The position numbers and the translations under genes are program-made. DNA of 50,156 nucleotides from a virus. The notes under the pieces were generated by a model. It ran no database searches. It saw nothing but the letters and a program-made list of their open reading frames with translations, and was not told the origin of the DNA. How positions within the stretch are numbered: position 1 is the first letter of the stretch; the number at the start of each line of letters is the position of its first letter. The stretch lies in the IMG/VR virus record IMGVR_UViG_3300045988_128743. The stretch is one strand, 5' to 3'. This document shows positions 1-50,156 of the stretch, piece by piece.

Positions 1-55
1 AAACGTTTTTGAATTTTCGGTAACTGCTCTATAAATCAATGATTAACAATGAATT
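1..55. repeat. 55-bp terminal direct repeat, copy 1 (identical to 50102-50156)
   Basis: aaacgtttttgaattttcggtaactgctctataaatcaatgattaacaatgaatt occurs at both window ends. The repeat cuts through the integrase start codon, which fits an assembly overlap of a circular molecule. Confidence 0.9.
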
Positions 56-1218
56 CCAAAGAACCTATCCGGTTGCGGAAGCGGAAGACTTCCACCGGGC
101 GAACATCGCTTTATCTTGATATATACCTTAACGGTAAACGCTCTTACGAGTATCTAAAATTATACCTTATTGAAGAAAAGACAAAAGCCGACAGGGAAAA
201 GAACCGACAGACCATGCAGCTTGCAGAAGCAATACGGGGAAAACGATTGGTAGAACTGCAGAACGGAGAATATGGCTTCAATGCAGCCTACAAACTTGAC
301 ACAAATTTCCTCGACTATTATAAGGCGATGTGCGAAAAGAGGAAAGGGAATCCCGAAAGTTTGGGGAATTGGGGTAACTGGTACAGTTGCCTTAAACATC
401 TTGAAAGATACTGTAAACCGGGTATGACATTCAAAGACGTAACCCCGGAATGGATTGAGGGCTTCAAAAAGTATCTTGACAAAACAGCCCGTTGCCGGGA
501 TAAAAGAAAATACATCAAGACAGACGAAGTAATGAAGCCTTTGTCACAAAACAGTAAGGTTAGCTATTTTAATAAATTGCGTGCCTGTATCAATCAGGCT
601 TTCGAGGACAGAATTATGCCACATAACCCCTTGCGTGGCATAGAGGGTTTCAAACAAGGGGAAACGGAACGTAGTTACCTTACTATTGATGAAGTACGGG
701 CTATGGCTGCAACGCACTGTAAATACCCGGCTTTGAAAAACGCCTTTTTATTCTCGTGTCTGACAGGGCTTAGAAAAAGCGATATTGAAAAGATGCGCTG
801 GCGTGAAGTTCAACAACAGGGAGATTTTACCCGTATTGTGTTCAAGCAGAAAAAAACCGGAGGACAGGAATACCTCGACATAAATCCACAGGCTGTACAA
901 TACATGGGTGAAAGAAGAAAAGCGGATGATCGTGTTTTTGTCGGATTCAAATACAGTTCATACATGATAACTGAATTGAGAATGTGGGCTATGAGAGCAG
1001 GGATAACAAAGGACATAACATTTCACTCCGGACGGCATACCTTTGCCGTGCTTATGCTTGACCTTGGAGCTGACATTTACACGGTACAGAAACTACTCGG
1101 ACATAAAGAGATAGGCACGACACAGATATACGCCAAAATAATGGATAAGAAGAAGCAACAGGCAGTTTCCATGATACCGAATATAAACATGGAAGATAAC
1201 TCCGGTGAAAACGACTGA
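49..1218 (+). CDS. int: Tyrosine site-specific integrase (Bacteroidetes phage/CTn type)
   Basis: 389 aa. It has a basic N-terminal arm-binding-like region, a C-terminal catalytic signature HSGRHTFA (H-x-x-R), LLGH, and the catalytic Tyr context TTQIYAKI. Confidence 0.9.
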   Translation: MNSKEPIRLRKRKTSTGRTSLYLDIYLNGKRSYEYLKLYLIEEKTKADREKNRQTMQLAEAIRGKRLVELQNGEYGFNAAYKLDTNFLDYYKAMCEKRKGNPESLGNWGNWYSCLKHLERYCKPGMTFKDVTPEWIEGFKKYLDKTARCRDKRKYIKTDEVMKPLSQNSKVSYFNKLRACINQAFEDRIMPHNPLRGIEGFKQGETERSYLTIDEVRAMAATHCKYPALKNAFLFSCLTGLRKSDIEKMRWREVQQQGDFTRIVFKQKKTGGQEYLDINPQAVQYMGERRKADDRVFVGFKYSSYMITELRMWAMRAGITKDITFHSGRHTFAVLMLDLGADIYTVQKLLGHKEIGTTQIYAKIMDKKKQQAVSMIPNINMEDNSGEND

Positions 1219-1500
1219 CTACTTCTTTTTAGTGGGCGTGGGCTTTTTGACGAACATTTCCCCCTCGCCCACTAACAGCCAACGGGCAGAAACTCCGAAA
1301 TCACGTACAAGGTATGTAAGCCATGCAAGTTGTACGCTGTTCTGTGTGGATTTTCCTGTCTCAAGCGCATTCAGGTTCCACCTGTTTATACCATATTGAT
1401 TGGTAAATGTCTGCTTCCCTCGAATAATGCCCTCATTCTTTAAGGCATACAAGGCTTCAAAAAACCTCTTGGTTATTTTCTTGTCTTCTTCTGACTGCAT
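1219..1500 (-). CDS. Small HTH-like regulator, paralogue 3 of the lysogeny module
   Basis: 93 aa. It carries the motif RWLLVGEGEMF shared with the two upstream minus-strand genes, and abuts the integrase stop with zero spacing. Confidence 0.5.
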   Translation of the reverse strand: MQSEEDKKITKRFFEALYALKNEGIIRGKQTFTNQYGINRWNLNALETGKSTQNSVQLAWLTYLVRDFGVSARWLLVGEGEMFVKKPTPTKKK

Positions 1501-1949
1501 AATCTATCTGATTCCTCGCTTGCTGCGGCGAATTTAGCGTTCAATTCCTTTTCTCGTTCACTTAACCGTTCTTCCCATTTTGCGACCGTGTCTGGGCTGT
1601 AAACAGGCTTCCTGCCCGACTTTACAGCTTCTTCAAACTCACGTACTTCTTCTGCTGACATATAAGGTATATACTTGTCAAGATTAAGAAGTTCCTGAAT
1701 GTGTGACATCGTTTCACGTTGCAGGTCAAACAGTTTTCCCATCTCAAACATTTCTCCACTCCCAAGCAAAAACCAACGGGCGTTTATTTCGGGAATAGTT
1801 TCTAAAATAGACAACACAGGCTGCAAACCGAAATTCTCGCCTTTGAGCAGCTTTGTTAGATAAGACGGATTCCACCCCATTAATTCAGCAAACGCCTTTT
1901 GGTGTCCTCCTGTTTTATATTTTATAATTTCCTGTAAACGAGTATTCAT
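1473..1949 (-). CDS. HTH (XRE-like) regulator, paralogue 2
   Basis: 158 aa. It has an N-terminal HTH-like segment QKAFAELMGWNPSYLTKLLKG, the motif RWFLLGSGEMF, and a charged helical C-terminus. Confidence 0.6.
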   Translation of the reverse strand: MNTRLQEIIKYKTGGHQKAFAELMGWNPSYLTKLLKGENFGLQPVLSILETIPEINARWFLLGSGEMFEMGKLFDLQRETMSHIQELLNLDKYIPYMSAEEVREFEEAVKSGRKPVYSPDTVAKWEERLSEREKELNAKFAAASEESDRLCSQKKTRK

Positions 1950-2004
1950 ATCATCCTCCTTTTTTAGTACTTAGGTATTTTCCTTTCCCATATTCCAAAT
2001 CCGA

Positions 2005-2430
2005 CTATCCGACAGCGGCAGAGGCGGCATCTTCTTCCGTCCGGGCAATCATTTTTTTGCTCTCCTGAATCTGTTCTTTCAGCATACCCATAAGTTCATC
2101 TATCTGTTTATCTCTTGTTGCAAGGCTTTCCGCTTGCTGCTGAATGATATTCCAAACGCTTTTTGGTATGGTTACTTCATTTTCACTGTTTGGGTTATTC
2201 ATGAACATATCACCTGTTCCGTCTGTTACCCAAACTTCGTTTATATTTTCATCGAGGGAACATAGCTTTTTTACAAACTTATCAGACAGTGGAACTTTGC
2301 CATTCACTATCTGAGAGAACGATGACTTGGTATATCCAAGCATTTCTGACAAAGCTCTTTCATTCTCCGCTATCTCCTGATAAATCAGCCAATTAATAAC
2401 TTTCTTAATACGTTGCTTTATATCCATCAT
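2005..2430 (-). CDS. CI-like repressor candidate (XRE-type HTH), paralogue 1
   Basis: 141 aa. It has the HTH segment ERALSEMLGYTKSSFSQIVNGK, the motif VWVTDGTGDMF, and a coiled-coil-like C-terminus. It is the first leftward gene at the divergent switch region. Confidence 0.6.
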   Translation of the reverse strand: MMDIKQRIKKVINWLIYQEIAENERALSEMLGYTKSSFSQIVNGKVPLSDKFVKKLCSLDENINEVWVTDGTGDMFMNNPNSENEVTIPKSVWNIIQQQAESLATRDKQIDELMGMLKEQIQESKKMIARTEEDAASAAVG

Positions 2431-2494
2431 TCAAAAAATAATGTTAAAAATAAAACATTGTTTCGATTTCTTTTTATGAAAACGAAACTTTGCT

Positions 2495-2502
2495 TATATT
2501 TG
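2495..2502 (+). promoter_or_regulatory. -7 box TATATTTG, rightward early promoter candidate
   Basis: Exact match to the Bacteroides TAnnTTTG -7 consensus, about 95 nt upstream of the first rightward ORF (2598). Confidence 0.55.
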
Positions 2503-2512
2503 CATCGTGTTA

Positions 2513-2526
2513 CGGTTAAATAACCG
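2513..2526. promoter_or_regulatory. Inverted repeat CGGTTA-aa-TAACCG, operator candidate
   Basis: Perfect 6-bp arms lying between the two opposed -7 boxes. Confidence 0.45.
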
Positions 2527-2528
2527 CA

Positions 2529-2536
2529 CAAAGTTA
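2529..2536 (-). promoter_or_regulatory. -7 box TAACTTTG on minus strand, leftward (repressor) promoter candidate
   Basis: The plus strand reads caaagtta, so the minus strand reads TAACTTTG. It points toward 2005-2430. Confidence 0.5.
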
Positions 2537-2547
2537 TGAAATAACTT
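2531..2547. promoter_or_regulatory. Inverted repeat AAGTTAT-gaa-ATAACTT, operator candidate
   Basis: Perfect 7-bp arms. The half-site RGTTA/TAACY is shared with 2513-2526. Confidence 0.45.
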
Positions 2548-2597
2548 CTGAAAACGGGAATAAACCAATAAGTAAAATTAAAAATAAAAACGAAAGT

Positions 2598-2813
2598 ATG
2601 GAAGTAACAGTTTTTAAGACACAATGCCAAGCAGAGCGTGAAGCACGTGATTTGGCTATTTACAATGAGTATAACGAGCTGATGTCAGTTAAGGGGCAAA
2701 GTAAAACGCTTGTTATGGAACACCTGATGAAGAAATACGGCATACACAGTATCGGGACAATTTACGTGATACGCCGCCGGGTTGAGGAACGTCTAAAGAA
2801 AAAGGAGGAATAG
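2598..2813 (+). CDS. First rightward early gene, small Cro-like/early regulator candidate
   Basis: 71 aa, basic C-terminus, positioned opposite the repressor-like gene. Confidence 0.4.
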   Translation: MEVTVFKTQCQAEREARDLAIYNEYNELMSVKGQSKTLVMEHLMKKYGIHSIGTIYVIRRRVEERLKKKEE

Positions 2814-2815
2814 CT

Positions 2816-3169
2816 ATGGCAAGCAAGGAGGCTAACAAACTCAAATATCAGTATAACAAAAAGTACGTAGAGGCGTATTGGGAGCGTAAAGCACAAAAGG
2901 CAAACGGCTCAACGACTGAAACAACAAAGAAAAAAATACGGCAGATGACGGTCACCTGTATTGATGAAGATGATGATGAAACCGATGTATCTGAAAGACC
3001 TGTAACCGTATCACGAAAAGGTAAGACACTTGAAAGGTATATAAAGTGCCTTGAAACAGCCAATAGGACATTAAGCAGTGAAAATGCACGGCTTGTTCGT
3101 AAGGTTTTAGAGTATCATGATTTATTCGATAAAATAACAACAATTTGCAACAATGATGAACAGGCATAA
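2816..3169 (+). CDS. Hypothetical early protein
   Basis: 117-aa ORF starting 3 nt after the previous stop, with an acidic DEDDDE tract. Confidence 0.45.
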   Translation: MASKEANKLKYQYNKKYVEAYWERKAQKANGSTTETTKKKIRQMTVTCIDEDDDETDVSERPVTVSRKGKTLERYIKCLETANRTLSSENARLVRKVLEYHDLFDKITTICNNDEQA

Positions 3170-3407
3170 AAAGATAGACGCAGTTAAATGGGTTATACTC
3201 GTTACGCTGCTTGCATGGGGAACAATATCTTTCATCGTAGTTATAGGTGAAGAAAGCCCCAACAATCCGATAGGTATAGGAACTTTTATCTTGTATAAGT
3301 TCTTTGCGATGTGTAGCCTTATACTTTGTGGAATAACAGCCTCCCGGCTTCATAAGAAAGGTTGGTTACCTAAATGGGTGGATGAGTTTAACAACGAAAA
3401 TATCTAA
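3153..3407 (+). CDS. Small membrane protein (two hydrophobic helices)
   Basis: 84 aa with hydrophobic segments WVILVTLLAWGTISFIVVI and FFAMCSLILCGITA. Confidence 0.45.
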   Translation: MMNRHKKIDAVKWVILVTLLAWGTISFIVVIGEESPNNPIGIGTFILYKFFAMCSLILCGITASRLHKKGWLPKWVDEFNNENI

Positions 3408-3410
3408 AAT

Positions 3411-3698
3411 ATGGGAATCACTATACAGGATTTAAGCGACAAACTCGACCGGATAGAATCTCTTACGCTTATAGGGGCTAAAAATATTCTTGACCTTGAC
3501 GAAGCCGTTTTGTTTACGGGGTTCAGTAAGGGACATCTTTACCGACTGACGAGTGAAAAGAGAATACCTCATTTCAAGAAAAGCCGGAAATTGTATTTCA
3601 AAAAAACAGAATTAGAGAATTGGATGCTGGAGCAGAAAATACTCACGGAAGATGAAATACAAAGCAAGGCAAGCACTTATGTAGCAACTCATAAATAA
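3411..3698 (+). CDS. Excisionase-family / MerR-like HTH DNA-binding protein
   Basis: 95 aa. The segment LDEAVLFTGFSKGHLYRLTSEKRIPHFKKSRKLYFKKTELENWM matches the HTH_17 / Xis-type pattern. Confidence 0.65.
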   Translation: MGITIQDLSDKLDRIESLTLIGAKNILDLDEAVLFTGFSKGHLYRLTSEKRIPHFKKSRKLYFKKTELENWMLEQKILTEDEIQSKASTYVATHK

Positions 3699-3744
3699 AA
3701 AGGAACGCCCGAACCTATCAGAGGGCATATAAAATCATAACAAT

Positions 3745-4656
3745 ATGGATAATGAAATTATTGAAGTGAAGCAGGCGGAAATGCTTCAAGCTATTAACCG
3801 GGCAGAAGTTGACATTCAGATTGCAACAGCAAAACAGTACCCACGTGACATCAACGCATCGCTCAACAAAATTGCGACCTATGCAATGATGGATAAGGAA
3901 ACGGCAGAGGATTGTTTCTACGTTCTTCGCAGACAGGATGCAAACGGAAATTCTTCCGTTATTGAGGGATTATCAGTTCGCATGGCAGAGATTATCGCCG
4001 GGGCTTGGGGAAATCTCCGGGTACAGACCCGTATAATCGGCAACGATGGACGAATGATAACCGCACAGGCAATATGCCATGACCTCGAAACCAACTTTGC
4101 CGTGAGCAAGGAAGTGAAACGCCGTATCACGACCAAGAGCGGAAAGACTTACAGCGAAGATATGCAGGTTGTAACAGGGAACGCCGCTGCATCAATCGCT
4201 TTCAGGAACGCCGTTTTAGCTGTTATACCAAAAGCCATAACCAAACGAGTTATCAATGAGGTTAAACAGGTTGCTCTCGGACAGGCTATTGATGTAGAAA
4301 CAGCCCGTAAGAACTGTTTGGCAAACTTCGCCAAAGCAGGTGTGAATGAATCAATGATATGCCAATACCTCGGCATAAAATCAATCGCAGAAATTGATAA
4401 AGAACGCTTGTTTGAACTCCGGGCTACATGGAACGCTATCAGGGAGGGAACGACAACAGTACAGGAGACATTCATCCAACCAGCCATTGAAGCAAAGGCA
4501 CAGGCTGCAGCGGAAAAGAAATCAAACTCAGCACAGGAAAAGGCTGCGGCAGCTATCGCACAGGCGACAGGAGCAGTTCCGGCAAATGTTGACCCGGAAA
4601 CAGGCGAAATCAAGGAGGCACAGAACAATAAGAAATCATCAACCAATAAAAAGTAG
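3745..4656 (+). CDS. Putative single-strand annealing protein (RecT/Redbeta-like), function uncertain
   Basis: 303 aa in the same operon as a YqaJ-type exonuclease, with a low-complexity Ala/Lys-rich tail. I could not verify any diagnostic motif by eye. Confidence 0.35.
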   Translation: MDNEIIEVKQAEMLQAINRAEVDIQIATAKQYPRDINASLNKIATYAMMDKETAEDCFYVLRRQDANGNSSVIEGLSVRMAEIIAGAWGNLRVQTRIIGNDGRMITAQAICHDLETNFAVSKEVKRRITTKSGKTYSEDMQVVTGNAAASIAFRNAVLAVIPKAITKRVINEVKQVALGQAIDVETARKNCLANFAKAGVNESMICQYLGIKSIAEIDKERLFELRATWNAIREGTTTVQETFIQPAIEAKAQAAAEKKSNSAQEKAAAAIAQATGAVPANVDPETGEIKEAQNNKKSSTNKK

Positions 4657-4662
4657 GACATT

Positions 4663-5250
4663 ATGGAAATCAAAAAAGAAAACCTATTGAAAGCCCTTAA
4701 TACAGGCTCTGACAGCGTTAAAGAAACAATCCTCGCTATTTTCCCCGAGTTAAAAGAAGAAGCGGTACAGAAAGCCGACAAACGCCCTGTAACGGAACGT
4801 ATAAAGACATTTGAGGATGCTTGCGAAGTTCTCGGTAATAACCACCCGTTTATACAAGCGTACAAATGCTGGGAAAATGACGGAGTAAACAATCAGACAG
4901 ATATTGACGCATACTTGAAACTCCGTATCATCTGCGAAGCTCTTAACGAGGGATGGGAGCCAAAATTCACAGAGGACGAGTGGCGTTATTATCCTTGGTT
5001 CTACCTATACACGCAGCAGGAGCTTGACGATATGGATGATGATGAAAAACAGGAACGACACATGATAGATACAGGCGATTATGAAACCGAATCTTGCGGC
5101 TTCGGCTTTGCGTGTTCGTATAGCGTTCCCTCGAATACGACTGCGGCCGTCGGCTCTCGCCTTTGCTTGAAAAACAGCGAACTCGCCACGTACTGCGGCA
5201 AACAGTTTATAAGCATTTGGGCTGATTTCAACCTTGTACGCCGCCGATAA
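4663..5250 (+). CDS. Remote DGR target protein 2 (contains VR2), 195 aa
   Basis: The C-terminal segment ESCGFGFACSYSVPSNTTAAVGSRLCLK is encoded by a 75-bp copy of the TR that differs only at TR adenines. Confidence 0.8.
   Translation: MEIKKENLLKALNTGSDSVKETILAIFPELKEEAVQKADKRPVTERIKTFEDACEVLGNNHPFIQAYKCWENDGVNNQTDIDAYLKLRIICEALNEGWEPKFTEDEWRYYPWFYLYTQQELDDMDDDEKQERHMIDTGDYETESCGFGFACSYSVPSNTTAAVGSRLCLKNSELATYCGKQFISIWADFNLVRRR
5094..5168 (+). repeat. DGR variable region VR2
   Basis: Gapless alignment to TR 39794-39868 (offset 34,700). By hand count there are 11 mismatches, all at TR adenines (11 of 17). Confidence 0.85.
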
Positions 5251-5323
5251 TGTTTGAATGGTATAACACCTTATGCGAACAAAGAAAACCCCGTAAAAAC
5301 AAAATTTAATCAAAATAACAGAC

Positions 5324-5626
5324 ATGGAAACTAAAAGTGAATTTATTCAGAAAGTCGATGCAACTATCAGCGAGTTTCAAGCTGACATCCACAAATCAGA
5401 GGAAAGAAAAGCAGTTATAATCATTGCATCAGAGCCGTTACCGGGCAAAGACGGGAGCAGTCAAACCGGGGCAGCAATAGGCAACGAAACTGAGTTGGTT
5501 TTGGCTCTCGCAGGATTTATGCGACAACCTACCATAAATGATTTGATAAGAAAGGCTATGGCTTTGAATTTAGCTGCATCAATGGGAAGAATGTTTAACC
5601 AAAAGGAACAGGAGGACAACAAATGA
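5324..5626 (+). CDS. Hypothetical protein
   Basis: 100-aa ORF whose stop overlaps the start of the exonuclease gene by 4 nt. Confidence 0.5.
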   Translation: METKSEFIQKVDATISEFQADIHKSEERKAVIIIASEPLPGKDGSSQTGAAIGNETELVLALAGFMRQPTINDLIRKAMALNLAASMGRMFNQKEQEDNK

Positions 5627-6564
5627 GTAATACAATTATCAGACCGAAAGACCGTAACGAATGGCTTGAATTAAGAAAAGCAGGTATCGGAAGCAGTGAA
5701 GTAGCGACAATCGTAGGATTGAACCCTTGGGAAACACCGTATCAGTTATGGAGACGCAAATTAGGGCTTGACCCGGCTAAGGATGAAACCTTTGCAATGA
5801 AAGCAGGACACTATCTTGAAGATGCAGTAGCGCAGTTTTGGCATGACGCAACAGGCAACGAAATCATAAAAAGCTCTGCCGGGGATTGGCTCATTAAAGA
5901 CAATGACCGACCGTATTTACAGGTAAGCCCCGACCGTACATATTGGCTCGCAGGACGAACCAAGAACAACAGCAACAAGGGTATATTGGAATGCAAGACA
6001 ACCCAAAAACAAATAGACCCGGAAGATCTGCCGAAACACTGGTTCTGTCAGGTTCAATACCAACTCGGGGTTGCCGGGCTTGAGCAGGGTAGCCTTGCAT
6101 GGTTATGTTCCGGAAGAGAGTTTGGCTACAAAGACTTGAGTTTCGTTCCTGACTTTTACTCATGGCTTATTGAAGAAGTAGATAGATTTTGGACTGACAA
6201 TATCCTCGGTAAGCAAGAGCCATCCGCACAATCCGTACAGGACATTCTGTTAAAATACAACAGACACACGGACGGAAAATCAGTTGAGGTAAACGATGAA
6301 ATATTTGAAGCGTACAACGAGTTGAAAAGCCTTAAAGAGGAATTGGCTGGGCTTGACGAGCGTAAAACAGCCCTTGAAGAAAAGATTAAGATTTCATTCG
6401 GGGATGCGGAAGCTATCAGTTATGCCGGGCAGACAATCGCTACATGGAAAGCACCGAAACCGAGTGAAAAATTTGATGATAAGGCTTTCAAGGCTGCACA
6501 CCCAGACCTCGCGAAAGAGTTTACTAAGACAGTTCAAGGAGCAAGACGCTTCCTTTTGAAATAA
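5623..6564 (+). CDS. YqaJ-like viral recombinase-domain exonuclease (PD-(D/E)XK)
   Basis: 313 aa. The N-terminus WLELRKAGIGSSEVATIVGLNPWETPYQLWRRKLGL and the ECKT motif are typical of YqaJ/lambda-Exo-like nucleases. Confidence 0.8.
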   Translation: MSNTIIRPKDRNEWLELRKAGIGSSEVATIVGLNPWETPYQLWRRKLGLDPAKDETFAMKAGHYLEDAVAQFWHDATGNEIIKSSAGDWLIKDNDRPYLQVSPDRTYWLAGRTKNNSNKGILECKTTQKQIDPEDLPKHWFCQVQYQLGVAGLEQGSLAWLCSGREFGYKDLSFVPDFYSWLIEEVDRFWTDNILGKQEPSAQSVQDILLKYNRHTDGKSVEVNDEIFEAYNELKSLKEELAGLDERKTALEEKIKISFGDAEAISYAGQTIATWKAPKPSEKFDDKAFKAAHPDLAKEFTKTVQGARRFLLK

Positions 6565-6581
6565 GGAAAGGAGGAACAGGT

Positions 6582-6782
6582 ATGATAGTCATATCAAACA
6601 GCCAGCGAGATTACATCGTGAAGTACATAGACCTAATGTGCGAAGCCCTTACAGGGAATGATAATAAAACATACAATACAAAGCGTATGGCTCGCAAACT
6701 GCAACGGCAGTTGATAGATAAACAGCCTATCAAAGCCAATGAATTATCATCCCTATTAAAAAATTCCTTGCCTCAAAAGTAA
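6582..6782 (+). CDS. Hypothetical small protein
   Basis: 66-aa ORF on the operon strand. Confidence 0.4.
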   Translation: MIVISNSQRDYIVKYIDLMCEALTGNDNKTYNTKRMARKLQRQLIDKQPIKANELSSLLKNSLPQK

Positions 6783-6808
6783 TTATTTTATAATCGTTAC
6801 TATATTTG
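6782..6808 (+). promoter_or_regulatory. Promoter: ATTATTTTATAATC box + TATATTTG -7 box (replication operon)
   Basis: The 14-mer at 6782-6795 is identical to those at 14115 and 45957. The -7 box is at 6801-6808. Confidence 0.6.
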
Positions 6809-6942
6809 CAATAACCGAAAAGATGAACAGTATAAACACTAAATATCAAAGCCTTGTATATGGGTGGATAAGCCGAAAGGAATCCAACGCTTGCTGTTAT
6901 GCGTGGTTAGCCCTAAGTACGGGGCTTTTCTCATAAAAGGGT

Positions 6943-8319
6943 ATGATAACATTAAGAGAAAACCAAGCCGAACCTATTCAAAAGGCAATAAGGTTCTTTC
7001 AAGAAAAGAACCCGAAGCCAAGTTTGATTGTACTCCCTACGGCTTGGGGGAAATCAATTCTGACGGCATTTGTAGCCAAGAACAGCAACGATAAGATGAT
7101 AGTTCTGCAACCTTCCAAAGAGTTATTGGAACAGAATTATCTTAAATATTGTACACTATGCGGAGATTTCGGAACGAATGCCGGGATTTACAGCGCGAGT
7201 TTCGGTCGAAAAGAGATAGCCCCTATTACTTACGCCACTATAGGTTCAATAAAGAATCTCGGGGCTGAATTTAAGCGATACGGGTTTACCAAGATGTTGA
7301 TAGATGAAGCCCACCTTTACCCCCGTGAAGCTGACAGTATGCTCGGACGCTTTCTGAAAGAGAGTGGAATAACCCATGTTCTTGGAATAACGGCAACTCC
7401 GGTAAAATTACAGACAAACCGGGATAAAGACGGATGCACATTTTCAAAACTTGTTATGCTTACCTCCCGGAGCAAAAAAGGGAACTTTTTCAAGGAAATA
7501 ATACACGTGGGACAGGTTGCGGAAATGGTAAGGCTGGGATTTTGGAGCAATTTGAATTATGAGGCTGCCGATTTTGATGACAGCCTGTTAGTGTTCAACA
7601 GCTCGAAGTCAGAATACACGGAAGACAGCGTTCAAAGAGCATACGATGCAAACGGAGGCACACAATCCATCATTGATGCACTCGACAACCACCCGGAAAG
7701 ACAGCACATATTGGCTTTCTGCCCATCTGTACAGGATGCTATCGAATTATCTGAACGGTACAACAATTCTGCCGTGATTTACGGCGAAATGGATAAGCGA
7801 GAGCGTGAGAACATTATCAAGCGTTTCAAAGCCGGGGAAATACGGGTTATTTTTAATGTAAGGGTGCTTTCCACAGGTTTTGACTATACGGGAATAGACT
7901 GTATTGTTCTTGGAATATCCACAGCTTCCATAGCTCTGTATTATCAGATTATAGGACGAGCGACACGTATAGACCGGGATAAGAAAGATGCGCTTATAAT
8001 CGACCTCGGAGGCAATGTAAGCAGATTCGGTCGTGTCGAGGATATATGTTTTGAGAAAGGCAGGTTATGGCGTATGTTCGGAACTGGAGGCAAGCTGTTA
8101 AGCGGAATACCTATTCATGACATCGGACATTATACTCGTGAGGACACCCAAGCGATAGACGCACAGGCAAACGCCCCGATTGAGATAATGCCTTTCGGTA
8201 AGTACAAAGGGAATAGAATATCGGACATCCCTCTGGAATACAGGCAATGGATGATAAGGGCTTTCGATTGGAACTCACGTAACGAGAAGCTCCGCAAATC
8301 AATAATGGCAACTCTCTAA
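6943..8319 (+). CDS. SF2 DEAD/DEAH-box helicase
   Basis: 458 aa. It has a P-loop-like PTAWGKS, the DEAH box in LIDEAHLY, ITATP, and a C-terminal MPFGKYKGNRISDIP...YRQWM (DUF3820-like) tail. Confidence 0.8.
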   Translation: MITLRENQAEPIQKAIRFFQEKNPKPSLIVLPTAWGKSILTAFVAKNSNDKMIVLQPSKELLEQNYLKYCTLCGDFGTNAGIYSASFGRKEIAPITYATIGSIKNLGAEFKRYGFTKMLIDEAHLYPREADSMLGRFLKESGITHVLGITATPVKLQTNRDKDGCTFSKLVMLTSRSKKGNFFKEIIHVGQVAEMVRLGFWSNLNYEAADFDDSLLVFNSSKSEYTEDSVQRAYDANGGTQSIIDALDNHPERQHILAFCPSVQDAIELSERYNNSAVIYGEMDKRERENIIKRFKAGEIRVIFNVRVLSTGFDYTGIDCIVLGISTASIALYYQIIGRATRIDRDKKDALIIDLGGNVSRFGRVEDICFEKGRLWRMFGTGGKLLSGIPIHDIGHYTREDTQAIDAQANAPIEIMPFGKYKGNRISDIPLEYRQWMIRAFDWNSRNEKLRKSIMATL

Positions 8320-8330
8320 AAGCACAAGTT

Positions 8331-9275
8331 ATGGCAAGACCGAAGAAACAAACAGTTGATTATTTCCCACATTTCGTCAAATGTGGGCGTACAATCTACA
8401 TCCTCGAAAACAGGTTCGGGAATGACGGTTATGCGTTTTGGTTCAAGCTCCTTGAGATACTCGGGGAAAGCGAGGGACATTTTTACGATTGCTCAAACTT
8501 ATCCAATTGGGAGTACCTTCTTGCCAAAACACGTGTTGAAGAAAAAACGGCACAGGATATTATCAAGGTCTTAATAAACCTCGGTAAGATTGATGCCGAG
8601 TTATGGGATGAAAACCGTGTTATATGGATTGAGAATTTTGTCAAAAACATATCCGATGTTTACAGAACACGGAATACTATGCTACCGGAGAAGCCATGTT
8701 TTGAGAATAAAAAACAAGCGGAACATGAGGTTTTCAGCGAGGAAACACATCAAGAGGAAGGGTTTTCTGCACAAGAAACACCTAAAGGAGAGGAGAGTAA
8801 ACCAAAGGAGAAAATAAAATATCCTTATCAGGATATATGCGACCTTTGGAACTCTATCTGTGTATCAATGCCCCGTGTTTTTAAGCTGAATGATGACAGG
8901 CGGCAGAAAATAAAGAGCCGTTGCAATGAGTGGGGCAAAACTCCCGAAGTATGGTTACAGACTGCAGAAGACATATTCAGACGTATGGAGGCGAGTGATT
9001 TCTGTAAGGGTAGCGCAGGATGGAAAGCAACATTTGACTGGCTTTTCAGCAACAGCGCAAACAGCATAAAGGTCATGGAGGGTAACTACGACAACAAACA
9101 GGGCGCACAGGCTGACAAGCCCAAGAATTGCAAGCTCGGAGTTGGAGAATACATCGACAAGGACGGGCGCAGGACATACGGTTCAGGTAAAGCCACCATA
9201 CCGCAGGACGCACCTCCAAGACCGGGCGAGAAATATTGTTGGGATGAAGCATCTAAAAATTGGATTTACTTATGA
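8331..9275 (+). CDS. DUF4373-like (Lin1244/Lin1753 N-terminal type) replication-associated protein
   Basis: 314 aa. The N-terminus VDYFPHFVKCGRTIYILENRFGNDGYAFWFKLLEIL matches the DUF4373 pattern as I recall it, and the gene lies between the helicase and the primase. Confidence 0.55.
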   Translation: MARPKKQTVDYFPHFVKCGRTIYILENRFGNDGYAFWFKLLEILGESEGHFYDCSNLSNWEYLLAKTRVEEKTAQDIIKVLINLGKIDAELWDENRVIWIENFVKNISDVYRTRNTMLPEKPCFENKKQAEHEVFSEETHQEEGFSAQETPKGEESKPKEKIKYPYQDICDLWNSICVSMPRVFKLNDDRRQKIKSRCNEWGKTPEVWLQTAEDIFRRMEASDFCKGSAGWKATFDWLFSNSANSIKVMEGNYDNKQGAQADKPKNCKLGVGEYIDKDGRRTYGSGKATIPQDAPPRPGEKYCWDEASKNWIYL

Positions 9276-11107
9276 TGAATTGGGATAAATACGGGATAAA
9301 GATACCTTACGGACGTACATCGGGCAATGTTAAGGTGCATTGCCCACAATGCCGTGACCAACGCCATGACAAGCGAGACAAAAGCCTTTCATGCGACCTT
9401 GCGACAGGTATGTTTAAATGCCATTATTGCGGCTTTAGCGGTTGCGCAAAAGAGCCGGACGAACAGGAGAAACGCAAGTGGATGGAACAGCAGCCTTGGT
9501 TCAACGAAGCTCCCATACGGAAACAAAAACCTGTGTATAAAAAACCTACCCACACCGGGAACACCTCCCTATCGCAAAAGGCTTTAGCTTGGTTTTCAGG
9601 AAGAGGGATAAGCCCGGCAACACTGACAGCCCTAAAGGTTACAGAGGGGCAAGAATGGATGCCTCAAAAGAACGGAAAGGCTAACACGATACAGTTCAAC
9701 TACTACCACAACGGAGAGTTAAAAAACACGAAGTTCAGAACCGGGGACAAATGTTTCAAGCTCGTATCGGGCGCAGAACTTCTCCCGTATAACATCGAAA
9801 GCATAAAGGGCTGTAAGGAATGTATTATCACGGAGGGGGAAATGGATGCGCTTTCGTTTTATGAGTGCGGACGACACGATGTAGTCAGTGTTCCAAACGG
9901 GGCAAACGCAAATCTTGACTATCTTGATGACTACATTGAGGAATATTTCGATGACAAGGAGACGATATTTATAGCTTCCGACACAGACACGAAAGGAGTT
10001 ATCCTCCGGGACGAGCTGATACGCAGATTTGGGGCTGAACGATGCCGGGTTCTTGAGTATGGCGAGGGATGTAAGGACGCTAACGAACACTTGATGAAAT
10101 ACGGACGTGACAGTCTATTGAAATGCCTTGCCAACGCTCCCGAAATAAAGCTGGAGGGAATTTTCACTGTTTCAGATTTCGAGCAATCCCTTGACGCCCT
10201 GTTTGAGTACGGTATGCAGAAAGGCGTAACAATCGGGCATGATAATTTCGACCGCCTGTTATCATTTGAGACCAAACGCCTATGTGTCGTTACGGGTATT
10301 CCCGGCTCGGGTAAATCAGAGTTTATTGACGAGATAGCCGAAAGGCTGAATATGCGATACGGTTGGCGTTTCGCATATTTCAGCCCGGAAAACGCCCCTC
10401 TTGCCTATCATGCTTCTAAACTGATAGAAAAGTTCACGGGCAAGAAATTCGACAAAGAACACCTTTCATTCGGCGAATACAAACAGGTTAAGCAGCACCT
10501 CGAAACAAACTTTTTCTTCATATCCCCGAAAGATAATTACAGGATAGACACCATCCTTGAACGTGCTAAGTTCCTTGTAAGACGGAAAGGTATCAAAGCA
10601 CTGGTTATTGACCCGTACAACCGTTTGGAGGACGAAAGCGAGGGGCAAAATGAAACGAAGTACATTTCAAAGCTGCTCGACAAGATGACGAATTTCGCAC
10701 AGCAGAACGACATTCTGATTATCCTGATGGCACACCCGACAAAAATGCCAAAGACGAAAGACGGGAAAATCGAAGTGCCTACCCTGTATGACATCAGCGG
10801 CTCGGCTAACTTCTACAATAAAACAGACTTCGGTATCACGGTACACCGGGACAGGGAAAACAACACAGTCGAAGTACACGTGCAAAAGGTGAAGTTCAGA
10901 CACCTTGGAGAGTGCGGAACAGCTCTTTTCAAATACAATCTGAATAACGGGCGATATACCCCGTACACAAACGGTATAGACCCTGCTTGGGATAATACCA
11001 ACCATTTACAGGAAGAAATGAAACAACGGTTGCAGGATGCAGAGGAGGCGGCTGTATTTGACTTTGATTCAATCATGCAAGCCCCCTATGAGGACTGCCC
11101 GTTTTAA
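9272..11107 (+). CDS. Bifunctional primase-helicase (Zn-ribbon + TOPRIM + DnaB/RepA-like P-loop)
   Basis: It has a Zn ribbon (CPQC...CHYC), TOPRIM (ITEGEMDALS, SDTDTKG), Walker A (GIPGSGKS) and Walker B-like (LVIDPY). The first ATG (9272) overlaps the upstream stop as ATGA; the ORF-track start at 9260 is TTG. Confidence 0.85.
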   Translation: MMNWDKYGIKIPYGRTSGNVKVHCPQCRDQRHDKRDKSLSCDLATGMFKCHYCGFSGCAKEPDEQEKRKWMEQQPWFNEAPIRKQKPVYKKPTHTGNTSLSQKALAWFSGRGISPATLTALKVTEGQEWMPQKNGKANTIQFNYYHNGELKNTKFRTGDKCFKLVSGAELLPYNIESIKGCKECIITEGEMDALSFYECGRHDVVSVPNGANANLDYLDDYIEEYFDDKETIFIASDTDTKGVILRDELIRRFGAERCRVLEYGEGCKDANEHLMKYGRDSLLKCLANAPEIKLEGIFTVSDFEQSLDALFEYGMQKGVTIGHDNFDRLLSFETKRLCVVTGIPGSGKSEFIDEIAERLNMRYGWRFAYFSPENAPLAYHASKLIEKFTGKKFDKEHLSFGEYKQVKQHLETNFFFISPKDNYRIDTILERAKFLVRRKGIKALVIDPYNRLEDESEGQNETKYISKLLDKMTNFAQQNDILIILMAHPTKMPKTKDGKIEVPTLYDISGSANFYNKTDFGITVHRDRENNTVEVHVQKVKFRHLGECGTALFKYNLNNGRYTPYTNGIDPAWDNTNHLQEEMKQRLQDAEEAAVFDFDSIMQAPYEDCPF

Positions 11108-11127
11108 CCATATAACAGAAAATAAAT

Positions 11128-11574
11128 ATGAAAACTTATGTATTGACACTTTCAAAGGTTTTTCCAAAAACCCACAAACGAGCAGGGGAACCAACAGGCT
11201 TTGACCTGCTGTTTACACACAATGAGTATTTTTACAAAATACACACAATCAGAGCGAATTATCCGCTCTGGGAACAGCGTATTTCAGAAATTCAGGCAGG
11301 ACGGGCTGTATTGTCTGTCAGACAATGGACAGGCAAGCCATACCGAAGCAAACAAGTTGTAATCGGAATACTGACAGCGAAAGACGGGGTCGGTATACAA
11401 ATGCTGAAAATTATTGACCTATTCAGACCTGCCATCATAAACGGGCACAAGGTTGAATTGCCTGTTTTAGCGGCGAATGACGGGTTATCGTTTAACGATT
11501 GGTATGAATGGTTTAAGGGGTATGACCTTAAAAGACCTTTGGCGATTATTCACTTTTCAGAATTCAGGTATTGA
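11128..11574 (+). CDS. Hypothetical protein
   Basis: 148-aa ORF on the operon strand. Confidence 0.5.
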   Translation: MKTYVLTLSKVFPKTHKRAGEPTGFDLLFTHNEYFYKIHTIRANYPLWEQRISEIQAGRAVLSVRQWTGKPYRSKQVVIGILTAKDGVGIQMLKIIDLFRPAIINGHKVELPVLAANDGLSFNDWYEWFKGYDLKRPLAIIHFSEFRY

Positions 11575-11813
11575 TTATGGCACGATTGAACATTGAAAGA
11601 CAGCAACGCCTCGAACCTACCCGAATTGAGTATGCGGTTAAGCGTATCGAGGAATTGGGCTACGAGGTTATTCACAGGGACAGCCAAATGATTAAGTTCG
11701 TCCACAAAGGACACCCGGTGTTCTTTTACCCGTACAGCGGATGGGCGACTGGGAAAACGATACAGGACGGACGGGGATTACAGAAACTTCTAAAACAGTT
11801 ACGACATGGGTAA
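11571..11813 (+). CDS. Hypothetical protein
   Basis: 80-aa ORF with a 4-nt overlap onto the upstream gene. Confidence 0.5.
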   Translation: MIMARLNIERQQRLEPTRIEYAVKRIEELGYEVIHRDSQMIKFVHKGHPVFFYPYSGWATGKTIQDGRGLQKLLKQLRHG

Positions 11814-12249
11814 ATGGGGAGAGATAAATCAAATCTGCGTGAAGATAACCATTCGCAAGGGCTGTAACGATTGGGAGGTTATCTATTACCGCAACAAGCT
11901 TCCGATGTGGATTGTCGAACAATGGCGGTGGTATTTTGACTACCTCGCCGCTCTCGTCAAGGTTAATAATCCACGCCTGAAAGTCGAACTGATAACCTGT
12001 GCGCAGACCTTGAAACAGGGACAGGAATATATCGAAGAAAAGAGAAAGAATCTCATACGAGCAAAGGAAACAAAGCTGAAAAGGCTTGAAAATACGCCCG
12101 TACAAGACGATTTATTCAACTATGCTAAGGATGAACGGGAAAAGAAGATACAAGCCGTACAGGGCGAAATAAACGCCCTTAAACGGGGAGAGTTTAATTA
12201 CTACGTTCCCGTAACATATATCAATAAAATCAAGAAATGGATAAAATAA
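11806..12249 (+). CDS. Hypothetical protein
   Basis: 147-aa ORF with an 8-nt overlap onto the upstream gene. Confidence 0.5.
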   Translation: MGKWGEINQICVKITIRKGCNDWEVIYYRNKLPMWIVEQWRWYFDYLAALVKVNNPRLKVELITCAQTLKQGQEYIEEKRKNLIRAKETKLKRLENTPVQDDLFNYAKDEREKKIQAVQGEINALKRGEFNYYVPVTYINKIKKWIK

Positions 12250-12250
12250 T

Positions 12251-12955
12251 ATGAACAAGATTTATTATTCTAATCAACCTATCATGTTACAAAGCTCTGT
12301 AACGGATGCTATTCCGGAAGAGTTATTCAAAAAGGACGTTATGGAAAGCACTCGGCTTATGATGGAACGTCTGACAACTGACGAACAAATGCGAGTGTCC
12401 TTTATCCCGTTGATAATAACACAGCTTGCATGGATGTATGCAGACAAGGCTATGGAATGTGCGGCAAGGGATAAAGTGAGTATTCTCAAAAAACTGAGCC
12501 GTACACTTAAACTGGTTCACAAAAAGTACGATGATGAACTGCGGCGTGACCTTGATTATAACCATCTGCAAAATATAACCCGGCAGACGGGAATGTGCGT
12601 TGAGGAAATGAACCGTGATTTGACAATACTCTATTTCTCTGTAAACCAAGAGTTCAAGAGAAGCACACCTGAATACCCATGTGACGAACAACGGACATAC
12701 GCTATAATTTCAACGCTTTTCATAGATCTGCTGAAAGCCCATAACCTTGAAATGGATAAACTGCTTGCTGACAGGCTGAACGACAGGAACCTTGCTCCAA
12801 GCATTGTTCCTCCACTGATACAGCAATTACGCAAAGGGATGGTAGCGTTTGCCGGGGTTGAAGGGAAATTCAACTACAAAGACCATAATGTAACACTCGC
12901 AATGTCGGTTATCCACAACAGGATAAAAAGCATTGAATTTTCACTATCAGACTAA
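12251..12955 (+). CDS. Hypothetical protein
   Basis: 234-aa ORF starting 1 nt after the previous stop. Confidence 0.5.
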   Translation: MNKIYYSNQPIMLQSSVTDAIPEELFKKDVMESTRLMMERLTTDEQMRVSFIPLIITQLAWMYADKAMECAARDKVSILKKLSRTLKLVHKKYDDELRRDLDYNHLQNITRQTGMCVEEMNRDLTILYFSVNQEFKRSTPEYPCDEQRTYAIISTLFIDLLKAHNLEMDKLLADRLNDRNLAPSIVPPLIQQLRKGMVAFAGVEGKFNYKDHNVTLAMSVIHNRIKSIEFSLSD

Positions 12956-13002
12956 TAATAAGTGATAAAAACATTAAGAAATTAGCACAAATTACCCTAA
13001 AG

Positions 13003-13182
13003 ATGAACAGGAAAGTAACCGTAAATGAAATAAGAGATTTCCTCGCAGCCGCATTAAGGCAGTTTGAACAGGGAAGAATATATGTTGAACGTGTCCGGGT
13101 AAAACGGACGGGAACAGGTGATGTACAGGACATTTACATAGACTACGAGGAAAGGGACATAACAGCTAACACCCCTAAATAA
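13003..13182 (+). CDS. Possible small ORF (59 aa), below the ORF-track cutoff
   Basis: ATG at 13003, translation MNRKVTVNEIRDFLAAALRQFEQGRIYVERVRVKRTGTGDVQDIYIDYEERDITANTPK, stop at 13180-13182. It fills an otherwise empty 300-nt gap. Confidence 0.3.
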   Translation: MNRKVTVNEIRDFLAAALRQFEQGRIYVERVRVKRTGTGDVQDIYIDYEERDITANTPK

Positions 13183-13258
13183 CAGGGTGATACATGAACG
13201 CAAATGTCCCGAACTTAACCAATAGAAACGATTGTCAAACCCATTAAACAGTAACAAA

Positions 13259-13615
13259 ATGGCAAATTACAGTATCAAGGCAGACCTCCTGAAAGTAAAG
13301 GGGGCTTTCGTAAAAGACCTAAAAGGAAAGACCGGAGCGGTTAAACGCTGCCTCATTATCCCGGTTGAAGACAGCGGTATGTTTCTCGGCGAAAAGGGCT
13401 GTTATCTTAACATGACAGCTATCGAAATGAGGGAAGCCAAATACAACGACACCCACTGTGTCAAGGTATCACTCTCCAAAGAACAGTACGAGGCGATGAC
13501 AGAAGAGGAACGGAACAACACTCCTATCATCGGCGGTATGCACGAGATTAAGGCGAACCCTAAACCCGTTGACACCTCTGCAGTAGTATCAGATGATGCC
13601 GATCTGCCGTTCTGA
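13259..13615 (+). CDS. Putative ssDNA-binding protein (SSB-like acidic C-terminal tip)
   Basis: 118 aa from the first ATG (the track start at 13232 is TTG). The C-terminus ...VVSDDADLPF mimics the canonical SSB tip D-D-D-I-P-F. Confidence 0.45.
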   Translation: MANYSIKADLLKVKGAFVKDLKGKTGAVKRCLIIPVEDSGMFLGEKGCYLNMTAIEMREAKYNDTHCVKVSLSKEQYEAMTEEERNNTPIIGGMHEIKANPKPVDTSAVVSDDADLPF

Positions 13616-13649
13616 TAAACACACAGGGCTATACGGCACAGGAGCAATT

Positions 13650-13669
13650 CGGGGAGAAATCCCCGTTTT
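13650..13669 (+). terminator. Rho-independent terminator
   Basis: cgggga-gaaa-tccccg followed by tttt. Confidence 0.65.
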
Positions 13670-13713
13670 GTTGTCATGGCTTTGTTTTAGCCCCAAATTC
13701 AAAACTTCTTTTT

Positions 13714-14088
13714 ATGGATAAACAATGTAACGTAAAGGCAAAGAAAAGCCGAAATACGGCGAAACAGCCACAAATAAGGGACGTTTTCACAATTATATGC
13801 CATACAGACCTGCACGTTGAGTGTGTCAAGGAGTACAAATTCCACCCGATACGTAAATGGCGGTTTGATTATGCGATACCAGAGTATAAGATAGCCTTGG
13901 AAGTTGAGGGCGGCGTATGGACTGGAGGTCGCCATACTTCATCAACGGGATTTCTAAAGGATATGGAAAAATACAATACCGCCACATTGATGGGCTGGCG
14001 TGTGTTTAGAACGACTCCCGATGAATTGTATAAGACAGCAACGATAAATTTGATAAAAACCGCAATTTCGGGCTGTTTTACCCCCTAA
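13714..14088 (+). CDS. PD-(D/E)XK-like endonuclease (Vsr/DUF559- or resolvase-like)
   Basis: 124 aa. The core FDYAIPEYKIALEVEGGVW...KDMEKYN resembles a D...E-x-E/K nuclease motif. Confidence 0.45.
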   Translation: MDKQCNVKAKKSRNTAKQPQIRDVFTIICHTDLHVECVKEYKFHPIRKWRFDYAIPEYKIALEVEGGVWTGGRHTSSTGFLKDMEKYNTATLMGWRVFRTTPDELYKTATINLIKTAISGCFTP

Positions 14089-14114
14089 ATATGCTCTTTT
14101 TTGCTCAAAATGTG

Positions 14115-14142
14115 ATTATTTTATAATCGTTTTCTAACTTTG
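14115..14142 (+). promoter_or_regulatory. Promoter: ATTATTTTATAATC box + TAACTTTG -7 box (methylase/packaging operon)
   Basis: 14-mer at 14115-14128 and -7 box at 14135-14142, 25 nt upstream of ATG 14167. Confidence 0.6.
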
Positions 14143-14166
14143 TAGCACATAACATAATTTGACGAT

Positions 14167-15717
14167 ATGAAAACAGAAACGGTACACCTGTCGCAGATAC
14201 AGGTAAACGGGGCTAATCCCCGTATCATCAAGGATGACAAGTTTGCGAAGCTGATAAACTCCATACTTGCGCTGCCTAAAATGCTCGAACTCCGACCTAT
14301 CGTAGTGGATAACACAATGGTAGCCCTCGGAGGAAATATGCGTTACCGGGCATTATCTGCCATAGCCTCAATGACAGCGGACGAAATCCGGGACAGGCTT
14401 AACTCAATAAGGGATTTTCAAAAGAAAACAGAAGCCGAACAGCAGTTACTCATTCAGTTTTGGGAAAAGTGGAAAGACAGCCCGAATGCGCCTGTTATCA
14501 AGGCTTCCGAACTGACGGACGAGGAACAAAGAGAGTTTATCATCAAGGATAATGTTGGCTATGGAGAATGGGATATGGATGCACTCGCCAACGAATGGGA
14601 TAACGAAGACCTCGAAGATTGGGGTGTGGACGTATGGCAGGAAGACAGCAGTTCCACAGGAGGAAGCGGAACAGGCGAAAGCTGCCCGGCAAAAACCACT
14701 TTAAACGACCGCTTTGTTGTTCCTCCGTTCTCTATCCTCGACACCCGTAAAGGCTATTGGCAAGCCCGTAAAAAGGCGTGGCGAGAGCTTATCGGGGATA
14801 TGGGCGAAAGCCGTAACGATACGCTTATAACAAACCCCGAAATCAAGTACAAAGACCTGTATCAGAAGACACGGCAGCACAGGGAGGAACTCGGATTGAC
14901 ATTCAAGGAATACCTCGAAAAGTATGTGCCGGATGATGTGAAAGAACGTGAGGCGCAGAAAGTTCTATCAGCTGGAGTGTCATTGCTTGACCCTGTTATG
15001 GCTGAAATAGTCTGCCGATGGTTCGGCATGGAAAACTGCAAGACATTTGACTGCTTTGCCGGAGATAGCGTGTTCGGTTATGTATCGGCACATCTCGGAA
15101 ATGAATTTGTCGGAATAGAACTGCGTCCCGAACAGGCTCAACTCAACAATGAGCGTGTGGAGGGCATGAACGCCCGGTACATCTGTGATGACGGACAGAA
15201 CGTGGCACAGCATATCGAACCGGAAAGCCAAGACCTTCTGTTTAGCTGTCCCCCGTACTTCGACTTGGAAGTGTACAGCGACCTACCGAATGATGCAAGC
15301 AACCAAGGCAGTTACGAGGACTTTATAGCGATACTCCGAAACGCATTCTCGGCGGCTATCGGATGTCTGAAAGAAGACCGCTTCGCCGTGATTGTAGTAG
15401 GCGATGTTAGGGATAAGGCAACGGGCTGTTATTATGACTTCTGCGGCGACATCAAAAGGATATTCAAGGATAACGGAGTAAACCTGTATAATGAGATTAT
15501 CCTCATAGAAACGAGCGCAAGTACAGCCCTAAGAGCTTCCCGATACATGGAGAGCCGCAAGGTAGCCAAGATGCACCAAAATATCCTCGTGTTCTACAAA
15601 GGAAAAACCAAAAACATCAAAAACAATTTCAAAAAAATAGAGTATGCAAGCGAAGATTTGGAACTTTTCAGAGTGGATTCAGGAAACGAACCCACAGAAG
15701 ATACGGCAAATGTTTGA
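14167..15717 (+). CDS. ParB-like N-terminal domain fused to a SAM-dependent DNA methyltransferase-like domain
   Basis: 516 aa. It has a ParB-N-like segment HLSQIQVNGANPRII...LGGNMRYRA, SAM motif I (DCFAGDSVFG...GIELRPEQ), and motif IV as LLFSCPPY, which is atypically Cys rather than D/N/S. Confidence 0.75.
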   Translation: MKTETVHLSQIQVNGANPRIIKDDKFAKLINSILALPKMLELRPIVVDNTMVALGGNMRYRALSAIASMTADEIRDRLNSIRDFQKKTEAEQQLLIQFWEKWKDSPNAPVIKASELTDEEQREFIIKDNVGYGEWDMDALANEWDNEDLEDWGVDVWQEDSSSTGGSGTGESCPAKTTLNDRFVVPPFSILDTRKGYWQARKKAWRELIGDMGESRNDTLITNPEIKYKDLYQKTRQHREELGLTFKEYLEKYVPDDVKEREAQKVLSAGVSLLDPVMAEIVCRWFGMENCKTFDCFAGDSVFGYVSAHLGNEFVGIELRPEQAQLNNERVEGMNARYICDDGQNVAQHIEPESQDLLFSCPPYFDLEVYSDLPNDASNQGSYEDFIAILRNAFSAAIGCLKEDRFAVIVVGDVRDKATGCYYDFCGDIKRIFKDNGVNLYNEIILIETSASTALRASRYMESRKVAKMHQNILVFYKGKTKNIKNNFKKIEYASEDLELFRVDSGNEPTEDTANV

Positions 15718-15922
15718 TGAATGGCTTCGGAAAGCCGGGTTCAATATCCTATGCTTTACCGACCATCATTTCAGCCCACAAGGTTATACGGCATTATGGT
15801 TGCTGACAGAAAGCCATTTTGCCGTACACACGTTCCCGGAGTTCGGGAAAACATATATTGAACTGTCAAGCTGCAACCTTGAATTCTACCAAGAATTTCT
15901 AAAACTGACTAAAGAACTGTAA
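15644..15922 (+). CDS. Minimal S-adenosylmethionine decarboxylase-like (pyruvoyl AdoMetDC/SpeH family) protein
   Basis: The segment FSPQGYTALWLLTESHFAVHTFPEFGKTYIELSSC matches the AdoMetDC self-cleavage core (E-S-H...H-T-x-P-E...C). The long form (ATG 15644) overlaps the methylase 3' end by 74 nt in another frame; the alternative ATG at 15710 overlaps by 8 nt. Confidence 0.6.
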   Translation: MQAKIWNFSEWIQETNPQKIRQMFDEWLRKAGFNILCFTDHHFSPQGYTALWLLTESHFAVHTFPEFGKTYIELSSCNLEFYQEFLKLTKEL

Positions 15923-15924
15923 CA

Positions 15925-16500
15925 ATGAGTAAAGCACAAGACAAGAAGCGAAACCAACTGAAACTTGCCCGGCTTGAGATAGTCGCACAGCTATACAAGC
16001 GTGGGTATAGCATACGAAAAATACAGTCGGAGGTCGTGAAACGGCTTGAACTGAAAACATACTCTTTGGCAACGGTACACAAGGACATCCAAACCCTCCT
16101 TGACGAGTGGAGGGAAAACCGCATAGAGGATATGGATGCAGCCCTGCAGCTCGAACTTGAACGCATAGATGACACGGTAAGGGAGTTATGGGAACAGTGG
16201 GAAAAATCAAAGACAGATTATACCAAGACTGCCCGGAAACAAAAAGGCTCTCCCACACGGGATAACCAAACCGGGCAAACATCCATACGAACCTATCAGA
16301 CTGAAAGGACAGAAACCGAAGTTATACGGCTTGGAGACCCGTCCTACATTTCAGAGATACGACAGCAGCTCGCAGAACGGCGCAAATTACTCGGTCTGTA
16401 TGCTCCGGAAAAGAAAGACATTTCAGGAGGGGTTTCGTTTACGTCATTCCTTATCGAAAGCGGAATGTTGGACGATGCAGAGCAACAGATATCAGAATAA
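15925..16500 (+). CDS. terS: Terminase small subunit candidate
   Basis: 191 aa. It has an N-terminal HTH-like segment (YKRGYSIRKIQSEV) followed by a coiled coil, and sits directly upstream of terL. Confidence 0.55.
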   Translation: MSKAQDKKRNQLKLARLEIVAQLYKRGYSIRKIQSEVVKRLELKTYSLATVHKDIQTLLDEWRENRIEDMDAALQLELERIDDTVRELWEQWEKSKTDYTKTARKQKGSPTRDNQTGQTSIRTYQTERTETEVIRLGDPSYISEIRQQLAERRKLLGLYAPEKKDISGGVSFTSFLIESGMLDDAEQQISE

Positions 16501-16571
16501 AGCGATTGCCGCCCCGACACGGGCTTTTCTTTTCATGAACGGATAAGTAAACCAATAATAAACGAAACAGC

Positions 16572-16600
16572 CAAATACGGCGAATCTTGATAAAATAACT
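16572..16600 (+). repeat. Conserved pre-ATG element copy b (CAAATACGGCGAATCTTGATAAAATAACT)
   Basis: Abuts the terL ATG. It is related to copies at 49861 (+), 29192 (+), 23140-23167 (-) and 21811-21840 (-). Confidence 0.7.
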
Positions 16601-18184
16601 ATGGCAAAGAAAAACGACACAAAGATGCGAAAGGTCGGGCTGGAGCTAATGAACTCATGGCGTGCGGATTGGTGCAAGTTCGTCCGTGAGGCTTTCGGGG
16701 TTTGTCTTGACGAGGAACAGCAGGCAATTTTAAGGAGCGTTCAGTTCAACAGGCGTACCTCTGTTGCTTCGGGGACAGCCCGTGGAAAGGATTTCGTTGC
16801 AGCTTGTGCTGCCGTTTCGTTCCTCTACCTTACCCCACGTTGGAGAAAGAACAGCAACGGGGAGATAGACCTTGCAGAGAATACTAAAGTTGCCCTAACA
16901 GGACCGACAGACCGACAGGTAAAGAATATCATGATGCCGGAAGTAAGCCGCCTGTACAACCGGGCAAAGAAACGTGGCATAGAGTTACCGGGGCGATTGA
17001 CTTCCTCTGACATAAGAACCGATTATGCCGAATGGTTTCTGACAGGCTTCAAAGCGGATGACAATAATCACGAGGCTTGGTCTGGCTTCCATGCTGTACA
17101 TACTATGTTTGTCGTAACAGAGGCGACAGGTATCGGGGATGATACATTTGGGGCTATTGAGGGAAACCTGCAGGGAGACAGCCGCATTCTTATTGTGTTC
17201 AACCCCAACACTCCCGTAGGCTATGCTGCCCGTTCCCAAAAGGGCGACAGATGGGCTAAATTCAGCCTTAACAGCCTCACAGCCCCCAATGTGGTACAAA
17301 AGAAGATAATCATACCGGGGCAGGTGGATTATGAGTGGGTCATAGACAAGCTCCAAAACTGGTGTATGCCGATATCCGAAAAGGAGGTACAGACAGAGCT
17401 TGACGATTTTCAGTTTGAGGGGAAATGGTATCGACCGGATGACCTGTTCAGGAAAAAGGTTCTCGGAAAGTTCCCGAAAGTCGCTGATGATGTACTTATA
17501 CCGTTGCAGTGGATAGAGCTTGCACATGACCGATGGATAAAAGCACAGGGCAAAGAACCGATAAACTCTGATATTCGTATGCTCGGTGTCGATGTGGCTG
17601 GTATGGGGCGTGACTGTACCTGTTTCTGTGAACGAAAAGGAATGTGGGTCGCTCCTATCATTACCCATAATTCGGGAGGATCTGCCGACCACATGGGAAT
17701 TGCCGGGCAACTTATAGCTTATCGCAGGAGAAATATCGAAATGTATGTAAGCATAGACACTATCGGTGAGGGCGCAGGAGTTTACAGCCGTTGCGTGGAG
17801 GTTGGAGGAGACAGATACTTTATCAGTTGCAAATACAGCGAAGCAGCCAAAGCCCGGAACGACAAAGACCTGACAGACATAACAGGTCAGCACAAGTTCC
17901 TAAACATGCGAGCGTATCTCTTTTGGTGCGTCCGTGATTGGTTGAACCCAAAGAACAATACCGGAGCCATGCTGCCGCCCGATACACAGTTTGACGAAGA
18001 GGCAACGGAAATACGTTGGTTTTTCCGTTCTGACGGGGAAATACAGATTGAACCGAAAGAGGATATAAAACAGCGTATCGGACGAAGCCCGGACAAATTT
18101 GATGCACTTGCCAACACGTTCTATCCTATACAGAACAGACAGCCGATAGACCTTAACAGGCTTTCAAAAATGATAAGAAGATAA
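16601..18184 (+). CDS. terL: Terminase large subunit
   Basis: 527 aa, sized and positioned before the portal gene. The C-terminal half shows an RNaseH-like nuclease start (LGVDVAGMGRD). Confidence 0.75.
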   Translation: MAKKNDTKMRKVGLELMNSWRADWCKFVREAFGVCLDEEQQAILRSVQFNRRTSVASGTARGKDFVAACAAVSFLYLTPRWRKNSNGEIDLAENTKVALTGPTDRQVKNIMMPEVSRLYNRAKKRGIELPGRLTSSDIRTDYAEWFLTGFKADDNNHEAWSGFHAVHTMFVVTEATGIGDDTFGAIEGNLQGDSRILIVFNPNTPVGYAARSQKGDRWAKFSLNSLTAPNVVQKKIIIPGQVDYEWVIDKLQNWCMPISEKEVQTELDDFQFEGKWYRPDDLFRKKVLGKFPKVADDVLIPLQWIELAHDRWIKAQGKEPINSDIRMLGVDVAGMGRDCTCFCERKGMWVAPIITHNSGGSADHMGIAGQLIAYRRRNIEMYVSIDTIGEGAGVYSRCVEVGGDRYFISCKYSEAAKARNDKDLTDITGQHKFLNMRAYLFWCVRDWLNPKNNTGAMLPPDTQFDEEATEIRWFFRSDGEIQIEPKEDIKQRIGRSPDKFDALANTFYPIQNRQPIDLNRLSKMIRR

Positions 18185-18202
18185 CACTTAAAATTATATC
18201 GT

Positions 18203-19591
18203 ATGACAATCGAGGAATTATTAAAATCGGGAGCTTCAGCGGAAACAATAATCGCCGCCCTAAAAGAAAAATCAATCATCGTTCCTGTATGGTCGGGGCG
18301 TTATGGTCTTGTACAACAGTTTGACCCGACCAAGCACCCGGTAATGAATAAACAGAAATACCCAGATATCGTTAGCGATGAGGGAATCGAGTATGTAACC
18401 CGTATAACCTGCGACCTGCAAAGACTTGCCACAAAGCGTATGACGGAACTTGTTACTGGCATACCTGTAAAACGTGTGTATAAGCCAGAGAACGACCGTC
18501 AAAAGGAGATTGCAAGCTATATCGAAAGTATCTATGAGCGAAACCGCATAGACAGCGTAAACAATGAGCGTTGCAATATGCTGTTTGCCGGATGCGAGGT
18601 TCTGACACTATGGTACGCCATAGATGAACGAAACAACCTATACGGGTTCAACAGTCCATTAAAATTGCGTTGCAGAAACTTCTCCCCCATGTTGGGCGAT
18701 GACCTGTACCCATTGTTTGACGAGTACGGCGATATGATAGCCATGTCGGTGGGTTACACTCGCAAGAAAGGACGAAAAACCGTTCAATACTTCGATACTT
18801 ACACCTCCGAAAAACATATCAAATGGAGCAATGAGAACGGTAGTTGGCAAGAGGTTGAAAACGAAGATATTACTCTCGGAAAGATACCCGGTATTTATAC
18901 GTGGAGACCAACGCCTATTTGGGAAGACACCTCAAAGACCGTGTATGAAATTGAATGGGCATTGAGCCGTAACGGTAACTATCTGCGTCAGAATTCCAAA
19001 CCGCTGTTTGTCGTGTTCGCCGATGAAGCGATAAGCTATGGCGATGAAAAAAGCCCAAATAAAGAGTTCCGCTCTATCATGCAATACCCCAAAGGCTCAA
19101 CGGCACAGTATATAACTTGGCAACAGGCTGTCGAAAATTTGAAATACTATGTTGGAGAACTCCGTAGCCTCTTCTTTACACAACTCCAACTGCCGGATTG
19201 GTCTTATGAGAAAATGTCACAGCAAGCACTTTCCGGGGAAAGCCGCAAGCAGATGTTTATTGATGCACAATTGAAAGTCAAAGATGAAAGCGGACGGCTC
19301 ATTGAATTTTTTGACAGGGAAATGAATGTTATCAAGGCATTTCTTAAAGTCATGCTTGGGGAACAATTCCACAAGGATATTGACGCTTTGAAAGTCGAAA
19401 TGATTATAACCCCGTTTGCCATAACGGATGAAAAAGACACCATAAACAATCTTATGGCTGCAAACGGCGGCGAACCTATCATGTCGCAACGTGAATCCAT
19501 TGAGCTGTTCGGGCATAGCGATGATGTTGATAAGACCCTCAAGGAGATAGCCGAACAAAGGAAGAAAGATATTTTTGAACCAACTGAATAA
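18203..19591 (+). CDS. Portal protein
   Basis: 462 aa, immediately after terL and before the MuF-like head morphogenesis gene. Confidence 0.7.
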   Translation: MTIEELLKSGASAETIIAALKEKSIIVPVWSGRYGLVQQFDPTKHPVMNKQKYPDIVSDEGIEYVTRITCDLQRLATKRMTELVTGIPVKRVYKPENDRQKEIASYIESIYERNRIDSVNNERCNMLFAGCEVLTLWYAIDERNNLYGFNSPLKLRCRNFSPMLGDDLYPLFDEYGDMIAMSVGYTRKKGRKTVQYFDTYTSEKHIKWSNENGSWQEVENEDITLGKIPGIYTWRPTPIWEDTSKTVYEIEWALSRNGNYLRQNSKPLFVVFADEAISYGDEKSPNKEFRSIMQYPKGSTAQYITWQQAVENLKYYVGELRSLFFTQLQLPDWSYEKMSQQALSGESRKQMFIDAQLKVKDESGRLIEFFDREMNVIKAFLKVMLGEQFHKDIDALKVEMIITPFAITDEKDTINNLMAANGGEPIMSQRESIELFGHSDDVDKTLKEIAEQRKKDIFEPTE

Positions 19592-19604
19592 ACTATAAAC
19601 AGCT

Positions 19605-19826
19605 ATGGCAAGACAAACAACACGAAAGCAGCAGAGAGAGCAGCCGAAATATAAATGCCGCCACTGTCAGCACAGCTATGATTGGCACGAGATTGGCGCA
19701 AACGGGAAACCGTTCATGTGCCGATGTCCGTTCTACAAGGAAGGGAAATTCTGTATCTTCCTGTCAGACCCACAATGCGAACACTTTTTGAAACGGGAGG
19801 ACGCAGATCATGCCGAAACTGAATAA
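19605..19826 (+). CDS. Small Cys-rich (Zn-ribbon-like) protein
   Basis: 73 aa with C-x2-C...C-x-C...C...C spacing (CRHCQH...FMCRCPFYKEGKFC...QCEH). Confidence 0.45.
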   Translation: MARQTTRKQQREQPKYKCRHCQHSYDWHEIGANGKPFMCRCPFYKEGKFCIFLSDPQCEHFLKREDADHAETE

Positions 19827-21603
19827 GTACGACAAGGAACACATGGAGAACCTGTCAGCCTATGAGCAAGAGGTTGACAGGTTATACCGTCAGATAATAC
19901 AACAGGCGGCTACAATAGGTATCTCCATTTCGGGCGATTTCAACCCCGACAAGCCTTTTTCTTTTGACGATTACCCAACTATAAAGAAACGTGTCGAAAA
20001 GCTGTTGTCGGCTTTGCAAAGCGGTTTGTCAACAGTCATTCTGAACGGGATAGATGCGGAGTGGACTCTTGCCAATAACAAGAACAGCGAACTGTCCCGT
20101 ATGGTTTTCGGGGATAATATCGGGAAATTGTCAGAGGAACAATACAAACGGTATTTCAGTACAAACGACAACGCCCGTATAGCTTTCAAGGAACGAAAGG
20201 AAAACGGGCTGAACCTTTCCGACAGGGTTTGGCGTTATACGAACCAATTCAAGGACGAGATTGAACTTGCCTTGGATTTAGGCATACGAAGCGGACTTTC
20301 GGCTGATGAAATGACACAGGATTTGCGAGATTACCTGAGATACCCAGACAAGCTGTTCCGGCGTGTACGTGATGAACACGGGCAATTGCAACTATCCAAG
20401 CGAGCAGCAGCTTTCCATCCGGGACAGGGCGTTTATAGAAGTTCGTACAAGAACGCCCGGAGATTGGCTGCTACCGAAACGAACATGGCTTACATGACTG
20501 CCGACTATGAGCGTTGGCAGCAGCTTGATTTTGTCGTTGGGATAGAAATCCGGCTGTCGAATAACCATACGTTAAACGGAGAGCCTTTCGTGGATATTTG
20601 CGATGAACTGAAAGGGCGATATCCCAAAGACTTCAAGTTTACCGGATGGCACCCACATTGCCGCTGTCATGCAATTACGATATTGAAGACAGACGAGGAA
20701 ATAGCGGAGGACACGCAGAAGATACTGAACGGAGAAGAATTGGACGGTAACAGCATAAACCGTGTGGATGATGTCCCTGATAATTTCAAAAAATGGTTGC
20801 AGGATAACGAAGCGAGGGCGAAAAGAAGTTATTCAATGCCGTACTTTATCCGTGATAATGAAAAATACCTGCCGGGCAACTACAAGAACCTCTATGCGAT
20901 GAAGAAACCATACGACACTTACGAGGAGTATGAGGATGCTATGAGGTACAACAGGAGATACGCTGGTTTTTCCGCTGATATAGCTCGTAACAACAGGGAG
21001 TTATCAGATGTGCTGCCTGTCATGCAAGGTAAGATAATGAACTTCACGGAAGCGGACGGAAGCAGATGCAATCCGAATTTTACGATTGAAAATGCGGAGG
21101 GTTTGGGTTATCAACACAACTGCCAAACCTGTACAATGACATACGAGTTAAGGCGTAGAGGTTTCAATGTAGAGGCAAAGCCAAGCCCTCTTGTAAAAAA
21201 GGTTATGAGAGAGTTTGATTTATTCGCAGCTTCAAAAGGAGCTAATTGGACTTTGCGTTTCCTAAACTCTGATGGAACACCTGTAAAATACAAATATTCC
21301 GGGTATGACATTCCTAAAGATACAATCGCATCCAAAAACGCATATATCCAAAATGAAACAAAGCAACAAGGACGATATGAAGTATATTGTGCTTGGAAAG
21401 GCAAAAACGCAGGAGCACACGTGTTTATTGTAGAAAGACAGAAAAACGGCGAACTGCTATGGTTTGACCCACAGTCTGGTCGCCGGGGAGGAGCATTCAA
21501 AGATTATTTACAACGAATGTCAAAACTCAAAATAAGCATACTTCGGATAGATGATAAATTGATAAATCCGCTATTTGCAGAAAGATTAATCAAAGCTATT
21601 TAA
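19810..21603 (+). CDS. MuF/SPP1-gp7-like head morphogenesis protein with C-terminal papain-fold toxin-like domain
   Basis: 597 aa. It has the gp7/MuF motif GWHPHCRCH. The C-terminal roughly 200 aa carry a Cys (HNCQTC), a His (GAHVFIVE) and an Asp (LWFDPQSG) in papain/transglutaminase-like order. Confidence 0.7.
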   Translation: MPKLNKYDKEHMENLSAYEQEVDRLYRQIIQQAATIGISISGDFNPDKPFSFDDYPTIKKRVEKLLSALQSGLSTVILNGIDAEWTLANNKNSELSRMVFGDNIGKLSEEQYKRYFSTNDNARIAFKERKENGLNLSDRVWRYTNQFKDEIELALDLGIRSGLSADEMTQDLRDYLRYPDKLFRRVRDEHGQLQLSKRAAAFHPGQGVYRSSYKNARRLAATETNMAYMTADYERWQQLDFVVGIEIRLSNNHTLNGEPFVDICDELKGRYPKDFKFTGWHPHCRCHAITILKTDEEIAEDTQKILNGEELDGNSINRVDDVPDNFKKWLQDNEARAKRSYSMPYFIRDNEKYLPGNYKNLYAMKKPYDTYEEYEDAMRYNRRYAGFSADIARNNRELSDVLPVMQGKIMNFTEADGSRCNPNFTIENAEGLGYQHNCQTCTMTYELRRRGFNVEAKPSPLVKKVMREFDLFAASKGANWTLRFLNSDGTPVKYKYSGYDIPKDTIASKNAYIQNETKQQGRYEVYCAWKGKNAGAHVFIVERQKNGELLWFDPQSGRRGGAFKDYLQRMSKLKISILRIDDKLINPLFAERLIKAI

Positions 21604-21810
21604 TATCTTCAAGCTATCTGTACCAGATACCAATTTAGCTACCCCTTGCTCGAACAGGATGCAACATGGCAATCCTGTCGGGCAAGGAAATTCATCATCA
21701 GTCTTAACACCAACACTATAAACATCAGCATTGTCATACTTTCCAAGATAGTCAATGCTATCGTAGCCATTTTCTACGGCTGTATCAGTTACAATTTTCG
21801 GTATATCCAT
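21586..21810 (-). CDS. Small acidic protein, immunity candidate for the MuF toxin-like domain
   Basis: 74 aa, convergent with the MuF gene with an 18-bp 3' overlap. It has its own minus-strand TATATTTG box at 21939-21946 and a conserved pre-ATG element. Confidence 0.4.
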   Translation of the reverse strand: MDIPKIVTDTAVENGYDSIDYLGKYDNADVYSVGVKTDDEFPCPTGLPCCILFEQGVAKLVSGTDSLKILNSFD

Positions 21811-21840
21811 CGTCAGTTATTTTTATCAGATTTCGCCGTA
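21811..21840 (-). repeat. Conserved pre-ATG element copy d (minus strand: TACGGCGAAATCTGATAAAAATAACTGACG)
   Basis: Sits directly 5' of ATG 21810 on the minus strand. Confidence 0.65.
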
Positions 21841-21938
21841 AAACGGTCTTCTATCTGTTTTCGTTAATACTATTGTCTCAAAAATTATCGCCCGGCATTC
21901 AGCCCCATTCAAAGCCAAACAGTTATCAAGGCTTGTGG

Positions 21939-21946
21939 CAAATATA
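21939..21946 (-). promoter_or_regulatory. -7 box TATATTTG (minus strand)
   Basis: The plus strand reads caaatata. It lies about 130 nt upstream of the minus-strand ATG at 21810. Confidence 0.45.
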
Positions 21947-22090
21947 CGGATAAATAGTCTGTTTACAAAACAGTATTTAATTCGGGATGTCTGCATTTTT
22001 GTGATTATAAAACAATCGCAAACACCCCGAATTTGCCGCTTTTTAGCCCCGACAAGCGTTTTTCTTTCAAAGAACGTATATTTTATTATC

Positions 22091-22120
22091 CAAGCAAAAG
22101 AAAAGCCTTATACGGGCTTT
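22091..22120 (-). terminator. Rho-independent terminator (minus strand) overlapping the stop of 22108-22353
   Basis: Minus strand: aaagcc-cgtata-aggcttt followed by tcttttgc. Confidence 0.5.
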
Positions 22121-22353
22121 ATTTGCGTTTTCCTCTTGACTTCTTCTTTCGTGATTGTACACTTGCGCCCATTGTACGGCTTCCCGTCAGATACTCCGAT
22201 GTTCCAAAGCCGGGCAACCTTGCAGCCGACCTGTCCCGGCGTAAACTGCTCATAAATTGCGGCAAGGCTCGAAAAGAAAAAGTCCGTGCGGTCATCGTCC
22301 TGTATTGGCGGCTCTTTGAACTGAACCCGGTAAATCCAATTTCTATACCCCAT
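22108..22353 (-). CDS. Small hypothetical protein of the accessory island
   Basis: 81 aa, overlapping the upstream gene by 11 nt. Confidence 0.5.
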   Translation of the reverse strand: MGYRNWIYRVQFKEPPIQDDDRTDFFFSSLAAIYEQFTPGQVGCKVARLWNIGVSDGKPYNGRKCTITKEEVKRKTQIKPV

Positions 22354-22915
22354 GATTATTAGCCTCCAACTGTTTACGGTAAGTGTTATTGCTCATAGCC
22401 TCCTGTATCTTCCAAGCCTTCCAAATGCGCTCCATATCCTCCGGCGTAAGGTCTTCCCTTTTCCGGCTTCCGCTTCTCTCATCATCAAAGTACAAATTAT
22501 GTTTCCCGATATAAGCCGACATAAAAGAGCGTTTGAAATCATCAAATTCACGCTTATAGTTAGCTTTGTGCCAATTGAACAGGCTTGAAATATCTGCATA
22601 CTGCAGTGCTGTAAGTTCAATACGGATAGCTGAACGTGTCGGCTGTGTGTATGTCATACCCGATATGTCGCAAACAGAACAAAGACATCGGATAAAAAGG
22701 TTCATCATTTCCTTGTTCCTCCCGATTTCAAATGTGTATGCATGTTTGGTTTCAATATCCAGCACCTCTTCTAACTTAACTCCGTACTGTTGGCAAATAC
22801 GCTCAATCGCTCTCCGGGCATTGTTTGCCTCGCCTTGACATCCTCTTTCGGCAAGAGCTTGAAGCTTTTGGAGCTTGCTTTTAAGGCTCTCGAACTGTTC
22901 ATTGTCATGTGTCAT
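22343..22915 (-). CDS. DUF2786-like protein
   Basis: 190 aa. The N-terminus KLQKLQALAERGCQGEANNARRAIERICQQYGV fits the DUF2786 helical motif (K-x-x-K-L-L-A-L-A...E-A...A). Confidence 0.5.
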   Translation of the reverse strand: MTHDNEQFESLKSKLQKLQALAERGCQGEANNARRAIERICQQYGVKLEEVLDIETKHAYTFEIGRNKEMMNLFIRCLCSVCDISGMTYTQPTRSAIRIELTALQYADISSLFNWHKANYKREFDDFKRSFMSAYIGKHNLYFDDERSGSRKREDLTPEDMERIWKAWKIQEAMSNNTYRKQLEANNHGV

Positions 22916-23139
22916 AACTTATCCTCCTCGCATTTTCGGTTTACAACTGCTTCCCCATGTAGGGAAAACTCTATGTCCTTGATGACATCCAAGGCTTCGG
23001 GCTGAACCTCGACCTTGGAAAGTATGGCGGCAATATTCTTTTCGACTATCGCCTCTGACTCTTGGCGGCTATGCGCCTGTACTGTTACCTGCCCGTTAAA
23101 TACGAGCTTTGCTCTGATTTTGAAATTCTTTTTTGCCAT
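22912..23139 (-). CDS. Small hypothetical protein
   Basis: 75 aa with a 4-nt overlap onto the downstream gene. A conserved pre-ATG element abuts its ATG. Confidence 0.5.
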   Translation of the reverse strand: MAKKNFKIRAKLVFNGQVTVQAHSRQESEAIVEKNIAAILSKVEVQPEALDVIKDIEFSLHGEAVVNRKCEEDKL

Positions 23140-23167
23140 AGTTATTTTTGATTTACGCCCCTATGTG
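23140..23167 (-). repeat. Conserved pre-ATG element copy f (minus strand: CACATAGGGGCGTAAATCAAAAATAACT)
   Basis: Abuts ATG 23139 on the minus strand. Confidence 0.65.
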
Positions 23168-23390
23168 GGTCAGGCGTTACTTCCCCCAAGGAAAAACAGG
23201 GTATATACGCCTGTCCCGATAGGGACTTTTGACGAGATTACGTCAGTAATCTTATTCTATTTTCTCCTATTCTCTACTCTCCTTTCGCGCGCGCCTGTAC
23301 GGGTTTATTGGTAGAAAACTGCTTGAAATTTTGGTTTTCTTCGAGAAAAACAGGGTTTTCTACATTGGAAACTCATTTTTACCCTAAAAC

Positions 23391-23870
23391 CTATATTCTT
23401 TTTATTCGTTGGGCAACATCATCGCCCCAATATCGGCGAATAATCTTAATCGCTTCCAAATCTCCGTCCCAAGAAAACATACACTCGTGATTATTATACT
23501 CATAGAAGTAAACCTCCTGTGGGTCGCACTCTTTCGGTATGGCAGCGAGGTTATCATCATAAAAACGGAAGAAACCTTCTAAACCCTCTTTCGTCCCAAA
23601 CGCTCCAGTTCCTTTATCCTGTAAAACTTTGTCCCCATCCTTGATATGCCCGAGTTCCACAAGGTGTCTATACCCCTCCGAAAACTGTTTATTGCTAAAA
23701 GCAAAGAACACCCCGTATTTATCAGCATCGGGGTGCGTGTCCTTGATTTGGCGATAACGATTAATCGTTTGGTCGTTTAGCATAACCACACCGCCCTCAT
23801 AATTATCCCAATCACGGTAATAACTTAACTCTCCTTTTGTGGTCTTAATCGTTTGAATTTCGTGTGCCAT
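23391..23870 (-). CDS. Hypothetical protein
   Basis: 159-aa ORF in the minus-strand island. Confidence 0.55.
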   Translation of the reverse strand: MAHEIQTIKTTKGELSYYRDWDNYEGGVVMLNDQTINRYRQIKDTHPDADKYGVFFAFSNKQFSEGYRHLVELGHIKDGDKVLQDKGTGAFGTKEGLEGFFRFYDDNLAAIPKECDPQEVYFYEYNNHECMFSWDGDLEAIKIIRRYWGDDVAQRIKRI

Positions 23871-23885
23871 TGTCTGATGTATTGG

Positions 23886-24188
23886 TTACAAAGTGAAAAC
23901 TATGTATCTAACCCCGTAGCTGTTCCTGTCGTAGGAAACATGGAAACCCTCTGAACGGGCGAAATCAATCGCCGCCTGTTCGTCTGCCATACGGATTGTA
24001 TTTCCGCAACCCTTGATGTCCGTCTTACTGATATGACGGTCACAAATGAAACAGGCTCTGCCGCTTCCTTTTATCCTTTCGCTTATCTTATTGATGAACT
24101 CCTCCTTTGTGAATGGGGCGTTCTGAATCATTTCCATACGCAATCTTTCTGCTACTGTCATAGTCTTATCATTGATTATGCCCGGCAA
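23886..24188 (-). CDS. Hypothetical protein
   Basis: 100-aa ORF in the minus-strand island. Confidence 0.5.
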   Translation of the reverse strand: MPGIINDKTMTVAERLRMEMIQNAPFTKEEFINKISERIKGSGRACFICDRHISKTDIKGCGNTIRMADEQAAIDFARSEGFHVSYDRNSYGVRYIVFTL

Positions 24189-24225
24189 ATAAACCGTTTT
24201 GCGGCTGTCTGCCGGGCGATTGTTA

Positions 24226-25368
24226 TTACTCTTTTACTCTCTTAACTCTGTTCATCAATTGCCCCGAAATTTCGTGAAGTTCACGGCTTCTTTCCGGTGT
24301 TAGTTCCCTTGCGTGTGCCGTTATAGCCTGTGTCAGCTTCCAAAGAGTTGCGCCGCCCTGTACGCCATCCTCCGGGTCATTACGCATGAGGATTTTTTCA
24401 ACTTCCTTGCTCTCTGTTTTAAGGAGGCTTCCGTTCTTGGTAAGGTTTTTCAGCTCATGCTCGAAATCAACATCAATTTCGCTCGCCCCTTGTATCTCAA
24501 TGGCTTTCTGCATGAGGTTGTCCTTACTGAATAATCCCTTTGTCAAATCCCTAACAGCTGAAACGGTTGTCTTTGTATCAAGTTCGTAGGTCTTTTGAGA
24601 TAACTGAAGGTTGTCCGGGAGCTTTGAACCGAGGTGTACCTGTTTCATAACGCTTTCGCGAACCATACCATTAAGGCAAGCCCCGTTCAAGAGGAAAGCC
24701 CTCATGTCAACAGCCCCGTCCCCATAGTCTGATGTACTGAATCTTGCCCCGGCGAAAATAACAACATCGCCATTCTTGGCTGTCGGTATCGTGATAGGTG
24801 TCGGCAGTATCGTTTCAGCCCATACCTTGGTGTCATTCATGTATGCGTCCGATATAACCGCTCCTTGGTGCGCTGCCTCTTGAACAAAAGCCGTAAGTAT
24901 TTCAACGCTGTTCAAACGGCGGTAGCTGTCGGATAAAACACCCCTTACCTGTTCCCCTACGGTTCTGATAAGTACACGGCTTCTATCAGTCCAATCGCTG
25001 TGCTGGTTCAACAAATGAGCCGCCAGCGCAACCGCCCAAGGCTCTCCCGATGCAAGACCCCTCAAGTATCTTTGAGGTATGCCCATACGGTCAGCAAGCT
25101 GCCCTATGGCGTTATCGTGAAGCGAGAACTTACCGTCCGGCATATTTAACGATAATCGCTGTTCGCCGTCAAAAGTGATAACCGGGCGATGGTCTTTCGC
25201 TTTGAGATTTACACCTATCGGGGCGATATAGTCCTGCGCTATCTTGCCCTCATGTACGAGGCGTTCCATTGTTTCTTTAACTCCAACGGCTTTCCCGTTA
25301 ATCATTCTCTGAACTTTGTTCATAACTACTTCGTTCAATCCCTGCTGTAATTCGGTTGTCTGTACCAT
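24226..25368 (-). CDS. DUF932-like phage/plasmid protein
   Basis: 380 aa. The segments QLADRMGIPQRYLRGL, VRGVLSDSYRRLNSVEIL and FAGARFSTSDYGDGAVDMRAFLLNGACLNGMV fit the DUF932 pattern as I recall it. Confidence 0.55.
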   Translation of the reverse strand: MVQTTELQQGLNEVVMNKVQRMINGKAVGVKETMERLVHEGKIAQDYIAPIGVNLKAKDHRPVITFDGEQRLSLNMPDGKFSLHDNAIGQLADRMGIPQRYLRGLASGEPWAVALAAHLLNQHSDWTDRSRVLIRTVGEQVRGVLSDSYRRLNSVEILTAFVQEAAHQGAVISDAYMNDTKVWAETILPTPITIPTAKNGDVVIFAGARFSTSDYGDGAVDMRAFLLNGACLNGMVRESVMKQVHLGSKLPDNLQLSQKTYELDTKTTVSAVRDLTKGLFSKDNLMQKAIEIQGASEIDVDFEHELKNLTKNGSLLKTESKEVEKILMRNDPEDGVQGGATLWKLTQAITAHARELTPERSRELHEISGQLMNRVKRVKE

Positions 25369-25523
25369 AATCGTAAAATTTTAATTGGTTATTAAATTGT
25401 TAAATCTGTCAAATATTCCATTGCCTCCGCATACAGGGCTTCAGCTGTAAGGTTGTCCGAGCTTGGCTCGAAACCTGCGAGATATGCTCCCTCAATAATT
25501 TGTGTCATAATACTGTCCTCCTG

Positions 25524-25763
25524 TTATTTAGCGTAAAAACTGAATTTCAAACCTCTGCGCAGCTTACATACACAAACATCCTCGGCTGTGTTGAAAGCTC
25601 TTGTTAAGAACTTGTTCAACAGTTCAATGCCTATCAGTGCGATAGCTCCCGAAACGCCAACCAGCTTGTTAATCTTATTACCGTTTGCGTCAACTCCGGC
25701 AACCTTTATACGGAAGTTTCGGTTAATCTCTTTTGTGCTGTATGTTAAGCTATTCTTGTTCAT
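25524..25763 (-). CDS. Small hypothetical protein (first gene of the minus-strand island)
   Basis: 79 aa from the internal ATG at 25763; the track ORF extends to 25814, across the promoter box. Confidence 0.45.
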   Translation of the reverse strand: MNKNSLTYSTKEINRNFRIKVAGVDANGNKINKLVGVSGAIALIGIELLNKFLTRAFNTAEDVCVCKLRRGLKFSFYAK

Positions 25764-25811
25764 ATTACTGTTATTTTGAGGTTTCAAACTGTTTGTTTTA
25801 TAATCACTTTG

Positions 25812-25819
25812 CAAATATA
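25812..25819 (-). promoter_or_regulatory. -7 box TATATTTG (minus strand), island promoter candidate
   Basis: The plus strand reads caaatata. It is 49 nt upstream of ATG 25763 on the minus strand. Confidence 0.5.
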
Positions 25820-25978
25820 AGTGAAGTATTTTGGTAATAACAAACTTTTACGGATGAATTTTTAACTGAATAGTGAATTATTTTATGATAAAATATCTTT
25901 ATCAGCAAATACAACTGATTGTCAGCGGTATAAACAAAATCACTGAAAAAACAAAATTTTGAAGCAATTTTATGAGTA

Positions 25979-26014
25979 TATTATAATCACTTTTGAAAAC
26001 TTTGAGTACATTTG
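25979..26014 (+). promoter_or_regulatory. Head-operon promoter: degenerate TATTATAATC box + AAACTTTG / TACATTTG -7 boxes
   Basis: The ttataatcac box at 25981-25990 resembles the 14-mer box. TACATTTG lies at 26007-26014, 36 nt upstream of ATG 26050. Confidence 0.5.
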
Positions 26015-26049
26015 TGCGATATAACACGTTTAGTAAATTTCATACTGGT

Positions 26050-26739
26050 ATGAGACAACAGATTTTAGATGCGCTGAAAGCCAAATTTCAGGGGGTCAGC
26101 GAAAAGATTTTGGGCAGGATAGCCGACAAATTGGCGAAGACTGTAACAACCGCTGAACAGGTGGCAACCGCCGTTGAGGGGGTCACGTTCCAGCAAGTTC
26201 TTGACAGCTACGGTGACAGCCGGGCTACAGAAGCCCAACAGACAGCCGTACACAATTACGAAAGTAAATACGGGCTGAAAGATGGGCAAAAGATTGACGG
26301 GGGTACAGGCGAACAAAACGGCGGTACAACCAAAACCAATCCTCCTGCAGGGGGCGAACAAATTCCAGCTTGGGCACAGGCTCTTATTGACAGTAACAAG
26401 ACAATAACTGACCGTTTGAACAAAATGGATGGCGACCGCACAACTGCAACCCGTAAACAACAACTTACGACTATCATTGAAAAATTGCCGGAAAACCTCC
26501 GCAAAGGTTACGAGCGCATTTCGGTCGATAACCTGTCCGATGAACAGTTCAATACGCTTGTCGGGGAAATAAATACAGAGGTTGAAGGAATTGTAAATGA
26601 TACAAGAGCAAAAGGGGCTGTTTTCGGAAAACCATCTGCACAATCGGGTGCAGGAAATCAAGGGGGCGAACTGACCAAAGAGCAACAGGACGCAATCGCA
26701 CATCGCGAAAACAAGCCATCAGGAGGTCAGCCGTTCTAA
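26050..26739 (+). CDS. Scaffolding protein candidate
   Basis: 229 aa from the first ATG; the track start at 25993 lies inside the promoter. It is helical, has a Gly/Gln-rich linker, and lies upstream of the capsid genes. Confidence 0.5.
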   Translation: MRQQILDALKAKFQGVSEKILGRIADKLAKTVTTAEQVATAVEGVTFQQVLDSYGDSRATEAQQTAVHNYESKYGLKDGQKIDGGTGEQNGGTTKTNPPAGGEQIPAWAQALIDSNKTITDRLNKMDGDRTTATRKQQLTTIIEKLPENLRKGYERISVDNLSDEQFNTLVGEINTEVEGIVNDTRAKGAVFGKPSAQSGAGNQGGELTKEQQDAIAHRENKPSGGQPF

Positions 26740-26768
26740 TGTCTAACAATCAAAAATAAAAAAGAACT

Positions 26769-27344
26769 ATGGCAATGACAGTTCAAAGACGCAAGGACAC
26801 GAAAGTACCTCGTGTCTTCATGCACAGGATAGCGGATATCAGAGGAGGTGTGTCCGTTAAAATATCGGAACTTGGAGGCGATTATCTCCATGAGGGGGCT
26901 GTACTTAGTGCAGCAGATAACGGTATCTGCCATGTAGTAAAAATCGCAGAGGTGGTTGAACAGGCTGAAAACAATGCGACAGCTATCAAGGTAAAGAAAG
27001 GTCATAACTTCGTTGTCGGCAACATAGTCATGGCTGACGAGGGTAAAAAGGCTTATGCAATCACTGGAATTGATACAGCCGGAAGCAAGACCTACGATAC
27101 CATTACAGTAAAAACAACACTTGGAGAAGTAATTCCTATCGGTGGTTTTCTTATTGAGGCAAAAGCAGAATCATCTGCAACGTCTTCCGCATTAAAGTAC
27201 ATTCCACAATCTATGGTAGGTACAGGAAAGCCTATTGTAAGCGGACAGAACATCGACACGGATGCGTGGGTTATCGGTGTAACCAAAGGGCGTGCGCTCC
27301 CGGAATGTGTCGCAAAGCACCTCAAATGTATCGTAAACTATTAA
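26769..27344 (+). CDS. Head-associated protein (decoration/head-fibre-like), function uncertain
   Basis: 191 aa, between the scaffold-like gene and the major capsid gene. Confidence 0.4.
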   Translation: MAMTVQRRKDTKVPRVFMHRIADIRGGVSVKISELGGDYLHEGAVLSAADNGICHVVKIAEVVEQAENNATAIKVKKGHNFVVGNIVMADEGKKAYAITGIDTAGSKTYDTITVKTTLGEVIPIGGFLIEAKAESSATSSALKYIPQSMVGTGKPIVSGQNIDTDAWVIGVTKGRALPECVAKHLKCIVNY

Positions 27345-27358
27345 AACATTGATTTATT

Positions 27359-28450
27359 ATGGCAACAATCGTAAATACACTTATTCAAGGGCTGACGCAG
27401 CAGATGGTTCAAGCTCGCTTGAATACAGCCGATGCAACACCGTTCCTTTTCGCCACCCATTTCCCGGTTAAAAAGGTAAACGGATTCATTTGGCGTACGT
27501 TGCAGAACCAGCTCGAAAAGAAAAACGTAGCAGCCGACCTGCATACAGACAACGGAACTACGTTACGTAAGCACCGTCCTATCTTTGAAAGTGCAAAAGG
27601 CGATATCCCGTTTATTTCAATCAGCCGTGAACTTACACGTTCTGAAATAAAAGATTATCAGACTGCGCTTGCTTTCGCACAGGACGAAGATGCTATAAAG
27701 CTCGTTCAATATTGGGGAAATGATGTCGATTTCTGTTTCAACGGCGTACAGTCCGAATTGGAATATATCGCATGGAAACTTGCTTCAAACGCAGGAGTAT
27801 TGAGTTTCACTACAACCAACAACGCAACATACGCCAACGAGTTTGACCTTGACTATGATGTGGATGATGATATGAAAATTTATACCTCGGCTGACTGGGG
27901 AAACAAATCATCTGCTGATATTATCGGGGACTTGGCAAAAGCAGTAAAGTTGGCAAAAGCTAAAAACTTGAACCCTAAGTTTGCATTTATCAACCTTGAC
28001 GAATTATACCGAATCTGTTCAGCAGACCAAATCATCAAGGCGTGTGCGTCTTTCGCTGCAAACGCATTAAGCATTCAACAGACACCCGACCTTGCAACTG
28101 TAAACTCAATGTTGGCAAGACAGGCTTGGCTCAACGGTATTCAGTTGAGAGTTATCGACCAGACTATTACTCGTGAGCTGACAGACGGAACGCTGACATC
28201 CGGCAACCCGTTTGAAGACCGCCGCTTGATTCTGTCCGAAACAGAACGCCTCGGAACAACTCAGTACGATATTCTCCAAGAGAACAACGACATGATTATC
28301 CGAGCTGAACGTGCGCACACGATTATCAAAAAGTATGGGACAGCAGAACCGCAGAGTGAGGTTACAATCGGACAGGCTGATGCCGTTCCTGTATTTGATA
28401 CTGCGTATCGAAACATCTACATCAAGACTGACGGTTCAGATTGGAAGTAA
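27359..28450 (+). CDS. Major capsid protein
   Basis: 363 aa, sized and positioned after the scaffold and decoration-like genes. Confidence 0.65.
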   Translation: MATIVNTLIQGLTQQMVQARLNTADATPFLFATHFPVKKVNGFIWRTLQNQLEKKNVAADLHTDNGTTLRKHRPIFESAKGDIPFISISRELTRSEIKDYQTALAFAQDEDAIKLVQYWGNDVDFCFNGVQSELEYIAWKLASNAGVLSFTTTNNATYANEFDLDYDVDDDMKIYTSADWGNKSSADIIGDLAKAVKLAKAKNLNPKFAFINLDELYRICSADQIIKACASFAANALSIQQTPDLATVNSMLARQAWLNGIQLRVIDQTITRELTDGTLTSGNPFEDRRLILSETERLGTTQYDILQENNDMIIRAERAHTIIKKYGTAEPQSEVTIGQADAVPVFDTAYRNIYIKTDGSDWK

Positions 28451-28462
28451 AAACTGCTGACT

Positions 28463-28798
28463 ATGGAAACAGTTCTTGAAGCTCTTAAAGGAATAAACGC
28501 ATATCCTGTTCCTCTCCGTACAATCCAAAGGATTGCGGAGAAACGGGGTATAGTGTTACAGGACGAAGCCACACAGGAAATGCAGCAGAGCCGGGGGTAC
28601 AACCTTGCCGTTGCAGACCTGTTACAGTGGTTGTCCGAAGCTCCGAATGTTTCACAGGGAGGTCAGTCCTATACGTTTTCGGATGGGCAACGCACACAGC
28701 TAAGAAACCGTGCGAACAGCCTGTACAAAGACTTCGGAGCTGACAAGGAAGCAGGAAACCCAAAACCTATTTACGGATATAAAGGTTCACGATTATGA
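28463..28798 (+). CDS. Head-tail connector/adaptor candidate
   Basis: 111 aa, directly after the capsid gene. Confidence 0.4.
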   Translation: METVLEALKGINAYPVPLRTIQRIAEKRGIVLQDEATQEMQQSRGYNLAVADLLQWLSEAPNVSQGGQSYTFSDGQRTQLRNRANSLYKDFGADKEAGNPKPIYGYKGSRL

Positions 28799-29118
28799 TT
28801 ATTCAAAACGGTACAATCGAATTGAAACAGAAAACAGGCGGTGGAATAAACCCGGACACAGGATTTCCCAATAAGCCTATATCCGAAACGTGGGGCGAGC
28901 CTATCCCCTGTCAGTATTATGCAAACAAGTATAACAATCTTGGGCGTGTGGATGGTATGAGTTTCAAAACTGCCTCTTATACAATACTGATTGAGGAACA
29001 GCCGTTCAACGGCGAGCAGGTAAGACTGAAATCACTTGACGGGAATACTGTCGGAGAATTTTCCGTAATATCGGTTGAACTGTTAGAAGCAGTCTGTGAA
29101 TTAAAGGTTTTAGTCTAA
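28795..29118 (+). CDS. Head-tail joining protein candidate
   Basis: 107 aa, with an ATGA overlap onto the upstream gene. Confidence 0.4.
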   Translation: MIIQNGTIELKQKTGGGINPDTGFPNKPISETWGEPIPCQYYANKYNNLGRVDGMSFKTASYTILIEEQPFNGEQVRLKSLDGNTVGEFSVISVELLEAVCELKVLV

Positions 29119-29191
29119 CAAAGCGATTTCAGCCCGTATGACAGCGTTTCTTTTTTATTCGATGGAATGTACCAATAAAGAAAGGAAACGC

Positions 29192-29220
29192 CACATAGCG
29201 GAAATTCGCCAAAAATAACT
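29192..29220 (+). repeat. Conserved pre-ATG element copy e (CACATAGCGGAAATTCGCCAAAAATAACT)
   Basis: Lies in a 109-nt gap, 7 nt upstream of ATG 29228. Confidence 0.65.
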
Positions 29221-29227
29221 TGAAATT

Positions 29228-29674
29228 ATGCCAATTAAGCAAACGACACCGCAGTTTAAGGTTGAGCAGCACATCCGGGAACGGATTGAGCGGATAAAGC
29301 AAGCTATCATATACAACCTGTGCGCAATAGGCGAAAAGGTTCGTAACGAGGCTTTGACAAACGGCTCATACACCGACCGCACAAAGAACCTGCGAAGTTC
29401 TATCGGGTATGTCGTTGTCGTGGATGGAAAAGTTCAAAAAATTGGAGATTTCGGCAAGTCTGACGGGAACAAAGAGGGAAAGGACACGGGCAAAAACTAT
29501 GCTCTTTCACTCGTTAAGGAATATCCGAAAGGAATAACCCTTATCGTTGTCGCCGGGATGAAATACGCCGCTTATGTATCAGCTAAAGGTTATAATGTGC
29601 TTGAAAGTTCGGAACTGCTGGCAGATCAGCTCGTGCCGGATATGTTAAAACAACTCGGAATTAAATACAGGTAA
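29228..29674 (+). CDS. Neck/tail-completion protein candidate
   Basis: 148 aa, positioned between the head and tail-tube genes. Confidence 0.4.
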   Translation: MPIKQTTPQFKVEQHIRERIERIKQAIIYNLCAIGEKVRNEALTNGSYTDRTKNLRSSIGYVVVVDGKVQKIGDFGKSDGNKEGKDTGKNYALSLVKEYPKGITLIVVAGMKYAAYVSAKGYNVLESSELLADQLVPDMLKQLGIKYR

Positions 29675-29677
29675 ACA

Positions 29678-30103
29678 ATGGCAAAGACAGCAAAACAGGT
29701 TCAAGGCGACATCTATCAGTTGTTAAAGGAAAGCCGTTTGGCGACACAACTCTCCGGAGGAGTGTACCGTGGAACACCTGAAAGCAGCTACCGTCCTCGT
29801 GACAGCCAAAAGGAGGATGCCATAGTGATTTTTACGGCAGGAAAACCCGGACAGGTTCAAACGGGGGCAATTACCATAAACATATATGTCCCCGATATTG
29901 ACCCTTATAACAACGGGATTCTCGCAGAGGACGGAAAGCGTACGGCAGAGATAGAGCAGCTCGCACAAGAATGGGTTGACAGTCTTATCGACAATGTTTA
30001 TACATACGATTTTGAGCAATCCGACACAATTTACACGGAAGCAGAACCGAAAATAAACCAGCACTTTGTTGTCGTGAAGCTGAAATACAAATTATGTGAA
30101 TAA
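29678..30103 (+). CDS. Tail terminator/neck protein candidate
   Basis: 141 aa, immediately upstream of the tail-tube candidate. Confidence 0.4.
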   Translation: MAKTAKQVQGDIYQLLKESRLATQLSGGVYRGTPESSYRPRDSQKEDAIVIFTAGKPGQVQTGAITINIYVPDIDPYNNGILAEDGKRTAEIEQLAQEWVDSLIDNVYTYDFEQSDTIYTEAEPKINQHFVVVKLKYKLCE

Positions 30104-30131
30104 AATATCAAACCAATAACTCATTAGAATT

Positions 30132-30659
30132 ATGGCAAAGAAACTTATCATGTCATGGTCTAAGTGTAAGATTGAAGTTGGCAAAACAGGAGCGTCAGAC
30201 GCTATGGCTGCTGAACTTTTCTCACTTGGTATCATCAAGGACAAAAGTACTTCCATGAGTACGGAAGATGGGGACACACTGACTGCAAAAGCTTCGGGCG
30301 GTGTCGTTGTTGCAGAGGAAGAGGGAGAGCCACAGGTAACTATTACCACCCGTATTATGGAAATGGATTTCGACACTGAAAACAAGCTTACCGGAGCTGC
30401 AAAATCAGGAGATTCAGGAAGCGAGGAGCTGACAGTAAAGACCAATGTTATCCCCGAAGATTTCTCCGTAAAAGTTACTCCTAAAAACATCGGAGCTACA
30501 GGTGTTAAAGTTAGACGTGCGCATATTTCATTCCGTCCCGGTTCATCCGAAGAGGAAGGACATTACGTTGATGTTACGTTCAAAATACTTGCTTGCGAAG
30601 ATGGTGAGCTTTACAAGAAGTTCAAGGTTCAGAGTACAGACTGGGCAGAAAAAGCCTAA
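30132..30659 (+). CDS. Major tail (tube) protein candidate
   Basis: 175 aa, the last gene before the G/GT chaperone pair and the tape measure. Confidence 0.55.
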   Translation: MAKKLIMSWSKCKIEVGKTGASDAMAAELFSLGIIKDKSTSMSTEDGDTLTAKASGGVVVAEEEGEPQVTITTRIMEMDFDTENKLTGAAKSGDSGSEELTVKTNVIPEDFSVKVTPKNIGATGVKVRRAHISFRPGSSEEEGHYVDVTFKILACEDGELYKKFKVQSTDWAEKA

Positions 30660-30720
30660 AATGAGATTTGACGTGTGGAGAGACACCCCTTTGCTGTTCG
30701 GCAGGATAGAACAGCCATTC

Positions 30721-30805
30721 GGAGGGTTGGCAGAGCGGCTTAATGCACCTCATTGCTAACGAGGCGTGCGGAAACGTACCGGAGGTTCAAATCCTCCACC
30801 CTCCG
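30721..30805 (+). tRNA. tRNA-Ser (anticodon GCU), type II with long variable arm
   Basis: It has a 7-bp acceptor stem (GGAGGGT/ACCCTCC), D arm GCAG..., anticodon loop TTGCTAA (U33, GCT, A37), variable stem GTGCG-GAAA-CGTAC, T arm GGAGG-TTCAAAT-CCTCC and discriminator G. No CCA is encoded. There is one A-C mismatch at position 31-39. Confidence 0.8.
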
Positions 30806-30828
30806 CAAACGAATAAATATATTTCAGT

Positions 30829-31350
30829 ATGACAGAACAGAAACAAACCATAGAAAGCAAAGTTGCGGCGGCTATACTTGAAAAGCCTATTGCAACAATT
30901 GAATTGGAGGGGGTAAAATACAATATTGCACCACCTTCTATTTCCACGTTGATACTCGTGTCTGAAATAATTTCAACGCTTCCACAGGTTAATGATGTGC
31001 CAAAGGATAAAATAGTTTATTCTGCATTGCATTATGCGAAAGATTTCAAGCAACTCGGCGACATTGTTGCTGTGCTTATTTTAGGCGCAAAAGGATTGAC
31101 AGAAACCGTAACACGAAAAGTTGTCAAAAAGCGTTTCTTCGGGCTGATAAAAAGCGAAAAGGAGGAAATTATAACCATTGACAGAAAAGCAGAACTTTCA
31201 AAACTCGTGTTGGATAATATACGCCCGTCTGTTATGCTGAATATAATTATCCGAAGACTTAACGATTTGGAAATAGGAGATTTTTTCGGTATTACCACTT
31301 CCCTTGCAGAAGCCAACATTCTAAGTCCGACAAAGGAAGTGGAAAACTGA
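30829..31350 (+). CDS. Tail assembly chaperone (gpG-like)
   Basis: 173 aa, directly upstream of the tape measure. It contains the slippery heptamer near its 3' end. Confidence 0.7.
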   Translation: MTEQKQTIESKVAAAILEKPIATIELEGVKYNIAPPSISTLILVSEIISTLPQVNDVPKDKIVYSALHYAKDFKQLGDIVAVLILGAKGLTETVTRKVVKKRFFGLIKSEKEEIITIDRKAELSKLVLDNIRPSVMLNIIIRRLNDLEIGDFFGITTSLAEANILSPTKEVEN

Positions 31351-31580
31351 ATGACAGCATCTGGGCAACAGTCCTCGGAGTGGCAAAGACTTTCGGCGTA
31401 ACAGCGCAGGAGGCACTTTATGACATGAGTTATGTTAATGCCATAATGTACAGCAAAGCCGTGCCAATGTATGATGACAAACCATCAGAAGAAGACAAGC
31501 CTCTTTACGATGATACACTTGATGCAAACGACACGAGCAAATTCAATGATTTTGAAGACGAAGAAATTGTAAGAGTATGA
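30829..31580 (+). CDS. Tail assembly chaperone frameshift fusion (gpGT-like), -1 shift at 31281-31287
   Basis: 153 codons in frame 0 plus 97 codons in the -1 frame. The stop overlaps the tape-measure ATG as ATGA. Confidence 0.6.
31281..31287 (+). other. -1 programmed ribosomal frameshift slippery heptamer T-TTT-TTC
   Basis: In the G frame it reads GAT TTT TTC. The -1 frame is open from 31263 to 31580. Confidence 0.7.
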
Positions 31581-34500
31581 ACGACAACGGTAGAACAAAC
31601 TATTCGGTAAGCCTTGACACATCTGAATTGGAGGCTTCTGCTAAGAAAGTTATAAACACTTTCAAGACAATGGGCAATGACATAGAAAAAGAGGGAAAGC
31701 GGATTGACAATACATTCAAGAGTATTGGCGGCAAATCGCTTGTGGGTATCTCTATGAAAAGCCTTGGGGATGATGTCAAAAAAGCGAGAGCCGACATAGA
31801 ACAGTCCTTTATCCGTATCGACAAAATGAGCATGGAGGCTTTCGGCTCTATGTCATCAAAGGCACAACAACTTGCCAAGGACATACAGAACGATACCGTT
31901 ATGCTCAAACAGCTTGAAATGATGCAAACCGCCTTGAATGATACCTACGAAAAAGGCGGCGTATCTCTGAATGAATATATTACAGCACAGGCAAGGCTCG
32001 CAGTCCTGCATGAACAGGTAGAAAATGCTATCATTGAAAATGACAAGGCATTGAAAGCAGAAAATACAACAATGGAAATTGCAGAGGATAGTATCGCCTC
32101 CCTGCAAGCCAAAGTTTCGCTGCTTACGGTTGAATATATGCGCTTGTCGCAAGCCCAAAGAGAGGGCACAGAGGGGCAAGCCGTATTAAAGAATCTGACA
32201 GAGGTACAAAATAAGCTGCAACAGACGACAGCCTCCATGAACCAATACGCAAGAAGTGCCGGAACTAAATTTGACGGATTGAATTTCAGCGTACAGCAGA
32301 TCGCCCGTGAGCTCCCTGTTTTGGCAATGTCTCCGCAGATGTTCTTTTTAGCTATCAGCAATAACCTGCCGATTTTCACAGATGAAGTTGCTAAAGCAAG
32401 AAAAGAGTATCAACTGCTCACGGAAGCCGGGAAATCCGCTACTCCTGTATGGAAACGTGTCCTGTCTTCAATGTTCAGTTGGCAAACATTATTAGTTGTC
32501 GGCATAACACTTCTTACCGCTTATGGCGATGAGATTATTTCATGGGTCGGAAGCCTGTTCACAGCTAAAAAGGCTCTATCAGAAACATACGGAAGTCTTG
32601 AAGAATGGCAAAATAAGGTAGCAGAAAGTGCAGGAGAAACGCTGTCCGTTCTTGAAAAATTGTCTATGGGTTGGATAGAGCTTGGCGACAATATGGAAGC
32701 CAAAGAACAATACATCATAAACAACAAAAATGAAATAGACAAATTAGGTGTCGTTATCAATGACGTAAATGATGCGGAACGTGTCTTCAATTCAGGAAAG
32801 GATAGTTTTATTAGTGCTGTTATGGCAAAAGCACAGGCAGCAGCCACAATGGAACTTGCAGCGGAAGAATATAAGAAAGCATTGCAAAAAATGTTGGAAG
32901 CTGATGCGAAAGCTAAAGAGGGACCGTCTGCTGGAGATTATTTCAAGTCATTTATGGCTAACAGCGTGAGAGGAGAAGATATGTCCGGTACATTGTTGAA
33001 TGCTGATTTAAGTCCTGAAGCATACGCCAAAGAAGCTGAGGAAAAAATGAGGAAAGCCGGGGAAGATTATATGAAATCATTCTTCGAGCTTATCAAGAAA
33101 TCAGATGAATTGGGTAAAGAATATGCTGAAAAACTTGGAGCTGCAAACATTCAATCAACCGAAACAATGATAGCAGGTTCTGTGGAAGCCATCGAAGCCT
33201 CCATAGCCATTAAACAACAGGCTTTGAAGAAAGTTACCAACCGGGAAGATTATGCCAAAATTGAAGCACAGATAAAAGAGGAGCAAAAAAGATTGGATGC
33301 CATAAAAGGAACATCCGGGAATAAAAACGCTGAAAAGGAAGCGGAACAGGCAAGAAAAGCGTTGGAACAAGCGCACAATGAACTCATGAACCTACGTTCC
33401 CAAAATCAGCAAGAGGAAATCAATTTAATGGCAGACGGGGCAGAGAAAAAGCGCAAGCAACTCGAACTCGACTACCAAAAAGAGTATGCGGAAACACTTG
33501 CTCTCGAAAAGAAATGGATGAAGCTCGGCGGCGGTAAACTTTCAATGGAGCAACAGGTGGAAATATCCCGTAAGTACACAAATGCAGAAAACAAGTTCAA
33601 TTCCGGGATTGCCGCCCTTGAGGGTGGTTTCAGCCAAGAGGAACTGAATGCATCCATGAACAAATACCTTGCCGCATACGGAACTTACGTTGAAAAGAGG
33701 AATGCTATTATCGCACAGGCTACCGCAAACAAGGAAGGTAAAAACGAATGGGAGCAAAAATCCATAGATGAAGAGACCAAACGTGCCTTGTCTGAATTGG
33801 ATATAGAAGCCAACAAGACTACATCTGCCATAAGCCAGTTATTCGGCGATATGAGGGATAAAACACTTAACGACCTCCAGCAAATAAACGCACAGGGACA
33901 GGCGGCGTTGGCGTTTCTGAAATCGGGAGAATGGGACGAAGACAAAGGTAAACAGTTCGGAATATCACAAGAAACTTTTGAACTGTGGAGTAAATCTCCT
34001 GATAAGCTGAAAGATATATCTGATGCTTTACGGGACAACAAGGAGGCGGCAGATGAACTTCGCCCGGCATACGATAAAGTGGCTGACGGTTTGGAACGTA
34101 TGTTCAAAGCCGGGAATGATACCAAAAAGCTAAAGGAGGCTTTGGCTGATATTGAAGATGGGATGAACGAAATAATGCAGATAGGTTCGTTCCTTTCTGA
34201 CACGTTCTCAAATCTCGGAGAGGCTTTTGGTTCTGACGCTTTATCAGGAATTGCAGACGGTATCAACGTAGCTATGGATGCTGTAAACTCTGCCATGCAG
34301 GGAGCACAAGCCGGAGCAATGTTCGGACCTATCGGAGCTGCAGCTGGAGCCGCCATCGGTATGGTAAGTTCCCTCGCATCTGCAATAGCAAAAATCCATG
34401 ACAAGAAAAACGAAAAGCGAATACAACAGCTACAAGACCAAATAGATGCGCTTGATACCTCTTACGATAACTTGGGGCGTTCCATTGAAAAAGCATATTC

Positions 34501-35314
34501 AAAGGACGCTTCCAAACTTATTGAACAGAAGAACACCCTGTTAGAGAAGAAGAAAGTGCTTATCCAGCAGCAGATAGCGGAGGAAATGGATAAAAAGGAT
34601 TCTGATGATGGACGTATCAAAGAATGGCAGCAACAGATTGACGATATAAATAACCTCATTGAGGATAATAAAGAAAAAGCCAATGATGCAATCTTCGGGC
34701 AGGATATTCAAAGTGCCATTGATGACTTTGCACAGGCTTATGTAGATGCTTGGGCTGCAGGTGACGACAAGGTAAAGGCTTCCAAGGATTTGGTAAAGGA
34801 TATGATAAAACAGATGATAACCGAAGCCATGAAAGCCACTATAAGCCCTGATATGGAACGCTTACGAGAAACCATGAGGGGTTTTTGGTCTGATGGATTC
34901 ATCAGCGATTGGGAAAAGGATTACCTCGAAAGAATGGCTGCGGACATGACAAACAGGCTTGAGAACCAGTACGGATGGGCTGATGACTATTTCAAGGAAG
35001 AGGAAGAAGATCCGGAACGTGAGGGGACGCAAAAGGGTATAGCCACTGCATCGCAGGAAAGCGTGGATGAAAACAATGCCAGACTTACAACCATGCAAGG
35101 GCATACGTACACACTTATGGAAGGTCAAAAAGAATTGATAACCATCGGAAACAGGATGCTTGAACACCTTGCCGGAATTGAAAGTAACACATCTACAACC
35201 AATGAAAGGCTGAATGAAACCAACGCCAAAATTGATAATGTAGATAAGAAAATTAGCCGGATGTCCGGGACACTTGAAGATATTAATACAAAGGGATTGA
35301 AACTTAAAAAATAA
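31577..35314 (+). CDS. Tape measure protein
   Basis: 1245 aa and coiled-coil rich. It has hydrophobic/glycine-zipper segments (LPVLAMSPQMFFLAISNNLPIF; GAMFGPIGAAAGAAIGMVSSLASAIA) and follows G/GT. Confidence 0.85.
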   Translation: MNDNGRTNYSVSLDTSELEASAKKVINTFKTMGNDIEKEGKRIDNTFKSIGGKSLVGISMKSLGDDVKKARADIEQSFIRIDKMSMEAFGSMSSKAQQLAKDIQNDTVMLKQLEMMQTALNDTYEKGGVSLNEYITAQARLAVLHEQVENAIIENDKALKAENTTMEIAEDSIASLQAKVSLLTVEYMRLSQAQREGTEGQAVLKNLTEVQNKLQQTTASMNQYARSAGTKFDGLNFSVQQIARELPVLAMSPQMFFLAISNNLPIFTDEVAKARKEYQLLTEAGKSATPVWKRVLSSMFSWQTLLVVGITLLTAYGDEIISWVGSLFTAKKALSETYGSLEEWQNKVAESAGETLSVLEKLSMGWIELGDNMEAKEQYIINNKNEIDKLGVVINDVNDAERVFNSGKDSFISAVMAKAQAAATMELAAEEYKKALQKMLEADAKAKEGPSAGDYFKSFMANSVRGEDMSGTLLNADLSPEAYAKEAEEKMRKAGEDYMKSFFELIKKSDELGKEYAEKLGAANIQSTETMIAGSVEAIEASIAIKQQALKKVTNREDYAKIEAQIKEEQKRLDAIKGTSGNKNAEKEAEQARKALEQAHNELMNLRSQNQQEEINLMADGAEKKRKQLELDYQKEYAETLALEKKWMKLGGGKLSMEQQVEISRKYTNAENKFNSGIAALEGGFSQEELNASMNKYLAAYGTYVEKRNAIIAQATANKEGKNEWEQKSIDEETKRALSELDIEANKTTSAISQLFGDMRDKTLNDLQQINAQGQAALAFLKSGEWDEDKGKQFGISQETFELWSKSPDKLKDISDALRDNKEAADELRPAYDKVADGLERMFKAGNDTKKLKEALADIEDGMNEIMQIGSFLSDTFSNLGEAFGSDALSGIADGINVAMDAVNSAMQGAQAGAMFGPIGAAAGAAIGMVSSLASAIAKIHDKKNEKRIQQLQDQIDALDTSYDNLGRSIEKAYSKDASKLIEQKNTLLEKKKVLIQQQIAEEMDKKDSDDGRIKEWQQQIDDINNLIEDNKEKANDAIFGQDIQSAIDDFAQAYVDAWAAGDDKVKASKDLVKDMIKQMITEAMKATISPDMERLRETMRGFWSDGFISDWEKDYLERMAADMTNRLENQYGWADDYFKEEEEDPEREGTQKGIATASQESVDENNARLTTMQGHTYTLMEGQKELITIGNRMLEHLAGIESNTSTTNERLNETNAKIDNVDKKISRMSGTLEDINTKGLKLKK

Positions 35315-35319
35315 CGATT

Positions 35320-35808
35320 ATGGATGAGCTTATAAATAACACTTGGGAACAATGGAAAGCTGCCAAATCAGCGGCTCAATCCTTATGCAATGAAACAGCC
35401 CGTTACGACATGGCTCAAAAGCTCGGGGCGTGCGCCATGTTCAAGGGGACTGAAAGCCTTGAAGATTTGGTTAAGTTGATGTTCACTCCAAGAGGAATTG
35501 AGTTTATGACAAGATTCCATTTCCCGGACATTGATACTTTTCGAAAATTCAAGCCTATGTATCCTGAAAGATACGGGGTCTATATTGATTGCGGCGAAAT
35601 AAGCCTGTCAGAAGCGAGAAAAGTTTTTTTGGTAGGAAACACCGTTGCGAGATTGAAGTACCGGGACATCGCAAGCAATCGGCTTTATTTAATGTGTGGT
35701 GCTGTTGCCCATATAGACGCAGGAGGTTATGCTGTTGTCAGAGTTGAAAAAGATGATGTTTCAAAAATAGAATTCATGGAGAAAGACCATGCAAGTGTGC
35801 TGTTATGA
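35320..35808 (+). CDS. Hypothetical tail-module protein
   Basis: 162-aa ORF after the tape measure. Confidence 0.5.
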   Translation: MDELINNTWEQWKAAKSAAQSLCNETARYDMAQKLGACAMFKGTESLEDLVKLMFTPRGIEFMTRFHFPDIDTFRKFKPMYPERYGVYIDCGEISLSEARKVFLVGNTVARLKYRDIASNRLYLMCGAVAHIDAGGYAVVRVEKDDVSKIEFMEKDHASVLL

Positions 35809-36731
35809 AAGGTAGGTTATTCATAGACGGAAATGATGCGTTCACGGAATACGGCGTATTTGTTGAACAATACGGGTATAAGGATCTTGTACAAGCTCCA
35901 CCGTTCAAAAGCATAGACAGCACGGAATGGGACGAGTTTGACGGGGCTGAATATGATTTGTCCGAACCTGTCCTTGACAGCAAGACATTTGCGGTAGCTT
36001 TCTGTATTACAGATATTACATCAGCAAGCGCCCTGTTCGAATTGCTGTCTGATAAGGCATACCATACGTTCGACTTCCGGGAACTTGGAAAGACATACAG
36101 GCTACGACTTACGAGCAACGGTTCTCTATCATCAAAGGTACGACTTGGCAACCTGTCTTTGAGCTTTGCTGATGACTTCCCAACTCCCGATGAAGCGGAA
36201 CCATATCCTGTTGGGGCAGCTGATGTAAGACAATCCGGATATGAGCTTGATGATATAGACTTCTCCCGGTTCGGGGTTTACATATTAAACGGAACGGATG
36301 ACAATGTCTTAAAAGCTCCCGATGTTCGCCCCAATCTGACTATAAACACGAAAGGAGAAGCCGGGGTTAGCTATGATGATGAAATAGTTATGTACAAACC
36401 TAAAGACGTGGTCGTTAAGATGCTTATCAGAGCAGCGAATGTGACTGTCTTTTGGGAACGGTGGAACGCCCTGTTTACAGCCCTTATCAAGCCAGATATA
36501 CGGCGTTTGTATATTGATAAGACCGTAGAGGAGTTCGATTGTTTTTACAGGAAATGTAGCGTTACAAAGTTCGATATTCTCCGAAACGGCAGAGTATGGT
36601 GTGAGTTTTCCGTTACATTGACTTTTACCAATTCAAGACCTACCGGGGACTATGCCTTATTGGTAACGGAAGATGACGAACTCGTATTGACGGAAGATGG
36701 CGAAAGCTACATTTTATTAAGGAACGATTAA
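35805..36731 (+). CDS. Distal tail protein (Dit)-like
   Basis: 308 aa, called from position and an N-terminal pattern (MKGRLFIDGNDAFTEYGVFV...). Confidence 0.45.
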   Translation: MKGRLFIDGNDAFTEYGVFVEQYGYKDLVQAPPFKSIDSTEWDEFDGAEYDLSEPVLDSKTFAVAFCITDITSASALFELLSDKAYHTFDFRELGKTYRLRLTSNGSLSSKVRLGNLSLSFADDFPTPDEAEPYPVGAADVRQSGYELDDIDFSRFGVYILNGTDDNVLKAPDVRPNLTINTKGEAGVSYDDEIVMYKPKDVVVKMLIRAANVTVFWERWNALFTALIKPDIRRLYIDKTVEEFDCFYRKCSVTKFDILRNGRVWCEFSVTLTFTNSRPTGDYALLVTEDDELVLTEDGESYILLRND

Positions 36732-36743
36732 AATACAGGATAT

Positions 36744-37418
36744 ATGGCAACAAAAAGAAGAATATCAGAACTTCCTATCTGTGAAACATTCAAGGGGTTG
36801 TTTACAATAGGTGTGGACGCCTTGAACCATAGTGTCAAGGTATCTTTAGAGTTTATAGACAAGACCGTTTCCACGTTGAAATCATCCGTAGAAACAGCCA
36901 TAAAAAACGCTGAAACGGCAACATTATCCGCTAATACAGCAGCAGGGAACGCAAACACGGCTACAAGTAATGCAAACGCCGCCACAAACGCCACACTGAA
37001 AGCCACGGAGGACTGTACGGCAGCAACAGGAGCAGCCAATGAAGCTACAGAGGAATGCCGGGAGATAATCGAGACAGCGTCTAACCTTGAAGCACTTGGG
37101 CTGTTCCCTACATCCATGACATTAAGCTATCCGGCAAAACTGACACGTAACAATAAGGTGGCGAGAATAAACGCCGTCCTGCACCCCGACAGGGTTTATC
37201 AGAACGTGATATGTCTTGGAGATAACAAAGCAGTATCAGTAACTCCCGATGGGCTGTTACAAGTCATAGGAAAAGGTGTCAGCGTTATTCATGTCATACC
37301 AGCCTGTAACGTGGCTTTGTACAGAACCATTCAGATAGAAGTAATTGAACCCACAATAAGGTTGGTTACACGGCAATCTATCAGATTTACATCAAACGGA
37401 AAATTTAGGTTAAACTAA
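36744..37418 (+). CDS. Ig-like (Big_2-type) domain protein with Ala/Asn/Thr-rich repeat
   Basis: 224 aa. The C-terminus VSVTPDGLLQVIGKGVSVIHVIPA... is Big_2-like, and the central tract is ANTAAGNANTATSNANAATNATLKA. Confidence 0.5.
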   Translation: MATKRRISELPICETFKGLFTIGVDALNHSVKVSLEFIDKTVSTLKSSVETAIKNAETATLSANTAAGNANTATSNANAATNATLKATEDCTAATGAANEATEECREIIETASNLEALGLFPTSMTLSYPAKLTRNNKVARINAVLHPDRVYQNVICLGDNKAVSVTPDGLLQVIGKGVSVIHVIPACNVALYRTIQIEVIEPTIRLVTRQSIRFTSNGKFRLN

Positions 37419-37431
37419 AATACAATTCATT

Positions 37432-37749
37432 ATGGCACAGAAAGGTTATATCAGTGAATTTATGAATGGAGGTCGTATCGTTTCACACGGTAAAATTGAA
37501 GACCTGTCGCAAGGGTTCAAATTGCCCGGCGACATTCCGTTCTCTGTTTATTTAAGACCATCATTTCCCACTACAAATGTAGATGCGATATTGAGTGTGA
37601 AATGCAGTCTGGACAACAATTTCTCGGAAGCCCCGGTATCGTATAACGATTGGTCGCCGATGGCTATCACAGAAATTGCTCCCGACAATGAAATTCTTGA
37701 AACTTGCGACCTTTATTGGGGAAGCGGTTCTTATGTGGAGGGCGTATGA
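37432..37749 (+). CDS. Hypothetical protein
   Basis: 105-aa ORF. Confidence 0.5.
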   Translation: MAQKGYISEFMNGGRIVSHGKIEDLSQGFKLPGDIPFSVYLRPSFPTTNVDAILSVKCSLDNNFSEAPVSYNDWSPMAITEIAPDNEILETCDLYWGSGSYVEGV

Positions 37750-37898
37750 TAGTTTCAATTTTCATATCGCTAAAGAAGCGATTGCGTTCATGGGCAAACG
37801 CCCGGAAGCAAAAGAAACTGAGGATGAATACCAAATCTTCGGTAATGTTCATTTCATCAAAAGGTAAAACAGTTTTCAAATTCTTAAACAATAAATGA
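37746..37898 (+). CDS. Possible 50-aa basic ORF bridging 37432-37749 and the DGR target
   Basis: It shows ATGA overlaps at both ends (37746-37749 and 37895-37898). Translation: MIVSIFISLKKRLRSWANARKQKKLRMNTKSSVMFISSKGKTVFKFLNNK. Confidence 0.3.
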   Translation: MIVSIFISLKKRLRSWANARKQKKLRMNTKSSVMFISSKGKTVFKFLNNK

Positions 37899-39343
37899 CT
37901 ATGGCACTGACAAGCGAAGAAGAAAGCAAGGTAAGACAAATTATCGAGGCTTTTGAGGGCGGCAAGCGATTGATTGACCTGCCCGAAGTTGAGGGAACAA
38001 ATCCCTTTGAATTGATATGTGAGGTTCTTGATACAGACGGGGAAAGTAAAAAGGCTGCTCTTGCAACATTGCTCCCGTATTTGGAGGAACAGTGTATGTA
38101 CGGAATTGAATATGACATAACGGTATCATCGCCGGATGTTACCCGTATAGGTAATATGGCTCTGCATAAGAGTTTGCCTATCCATAACCGTATGAAAGGA
38201 TGTTTATTGGCTGATGACGGGACAGTAAACGAATACCTTAACCCAAAAGACTGGCGAGGACAAACACGTGACGGCTCACGTGGGCAGGTCATGGTTGAAC
38301 TTCCTATGTATTATCGTAAATTTGAAACAGACGGAAACAAACGCCGTGTGAAATTATCGGAATATCCCCTGCCCGGCTATCATCAGGTTAAGAAAAAGTA
38401 TGTTTCAGCCTATGAAGCAACCGTACAGCGTTCTACAACAACGCTATGCTCAGTTGTAAACACAGATGCAGATTATAGAGGAGGAAATAATAATGCAGAA
38501 TGGGACGGAACATACCGTACGCTTACAGGAAGACCTGCGACACAGATTTCACGTACCAATTTTCGAAACTATGCCCGTAAACGTAAATCATCCACAAAGG
38601 AATGGAACTGTATGACATACGATATTCAGAAAGACCTCTTGTGGCTGTTTGTGGTTGAGTTTGCGACACTTAATTCGCAAAAGGCTGTTAATGCATCACT
38701 CACTGCAGAAGGTTACAGACAGGGCGGTCTTGGCGATGGTGTTTCAACTCTTGAAGGTGGAAAATGGAATACTTTCAACGGATATTATCCATTTATCCCT
38801 TGCGGATATACAGACGAACTTGGAAACGGTACAGGAGAGGTTGAATTTTCAATGCCGACCGAATACGATGCTAACATTAAGAAAGTCAAAGTTCCACGTT
38901 ATCGTGGTATTGAAAATCCTTTCGGTCATATTTGGCAATGGACGGACGGTATTAATGTACGAATCTCTCCAAACAGCCCGACAGGAGACGGATTGAGCAA
39001 GGTATTTGTTACTGATAACCCGGAATATTTCAATGACAGTAACTATAACAACATGTCCCATGTCGGAAATGAAGCCCGTACAGAGGCTTATGTTAAATCT
39101 GTCATCTTCGGAGAGGGAGGCGAAATAATGCCGGATGTAGTTGGAGGCGGTTCTACTACCTATTTCTGTGACTACCATTACACGAACATTCCAACATCTG
39201 AAACACTCCGTGGGATGCTGTTCGGCGGTGCTGCGAATGACGGTGCGGGTTGCGGCTTCGGCTCTGCGTATTCGTATTGCGTTCCCTCGCATACGTCTGC
39301 GACCTTCGGCTCTCGCCTTTGCTTTATCCCCGTAACAGCGTAA
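37895..39343 (+). CDS. DGR target protein 1 (C-type-lectin/FGE-like C-terminus with VR1), putative receptor-binding protein
   Basis: 482 aa. The C-terminus LFGGAANDGAGCGFGSAYSYCVPSHTSATFGSRLCF is encoded by VR1, and the gene lies in the tail module. Confidence 0.85.
   Translation: MTMALTSEEESKVRQIIEAFEGGKRLIDLPEVEGTNPFELICEVLDTDGESKKAALATLLPYLEEQCMYGIEYDITVSSPDVTRIGNMALHKSLPIHNRMKGCLLADDGTVNEYLNPKDWRGQTRDGSRGQVMVELPMYYRKFETDGNKRRVKLSEYPLPGYHQVKKKYVSAYEATVQRSTTTLCSVVNTDADYRGGNNNAEWDGTYRTLTGRPATQISRTNFRNYARKRKSSTKEWNCMTYDIQKDLLWLFVVEFATLNSQKAVNASLTAEGYRQGGLGDGVSTLEGGKWNTFNGYYPFIPCGYTDELGNGTGEVEFSMPTEYDANIKKVKVPRYRGIENPFGHIWQWTDGINVRISPNSPTGDGLSKVFVTDNPEYFNDSNYNNMSHVGNEARTEAYVKSVIFGEGGEIMPDVVGGGSTTYFCDYHYTNIPTSETLRGMLFGGAANDGAGCGFGSAYSYCVPSHTSATFGSRLCFIPVTA
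39216..39324 (+). repeat. DGR variable region VR1
   Basis: 109-bp gapless alignment to TR 39760-39868 (offset 544). By hand count there are 18 mismatches, all at TR adenines (18 of 26). Confidence 0.9.
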
Positions 39344-39380
39344 CACGCCCTATGTTTAACTTCTAACTATTTGTAAGGAT

Positions 39381-39731
39381 ATGGAAGAATTGGTTGATGA
39401 TGGCTCGTTGGATTTCTTGAAAATCCCTCGTGATGAAAATAACAGGAGTTTTAACTGCGATGAAACGACACAGTCAAAACTCGTAAATACGACATTTTGG
39501 GTTGTTGATTTTATAGAGGATGTCCCCTCCCGTTTTAGTAAAGCGAAAGGTGTAAAAGGACAGACACTTGTAAAAATAAAGACTAATAAAGACAGCCCGG
39601 AATCGGAAGCAAAGAAATTCTTCACGGGTTCAGCTGACATCTTGTATGTTTTGAAGAAGATTAAGGAAATGAATAAGTTTCCTCGCCGGGTAACACTAAG
39701 AGGAAACGGTAACAGATTTTATTTTGAATAA
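39381..39731 (+). CDS. DGR accessory-position ORF (not Avd-like)
   Basis: 116 aa between the target and TR, where Avd normally sits. The sequence looks beta-rich (TTFWVVDFIEDV, QTLVKIKT, RRVTLRGNGNRFYFE) rather than a basic four-helix bundle. Confidence 0.5.
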   Translation: MEELVDDGSLDFLKIPRDENNRSFNCDETTQSKLVNTTFWVVDFIEDVPSRFSKAKGVKGQTLVKIKTNKDSPESEAKKFFTGSADILYVLKKIKEMNKFPRRVTLRGNGNRFYFE

Positions 39732-39759
39732 ATGATACAGGTTGGTCGTTCTTGTGGGG

Positions 39760-39868
39760 TGCTGTTCAGCGGTAATGCGAATAACGGTGCGAATTGCGGC
39801 TTCGGCTATGCGAATTCGAATAACGTTCCCTCGAATACGAATGCGAACATCGGCTCTCACCTATGCTT
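39760..39868 (+). repeat. DGR template region (TR)
   Basis: Adenine-rich AAY-codon template (in-frame reading LFSGNANNGANCGFGYANSNNVPSNTNANIGSHLCL), 148 nt upstream of the RT gene. Confidence 0.9.
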
Positions 39869-40015
39869 AAAAATTGGTTCAAAGGAAAAGTATAAAACAA
39901 TACAAACGGAACGACGACCTTGCCTCTTGGCAAAAAATTTCAAGTAACCCTAAAAGTGTTGGTAGGAACGCCTGTTGTATGGGCTACCGAAGACTCTGAT
40001 TAAGAAAGCAAAGCT

Positions 40016-41047
40016 ATGAAGCGTATAGGAAGCTTATACGAAAAGATAATTTCTGTAGAGAACCTGCGGCTTGCCGATGAAAAGGCTCGCCGTGGGGAAA
40101 CTCGCACTTATGGTGTCCGGGTTCACGACAAGAACCGGGAAGCAAACATACAATCCCTGCATGAAGCGTTGAGGTTGAAAACATTCAGGACATCGCCTTA
40201 TGATGTATTCACGATTTATGAACCAAAGGAGCGTGTCATTTATCGTTTGCCGTACTATCCTGACAGAATAGTTCATCATGCGATTATGAATGTTCTTGAA
40301 CCTATATGGACGAAAGTATTTACCCACAATACGTTTTCCTGTATCAAAGGACGTGGTATTGAGGGATGTGCCCGGCACGTTGACAAGGTTATAAGAAAAT
40401 ACAAAGGGAAGCCCCTGTATTGCCTTAAAATAGACATCAAGAAATATTATCCGTCAATCAAGCATCATGTGCTTAAACGGATAATACGCAAAAAGATTAA
40501 GGACAAAGACCTTTTATGGCTTCTTGATGAAATCATAGACAGTGCCGAGGGTCTGCCTATCGGAAACTATCTGTCGCAATATTTGGCTAACTTGAACCTT
40601 GCCTACTTTATGCACAACGTAAACGAGGTTCTGAAAATAGACTGCGAGGAATATGCAGATGATATGACTTTTTACAGTGAAAGCAAGGAAACTTTATACA
40701 GCGCATTTCACGGGTTTATAAAGCCGTATATAGAAAATGAACTTGAATTGCAAGTAAAAGGCAATTATCAAATATTTCCGATAGCAGAAAACAAATATGA
40801 CAAGCACGGACGGGCTTTGGACTATGTCGGGTACAAATTCTACAGAAAACAGAAACTAATGCGAAAGAGCATAAAGAAAAACTTTTGCCGTACTGCATCC
40901 CGGCTCAACAAACAGCAGCCACCACTTGATGTAATGGCATACAAACAGGCGGTAGCCCCTTGGTTGGGATGGGCACAGCACAGCAATAGCAAAAACTTAT
41001 TACGAACAATCATTAAAAAAGAGTATTATGAAACGTGCATTTTATGA
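40016..41047 (+). CDS. DGR reverse transcriptase
   Basis: 343 aa. It has RT motifs including the DGR-type motif 4 LPIGNYLSQ, the YADD catalytic box (EYADDMTFY), and the thumb-proximal LDYVGYKF. Confidence 0.9.
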   Translation: MKRIGSLYEKIISVENLRLADEKARRGETRTYGVRVHDKNREANIQSLHEALRLKTFRTSPYDVFTIYEPKERVIYRLPYYPDRIVHHAIMNVLEPIWTKVFTHNTFSCIKGRGIEGCARHVDKVIRKYKGKPLYCLKIDIKKYYPSIKHHVLKRIIRKKIKDKDLLWLLDEIIDSAEGLPIGNYLSQYLANLNLAYFMHNVNEVLKIDCEEYADDMTFYSESKETLYSAFHGFIKPYIENELELQVKGNYQIFPIAENKYDKHGRALDYVGYKFYRKQKLMRKSIKKNFCRTASRLNKQQPPLDVMAYKQAVAPWLGWAQHSNSKNLLRTIIKKEYYETCIL

Positions 41048-41789
41048 TGTCAAGCCACAGGCTTTAGAAGCTGTTGGCAATGGTAACCATCTTTATCGTT
41101 GGGATATTCAAGAGGAGGAAATACTGTCTGAAATCGTTCAGGAACAAAGCGATGAACCGATAGAGCCTGGCAAGAGAGTACAATATTCCTGCTGCGAGGC
41201 TACAATTATCGGCACACCGACATACGACAAGTGTGTAAAAGCTGTAATAAGGGATAAATACACAGCGGAACAGGAAATGGCTTTGGTAAACAAGTATAAC
41301 TCTTATCAGAACAGTGTAACGATTGACAGTGCCGGGGTTGATGAATATAACGACTATCTGAAATATATTTTCAATGCGAAGATGGTTGTAAAGCGTGACC
41401 TTGAACTTGAAGAAGCATTGGTTATTGCAAAGGAAAAACTATTCAACAAAATAAGTGAATATGACAAATCCGATGAAGTAAACGGGTTCTTGTTGAACGG
41501 AGAGCTATTTTGGTTAGACCGTGAAACACGTATGTCGGTGTCATATTCCACATCGCAAGAAAAAGCCCTTGGTAATGAAACGACAACAATTTGGCTTGGG
41601 GGCAAGTCTATGGTGCTTCCGTGCGAAATTGTTTTAGGGTTGCTTTCACAGCTTGAGGTGTATGCGAAAAAATGCTATAACAAAACAGCAGAGCATAAAG
41701 CGGCTGTCGATAAGTTGAAGACATTGGAAGATGTGGAGAGCTACGATTATAAAAGCGGTTATCCTGAAAGATTGAATTTAGAGGTATGA
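41028..41789 (+). CDS. Hypothetical tail-module protein (possibly DUF4376-like)
   Basis: 253 aa, overlapping the RT 3' end by 20 nt. Confidence 0.45.
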   Translation: MKRAFYDVKPQALEAVGNGNHLYRWDIQEEEILSEIVQEQSDEPIEPGKRVQYSCCEATIIGTPTYDKCVKAVIRDKYTAEQEMALVNKYNSYQNSVTIDSAGVDEYNDYLKYIFNAKMVVKRDLELEEALVIAKEKLFNKISEYDKSDEVNGFLLNGELFWLDRETRMSVSYSTSQEKALGNETTTIWLGGKSMVLPCEIVLGLLSQLEVYAKKCYNKTAEHKAAVDKLKTLEDVESYDYKSGYPERLNLEV

Positions 41790-42289
41790 TATTAGTAGCA
41801 GTTTCATTTATTATCATCGCACTTTATGTAGGTGCGATGATATTCAAGTTGGGAATACCATATTCCATATCAGATACATATTACAGTCTGGAACATAAGT
41901 TTTGGTTTGGGTTTACAATGTGTGCGACCGCATTATTACTGATGCCAGCCATATTGGAAAGGACACCGGATAATTTGCAATTCTTAGCGTTCCTTATGTG
42001 CGCTGCGTTATGTTTTGTGGGGGTATCACCTAATTTCAAAAAAGGTTTGGATAGACCCGTACATATAACCTCAACAACAATATGCGCCGTGTGCAGCCAG
42101 TTATGGGTCGGGTTGGTATTTACCACTTGGATGTATCTTATTTGGCTTATATGGCTGGCTTATGTGATTATAATGATAAAAAGACTATGGAACGGTCATC
42201 TTATTAACAGCTTCATCTATACAAAGCCATTGTTTTGGGGCGAAATTACAGCGTTCCTAACAGTCTATATTGGATTAATTTTGAAATGA
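41786..42289 (+). CDS. Polytopic integral membrane protein
   Basis: 167 aa with at least 5 hydrophobic helices (for example ILVAVSFIIIALYVGAMIF, FLAFLMCAALCFVGV, WMYLIWLIWLAYVIIMI). Confidence 0.55.
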   Translation: MILVAVSFIIIALYVGAMIFKLGIPYSISDTYYSLEHKFWFGFTMCATALLLMPAILERTPDNLQFLAFLMCAALCFVGVSPNFKKGLDRPVHITSTTICAVCSQLWVGLVFTTWMYLIWLIWLAYVIIMIKRLWNGHLINSFIYTKPLFWGEITAFLTVYIGLILK

Positions 42290-42290
42290 T

Positions 42291-45200
42291 ATGATAACAC
42301 TATATTTCAACGACACATCGCTTGATGTTCACGAAAGCGAGGAAAGTTATCGCTACCGTAGCATTATGGGGGAACACAGCCTTACGCTGAAATTTTCCCT
42401 GCCGGAATATATAGAATTCCCTATCGGAACATGGTGCGAGTATATGGCGGTAAAATACACTCTTGAAGTCCCGGCTAACTTCAAGAAGCACGGCAATCGT
42501 AATTTTGAGTACACGCTGCTCATGCAGAGCGTACAGGTTCAGCTGGGAAGATACAAGCTCCGTAATACAGTGGATAAGCGGCTCAAATTTTCCATGTGCG
42601 CCACACCAAAGGAATTTCTTCAAACAATAGTGGATAACCTTAATCAGCGTGATAGCGGTTGGAGTGTCGGGGATTGTATCGTATCTACCGAAAAAACTAT
42701 ACCGTTTGACCATTCGTACATAGACGCTGCGCTGCAGAGTGTGGCAGATACATTCAATACAGAGTGGGAAATTGTCGGTAAGGTCATTCATCTGCGTAAG
42801 GTTGAATATTTCAAGGACGACCCGTTACCTTTGTCATACGGCAAGGGTAACGGCTTCGTGCCGGGACTTGGACGATCTACTGAATCAGAAAGCCGACCGA
42901 TTGAAATAATGTTTGCACAGGGAGGTTCAAAGAACATAGACCGTTCTAAATATGGTGCGCCGGAACTGCTGTTGCCAAAATCACAGACCTTGGAATACGA
43001 GGGGCGCACATATATTTCAGATGCAGAGGGATATTCCATCCAACGCAAAGACAAACCTCTTAAATACAAAACAGAGGATAGTTTGGACTGTTCAGAAATA
43101 TACCCCTCACGTGTGGGAACTGTCAGCAAGGTTGAAGTTATTGATGAAGCTAATAATTTCTATGATGTTATAGATGACAGCATACCTGAAAACCTTGATT
43201 ACAACGACTATCTGATTGAGGGTGAGAATATGACTATCATCTTCCAAAGCGGTATGCTTGCCGGGAACGACAAGGCGTTTGAGCTAAAATACAAACACGC
43301 CGAAAGACGATTTGAAATTGTCCCACAGGGAATAGACGGTCAGACTATGCCCGGCGGTGTATATGTTCCTCGTGTTGGCGATACATACGCTATTTTCGGC
43401 TGTATGTTGCCGGATGCTTATGTATGTGACAACGCTTCCCAAACGGGTGCTTCATGGGATATGTTCCGGGAAACGGCAAAAGCATTGTACGAGAAAGAGG
43501 ATGTTAAATTCACTTTTACAGGTGAGTTGCAGGGGATGTGGGCTAAACGTAATTGGCTTAAAGTCGGTGGCAAGTTAGTCGTTGGAGGATATGTGCTGTT
43601 TTCAGATAATCAGTTTGCGCCTGAAGGTATTCCGATACGAATAACGGGAATAAAGGACTATCCGACCTCTCCATATTCTCCAACCATTGAACTGTCTAAC
43701 GATGTACAGGGCAAAAGCCTGTCATCTACCATTGATGAAATACAGAACGGTAATGTCATCGTGGAGGAAAACGACAAGGAGATTATAAGGTTCACGAAAA
43801 GACGTTTCCGTGATGCTGTCGAGACAATGAAGATGCTTGAAAATGCCCTGCTGGATAACTTCACCAACTCTATAACACCGATAACGGTTCAGACAATGGC
43901 TATGCTTGTCGGTGATGAAAGCCTTCAGTTCCGTTTCGTTGACAGCTCTCTCCGTCCTATTCAGTACCATATAACCTACAACCAGGAAACAAAGCAGCTT
44001 ACAGCTCCGGCAACAATACTCCAGCACATGACGCTCGGTGTGAACACTATTACTTCAGACCGAAACTCAACTGAGTACAAGCATTGGAACATGAAGGCAT
44101 ATACAAGCCCTGTCATGGACCAATTGGAGCAGAAGTATTATTTCTATGCCAAAGTTCCGACAGGTTCAGGAAGCGGAGAATTCGTATTGTCTCCTACCGC
44201 TATCGGCATGGATGATGTTTCGGGGTATTACCACTTGCTCGTAGGCTTGCTGAATAGTGAGTATGACGGTGAACGGTCATTTGTAACCCTATACGGTTTC
44301 ACTGAGGTTCTTCCTGGGCGAATAACCACTGACAAGATTGTAAGTCCTGACGGGAAGACGTATTTCGATGTATCAAATGGAGAAATTGGAGGTAATATCA
44401 AAATTAAAGCTGGCTCTACTGGATATGAAAATCTTGAAGATAAACCTGATTTAAGTATATATGCGACAAATTCAGAATTAGATATTCTTGACGATAGAAT
44501 TTCTGCACAAGTAACACGAGTAGATAATTTAACCAACAGAATAGATACAGCTGGGTGGATAACTACAGCAGATGCAAACAAATTATATGCTTCAAAAACT
44601 TTAGAGAACGGACAAACCATTATTTCATATATAAATCAGACTGCAGGAAGTACTACAATTCATTCTTCTAAAATAAATTTGCAGGGAGCTGTTTCGTTTA
44701 CATCATTGAACAGTTCATTACAGAGTACGATTAATGGAAAAGCCGATTCTTCTTCCCTCGGTACACTTGCATATAAAGAGGCTGTAGAGGCTGCACAACT
44801 TGGAAGTACAATTGTTGTTGGAGGGTATTTGAACACTGATTATATCAAAGTAAAGCGAATAGATGCACAAGGGGCACGTGTGGGAGGTTTTACAATAGAC
44901 AGTGGACGACTTTATTGGAAAGCATACGATTACTTGGGAGGAGATTCCAGGTCATTGAAGTTAGGAGTATCAAAATATAATACAGATGGTATAGTTGATG
45001 TTAATTTTAATGCAGCTACAACTGGAAGATTCGGGGTAAAAGCTGTTGGATCAAATGCTGGAGGAGCTGCAATCTATGCATCAACAGGTACGTTAACAGA
45101 TCCAGGAAGCAGTATGACATACGCTGGATTTTTCGTAGGTCCAACAAGTGTGAGAGGAGAGCTGGATAGTGATTATTGTGCCTCAAAAGGATTTAGGTTT

Positions 45201-45341
45201 ATAACAGGTCGTAATTCAAATGGAACTTATACATATAACGAAGGAGTAAACTGGGGAAACGGAGCAGCGCAAAATCCAGACCTCGATAAGATACGACTTA
45301 TCGTAAGAGGAGGTATAATTGTTGGATATACAGGAGAATAA
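42291..45341 (+). CDS. Large tail tip / tail fibre protein (Tal-like N-terminus, fibre-like C-terminus)
   Basis: 1016 aa in the tail module. The C-terminal third is compositionally distinct, with coiled/fibre-like repeats. Confidence 0.65.
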   Translation: MITLYFNDTSLDVHESEESYRYRSIMGEHSLTLKFSLPEYIEFPIGTWCEYMAVKYTLEVPANFKKHGNRNFEYTLLMQSVQVQLGRYKLRNTVDKRLKFSMCATPKEFLQTIVDNLNQRDSGWSVGDCIVSTEKTIPFDHSYIDAALQSVADTFNTEWEIVGKVIHLRKVEYFKDDPLPLSYGKGNGFVPGLGRSTESESRPIEIMFAQGGSKNIDRSKYGAPELLLPKSQTLEYEGRTYISDAEGYSIQRKDKPLKYKTEDSLDCSEIYPSRVGTVSKVEVIDEANNFYDVIDDSIPENLDYNDYLIEGENMTIIFQSGMLAGNDKAFELKYKHAERRFEIVPQGIDGQTMPGGVYVPRVGDTYAIFGCMLPDAYVCDNASQTGASWDMFRETAKALYEKEDVKFTFTGELQGMWAKRNWLKVGGKLVVGGYVLFSDNQFAPEGIPIRITGIKDYPTSPYSPTIELSNDVQGKSLSSTIDEIQNGNVIVEENDKEIIRFTKRRFRDAVETMKMLENALLDNFTNSITPITVQTMAMLVGDESLQFRFVDSSLRPIQYHITYNQETKQLTAPATILQHMTLGVNTITSDRNSTEYKHWNMKAYTSPVMDQLEQKYYFYAKVPTGSGSGEFVLSPTAIGMDDVSGYYHLLVGLLNSEYDGERSFVTLYGFTEVLPGRITTDKIVSPDGKTYFDVSNGEIGGNIKIKAGSTGYENLEDKPDLSIYATNSELDILDDRISAQVTRVDNLTNRIDTAGWITTADANKLYASKTLENGQTIISYINQTAGSTTIHSSKINLQGAVSFTSLNSSLQSTINGKADSSSLGTLAYKEAVEAAQLGSTIVVGGYLNTDYIKVKRIDAQGARVGGFTIDSGRLYWKAYDYLGGDSRSLKLGVSKYNTDGIVDVNFNAATTGRFGVKAVGSNAGGAAIYASTGTLTDPGSSMTYAGFFVGPTSVRGELDSDYCASKGFRFITGRNSNGTYTYNEGVNWGNGAAQNPDLDKIRLIVRGGIIVGYTGE

Positions 45342-45366
45342 TATTATCTTTACTAAAAAAAGAATT

Positions 45367-45657
45367 ATGAAAGTAAATTTTAACAAGAAATTCAAGGACT
45401 TCATGGGAAATGATACAAATGAGGTCATAGCTAACAAAGTAGCAGAAGCTTTATATTCGGCTGGAGCAATACCAGAGCTTCCGATTAAAAGGGAAGACAA
45501 ATTCCGTGCATATAAGCTATGTCAGAAAATAATCAACGGAAACGGAATTATAGAAATAGAAAGTGAAGATGCGACACTGATTAAGGAACTGTGTTCAAAC
45601 TTTCTTACGGCTGGAGCTTACGGACAAATACACGAACTAATTGAAGGAGTAATGTAA
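45367..45657 (+). CDS. Hypothetical protein (part of AT-rich fibre-tip module)
   Basis: 96 aa from ATG 45367; the track start at 45319 overlaps the fibre gene. Confidence 0.45.
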   Translation: MKVNFNKKFKDFMGNDTNEVIANKVAEALYSAGAIPELPIKREDKFRAYKLCQKIINGNGIIEIESEDATLIKELCSNFLTAGAYGQIHELIEGVM

Positions 45658-45659
45658 TC

Positions 45660-45917
45660 ATGGAAGTACAAAGAACAACAACAGAAGGTAAATCGGAAGT
45701 TACCGATTCTATTAAACTGACTTATAGTATATCCACCAAAGGAGAAAAAAAGGATATACTCGGAGAGGTACGCAAAGATGATGAAATCGTAGGACGTTTC
45801 AATGCTTCAAATAATGGAATAATTGGATTTTCAGTTCAGGAAGATAATAAACTCTCGGCTGATGATTTGTCTCTAATATTCCAACAATTTATTAAAGATA
45901 TAGAAATTTATTTGTAG
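45660..45917 (+). CDS. Hypothetical protein (part of AT-rich fibre-tip module)
   Basis: 85-aa ORF. Confidence 0.45.
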   Translation: MEVQRTTTEGKSEVTDSIKLTYSISTKGEKKDILGEVRKDDEIVGRFNASNNGIIGFSVQEDNKLSADDLSLIFQQFIKDIEIYL

Positions 45918-45930
45918 CAAAAATCTTTAT

Positions 45931-45964
45931 ATAGCGGCTTTAATTATAAAGCCGCTATTATTTT
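45931..45964 (+). terminator. Rho-independent terminator ending the tail operon
   Basis: Perfect 12-bp stem atagcggcttta / taaagccgctat with a 4-nt loop, followed by tatttt. Confidence 0.8.
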
Positions 45965-45986
45965 ATAATCACTTTTAATATCTTTG
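45957..45986 (+). promoter_or_regulatory. Promoter: ATTATTTTATAATC box + TATCTTTG -7 box (lysis cassette)
   Basis: 14-mer at 45957-45970 and -7 box at 45979-45986, 30 nt upstream of ATG 46016. Confidence 0.6.
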
Positions 45987-46015
45987 TAATGTGAAACTTA
46001 AAAAACAAATATGAC

Positions 46016-46249
46016 ATGAAAAAAATTTTGAAATGGCTCAAAGAGAGCAATCGTTGGAAACATGTTGTTGGTGGCGTTATTATCGGTTTAGGAGCTGATA
46101 GCAATTATTGCGCTGCTTATACAGGTATTGGAGTTGCTTCTGCCCTTGAACTAAAAGACAAAATGTGGGGAGGGAAATGGGATTGGATAGACTTCGGCTT
46201 AACCATAGCCGGGGCATTTGTTGGACGTTTAATCAGAGTAATTCTATGA
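46016..46249 (+). CDS. Holin-like small membrane protein
   Basis: 77 aa with two hydrophobic segments (HVVGGVIIGLGA..., FGLTIAGAFVGRLI). It is the first gene of the lysis cassette. Confidence 0.5.
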   Translation: MKKILKWLKESNRWKHVVGGVIIGLGADSNYCAAYTGIGVASALELKDKMWGGKWDWIDFGLTIAGAFVGRLIRVIL

Positions 46250-46851
46250 ACACGACAACAGAAACCTTACAGTTGGCTGAAGGTATAAGCGAATACGGTA
46301 TAATGATTATTATCTGTGCCGTATTCCTGATTCTTGCTGCGGCTCTTATGATAGCCTGTTTTAAGTGGTTCAAAACAGTAATTGAAAATATCCTGAATGA
46401 TTATTCAGAACAATTACGAACACTTCAAGAAACAGCCACAAAAAATGGCGAGGCTATGGTTGACATCGCCGAAGGGCTTATTCCTGAAACGCAGTTGAGA
46501 ATAAAGAACATTTCAAGTGTTCATTTCGACCTCGCTATAGAGAAAGTATGTAGAATCATTAAGAAAATCAGAGAAGAAAACCACATTGTAAACAGGGAAG
46601 CGACAAGCATAAAAATAAGGACACTCCTACGAAATCTGTATGAAGACAGAAACAGCAGATTCGACCTGTTCAGATACAGGGGGAAAAAATTATCAGAATA
46701 TTGCAATCCTAATTGGATTGAGGAAGTCGCAGCCGTAGTTGAGGACGAAATTTACAATGAAGCCGGACCGAATAATGGACGTGCTTATACCAATGTCAAA
46801 GCAGCCTATGATAACATAAAGCTCGATTTTTATCACAACTTAAACAAATAG
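46246..46851 (+). CDS. N-terminally membrane-anchored protein of the lysis cassette
   Basis: 201 aa from ATG 46246 (ATGA overlap). It has the TM segment YGIMIIICAVFLILAAALMIACF. Confidence 0.45.
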   Translation: MNTTTETLQLAEGISEYGIMIIICAVFLILAAALMIACFKWFKTVIENILNDYSEQLRTLQETATKNGEAMVDIAEGLIPETQLRIKNISSVHFDLAIEKVCRIIKKIREENHIVNREATSIKIRTLLRNLYEDRNSRFDLFRYRGKKLSEYCNPNWIEEVAAVVEDEIYNEAGPNNGRAYTNVKAAYDNIKLDFYHNLNK

Positions 46852-46855
46852 GAAT

Positions 46856-47431
46856 ATGAAAATTTTAATAGACAATGGTCACGGAAGTAACACGAAAGGG
46901 AAACGCTCGCCGGACGGTAGGCTGATGGAATATGCATATACAAGAGAGATTGCAGAACTCGTGGTATCTGAACTTCTGAAAAAAGGTATAGATGCCGAGC
47001 GTATAGTACGTGAAGAGGTTGATGTTCCGTTGCAGGAAAGATGCAGGAGAGTAAATCAGTACAAGGCAAACGAAGCCATACTTGTATCAATACACTGTAA
47101 TGCAGCCGGGAGCGGTACTGAATGGATGGCTGCACGAGGATGGGAAGCGTGGACGAGTGTAGGAAAGACTAAAGCCGATGCTCTTGCCACATGTCTATAT
47201 GAAGCCGCTGATGAAGCTGGATTGAAAACACGTAAAGACATGACGGACGGAGACCCTGACAAAGAGGAGGGATTCTATATTCTGAAACACACCGTTTGCC
47301 CTGCCGTTCTTACTGAAAACTTATTCCAAGATAACAAAGAAGACGTTGCGTTTCTTTTGTCAGAAGACGGTAAACAGGCGATTGTCAATCTTCACGTAAA
47401 TGGTATAATCAACTTTATAAAAACGCTATGA
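46856..47431 (+). CDS. N-acetylmuramoyl-L-alanine amidase (Amidase_3-type endolysin)
   Basis: 191 aa with the segments IDNGHG, EYAYTREIA, LVSIHCNAAG and AVLTENLFQDN. Confidence 0.85.
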   Translation: MKILIDNGHGSNTKGKRSPDGRLMEYAYTREIAELVVSELLKKGIDAERIVREEVDVPLQERCRRVNQYKANEAILVSIHCNAAGSGTEWMAARGWEAWTSVGKTKADALATCLYEAADEAGLKTRKDMTDGDPDKEEGFYILKHTVCPAVLTENLFQDNKEDVAFLLSEDGKQAIVNLHVNGIINFIKTL

Positions 47432-47432
47432 C

Positions 47433-47924
47433 ATGAAACATTTACCATATCTCGTTTTATTGACCTTTCTGTTATTCAGTTGTGCTACAAGTCGCAAACT
47501 GTCGGAAAATGTTCAAAAACAGGACAGCACCCGAGTAGAAATCCGGGAAACGGTTATTTATGTTCCCGACACTGTCTTTGTTGAAATCCCAGCACAAACA
47601 GCCGAGCGAACGACACAGGACAGTACATCGCACCTTGAAAACGATTACGCCCTGTCTGACGCTCGAATTAATCCGGACGGTAGTTTATACCATGACTTGA
47701 AAACAAAGCCGCAGAAAAAGCCTGTACCGTTTGAAAAGCCCGTTGAAAAGAAAGGCAGTATCATCTACAGAACCCAATATATAGACAGGGAGGTTACTGT
47801 GGAGGTTGAGCGTGAACTTTCATGGTGGGAAAAGACACAGATATATGGATTTTGGGGACTTGTAATCATCCTGTTTATAGTGTACAGGAAAAAGATATTT
47901 GCCCTCGCCCGGAGATTTATCTGA
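47433..47924 (+). CDS. Unimolecular spanin-like lipoprotein (N-terminal lipobox + C-terminal TM)
   Basis: 163 aa. It has the lipobox LLFSC at residues 13-17 and the C-terminal TM segment IYGFWGLVIILFIVY. It is the last gene of the lysis cassette. Confidence 0.55.
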   Translation: MKHLPYLVLLTFLLFSCATSRKLSENVQKQDSTRVEIRETVIYVPDTVFVEIPAQTAERTTQDSTSHLENDYALSDARINPDGSLYHDLKTKPQKKPVPFEKPVEKKGSIIYRTQYIDREVTVEVERELSWWEKTQIYGFWGLVIILFIVYRKKIFALARRFI

Positions 47925-47978
47925 TTATCAAATAATCAAATAAATCGGAAAAAGTATCGGAAAAATTAGATTTTTCAG

Positions 47979-47986
47979 TATCTTTG
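47979..47986 (+). promoter_or_regulatory. -7 box TATCTTTG
   Basis: Exact TAnnTTTG match in the spanin-to-cargo spacer, preceded by two ATCGGAAAAA repeats spaced 11 bp apart (47944-47964). Confidence 0.4.
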
Positions 47987-48073
47987 AACCAACATATTGA
48001 AAAAGTATAGCGTTTGCTATTGTTTTGAGGTAAGAAAATCGCCAAAATTCTAAGTAACTCAAAAGCAATGGCG

Positions 48074-48105
48074 AATGCCCACGTGTCATATCGTGGGCAT
48101 TTTCC
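48074..48105 (+). terminator. Hairpin aatgcccacg-(8 nt)-cgtgggcatt + T-run; terminator or attenuator
   Basis: 10-bp perfect stem. The 5' arm sequence is repeated at 48150-48159, where it is followed by tttttt. Confidence 0.5.
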
Positions 48106-48215
48106 TTGTGGAGTTACTGGGCGTTTGGCGATGCCTCTTACCGACAAGGAATGCCCACGTTTTTTATGCGCATCTGTGAACAACGGCAAACCATAAACCG
48201 CTAAATAACAGATGT

Positions 48216-49292
48216 ATGGATTTCAAAGATTCAATCAAACAAATCTCGGAGCGTATCGAGAATTTGAAAGCTAACCTTCCAACGGAGGAAGCGACAAAAA
48301 CGGCTCTGATAATGCCGTTCATCAATGCCTTGGGGTACGATATTTTCAACCCCTTGGAAGTCCTGCCGGAAATGAGTTGCGACATAGGCACAAAGAAAGG
48401 CGAAAAGATAGACTATGCCATACTCAAAGACGGCGAGCCGATAATACTTATTGAGTGCAAGCACTGGGAACAAGACCTTAACCTGCATGACAACCAACTG
48501 CTCCGCTATTTCAACGTGTCAAAGGCGAAATTCGGTGTCCTTACCAATGGAATAATCTATAGGTTCTATACAGACCTTGCAGAACCAAATATAATGGATG
48601 ACAAGCCGTTCTTGGAGGTAAACCTGCTTGACTTGAAAGACACACAGATAGAGGAGCTGAAAAAGTTCCACAGGTCGTACTTCGATGTCGATACGATATT
48701 AAGCTCTGCAAGCGAACTGAAATACACGGGCGAACTGAAAACAGCCATAAGCAAGGAGTTTGCATCTCCCACCCCCGATTTTGTAAAATACTTTGGGAAG
48801 CAGGTTTACGATGGCGTTTTCACACCTAAAGTCCTTGAACAGTTTACATCCTTAGTAAAACGATCCATAAATAATTATATCAATGACATTATTTCTGAAC
48901 GTCTGAAAGCCGCCATAAAGGACAATGATACCCCGGCGGCTGAACAGGTTGAAACATCAATCCAACATATCCTGCCGGAACAGGAAACCCCGGATAACGG
49001 CATTGTTACGACACAGGAAGAGTTGGAGGGCTTCTATATTGTTAAGTCAATCCTACGGAATGTATGCCCGGCTGAACGGATAACCTACAAAGACACCCGG
49101 TCATACTTTGGAATATCTTTGGATAACAATGTGCGTAAGACCGTGTGTCGTTTCTACTTCGACCCTCCTACAAGGAAACGCATCGCAATTATAGATGAAA
49201 GCAAAAGCGAAAAGATGTACAAAATAAAGTCGATAAACGACCTTTACCTGTATGAAGCAGAACTTATAGAATCAGCAAACAAATATATTTAA
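48216..49292 (+). CDS. HsdR_N-like (type I restriction R-subunit N-terminal, PD-(D/E)XK) domain protein, cargo gene
   Basis: 358 aa. The N-terminal segment EEATKTALIMPFINALGYD...KIDYAILKDGEPIILIECK...GVLTNGIIYRFY matches the HSDR_N nuclease-core pattern. Confidence 0.6.
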   Translation: MDFKDSIKQISERIENLKANLPTEEATKTALIMPFINALGYDIFNPLEVLPEMSCDIGTKKGEKIDYAILKDGEPIILIECKHWEQDLNLHDNQLLRYFNVSKAKFGVLTNGIIYRFYTDLAEPNIMDDKPFLEVNLLDLKDTQIEELKKFHRSYFDVDTILSSASELKYTGELKTAISKEFASPTPDFVKYFGKQVYDGVFTPKVLEQFTSLVKRSINNYINDIISERLKAAIKDNDTPAAEQVETSIQHILPEQETPDNGIVTTQEELEGFYIVKSILRNVCPAERITYKDTRSYFGISLDNNVRKTVCRFYFDPPTRKRIAIIDESKSEKMYKIKSINDLYLYEAELIESANKYI

Positions 49293-49305
49293 TCAGCAAT
49301 AATTT

Positions 49306-49773
49306 ATGAAAAAACTATTTTTACCAATTATCTCATTATTAGCAATCCTATTCGTCTCATGTTCTAAAGATGATGATAATGTTAGTTTATCTGTTATGAT
49401 AAACGTACTGTATGAGGATGATTTGGCTTATCCGTCATTAGTCCGTTTATACGATTATGAAGAAGCAAAAGACTTTGACAGCAGCAAAGAAGCCGCAATA
49501 AAATATGGCGACAAACAAATATTAACAAACAGAACGGGAGCTGAATTAACACCGATGTATGAATCCGGAACATTCTCTGGTGTCAATACTTTTGAGAATA
49601 TTAAAGCCGGAACATATTTGGCAGTCATTTTATACAAACCCGATGGATATAGTTTCCCGATGTTTTATTACTATGGCACAAAGGTTATACAAGTTGATAA
49701 AGACAACAATGCTAATCTTCATAAGATAGAATTTACATACGAACACGAAAGGGGCGAATTTTTGAAGTTTTAA
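49306..49773 (+). CDS. Lipoprotein (cargo/moron)
   Basis: 155 aa with the signal peptide and lipobox LLAILFVSCSKDDD. The gene is AT-rich relative to its neighbours. Confidence 0.65.
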   Translation: MKKLFLPIISLLAILFVSCSKDDDNVSLSVMINVLYEDDLAYPSLVRLYDYEEAKDFDSSKEAAIKYGDKQILTNRTGAELTPMYESGTFSGVNTFENIKAGTYLAVILYKPDGYSFPMFYYYGTKVIQVDKDNNANLHKIEFTYEHERGEFLKF

Positions 49774-49860
49774 GTTCATATCTGTGTAAAGCCGAATGGC
49801 GGCGAATGCGCCCCGATAATTTTTGAGGTTATAACTTATAGCATAAAAACATTTGAACGG

Positions 49861-49889
49861 CACATACGGCGAATCAGCAAAAAATAACT
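49861..49889 (+). repeat. Conserved pre-ATG element copy c, orphan (CACATACGGCGAATCAGCAAAAAATAACT followed by ATC, not ATG)
   Basis: Same element as upstream of terL, 29228, 23139 and 21810, but no ORF follows it. Confidence 0.65.
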
Positions 49890-49902
49890 ATCATTTACCG
49901 AT

Positions 49903-49940
49903 ACAGGGTGTCCCCGTTTTGTGGATACCCTGTTTTTTTT
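49903..49940 (+). terminator. Strong Rho-independent terminator
   Basis: 11-bp stem acagggtgtcc / ggataccctgt (one G-T pair), a 9-nt loop, then a 7-T run. Confidence 0.8.
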
Positions 49941-50034
49941 GTGTATCTCATTATCTCTCATCCGGGCGAAATGGTAGGAGAAATAACCACAAACGATGTG
50001 TGAAGATAAATTTTGCGGATGTTCTGAAAACTGT

Positions 50035-50042
50035 TATATTTG
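50035..50042 (+). promoter_or_regulatory. -7 box TATATTTG, integrase promoter candidate
   Basis: Lies about 108 nt upstream of the int ATG (50150, equivalent to 49). Confidence 0.45.
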
Positions 50043-50080
50043 GAAACGGAAACACCAGCAAAATGAGCATTTTTTTCATT

Positions 50081-50100
50081 TTTGTTGCTAATTTGTTGCT
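50081..50100 (+). repeat. Tandem direct repeat TTTGTTGCT x2 (11-bp period) upstream of int
   Basis: Copies at 50081-50089 and 50092-50100. They are a candidate arm-type or accessory-factor site in the presumed attP region. Confidence 0.35.
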
Positions 50101-50101
50101 C

Positions 50102-50156
50102 AAACGTTTTTGAATTTTCGGTAACTGCTCTATAAATCAATGATTAACAATGAATT
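50102..50156. repeat. 55-bp terminal direct repeat, copy 2
   Basis: Identical to positions 1-55. Confidence 0.9.

What the first reader, a model, noticed from the sequence alone, without database searches (positions are those of the whole stretch)
4663..5250. Second, remote DGR variable region inside a small early-operon ORF
Positions 5094-5168 align without gaps to TR 39794-39868 (75 bp, constant offset 34,700). By hand count there are 11 mismatches, and every one falls on a TR adenine (11 of 17 adenines). Homology breaks at a non-adenine mismatch at 5091.

The reading frame relative to TR is the same as in VR1. TR reads CGFGYANSNNVPSNTNANIGSHLCLK and VR2 reads CGFGFACSYSVPSNTTAAVGSRLCLK.

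Three things are unusual:
- The host ORF is only 195 aa and lies between an SSAP-like gene and a YqaJ exonuclease in the rightward early/recombination operon. That is about 34.7 kb from TR (about 15.4 kb the other way round the circle), not in the virion module.
- The VR is followed by 27 more codons instead of ending the protein.
- Only the 3' two-thirds of TR is used, so the 5' boundary of homing differs from VR1.

Phage DGR targets are normally tail or receptor-binding proteins next to the RT. A hypervariable, presumably intracellular, early protein would suggest diversification of a host-factor or anti-defence binder.
Basis: partly seen in the sequence, partly recalled or inferred. Interest (0 to 1): 0.85.

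Follow-up and report, generated by a model that had tools for sequence, protein, structure and literature searches.

The report
Second, remote DGR target in phage
A gut Bacteroidales phage uses one mutagenic reverse-transcriptase system to diversify both a tail protein and, about 15 kb away round the circle, a small acidic protein encoded among its recombination genes; the second target is real and active but belongs to a family already reported in 2021, and its function is still unknown.

Summary
Window 5092-5173 is a true second variable region (VR2) of the DGR at 37.9-41.0 kb. All 58 non-adenine template positions are identical, and 11 of 17 template adenines differ.

VR2 is active, not a fossil. 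Among 25 near-identical 195-aa homologues there are 24 different VR peptides. Variation sits on codons that hold adenine in the template.

The host gene (4663-5250, PHROG 11581) lies in the rightward recombination/replication block, between an SSAP-slot gene and a YqaJ exonuclease. It encodes an acidic protein with no signal peptide.

The finding is not unprecedented. The protein is a full-length homologue of the distal, non-structural second DGR target of Quimbyvirus/LoVEphage (Benler 2021; Dahlman 2025). I confirmed VRs in LoVEphage and in the isolate phage Versailles.

New here:
- The family is large (about 1,800 clusters at 50% identity).
- 72% of 134 loci place it beside phage SSAP/exonuclease genes, in three non-orthologous module types.
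- In this clade VR2 uses only the 3' two-thirds of the template.
- The gene carries a second, non-DGR mosaic cassette (4821-4940).

No C-type lectin fold or function could be shown. Interest is moderate.

The parts
4663..5250 (+). Second DGR target gene: 195-aa acidic (pI 4.66) soluble protein of family PHROG 11581
   Evidence: PHROG 11581 E 1.2e-67 over the full length, no Pfam hit. 6,750 homologues and 1,814 50%-identity clusters. No hydrophobic segment.
5092..5162 (+). VR2 mutable segment, matching TR 39792-39862
   Evidence: All mismatches to TR fall at TR adenines. Among four near-identical genomes, 15 of 16 variable columns are at TR-A positions. Entropy peaks of 2.2-3.4 bits fall at codons 149, 151, 153, 154, 158, 160 and 162.
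5152..5173 (+). 3' end of VR2 with an IMH-like fixed difference from TR (GGCTCTCGCCTTTGCTT against TR GGCTCTCACCTATGCTT)
   Evidence: T at 5163 (TR A at 39863) is the same in every VR1 and VR2 examined. Relatives whose TR ends CACCTCTGATT still have VR ...CGCCTTTGCTT.
4821..4940 (+). Second, non-DGR divergent (mosaic) cassette inside the target gene, codons about 54-93
   Evidence: Identity to L001/L002 is low here, with a 15-nt indel. About 10-60% of columns match per 30-column block across 4821-4895, rising to about 70-85% by 4940. Flanking DNA is 97-100% identical. There are at least six alleles among otherwise near-identical proteins.
3745..4656 (+). Upstream neighbour, PHROG 3657 (unknown function), in the SSAP slot of the recombination module
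   Evidence: Conserved immediately upstream in 63/80 IMG/VR loci. Replaced by a Pfam RecT gene in L063. No family or PDB match of its own.
5623..6564 (+). YqaJ/RecE-like recombination exonuclease
   Evidence: Pfam YqaJ E 1e-21 and PHROG 434 E 1e-82.
37895..39343 (+). First DGR target (482 aa, PHROG 5302 'tail protein'); VR1 at about 39210-39324
   Evidence: PHROG 5302 E 4e-139. The VR1-TR alignment has A-directed mismatches, and VR1 differs among relatives with an identical TR.
39381..39731 (+). Accessory gene in the Avd position (116 aa, pI 9.0)
   Evidence: Lies between the target and TR. PHROG 19665 E 2e-39, with no Avd family match.
39753..39873 (+). Template repeat (TR); VR2 uses only 39792-39873
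   Evidence: Three-way alignment. TR is identical in L081 and L082. Adenines fall 9/9/0 on codon positions 1/2/3.
40016..41047 (+). DGR reverse transcriptase
   Evidence: Pfam RVT_1 E 5e-15 and PHROG 1423 E 7e-106. Carries the IGNYLSQ and YADD motifs.

Best explanation
The window is a circular 50.1-kb temperate Bacteroidales phage. It has one DGR cassette in the order target 1, accessory gene, TR, RT. The RT copies TR RNA with errors at adenines, and the cDNA replaces two variable regions that share the same 3' recognition end (GGCTCTCGCC-TTTGCTT).

VR1 lies in a tail-module protein beside the cassette. VR2 lies 15.4 kb away round the circle (34.7 kb in window coordinates), in gene 4663-5250. 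In VR2 only the 3' ~78 nt of the ~117-nt template are homologous, so cDNA integration must resolve within the 13-14 nt TTGCGGCTTCGGCT stretch. About ten codons (149-163, weakly 144 and 166) are rewritten. By the genetic code this allows roughly 10^9-10^10 peptides.

The product is a soluble, acidic, probably cytoplasmic protein. It is made together with the phage's recombination and replication genes after the lysis-lysogeny switch. Its variable hairpin most likely serves as an adaptable binding surface for a variable intracellular partner, such as a host defence or nuclease component or a competitor's protein. In that sense it would be a hypervariable counter-defence or conflict protein.

Shown:
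- VR2 belongs to this DGR.
- VR2 is diversified at the population level.
- Homology to the Quimbyvirus/LoVEphage second target.
- Conserved placement beside recombination genes.

Inferred:
- Expression timing.
- Cytoplasmic location.
- The binding role and the identity of the partner.
For: VR2 identity:
- 58/58 non-A positions are identical and 11/17 A positions differ. It is one of only three matches in the window.
- The reading frame is the same as VR1. TR adenines fall only on codon positions 1 and 2 (9/9/0).
- The RT carries IGNYLSQ and YADD.

Activity:
- Homologues 94-96% identical differ almost only at VR codons.
- There are 24 distinct VR peptides in 25 sequences. AAY codons show 7-11 different residues.
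- At codons 149 (F/S/Y/C) and 163 (V/I/F/L) the residues seen are exactly the four reachable by A substitution. At 166 R/H are two of the four reachable, with L also seen in L002. At 159, T and A are reachable and a single M is not.
- At nucleotide level 15 of 16 variable VR columns are TR-A sites. Flanking DNA shows 2.6% biallelic SNPs.
- TR is identical in relatives whose VR1 and VR2 both differ.

Conservation of the architecture:
- In 11 IMG/VR contigs holding both genes, the target homologue matches that contig's own DGR repeat. Nine give full-length VR-TR alignments with at most one non-A mismatch.
- LoVEphage: 113 bp, 19/26 A mismatches, 0 other.
- Versailles: 107 bp, 14/22 A mismatches, 0 other.

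Non-structural context:
- The gene order is integrase, three leftward repressor-like genes, then a rightward block of HTH, SSAP-slot gene, target, YqaJ, helicase, replication initiator and primase-helicase.
- There is a 6-bp gap to the upstream gene and no + strand terminator-like site before 6909.
- 97 of 134 loci have SSAP and/or exonuclease homologues nearby, in three non-orthologous module types.

Protein properties:
- pI 4.66 and no hydrophobic segment.
- A second divergent cassette inside the gene suggests strong diversifying pressure.
- An identical copy of the upstream neighbour protein recurs on 79-150 contigs. Any single target variant recurs on at most 11.
Against: - There is no direct evidence on expression timing, location or binding partner.
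- No known anti-defence, defence or ligand-binding domain was detected.
- The AF2 models are only moderate (pLDDT 70-72) and are poor across the VR. Foldseek finds no PDB neighbour, so even the C-type lectin fold expected of DGR targets is unconfirmed.
- Phage DGR targets characterised to date are receptor-binding proteins. A small virion-associated adhesin encoded outside the structural module cannot be excluded.
- A 2026 cohort study found no DGR targeting a known anti-defence protein (10.64898/2026.03.05.709809).
- No hairpin or cruciform lies downstream of either VR.
Confidence: 0.6

Rival explanations
1. The 195-aa protein is a virion-associated or secreted adhesin or receptor-binding accessory. 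It merely happens to be encoded in the early region, and its diversification serves host range as VR1 does.
For: The VR segment is shared with the tail-module target (33% identity over 97 aa, mostly the VR). HHpred-based annotation calls the Versailles homologue a 'tail protein'. Experimentally characterised phage DGR targets are receptor binders (PMC8144416).
Against: In at least four unrelated phage backbones the gene sits among recombination/replication genes, not structural genes. It has no signal peptide, hydrophobic segment or recognisable virion-attachment domain. The 'tail' label is explained by the shared TR-derived VR (PHROG 5302 matches residues 141-172 only).
Confidence: 0.15
2. 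The protein is a prophage-encoded defence or superinfection-exclusion sensor. A hypervariable binder would recognise incoming competitor phages, by analogy with DGR-diversified putative antigen sensors in multicellular bacteria.
For: These are temperate phages, integrated in Bacteroidales chromosomes. DGR-diversified conflict sensors exist in cellular genomes (PMC10907252, listed). The gene shows strong diversifying signals.
Against: The gene lies in the rightward lytic block downstream of the repressor/switch region and is tightly coupled to the SSAP-slot gene, so it is unlikely to be expressed in lysogens. No effector domain is fused or consistently adjacent. There is no PADLOC match.
Confidence: 0.12
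3. The protein is a component or regulator of the phage recombination machinery itself, for example a mediator acting with the SSAP/exonuclease, conceivably even helping cDNA integration. The VR would tune an interaction with DNA ends or host recombination proteins.
For: The gene is consistently adjacent to three non-orthologous SSAP/exonuclease module types. It carries an acidic patch, ELDDMDDDEKQE.
Against: There is no homology to any recombination mediator. A housekeeping recombination factor would not be expected to tolerate about 10^9 variants of a surface hairpin. In LoVEphage the gene lies 8-10 kb from exo/RecT.
Confidence: 0.06
4. VR2 is a fossil or chance similarity: a past homing event or duplication that is no longer targeted.
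For: VR2 is shorter than VR1 and lacks 5' homology. No downstream hairpin was found.
Against: There are 24 distinct VR peptides among 25 near-identical proteins. Variation is restricted to TR-A sites, and the TR is identical across relatives. The IMH-like 3' end is intact and conserved.
Confidence: 0.02

Closest known systems
Second (distal) DGR target of Quimbyvirus / LoVEphage (ORF 80/84 of Benler et al. 2021, PMC8008677; QVQ57199.1 in MW660583)
   Same: It is a full-length homologue (about 35% identity, tblastn E 1e-22 to 1e-26; same PHROG 11581) and about 194 aa long. The VR lies near the C-terminus and is followed by about 25-30 residues. The gene is far from the RT cassette, among DNA-metabolism genes, on a phage that also diversifies a tail-module protein.
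   Different: The phage backbone is different: 50 kb against 71-75 kb, TerL at most 30% identical and RT at most 50% identical to any GenBank phage. VR2 covers only the 3' ~78 nt of TR, against 113 nt in LoVEphage. The gene sits directly between the SSAP-slot and YqaJ genes, not in the methyltransferase/RtcB island. The RT is a single ORF, not frameshifted.
Gut prophages with a second distal VR noted by Dahlman et al. 2025 (PMC12629997, Extended Data Fig. 3c)
   Same: These are temperate Bacteroidota phages with one RT cassette and a remote second VR in a non-structural region near counter-defence-type genes.
   Different: That paper gives one sentence and a figure, with no protein family, synteny or activity analysis. 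I could not tell whether this lineage is among its four species. No INPHARED record matches the window at DNA level.
Bordetella phage BPP-1 DGR (Mtd/Avd/TR/Brt), the reference system
   Same: It shares adenine-specific mutagenesis, AAY-rich TR codons, cassette order (target, accessory, TR, RT), a 3' VR end that differs from TR at fixed positions, and a tail-module primary target.
   Different: BPP-1 has a single adjacent target. Here there is a second trans target 15-35 kb away in a non-structural gene. No downstream cruciform was detectable. The accessory protein has no detectable Avd homology.
Cellular DGRs with multiple or remote targets (Treponema, Legionella; PMC4891356, PMC5758913)
   Same: One TR services several VRs located far from the RT (papers listed).
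   Different: Those targets are surface or secreted lipoproteins of bacteria. This target is a phage-encoded, apparently cytoplasmic protein.
Tentaclins (PMC10743442)
   Same: They are second DGR targets in gut phages.
   Different: Tentaclins have an N-terminal C-type lectin domain followed by Ig domains and are proposed adhesins. This family has an N-terminal helical region, a C-terminal VR and no Ig domain.

Membership tests
Diversity-generating retroelement (DGR) | Reverse transcriptase of the DGR type, with the [I/L/V]GxxxSQ motif and YxDD | tested here: met
   RVT_1 E 5e-15 and PHROG 1423 E 7e-106. IGNYLSQ at about residue 183 and YADD at 213.
Diversity-generating retroelement (DGR) | TR/VR repeat whose differences fall almost only on TR adenines | tested here: met
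   VR2 has 11/11 mismatches at A and 58/58 non-A positions identical. VR1 shows the same pattern, apart from two non-A differences at its 5' edge.
Diversity-generating retroelement (DGR) | Ongoing diversification of the VR while TR stays constant | tested here: met
   TR is identical in the window, L081 and L082, while VR1 and VR2 all differ. There are 24 VR peptides in 25 near-identical proteins. 15 of 16 variable VR columns are at TR-A sites. This is population-level evidence only; within-host turnover was not tested.
Diversity-generating retroelement (DGR) | IMH at the VR 3' end, differing from IMH* in TR at fixed positions | tested here: inconclusive
   There is a G+C-rich GGCTCTCGCC followed by TTTGCTT. 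T at 5163 / 39319 against TR A at 39863 is invariant in all VRs. Relatives with TR ...CACCTCTGATT keep VR ...CGCCTTTGCTT. The sequence pattern fits, but function was not tested.
Diversity-generating retroelement (DGR) | Accessory variability determinant (Avd) gene | tested here: inconclusive
   A basic 116-aa ORF occupies the expected position (39381-39731), but no Pfam or NCBIfam Avd match was found. It hits only PHROG 19665, of unknown function.
Diversity-generating retroelement (DGR) | Hairpin/cruciform just downstream of the VR (a BPP-1-type enhancer, not universal) | tested here: not met
   No inverted repeat was found, and folding is no better than shuffled sequence downstream of VR1 or VR2.
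C-type lectin / FGE / DUF1566 fold of DGR variable proteins | VR displayed on a C-type lectin-fold domain detectable by profile or structure | tested here: inconclusive
   - No Pfam hit in the window protein or in 150 family representatives.
- No PDB sequence hit.
- The AF2 models are mostly helical, with a low-confidence hairpin over the VR (pLDDT 70-72).
- Foldseek against PDB finds nothing with E below 3.
- hhalign against a DUF1566 protein gives no similarity.
- Benler et al. report C-type lectin domains for the Quimbyvirus homologue by HHpred, which I could not reproduce with these tools.
PHROG 11581 / Quimbyvirus-type distal DGR target | Full-length sequence homology | tested here: met
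   PHROG 11581 E 1.2e-67 over residues 1-193. tblastn to LoVEphage covers 99% at E 1e-22 to 1e-26.
PHROG 11581 / Quimbyvirus-type distal DGR target | The homologue is itself a VR of its phage's DGR and is encoded away from the RT in a non-structural region | tested here: met
   LoVEphage: 113 bp, 19/26 A mismatches, 0 other. Versailles: 107 bp, 14/22, 0 other. Nine clean pairs in IMG/VR.
Tentaclins | N-terminal C-type lectin domain followed by Ig-like domains | tested here: not met
   The VR is C-terminal and there are no Ig domains.
Known anti-defence or defence protein families | Profile match to a described family | tested here: not met
   No PADLOC, Pfam or NCBIfam match. One of 150 representatives has a marginal Tad2-like hit (E 1e-3), which is compatible with chance.

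The most novel reading that the evidence does not exclude
PHROG 11581 proteins would be a widespread class of DGR-programmed intracellular binders of Bacteroidales phages. They would be built on a scaffold that is not a recognisable C-type lectin fold and would be functionally tied to the phage recombination module. For example, they could act as an evolvable inhibitor or decoy for host nucleases or immune sensors that attack or detect recombination and replication intermediates. The DGR would then drive not only host-range switching but also an 'adaptive' counter-defence arm inside the cell.
Probability: 0.3. Interest if true: 0.85.

Novelty: new member of a known kind. Interest (0 to 1): 0.5.

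Why it matters
DGRs are the only known natural system of targeted protein hypermutation in prokaryotes. In phages they are understood almost entirely as tools for changing receptor specificity. A very common family of small, non-structural, hypervariable phage proteins implies a second, unexplored use of DGRs inside the infected cell.

This analysis links the window's gene to the previously noted Quimbyvirus/LoVEphage target. It shows that the family is large and actively diversified, and that it sits beside recombination genes in most loci and in several unrelated phage backbones. It also shows the family is present in cultured, inducible phages: Versailles in the B. caecimuris host of the OMM12 mouse model, plus BI-TP1, PV4-TP1 and BT-TP2. 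The function can therefore now be tested genetically.

Tried and rejected
- **Fold assignment.** I ran two AF2 predictions (121- and 129-sequence alignments; pLDDT 69.9 and 71.9). Foldseek against PDB gave nothing, and BFVD returned only uncharacterised gut-phage proteins. PDB profile searches gave nothing. Pfam on 150 family representatives and on 10 longer members showed no informative or fused domains. hhalign against a DUF1566 protein gave nothing.
- **BPP-1-like hairpin downstream of the VRs.** Absent.
- **PADLOC/defence models.** None matched.
- **Identifying the SSAP-slot protein.** No Pfam, NCBIfam or PDB match and no source annotation.
- **Close GenBank relative of the phage.** None found.
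- **VR1-to-VR2 gene conversion.** By eye on the alignment, 7 of the 11 positions where both VRs differ from TR carry the same base. Two of the seven lie at the VR 3' end (39859, nearly fixed as G, and 39863, the invariant IMH-type T). The remainder (5 of 9) does not look clearly above chance, and no statistical test was run. Relatives do not share these bases, so I rejected this as evidence.
- **A third VR in the window.** None found.
- **L030 neighbour.** I asked whether the adjacent DUF1566 gene in L030 is another VR of the same TR. No shared repeat was found.
- **Tentaclin identity.** Rejected on domain architecture.
- **Cluster sizes.** The 14,127 and 37,449 members of the LoVEphage-type clusters are suggestive of hypervariability. 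I did not rely on them, because cluster granularity in that table is uneven.

Full report
**1. The observation**

Window 5094-5168 aligns without gaps to 39794-39868. There are 11 mismatches, all at template adenines (11 of 17 A), and all 58 non-adenine positions are identical. Scanning both strands for this template segment finds only the template itself, VR1 at 39250 and this site.

Positions 5092-5093 and 5169 are further adenine mismatches, and 5091 is the first non-adenine break. The quoted peptide translations are right. In the VR2 reading frame, template adenines fall 9, 9 and 0 times on codon positions 1, 2 and 3, which is the classic AAY design. The window's ends overlap by 55 bp, so the genome is a 50,101-bp circle.

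**2. The DGR**

The cassette has the usual order:
- Target 1 is 37895-39343 (PHROG 5302 'tail protein', E 4e-139), with VR1 at about 39210-39324.
- A basic 116-aa accessory ORF lies at 39381-39731.
- TR lies at about 39753-39873.
- The RT is 40016-41047 (RVT_1; PHROG 1423), with IGNYLSQ and YADD.

Both VRs end in GGCTCTCGCCTTTGCTT, where TR has GGCTCTCACCTATGCTT. The A-to-T difference at TR 39863 is invariant in every VR1 and VR2 I examined. Relatives whose TR ends ...CACCTCTGATT still have ...CGCCTTTGCTT in the VR. This behaves like an IMH/IMH* boundary rather than mutagenesis. No hairpin follows either VR.

**3. VR2 is active**

- The 94-96% identical homologues differ almost only in the VR.
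- Column entropy is 2.2-3.4 bits at residues 149, 151, 153, 154, 158, 160 and 162 (TR codons TAT/AAT/AAC). It is zero at the interleaved GCG/TCG/CCC/GGC codons.
- In 25 near-identical 195-aa sequences there are 24 different VR peptides.
- The residues seen at codons 149 (F/S/Y/C) and 163 (V/I/F/L) are exactly the four reachable by adenine substitution. At 166, R and H are two of the four reachable, and L occurs in L002.
- At DNA level I compared four near-identical genomes. Of 16 variable columns in 5092-5169, 15 are at TR-A sites and are multi-allelic. The flanking 2.7 kb shows 2.6% ordinary biallelic SNPs.
- TR is identical in the window and two relatives, while both VR1 and VR2 differ.

The 'fossil' alternative is therefore rejected.

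**4. The host gene and its surroundings**

The 195-aa product matches PHROG 11581 (unknown function) over its full length and matches nothing in Pfam, NCBIfam, PADLOC or PDB. It is acidic (pI 4.66) and has no hydrophobic segment or signal peptide.

The gene map is that of a temperate phage:
- an integrase;
- three leftward repressor-like genes;
- a rightward block of small genes, then HTH_17, a PHROG 3657 gene, the target, a 100-aa ORF, YqaJ exonuclease, helicase, O-like initiator and primase-helicase;
- later a ParB-methyltransferase, followed by the packaging genes.

The target starts 6 bp after the upstream gene. No + strand terminator-like site occurs before 6909 (weak evidence).

**5. Relatives**

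The family is large: 6,750 hits in the 90% collection, and 1,814 50%-identity clusters at E no greater than 1e-3. The conserved core is residues about 40-190. It occurs in prophages of Prevotella, Bacteroides, Phocaeicola, Muribaculaceae and other Bacteroidales.

In 63 of 80 IMG/VR loci the order PHROG 3657, target, YqaJ, helicase, primase is kept. In L001 and L002 the neighbours are 96-100% identical, while the target is only 83% and 77% identical. In L063 a true RecT replaces the PHROG 3657 gene in the same slot, which supports calling it an SSAP analogue. In L072, and in many genome loci, the gene follows a RecT and MBL-nuclease pair. Phage Versailles has the fuller order SbcC-like, RecT, MBL nuclease and NinB.

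Overall, 97 of 134 loci have an SSAP and/or exonuclease homologue in the flank, across three non-orthologous module types. An identical copy of the upstream neighbour protein recurs on 79-150 contigs. Any one target variant recurs on at most 11.

**6. What was already known**

Benler et al. 2021 (PMC8008677) described two variable repeats in Quimbyvirus. The second lies in a distal, apparently non-structural ORF amid methyltransferases, a MutY-like nuclease and an RNA ligase. They proposed a role in phage-host conflict. Dahlman et al. 2025 (PMC12629997) noted four prophage species with a distal second VR near counter-defence genes.

LoVEphage MW660583 shows the same neighbourhood. Its 194-aa protein QVQ57199.1 is a full-length homologue of the window protein and carries a 113-bp VR with 19/26 A mismatches and no others. 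The isolate phage Versailles has the same arrangement (107 bp, 14/22, 0 other), with its homologue mis-annotated as 'tail protein'. In 11 IMG/VR contigs that hold both genes, the target homologue matches that contig's DGR repeat. Nine of these are clean full-length VR-TR alignments.

The window's phage itself has no close GenBank relative: TerL is at most 30% identical, RT at most 50%, and there is no megablast hit.

**7. What differs here**

- In this clade VR2 uses only the 3' ~78 nt of a ~117-nt template, so the 5' junction must resolve within 13-14 nt of homology.
- The gene sits inside the recombination module rather than in a methyltransferase island.
- The gene also holds a sharply bounded, non-adenine-directed divergent cassette (4821-4940, codons about 54-93), with at least six alleles among otherwise near-identical genes.

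**8. Fold and function**

Two AF2 models (pLDDT 70-72) give a confident helical N-terminal half and a low-confidence hairpin over the VR. Foldseek finds no PDB neighbour, and in BFVD it finds only uncharacterised gut-phage proteins. I could not reproduce the C-type lectin assignment reported for the Quimbyvirus homologue.

Function therefore rests on inference. The product appears to be a soluble protein, co-encoded with early recombination/replication genes and under two kinds of diversifying pressure. It is most plausibly an adaptable intracellular binder used in conflict with host or competitor factors. A virion-accessory role, a prophage defence role and a recombination-mediator role remain possible at lower probability.

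**9. Verdict**

It is a new member of a kind described in 2021, with some new comparative detail and an unresolved function. Interest is moderate (0.5). It would be high only if the intracellular counter-defence reading were shown.

Noticed in passing
window 4821-4940: Inside the VR2 host gene there is a second, sharply bounded divergent cassette (codons about 54-93). It has a 15-nt indel, and only about 10-60% of columns match L001/L002 per 30-column block across 4821-4895. It is not adenine-directed, and flanking DNA is 97-100% identical. At least six alleles exist among otherwise near-identical proteins.
   Followed up: partly
window 1-55 and 50102-50156: There is an exact 55-bp terminal overlap. 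The window is therefore a circularly assembled genome of 50,101 bp.
   Followed up: yes
window 3745-4656; L063 3911-4945: The PHROG 3657 protein has no detectable family. It occupies the slot taken by a true RecT in L063, next to the same YqaJ exonuclease, so it may be an unrecognised SSAP family.
   Followed up: partly
L169 5944-6525 (Bacteroides phage Versailles ON453897, 10181-10762): WAK79127.1, annotated 'tail protein', is a homologue of the window protein. It lies after SbcC-like, RecT-like, MBL and NinB genes and carries a 107-bp VR matching the TR next to the RT about 43 kb away. The papers that mention this phage contain no occurrence of 'DGR'.
   Followed up: yes
L030 9935-9986 and 10593-10644; L030 8098-8697: A 52-nt direct repeat (88% identical) brackets the target homologue. 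It duplicates the 5' end of the downstream gene, as if the target gene had been inserted as a cassette. A DUF1566/Lcl_C protein (E 4e-7) is encoded 1.3 kb upstream but shares no VR-like repeat with the target.
   Followed up: partly
window 5324-5626: The 100-aa ORF between the target and YqaJ is present in only 20 of 80 related IMG/VR loci. It has no family match.
   Followed up: no
window 14167-15717; L167 14299-14826: The window encodes a ParB-like/DNA methyltransferase fusion (PHROG 498, E 1e-124). Relative L167 has an HNH/NUMOD4 homing-endonuclease gene inserted just upstream of the equivalent gene, which the window lacks.
   Followed up: no
window 39920-39933: A short perfect hairpin (TTGCC-TCTT-GGCAA) lies between TR and the RT start. 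It may be part of the DGR RNA spacer structure.
   Followed up: no
P0127, P0129 (LoVEphage-type homologues): Single 90%-identity clusters of the LoVEphage second target hold 14,127 and 37,449 distinct member sequences. This suggests very extensive natural diversification of that protein.
   Followed up: no
alignment A4 (150 family representatives): One member gives a marginal Pfam hit to the Tad2-like (Thoeris anti-defence 2) domain, E 1e-3. This is compatible with chance across 150 scans, and the member was not identified.
   Followed up: no
L168 1-297 (Bacteroides phage BT-TP2 PQ571279): The homologue of the target gene is split across the start of this linear record and is unannotated. Its second DGR target would therefore be missed in that deposit.
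   Followed up: partly

What the first reader, a model, noticed from the sequence alone, without database searches (positions are those of the whole stretch)
37895..41047. Complete DGR cassette (target-VR1 / accessory ORF / TR / RT) between Dit-like and Tal-like tail genes
TR 39760-39868 and VR1 39216-39324 align without gaps over 109 bp. I count 18 mismatches, all at TR adenines (18 of 26), and no non-adenine differences inside the block.

The TR adenines sit in AAY codons of the target frame. TR reads LFSGNANNGANCGFGYANSNNVPSNTNANIGSHLCL and VR1 reads LFGGAANDGAGCGFGSAYSYCVPSHTSATFGSRLCF.

The RT (40016-41047) carries the DGR-type motif LPIGNYLSQ and YADD. The whole cassette, together with several small ORFs, lies between a Dit-like gene (35805-36731) and the 1016-aa tail protein (42291). 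This placement looks like an insertion into the baseplate/fibre region.
Basis: partly seen in the sequence, partly recalled or inferred. Interest (0 to 1): 0.75.

Follow-up and report, generated by a model that had tools for sequence, protein, structure and literature searches.

The report
Active two-target phage DGR lacking Avd
This is a working diversity-generating retroelement in a temperate gut Bacteroidales phage: it rewrites the tip of a tail protein and also a small early-region protein 34.6 kb away, and it carries a small unrelated protein where the usual helper Avd would be.

Summary
TR 39760-39868 and VR1 39216-39324 align without gaps over 109 bp, with 18 mismatches, all at TR adenines (18 of 26; hypergeometric p about 1e-14). 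The RT is DGR-type: its best solved relative is the Bordetella phage bRT, and it has IGNYLSQ and YADD.

Three things go beyond the finding.

1. A second variable repeat, VR2 (5094-5173), lies in a 195-aa early-region protein. It has 12 mismatches, all at TR adenines. In independent assemblies the TR is identical in 9 of 9 copies, VR1 shows 5 alleles and VR2 shows 6.

2. The 116-aa accessory ORF is not Avd. It has no Pfam hit and a beta-rich, OB-like predicted fold. Its family sits next to this RT clade in 77 of 80 viral loci, in two gene orders.

3. The RNA around TR keeps the known architecture. A covarying duplex (39740-39752 with 39908-39919), a hairpin and an A-run resemble the Bordetella "cPRT Stop". 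The hairpin is the 5' end of an Rfam RT-17 match.

The placement between tail genes is conserved across the phage family, so it is not shown to be a recent insertion. Overall this is an ordinary DGR in kind, with an uncharacterised helper protein and a remote non-structural target.

The parts
37895..39343 (+). Target gene 1, a tail protein of 482 aa (probably 480 aa starting at 37901). VR1 encodes its C-terminus.
   Evidence: ORF. Matches PHROG 5302 'tail protein' at E 4e-139. At least 7970 homologous clusters exist, and one source names a member 'tail collar fiber protein'. No Pfam or PDB sequence hit.
39210..39324 (+). VR1, the variable repeat. The A-only core is 39216-39324.
   Evidence: 18 mismatches to TR, all at TR adenines. 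Five distinct alleles among 7 copies from other assemblies that carry the identical TR.
39308..39324 (+). Candidate IMH at the 3' end of VR1 (GGCTCTCGCCTTTGCTT).
   Evidence: It differs from the TR copy at two fixed positions (G and T opposite TR A). These two positions differ in more than 90% of 34 unique TR/VR pairs, against 30-80% at the other A sites. The same 17-mer sits at the 3' end of VR2.
39381..39731 (+). Accessory gene, 116 aa, pI 9.0, in the position where avd usually lies. It is not Avd; the predicted fold is OB-like.
   Evidence: PHROG 19665, function unknown. No hit in Pfam, NCBIfam, PADLOC or PDB sequences. AlphaFold2 with a diverse alignment gives pLDDT 78 and topology b1-b2-b3-helix-b4-b5. 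Linked to this RT clade in 77 of 80 viral loci, in two gene orders, and in three more distant loci.
39740..39752 (+). Upstream strand (U) of a long-range RNA duplex. Its last paired base is 39752, one unpaired base (39753) before the 5' boundary of TR.
   Evidence: It pairs with 39908-39919. Across 17 distinct sequences 94.8% of cells are paired, 11 of 17 pairs change on both sides, and 0 of 500 shuffles reach this.
39754..39873 (+). TR, the template repeat. The VR1 core is 39760-39868. VR2 uses 39794-39873.
   Evidence: Identical in 9 of 9 copies from independent assemblies.
39852..39868 (+). Candidate IMH*, the TR-side copy (GGCTCTCACCTATGCTT).
39874..40015 (+). Spacer RNA region between TR and the RT gene (142 nt). 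It contains duplex strand S (39908-39919), a hairpin (39920-39933), an A-run (39934-39937), and the Rfam RT-17 match (39916-40012).
   Evidence: Rfam RF03020 scores 45.5 bits against a gathering score of 40.4. Covariation.
40016..41047 (+). DGR reverse transcriptase, 343 aa.
   Evidence: Best PDB match is 8ub7_A, the BPP-1 bRT, at E 4.9e-32 over the full length; the next best is a group II RT at 3.7e-12. Carries IGNYLSQ and YADD. R73 and I182 align with bRT R74 and I181.
4663..5250 (+). Target gene 2: an acidic (pI 4.7) 195-aa protein with no obvious N-terminal signal sequence (judged by eye), encoded in the early region.
   Evidence: PHROG 11581, function unknown. 6750 homologous clusters, whose variation is concentrated at the VR codons. 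The same early-region context recurs in relatives.
5094..5173 (+). VR2, the remote variable repeat, 34.6 kb upstream of TR. It includes the IMH-like 17-mer at 5152-5168.
   Evidence: 80 bp against TR 39794-39873 with 12 mismatches, all at TR adenines, p 1.1e-8. Six distinct alleles among 8 copies.
35805..36731 (+). Context: Dit-like tail gene upstream of the cassette.
   Evidence: PHROG 6305 'tail protein'. Lies downstream of the 1245-aa tape-measure ORF 31577-35314, after a 162-aa ORF. No Pfam or PDB hit.
42291..45341 (+). Context: Tal-like tail protein, 1016 aa.
   Evidence: Pfam PF06605 Prophage_tail scores 32.6 bits against a cut-off of 31.3.

Best explanation
This is an active diversity-generating retroelement of a temperate Bacteroidales siphophage (integrase at 49-1218).

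Proposed mechanism. A transcript running from the 3' end of the accessory gene through TR and the 142-nt spacer folds so that the 13 nt just upstream of TR (39740-39752) pair with spacer 39908-39919. A hairpin (39920-39933) and an A-run follow directly. The rest of the spacer forms the RT-17 stem.

The RT (40016-41047), probably together with the basic 116-aa accessory protein acting in place of Avd, primes on the spacer. It copies TR from its 3' end, miscopying adenines, and stops at the upstream duplex. That stop sets the 5' limit of TR/VR homology at 39754.

The cDNA then replaces VR1 at the C-terminus of a tail protein, giving about 1.5e14 possible peptides from 10 AAY and 4 single-A codons. 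It also replaces VR2 in an early-region 195-aa protein, using only TR 39794-39873 and giving about 7e8 peptides. The IMH-like 17-mer at the 3' end of each VR, which differs at two fixed positions from the TR copy, gives direction. A 14-nt A-free block at each 5' end gives the homology anchor.

What is shown: the repeats, the adenine-only pattern, RT clade membership, allele diversity under an invariant TR, the RNA covariation, and the linkage of the accessory gene to the RT.

What is inferred: the priming site, the stop function of the duplex, the cofactor role of the accessory protein, receptor binding by target 1, and any function of target 2.
For: Adenine-only mismatches for VR1 (18 of 18, p 9e-15) and VR2 (12 of 12, p 1e-8).

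The TR is identical in 9 of 9 copies from independent viral and metagenome assemblies. VR1 has 5 alleles among 7 copies and VR2 has 6 among 8, with identical flanks.

In six related prophage loci (five with an identical TR, the sixth differing at 2 of about 150 positions shown) the VRs fall into three alleles.

Across 34 unique TR/VR pairs of the clade, mismatches run at 30-80% at TR-A sites and about 0 elsewhere.

The RT matches bRT over its full length at E 4.9e-32, against 3.7e-12 for a group II RT. It scores far below NCBIfam cut-offs for group II (93 against 300) and retron (49 against 235) models. The signature [I/V/L]GxxxSQ motif is present. The bRT residues R74 and I181, which promote adenine mutagenesis (PMC7826257), are conserved.

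Rfam RT-17 lies between TR and the RT, and no group II intron RNA is found in the window.

The duplex plus hairpin covary: 94.8% of cells paired, 11 of 17 pairs with double changes, 0 of 500 shuffles as good, and 32-53% paired in the slid controls. This matches the avd:Sp duplex, stem-loop and unpaired A's of the BPP-1 'cPRT Stop' (bioRxiv 10.1101/2023.10.23.563531).

An accessory homologue lies within 2 kb of the RT in 77 of 80 viral loci (RT identity 61-99%), either between VR and TR or downstream of the RT. It also lies between VR and TR in three loci whose accessory proteins are only 29-40% identical.
Against: No read-level data were available, so activity is shown for the lineage and not for this copy.

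The collection scans used a pattern with N only at TR-A positions. Absence of non-A differences in the 75-nt core of those hits is therefore by construction; only the flanks and the window's own repeats are free tests.

I chose the register of the RNA duplex by eye from the same sequences, which favours the observed pairing over the slid controls.

The accessory model is of moderate confidence (pLDDT 78) and has no significant PDB match (best E 0.2). Its role as an RT cofactor is untested.

A C-type-lectin fold could not be shown for either target.
Confidence: 0.9

Rival explanations
1. The 116-aa ORF is not a DGR component. It is an ordinary phage gene, for example a tail-assembly or ssDNA-binding protein, that travels with the cassette by synteny. 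On this reading the DGR lineage works with the RT and RNA alone.
For: No biochemical evidence links it to reverse transcription. Wu et al. 2018 (PMC5758913) warn that genes shared among related phage DGRs may be phage genes, and report that 29% of DGRs have no accessory gene. LoVEphage, whose TR is 86% identical, has no such gene.
Against: The gene stays within 2 kb of the RT in two different gene orders: VR-acc-TR-RT and VR-TR-RT-...-acc. It also keeps its position in loci where the accessory protein is only 29-40% identical and the RT 47-53% identical. It is basic like Avd (pI 9.0). Every family member whose context was examined was next to a DGR RT.
Confidence: 0.2
2. The cassette in this particular genome is a recently inactivated relic. 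The VR differences record past activity only.
For: No read-level heterogeneity could be examined. Truncated chimeric accessory-RT proteins exist in public data, which shows that deletions do occur in this locus.
Against: All ORFs are intact. The TR is identical to that of eight other copies. The catalytic YADD and the IGxxxSQ motif are intact. The RNA elements are intact and pair as in relatives.
Confidence: 0.06
3. The TR/VR similarity comes from ordinary duplication or gene conversion between paralogous tail-fibre tips, and the RT belongs to a group II intron or retron.
For: A generic RVT_1 hit is all that Pfam gives. NCBIfam lists group II and retron models as weak hits.
Against: All 30 mismatches fall on TR adenines (p 1e-14 and 1e-8). 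All NCBIfam hits are far below their cut-offs. bRT is the best structural relative by 65 bits. No intron or retron RNA was found, and RT-17 was found instead.
Confidence: 0.01

Closest known systems
Bordetella phage BPP-1 DGR (mtd-avd-TR-brt)
   Same: The gene order is the same: target(VR), small basic accessory, TR, spacer of about 140 nt, RT. Mutagenesis is adenine-specific and targets AAY codons. The RT carries the IGxxxSQ motif and the R74/I181 equivalents. The 3' ends show IMH/IMH*-like fixed differences. An upstream:spacer duplex with a stem-loop and A's resembles the cPRT Stop. The primary target is a tail protein.
   Different: The accessory protein is not Avd: no PF05635 hit and a beta-rich OB-like model instead of a four-helix bundle. 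RT identity to bRT is only moderate. There is a second, remote target. The target has no detectable sequence similarity to Mtd.
Avd-less DGR lineages and alternative accessory genes (HRDC, MSL, CH1; Lineage 3/3A of Wu et al. 2018, PMC5758913)
   Same: Like Lineage 3 it lacks avd, and the host range is Bacteroidales. A small conserved non-Avd gene lies in the cassette.
   Different: The 116-aa protein does not fit the published descriptions. CH1 is 160-169 aa and acidic. MSL is MutS-like and always accompanied by avd. HRDC has a Pfam domain. It could be one of that paper's unnamed 'PAG' candidates, but I could not check this because no supplementary sequences were held.
Bacteroides prophage DGRs with TaqVP-like variable proteins ('domain group 2', bioRxiv 10.1101/2024.11.15.621889)
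   Same: The DGR is prophage-borne in Bacteroidales, and the variable protein has no other identifiable domains and is presumed to be a tail-fibre receptor-binding component.
   Different: Membership was not tested here because no structural comparison with TaqVP was possible. The five DGRs studied experimentally in that paper all encode Avd-like proteins.
Phage DGRs with two targets (tentaclins, PMC10743442) and DGRs with remote targets (Legionella, Treponema)
   Same: One TR serves two VRs in proteins with different scaffolds.
   Different: The second target here is not an Ig-domain virion protein next to the cassette. It is a 195-aa acidic protein in the early (excisionase, recombination, replication) region, 34.6 kb away. 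Large surveys state that they cannot detect remote targets (PMC8144416).
Rfam RF03020 RT-17 RNA
   Same: 39916-40012 matches the full model above the gathering score, as do relatives.
   Different: Rfam lists it only as an sRNA motif near RT genes. The long-range pairing of the segment just 5' of its first hairpin with the segment upstream of TR is not part of the model.

Membership tests
Diversity-generating retroelement (DGR) | Reverse transcriptase of the DGR clade with the signature motif [I/V/L]GxxxSQ instead of QGxxxSP | tested here: met
   IGNYLSQ at aa 182-188. Best PDB relative is bRT (8ub7_A, 114 bits, full length), against 49 bits for a group II RT. The motif definition comes from PMC7826257.
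Diversity-generating retroelement (DGR) | A TR/VR repeat pair whose differences fall at TR adenines | tested here: met
   VR1 18 of 18 and VR2 12 of 12 mismatches at TR-A.
Diversity-generating retroelement (DGR) | VR inside a protein-coding target, with adenines placed in AAY codons so that no stop codons arise | tested here: met
   10 AAY codons in the target frame, and 27 of 30 TR adenines at codon positions 1 or 2.
Diversity-generating retroelement (DGR) | Invariant TR with variable VR among related genomes (ongoing mutagenic retrohoming) | tested here: met
   TR identical in 9 of 9 copies. VR1 has 5 alleles among 7 copies and VR2 has 6 among 8. Three VR alleles occur across six related loci with identical or near-identical TRs. 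Within-sample heterogeneity was not tested.
Diversity-generating retroelement (DGR) | IMH at the 3' end of VR, distinct from IMH* in TR | tested here: inconclusive
   There are two fixed VR-versus-TR differences in a conserved GC-rich 17-mer at both VRs. Both lie opposite TR adenines, so selection on Arg/Leu codons cannot be separated from an IMH role. The downstream hairpin is only 3-4 bp.
Diversity-generating retroelement (DGR) | Structured spacer RNA downstream of TR with an upstream:spacer duplex (cPRT Stop) | tested here: met
   Covariation and Rfam RT-17. The stop function itself is inferred by analogy with BPP-1.
Diversity-generating retroelement (DGR) | Variable protein with a C-type-lectin (or Ig) fold that displays the VR | not testable with these tools
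   No Pfam hit and no PDB sequence or profile hit for either target.
Avd (accessory variability determinant, Pfam PF05635) | Sequence membership in the Avd / S23-like family | tested here: not met
   No Pfam hit for the ORF or for any of 39 diverse family members at E up to 1. No Avd chain appeared among the PDB profile hits. No Avd hit in any of the roughly 36 other window ORFs scanned.
Avd (accessory variability determinant, Pfam PF05635) | Four-helix-bundle protomer | tested here: not met
   The AlphaFold2 model (pLDDT 78; 82-90 over most of residues 31-116) has five main strands and one main helix.
Avd (accessory variability determinant, Pfam PF05635) | Small basic protein encoded between the target and TR | tested here: met
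   116 aa, pI 9.0, at 39381-39731.
OB-fold nucleic-acid-binding proteins | Five-stranded barrel with a helix between strands 3 and 4, and structural similarity to known OB folds | tested here: inconclusive
   The topology fits. Foldseek against the PDB gives nothing significant (best E 0.2), though the weak hits are mostly OB folds such as DUF35, AB5 B-subunits, Teb1 and SSB. BFVD gives weak hits to phage ssDNA-binding proteins at E about 1e-2.
Group II intron or retron RT | Score above the curated family cut-off, and an associated intron or msr-msd RNA | tested here: not met
   TIGR04416 scores 93 bits against a cut-off of 300. The St85 retron model scores 49 against 235. No such RNA is found in the window.

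The most novel reading that the evidence does not exclude
This Bacteroidales phage DGR lineage has replaced Avd with an unrelated, OB-like RNA- or ssDNA-binding cofactor while keeping the BPP-1-type RNA architecture. It uses one TR to diversify the tail receptor-binding protein and also a non-structural, probably cytoplasmic early-region protein. That second target would be a hypervariable intracellular binder, for example one acting against host defence or in host takeover. This would extend phage DGR function beyond tropism switching.
Probability: 0.3. Interest if true: 0.75.

Novelty: new variant of a known kind. Interest (0 to 1): 0.5.

Why it matters
Phage DGRs in gut Bacteroidales are common, so the cassette as first described is ordinary. 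Two points could matter to specialists.

First, Avd is essential in the only DGR studied biochemically, and how Avd-less DGRs work is an open question (Wu et al. 2018). This locus offers a concrete candidate replacement: a widespread, conserved, basic 116-aa protein that stays beside the RT in two gene orders. It also comes with an RNA whose stop-duplex architecture is conserved. The question therefore becomes directly testable with three components.

Second, the same TR diversifies a small early-region protein 34.6 kb away. Contig-limited surveys cannot see this class of target. It hints that phage DGRs may also diversify proteins that are not part of the virion.

Tried and rejected
- Searching the annotated phage collection with the 11-kb region found only the TR itself (86% identity in LoVEphage-type phages). 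A tblastn search with the accessory protein found nothing there.
- The first accessory structure, built from a shallow alignment, was too poor to use (pLDDT 56).
- Foldseek against the PDB gave no significant match for the better model.
- The BFVD top hits are 'reverse transcriptase' proteins of 324-602 aa that contain an accessory-like domain. I did not take these as evidence of fusion. The accessory-RT proteins I could actually read (P0158, P0166, P0167, P0183) are truncated accessory N-termini joined to RT middle or C-terminal parts, so they are deletions or misassemblies.
- Global RNAduplex of the upstream region against the spacer was uninformative (z about 0). Only the targeted, register-fixed covariation test worked.
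- The search for related loci with the diverse accessory alignment failed because it had no conserved block.
- The exact-pattern scan of species-representative genomes found nothing.
- The promoter and terminator scan was at chance level.
- A short hairpin downstream of both VRs (GCGTAACACGC and GCGAACTCGC) is too weak to call.
- PADLOC gave nothing for target 2, its neighbours or the accessory protein.
- No supplementary sequences for CH1 or the PAG candidates were held, so those could not be compared.


Full report
**Observation.** The repeat pair is exactly as described. TR 39760-39868 and VR1 39216-39324 (offset 544) align without gaps over 109 bp. There are 18 mismatches, every one at a TR adenine (A>G 7, A>T 6, A>C 5; 26 A in the block), and no other difference. 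The chance of 18 of 18 falling on A is 9e-15. Homology runs 5' to 39754/39210. The one non-A difference there (39215) is private to this window, because two close relatives have the TR base.

**The RT.** ORF 40016-41047 matches the Bordetella phage bRT (PDB 8ub7_A) over its whole length at E 4.9e-32. I identified that chain as bRT from D138, I181 and Q187, which match the residue numbering in PMC7826257 and in bioRxiv 10.1101/2023.10.23.563531. The next best match is a group II RT at 3.7e-12. The RT falls far below the NCBIfam cut-offs for group II and retron RTs. It carries IGNYLSQ, the DGR signature [I/V/L]GxxxSQ, and YADD. The two bRT residues shown to promote adenine mutagenesis, R74 and I181, align with R73 and I182. 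No intron or retron RNA is present in the window.

**A second target.** A scan of the window with the TR, ignoring A positions, found VR2 at 5094-5173. It matches TR 39794-39873 over 80 bp with 12 mismatches, all at TR adenines (p 1e-8). VR2 lies inside ORF 4663-5250, which encodes a 195-aa acidic protein (PHROG 11581, unknown function; no Pfam, NCBIfam or PADLOC hit).
- The gene sits between an HTH_17/excisionase-like gene, a 303-aa gene and a YqaJ/RecE-like exonuclease, downstream of the integrase at 49-1218. This is the early region of a temperate phage.
- The same context recurs in a prophage integrated next to mnmE.
- In an unrelated larger phage, a 65%-identical homologue sits among DNA methyltransferases, a PAPS-reductase-like gene and a T7 Gp5.9-like gene.
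- A profile comparison shows that the two targets share only the 45-residue VR stretch, so their scaffolds differ.
- In the family alignment, variation is concentrated at the AAY-derived codons.

**Activity.** Pattern scans of viral and metagenome collections recovered further copies. The TR is identical in 9 of 9 copies. VR1 shows 5 alleles among 7 copies and VR2 shows 6 among 8, with identical flanks. The pattern allowed variation only at A positions, so only the flanks are an independent check. An unconstrained test comes from six prophage loci that share the same accessory protein. Five of them carry an identical TR and the sixth (L004) differs at two positions. Their VRs fall into three alleles that differ at TR-A sites. 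Across 34 unique TR/VR pairs of the RT clade, mismatch frequency is 30-80% at TR-A sites and about zero elsewhere.

**3' and 5' boundaries.** Two adenines near the 3' end (39859 and 39863) behave differently from the rest. The VR carries G and T there in more than 90% of pairs. This gives a constant VR-side 17-mer, GGCTCTCGCCTTTGCTT (39308 and 5152), against the TR-side GGCTCTCACCTATGCTT (39852). I read this as a candidate IMH/IMH* pair, but selection on the Arg and Leu codons could produce the same pattern. Each VR begins with a 14-nt A-free block (39754-39767 for VR1 and 39794-39807 for VR2), a plausible 5' homology anchor.

**The accessory gene.** ORF 39381-39731 (116 aa, pI 9.0) occupies the avd position but is not Avd.
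- It has no hit in Pfam, NCBIfam, PADLOC or PDB sequences, either alone or as a 39-member diverse profile.
- No Avd was found in any of the roughly 36 other window ORFs scanned, most of them under 320 aa.
- The family comprises 702 clusters at 90% identity and 103 representatives at 50%.
- AlphaFold2 with the diverse alignment gives pLDDT 78 and the order b1-b2-b3-helix-b4-b5, which is an OB-like topology.
- Foldseek finds nothing significant in the PDB, and the weak hits are mostly OB folds. BFVD gives weak hits to phage ssDNA-binding proteins.
- The linkage to the RT is strong. Among 80 viral loci with RT identity 61-99%, 77 have a homologue within 2 kb of the RT, and two of the three exceptions are truncated.
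- Two architectures occur: VR-acc-TR-RT, and VR-TR-RT followed by the accessory gene 0.4-1.9 kb downstream.
- Three loci whose accessory proteins are only 29-40% identical keep the VR-acc-TR-RT order with adenine-only mismatches.
- The protein does not fit the published alternative accessories. CH1 is 160-169 aa and acidic. MSL is MutS-like and accompanied by avd. HRDC is a recognised domain. Wu et al. note an Avd-less lineage restricted to Bacteroides and its relatives.

**The RNA.** Rfam RT-17 matches 39916-40012 above its gathering score, and it also matches the closer relatives. Comparing loci, the 13 nt just upstream of TR (39740-39752) pair with spacer 39908-39919, with one bulged base. 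A 5-bp hairpin (39920-39933) and an A-run follow immediately. On 17 distinct sequences, 94.8% of cells are paired, 11 of 17 pairs change on both sides, no shuffle out of 500 reaches this, and sliding the partner by 1-3 columns drops pairing to 32-53%. I set the register by eye, which biases the slid control but not the double changes (for example CG 8, UA 8, GC 1 at one pair). This arrangement mirrors the BPP-1 'cPRT Stop', an avd:Sp duplex followed by a short stem-loop and unpaired adenosines. It also explains why TR/VR homology ends at 39754. The priming nucleotide was not identified.

**Placement.** The order TMP, 162 aa, Dit-like, two or three small ORFs, target, accessory, TR, RT, one or two ORFs, Tal-like is conserved in the six related loci examined. 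RT-clade members occur in Alistipes, Prevotella, Phocaeicola, Muribaculaceae and other Bacteroidales genomes. The cassette is therefore a stable part of this phage group's tail module, with a tail-protein family as its target. It is not a demonstrable recent insertion.

**What could not be settled.** The function of the 195-aa protein is unknown. It is also unknown whether the accessory protein is required.

**Verdict.** The finding is real and correctly interpreted as a DGR. In kind it is a familiar element of gut Bacteroidales phages. It departs from the textbook system in three ways: a non-Avd accessory family, a remote non-structural second target, and an RNA motif (RT-17) that can now be tied to a conserved stop-duplex architecture.

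Noticed in passing
window 6849-6929 (+): Rfam c4-2 RNA (RF02944, c4 antisense RNA clan) scores 67.4 bits against a gathering score of 41. It lies between the RecE-like exonuclease gene and the helicase gene. This may be a phage immunity or antisense regulator.
   Followed up: no
window 30721-30806 (+): A tRNA-Ser(GCT) gene lies inside the tail module, between ORFs 30132-30659 and 30829-31350. The related viral contig L010 also carries a tRNA.
   Followed up: no
window 41786-42289 (+): A 167-aa, very hydrophobic protein (apparently multi-pass membrane, judged by eye) is wedged between the DGR and the Tal-like gene. It has no family hit. Five of the six related loci L002-L007 have no ORF of this kind there; L006 has an unexamined 106-aa ORF at that position. 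It looks like a moron-type addition.
   Followed up: partly
window 39769-39869 and L001 4001-4100 (Bacteroides phage LoVEphage MW660583): The TR is 86% identical at the nucleotide level to the TR region of LoVEphage, BI-TP1 and PV4-TP1. Nothing else in the 11-kb query matches. Their RT is only about 33% identical, and they have no homologue of the 116-aa gene. The TR/VR-encoded module seems to be shared across different DGR RT clades.
   Followed up: partly
proteins P0158, P0166, P0167, P0183; BFVD hits A0A8S5RXI3, A0A8S5RML5, A0A8S5MQF5: Public protein sets contain chimeras of an accessory N-terminus joined to a middle or C-terminal part of the RT, so TR and the RT N-terminus are deleted. BFVD also holds 'reverse transcriptase' proteins of 324-602 aa with an accessory-like domain. 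These could be recurrent deletions, misassemblies or true fusions; this remains unresolved.
   Followed up: partly
L097 6001-6585 and neighbours: A 65%-identical homologue of the VR2 protein sits in a different, larger phage among DNA methyltransferases, a PAPS-reductase-like gene, Dam and a T7 Gp5.9-like gene. This is an anti-restriction or host-takeover type of neighbourhood.
   Followed up: partly
window 39337-39347 and 5178-5187: A short hairpin motif lies about 10-15 nt downstream of both VRs (GCGTAACACGC after VR1, GCGAACTCGC after VR2) but not after TR. It is also present after the VR of L002. The stems are only 3-4 bp and the folding energy is weak.
   Followed up: partly
window about 22300-25400 (- strand): A block of minus-strand ORFs (190 aa with DUF2786, 159 aa with DUF7659, 100 aa, 380 aa) coincides with reversed GC and AT skew in an otherwise plus-strand genome.
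   Followed up: no
L095 1-2556: A near-identical prophage is integrated directly downstream of the host mnmE/trmE gene, with the integrase at the junction. This suggests the attachment site of this phage group.
   Followed up: no
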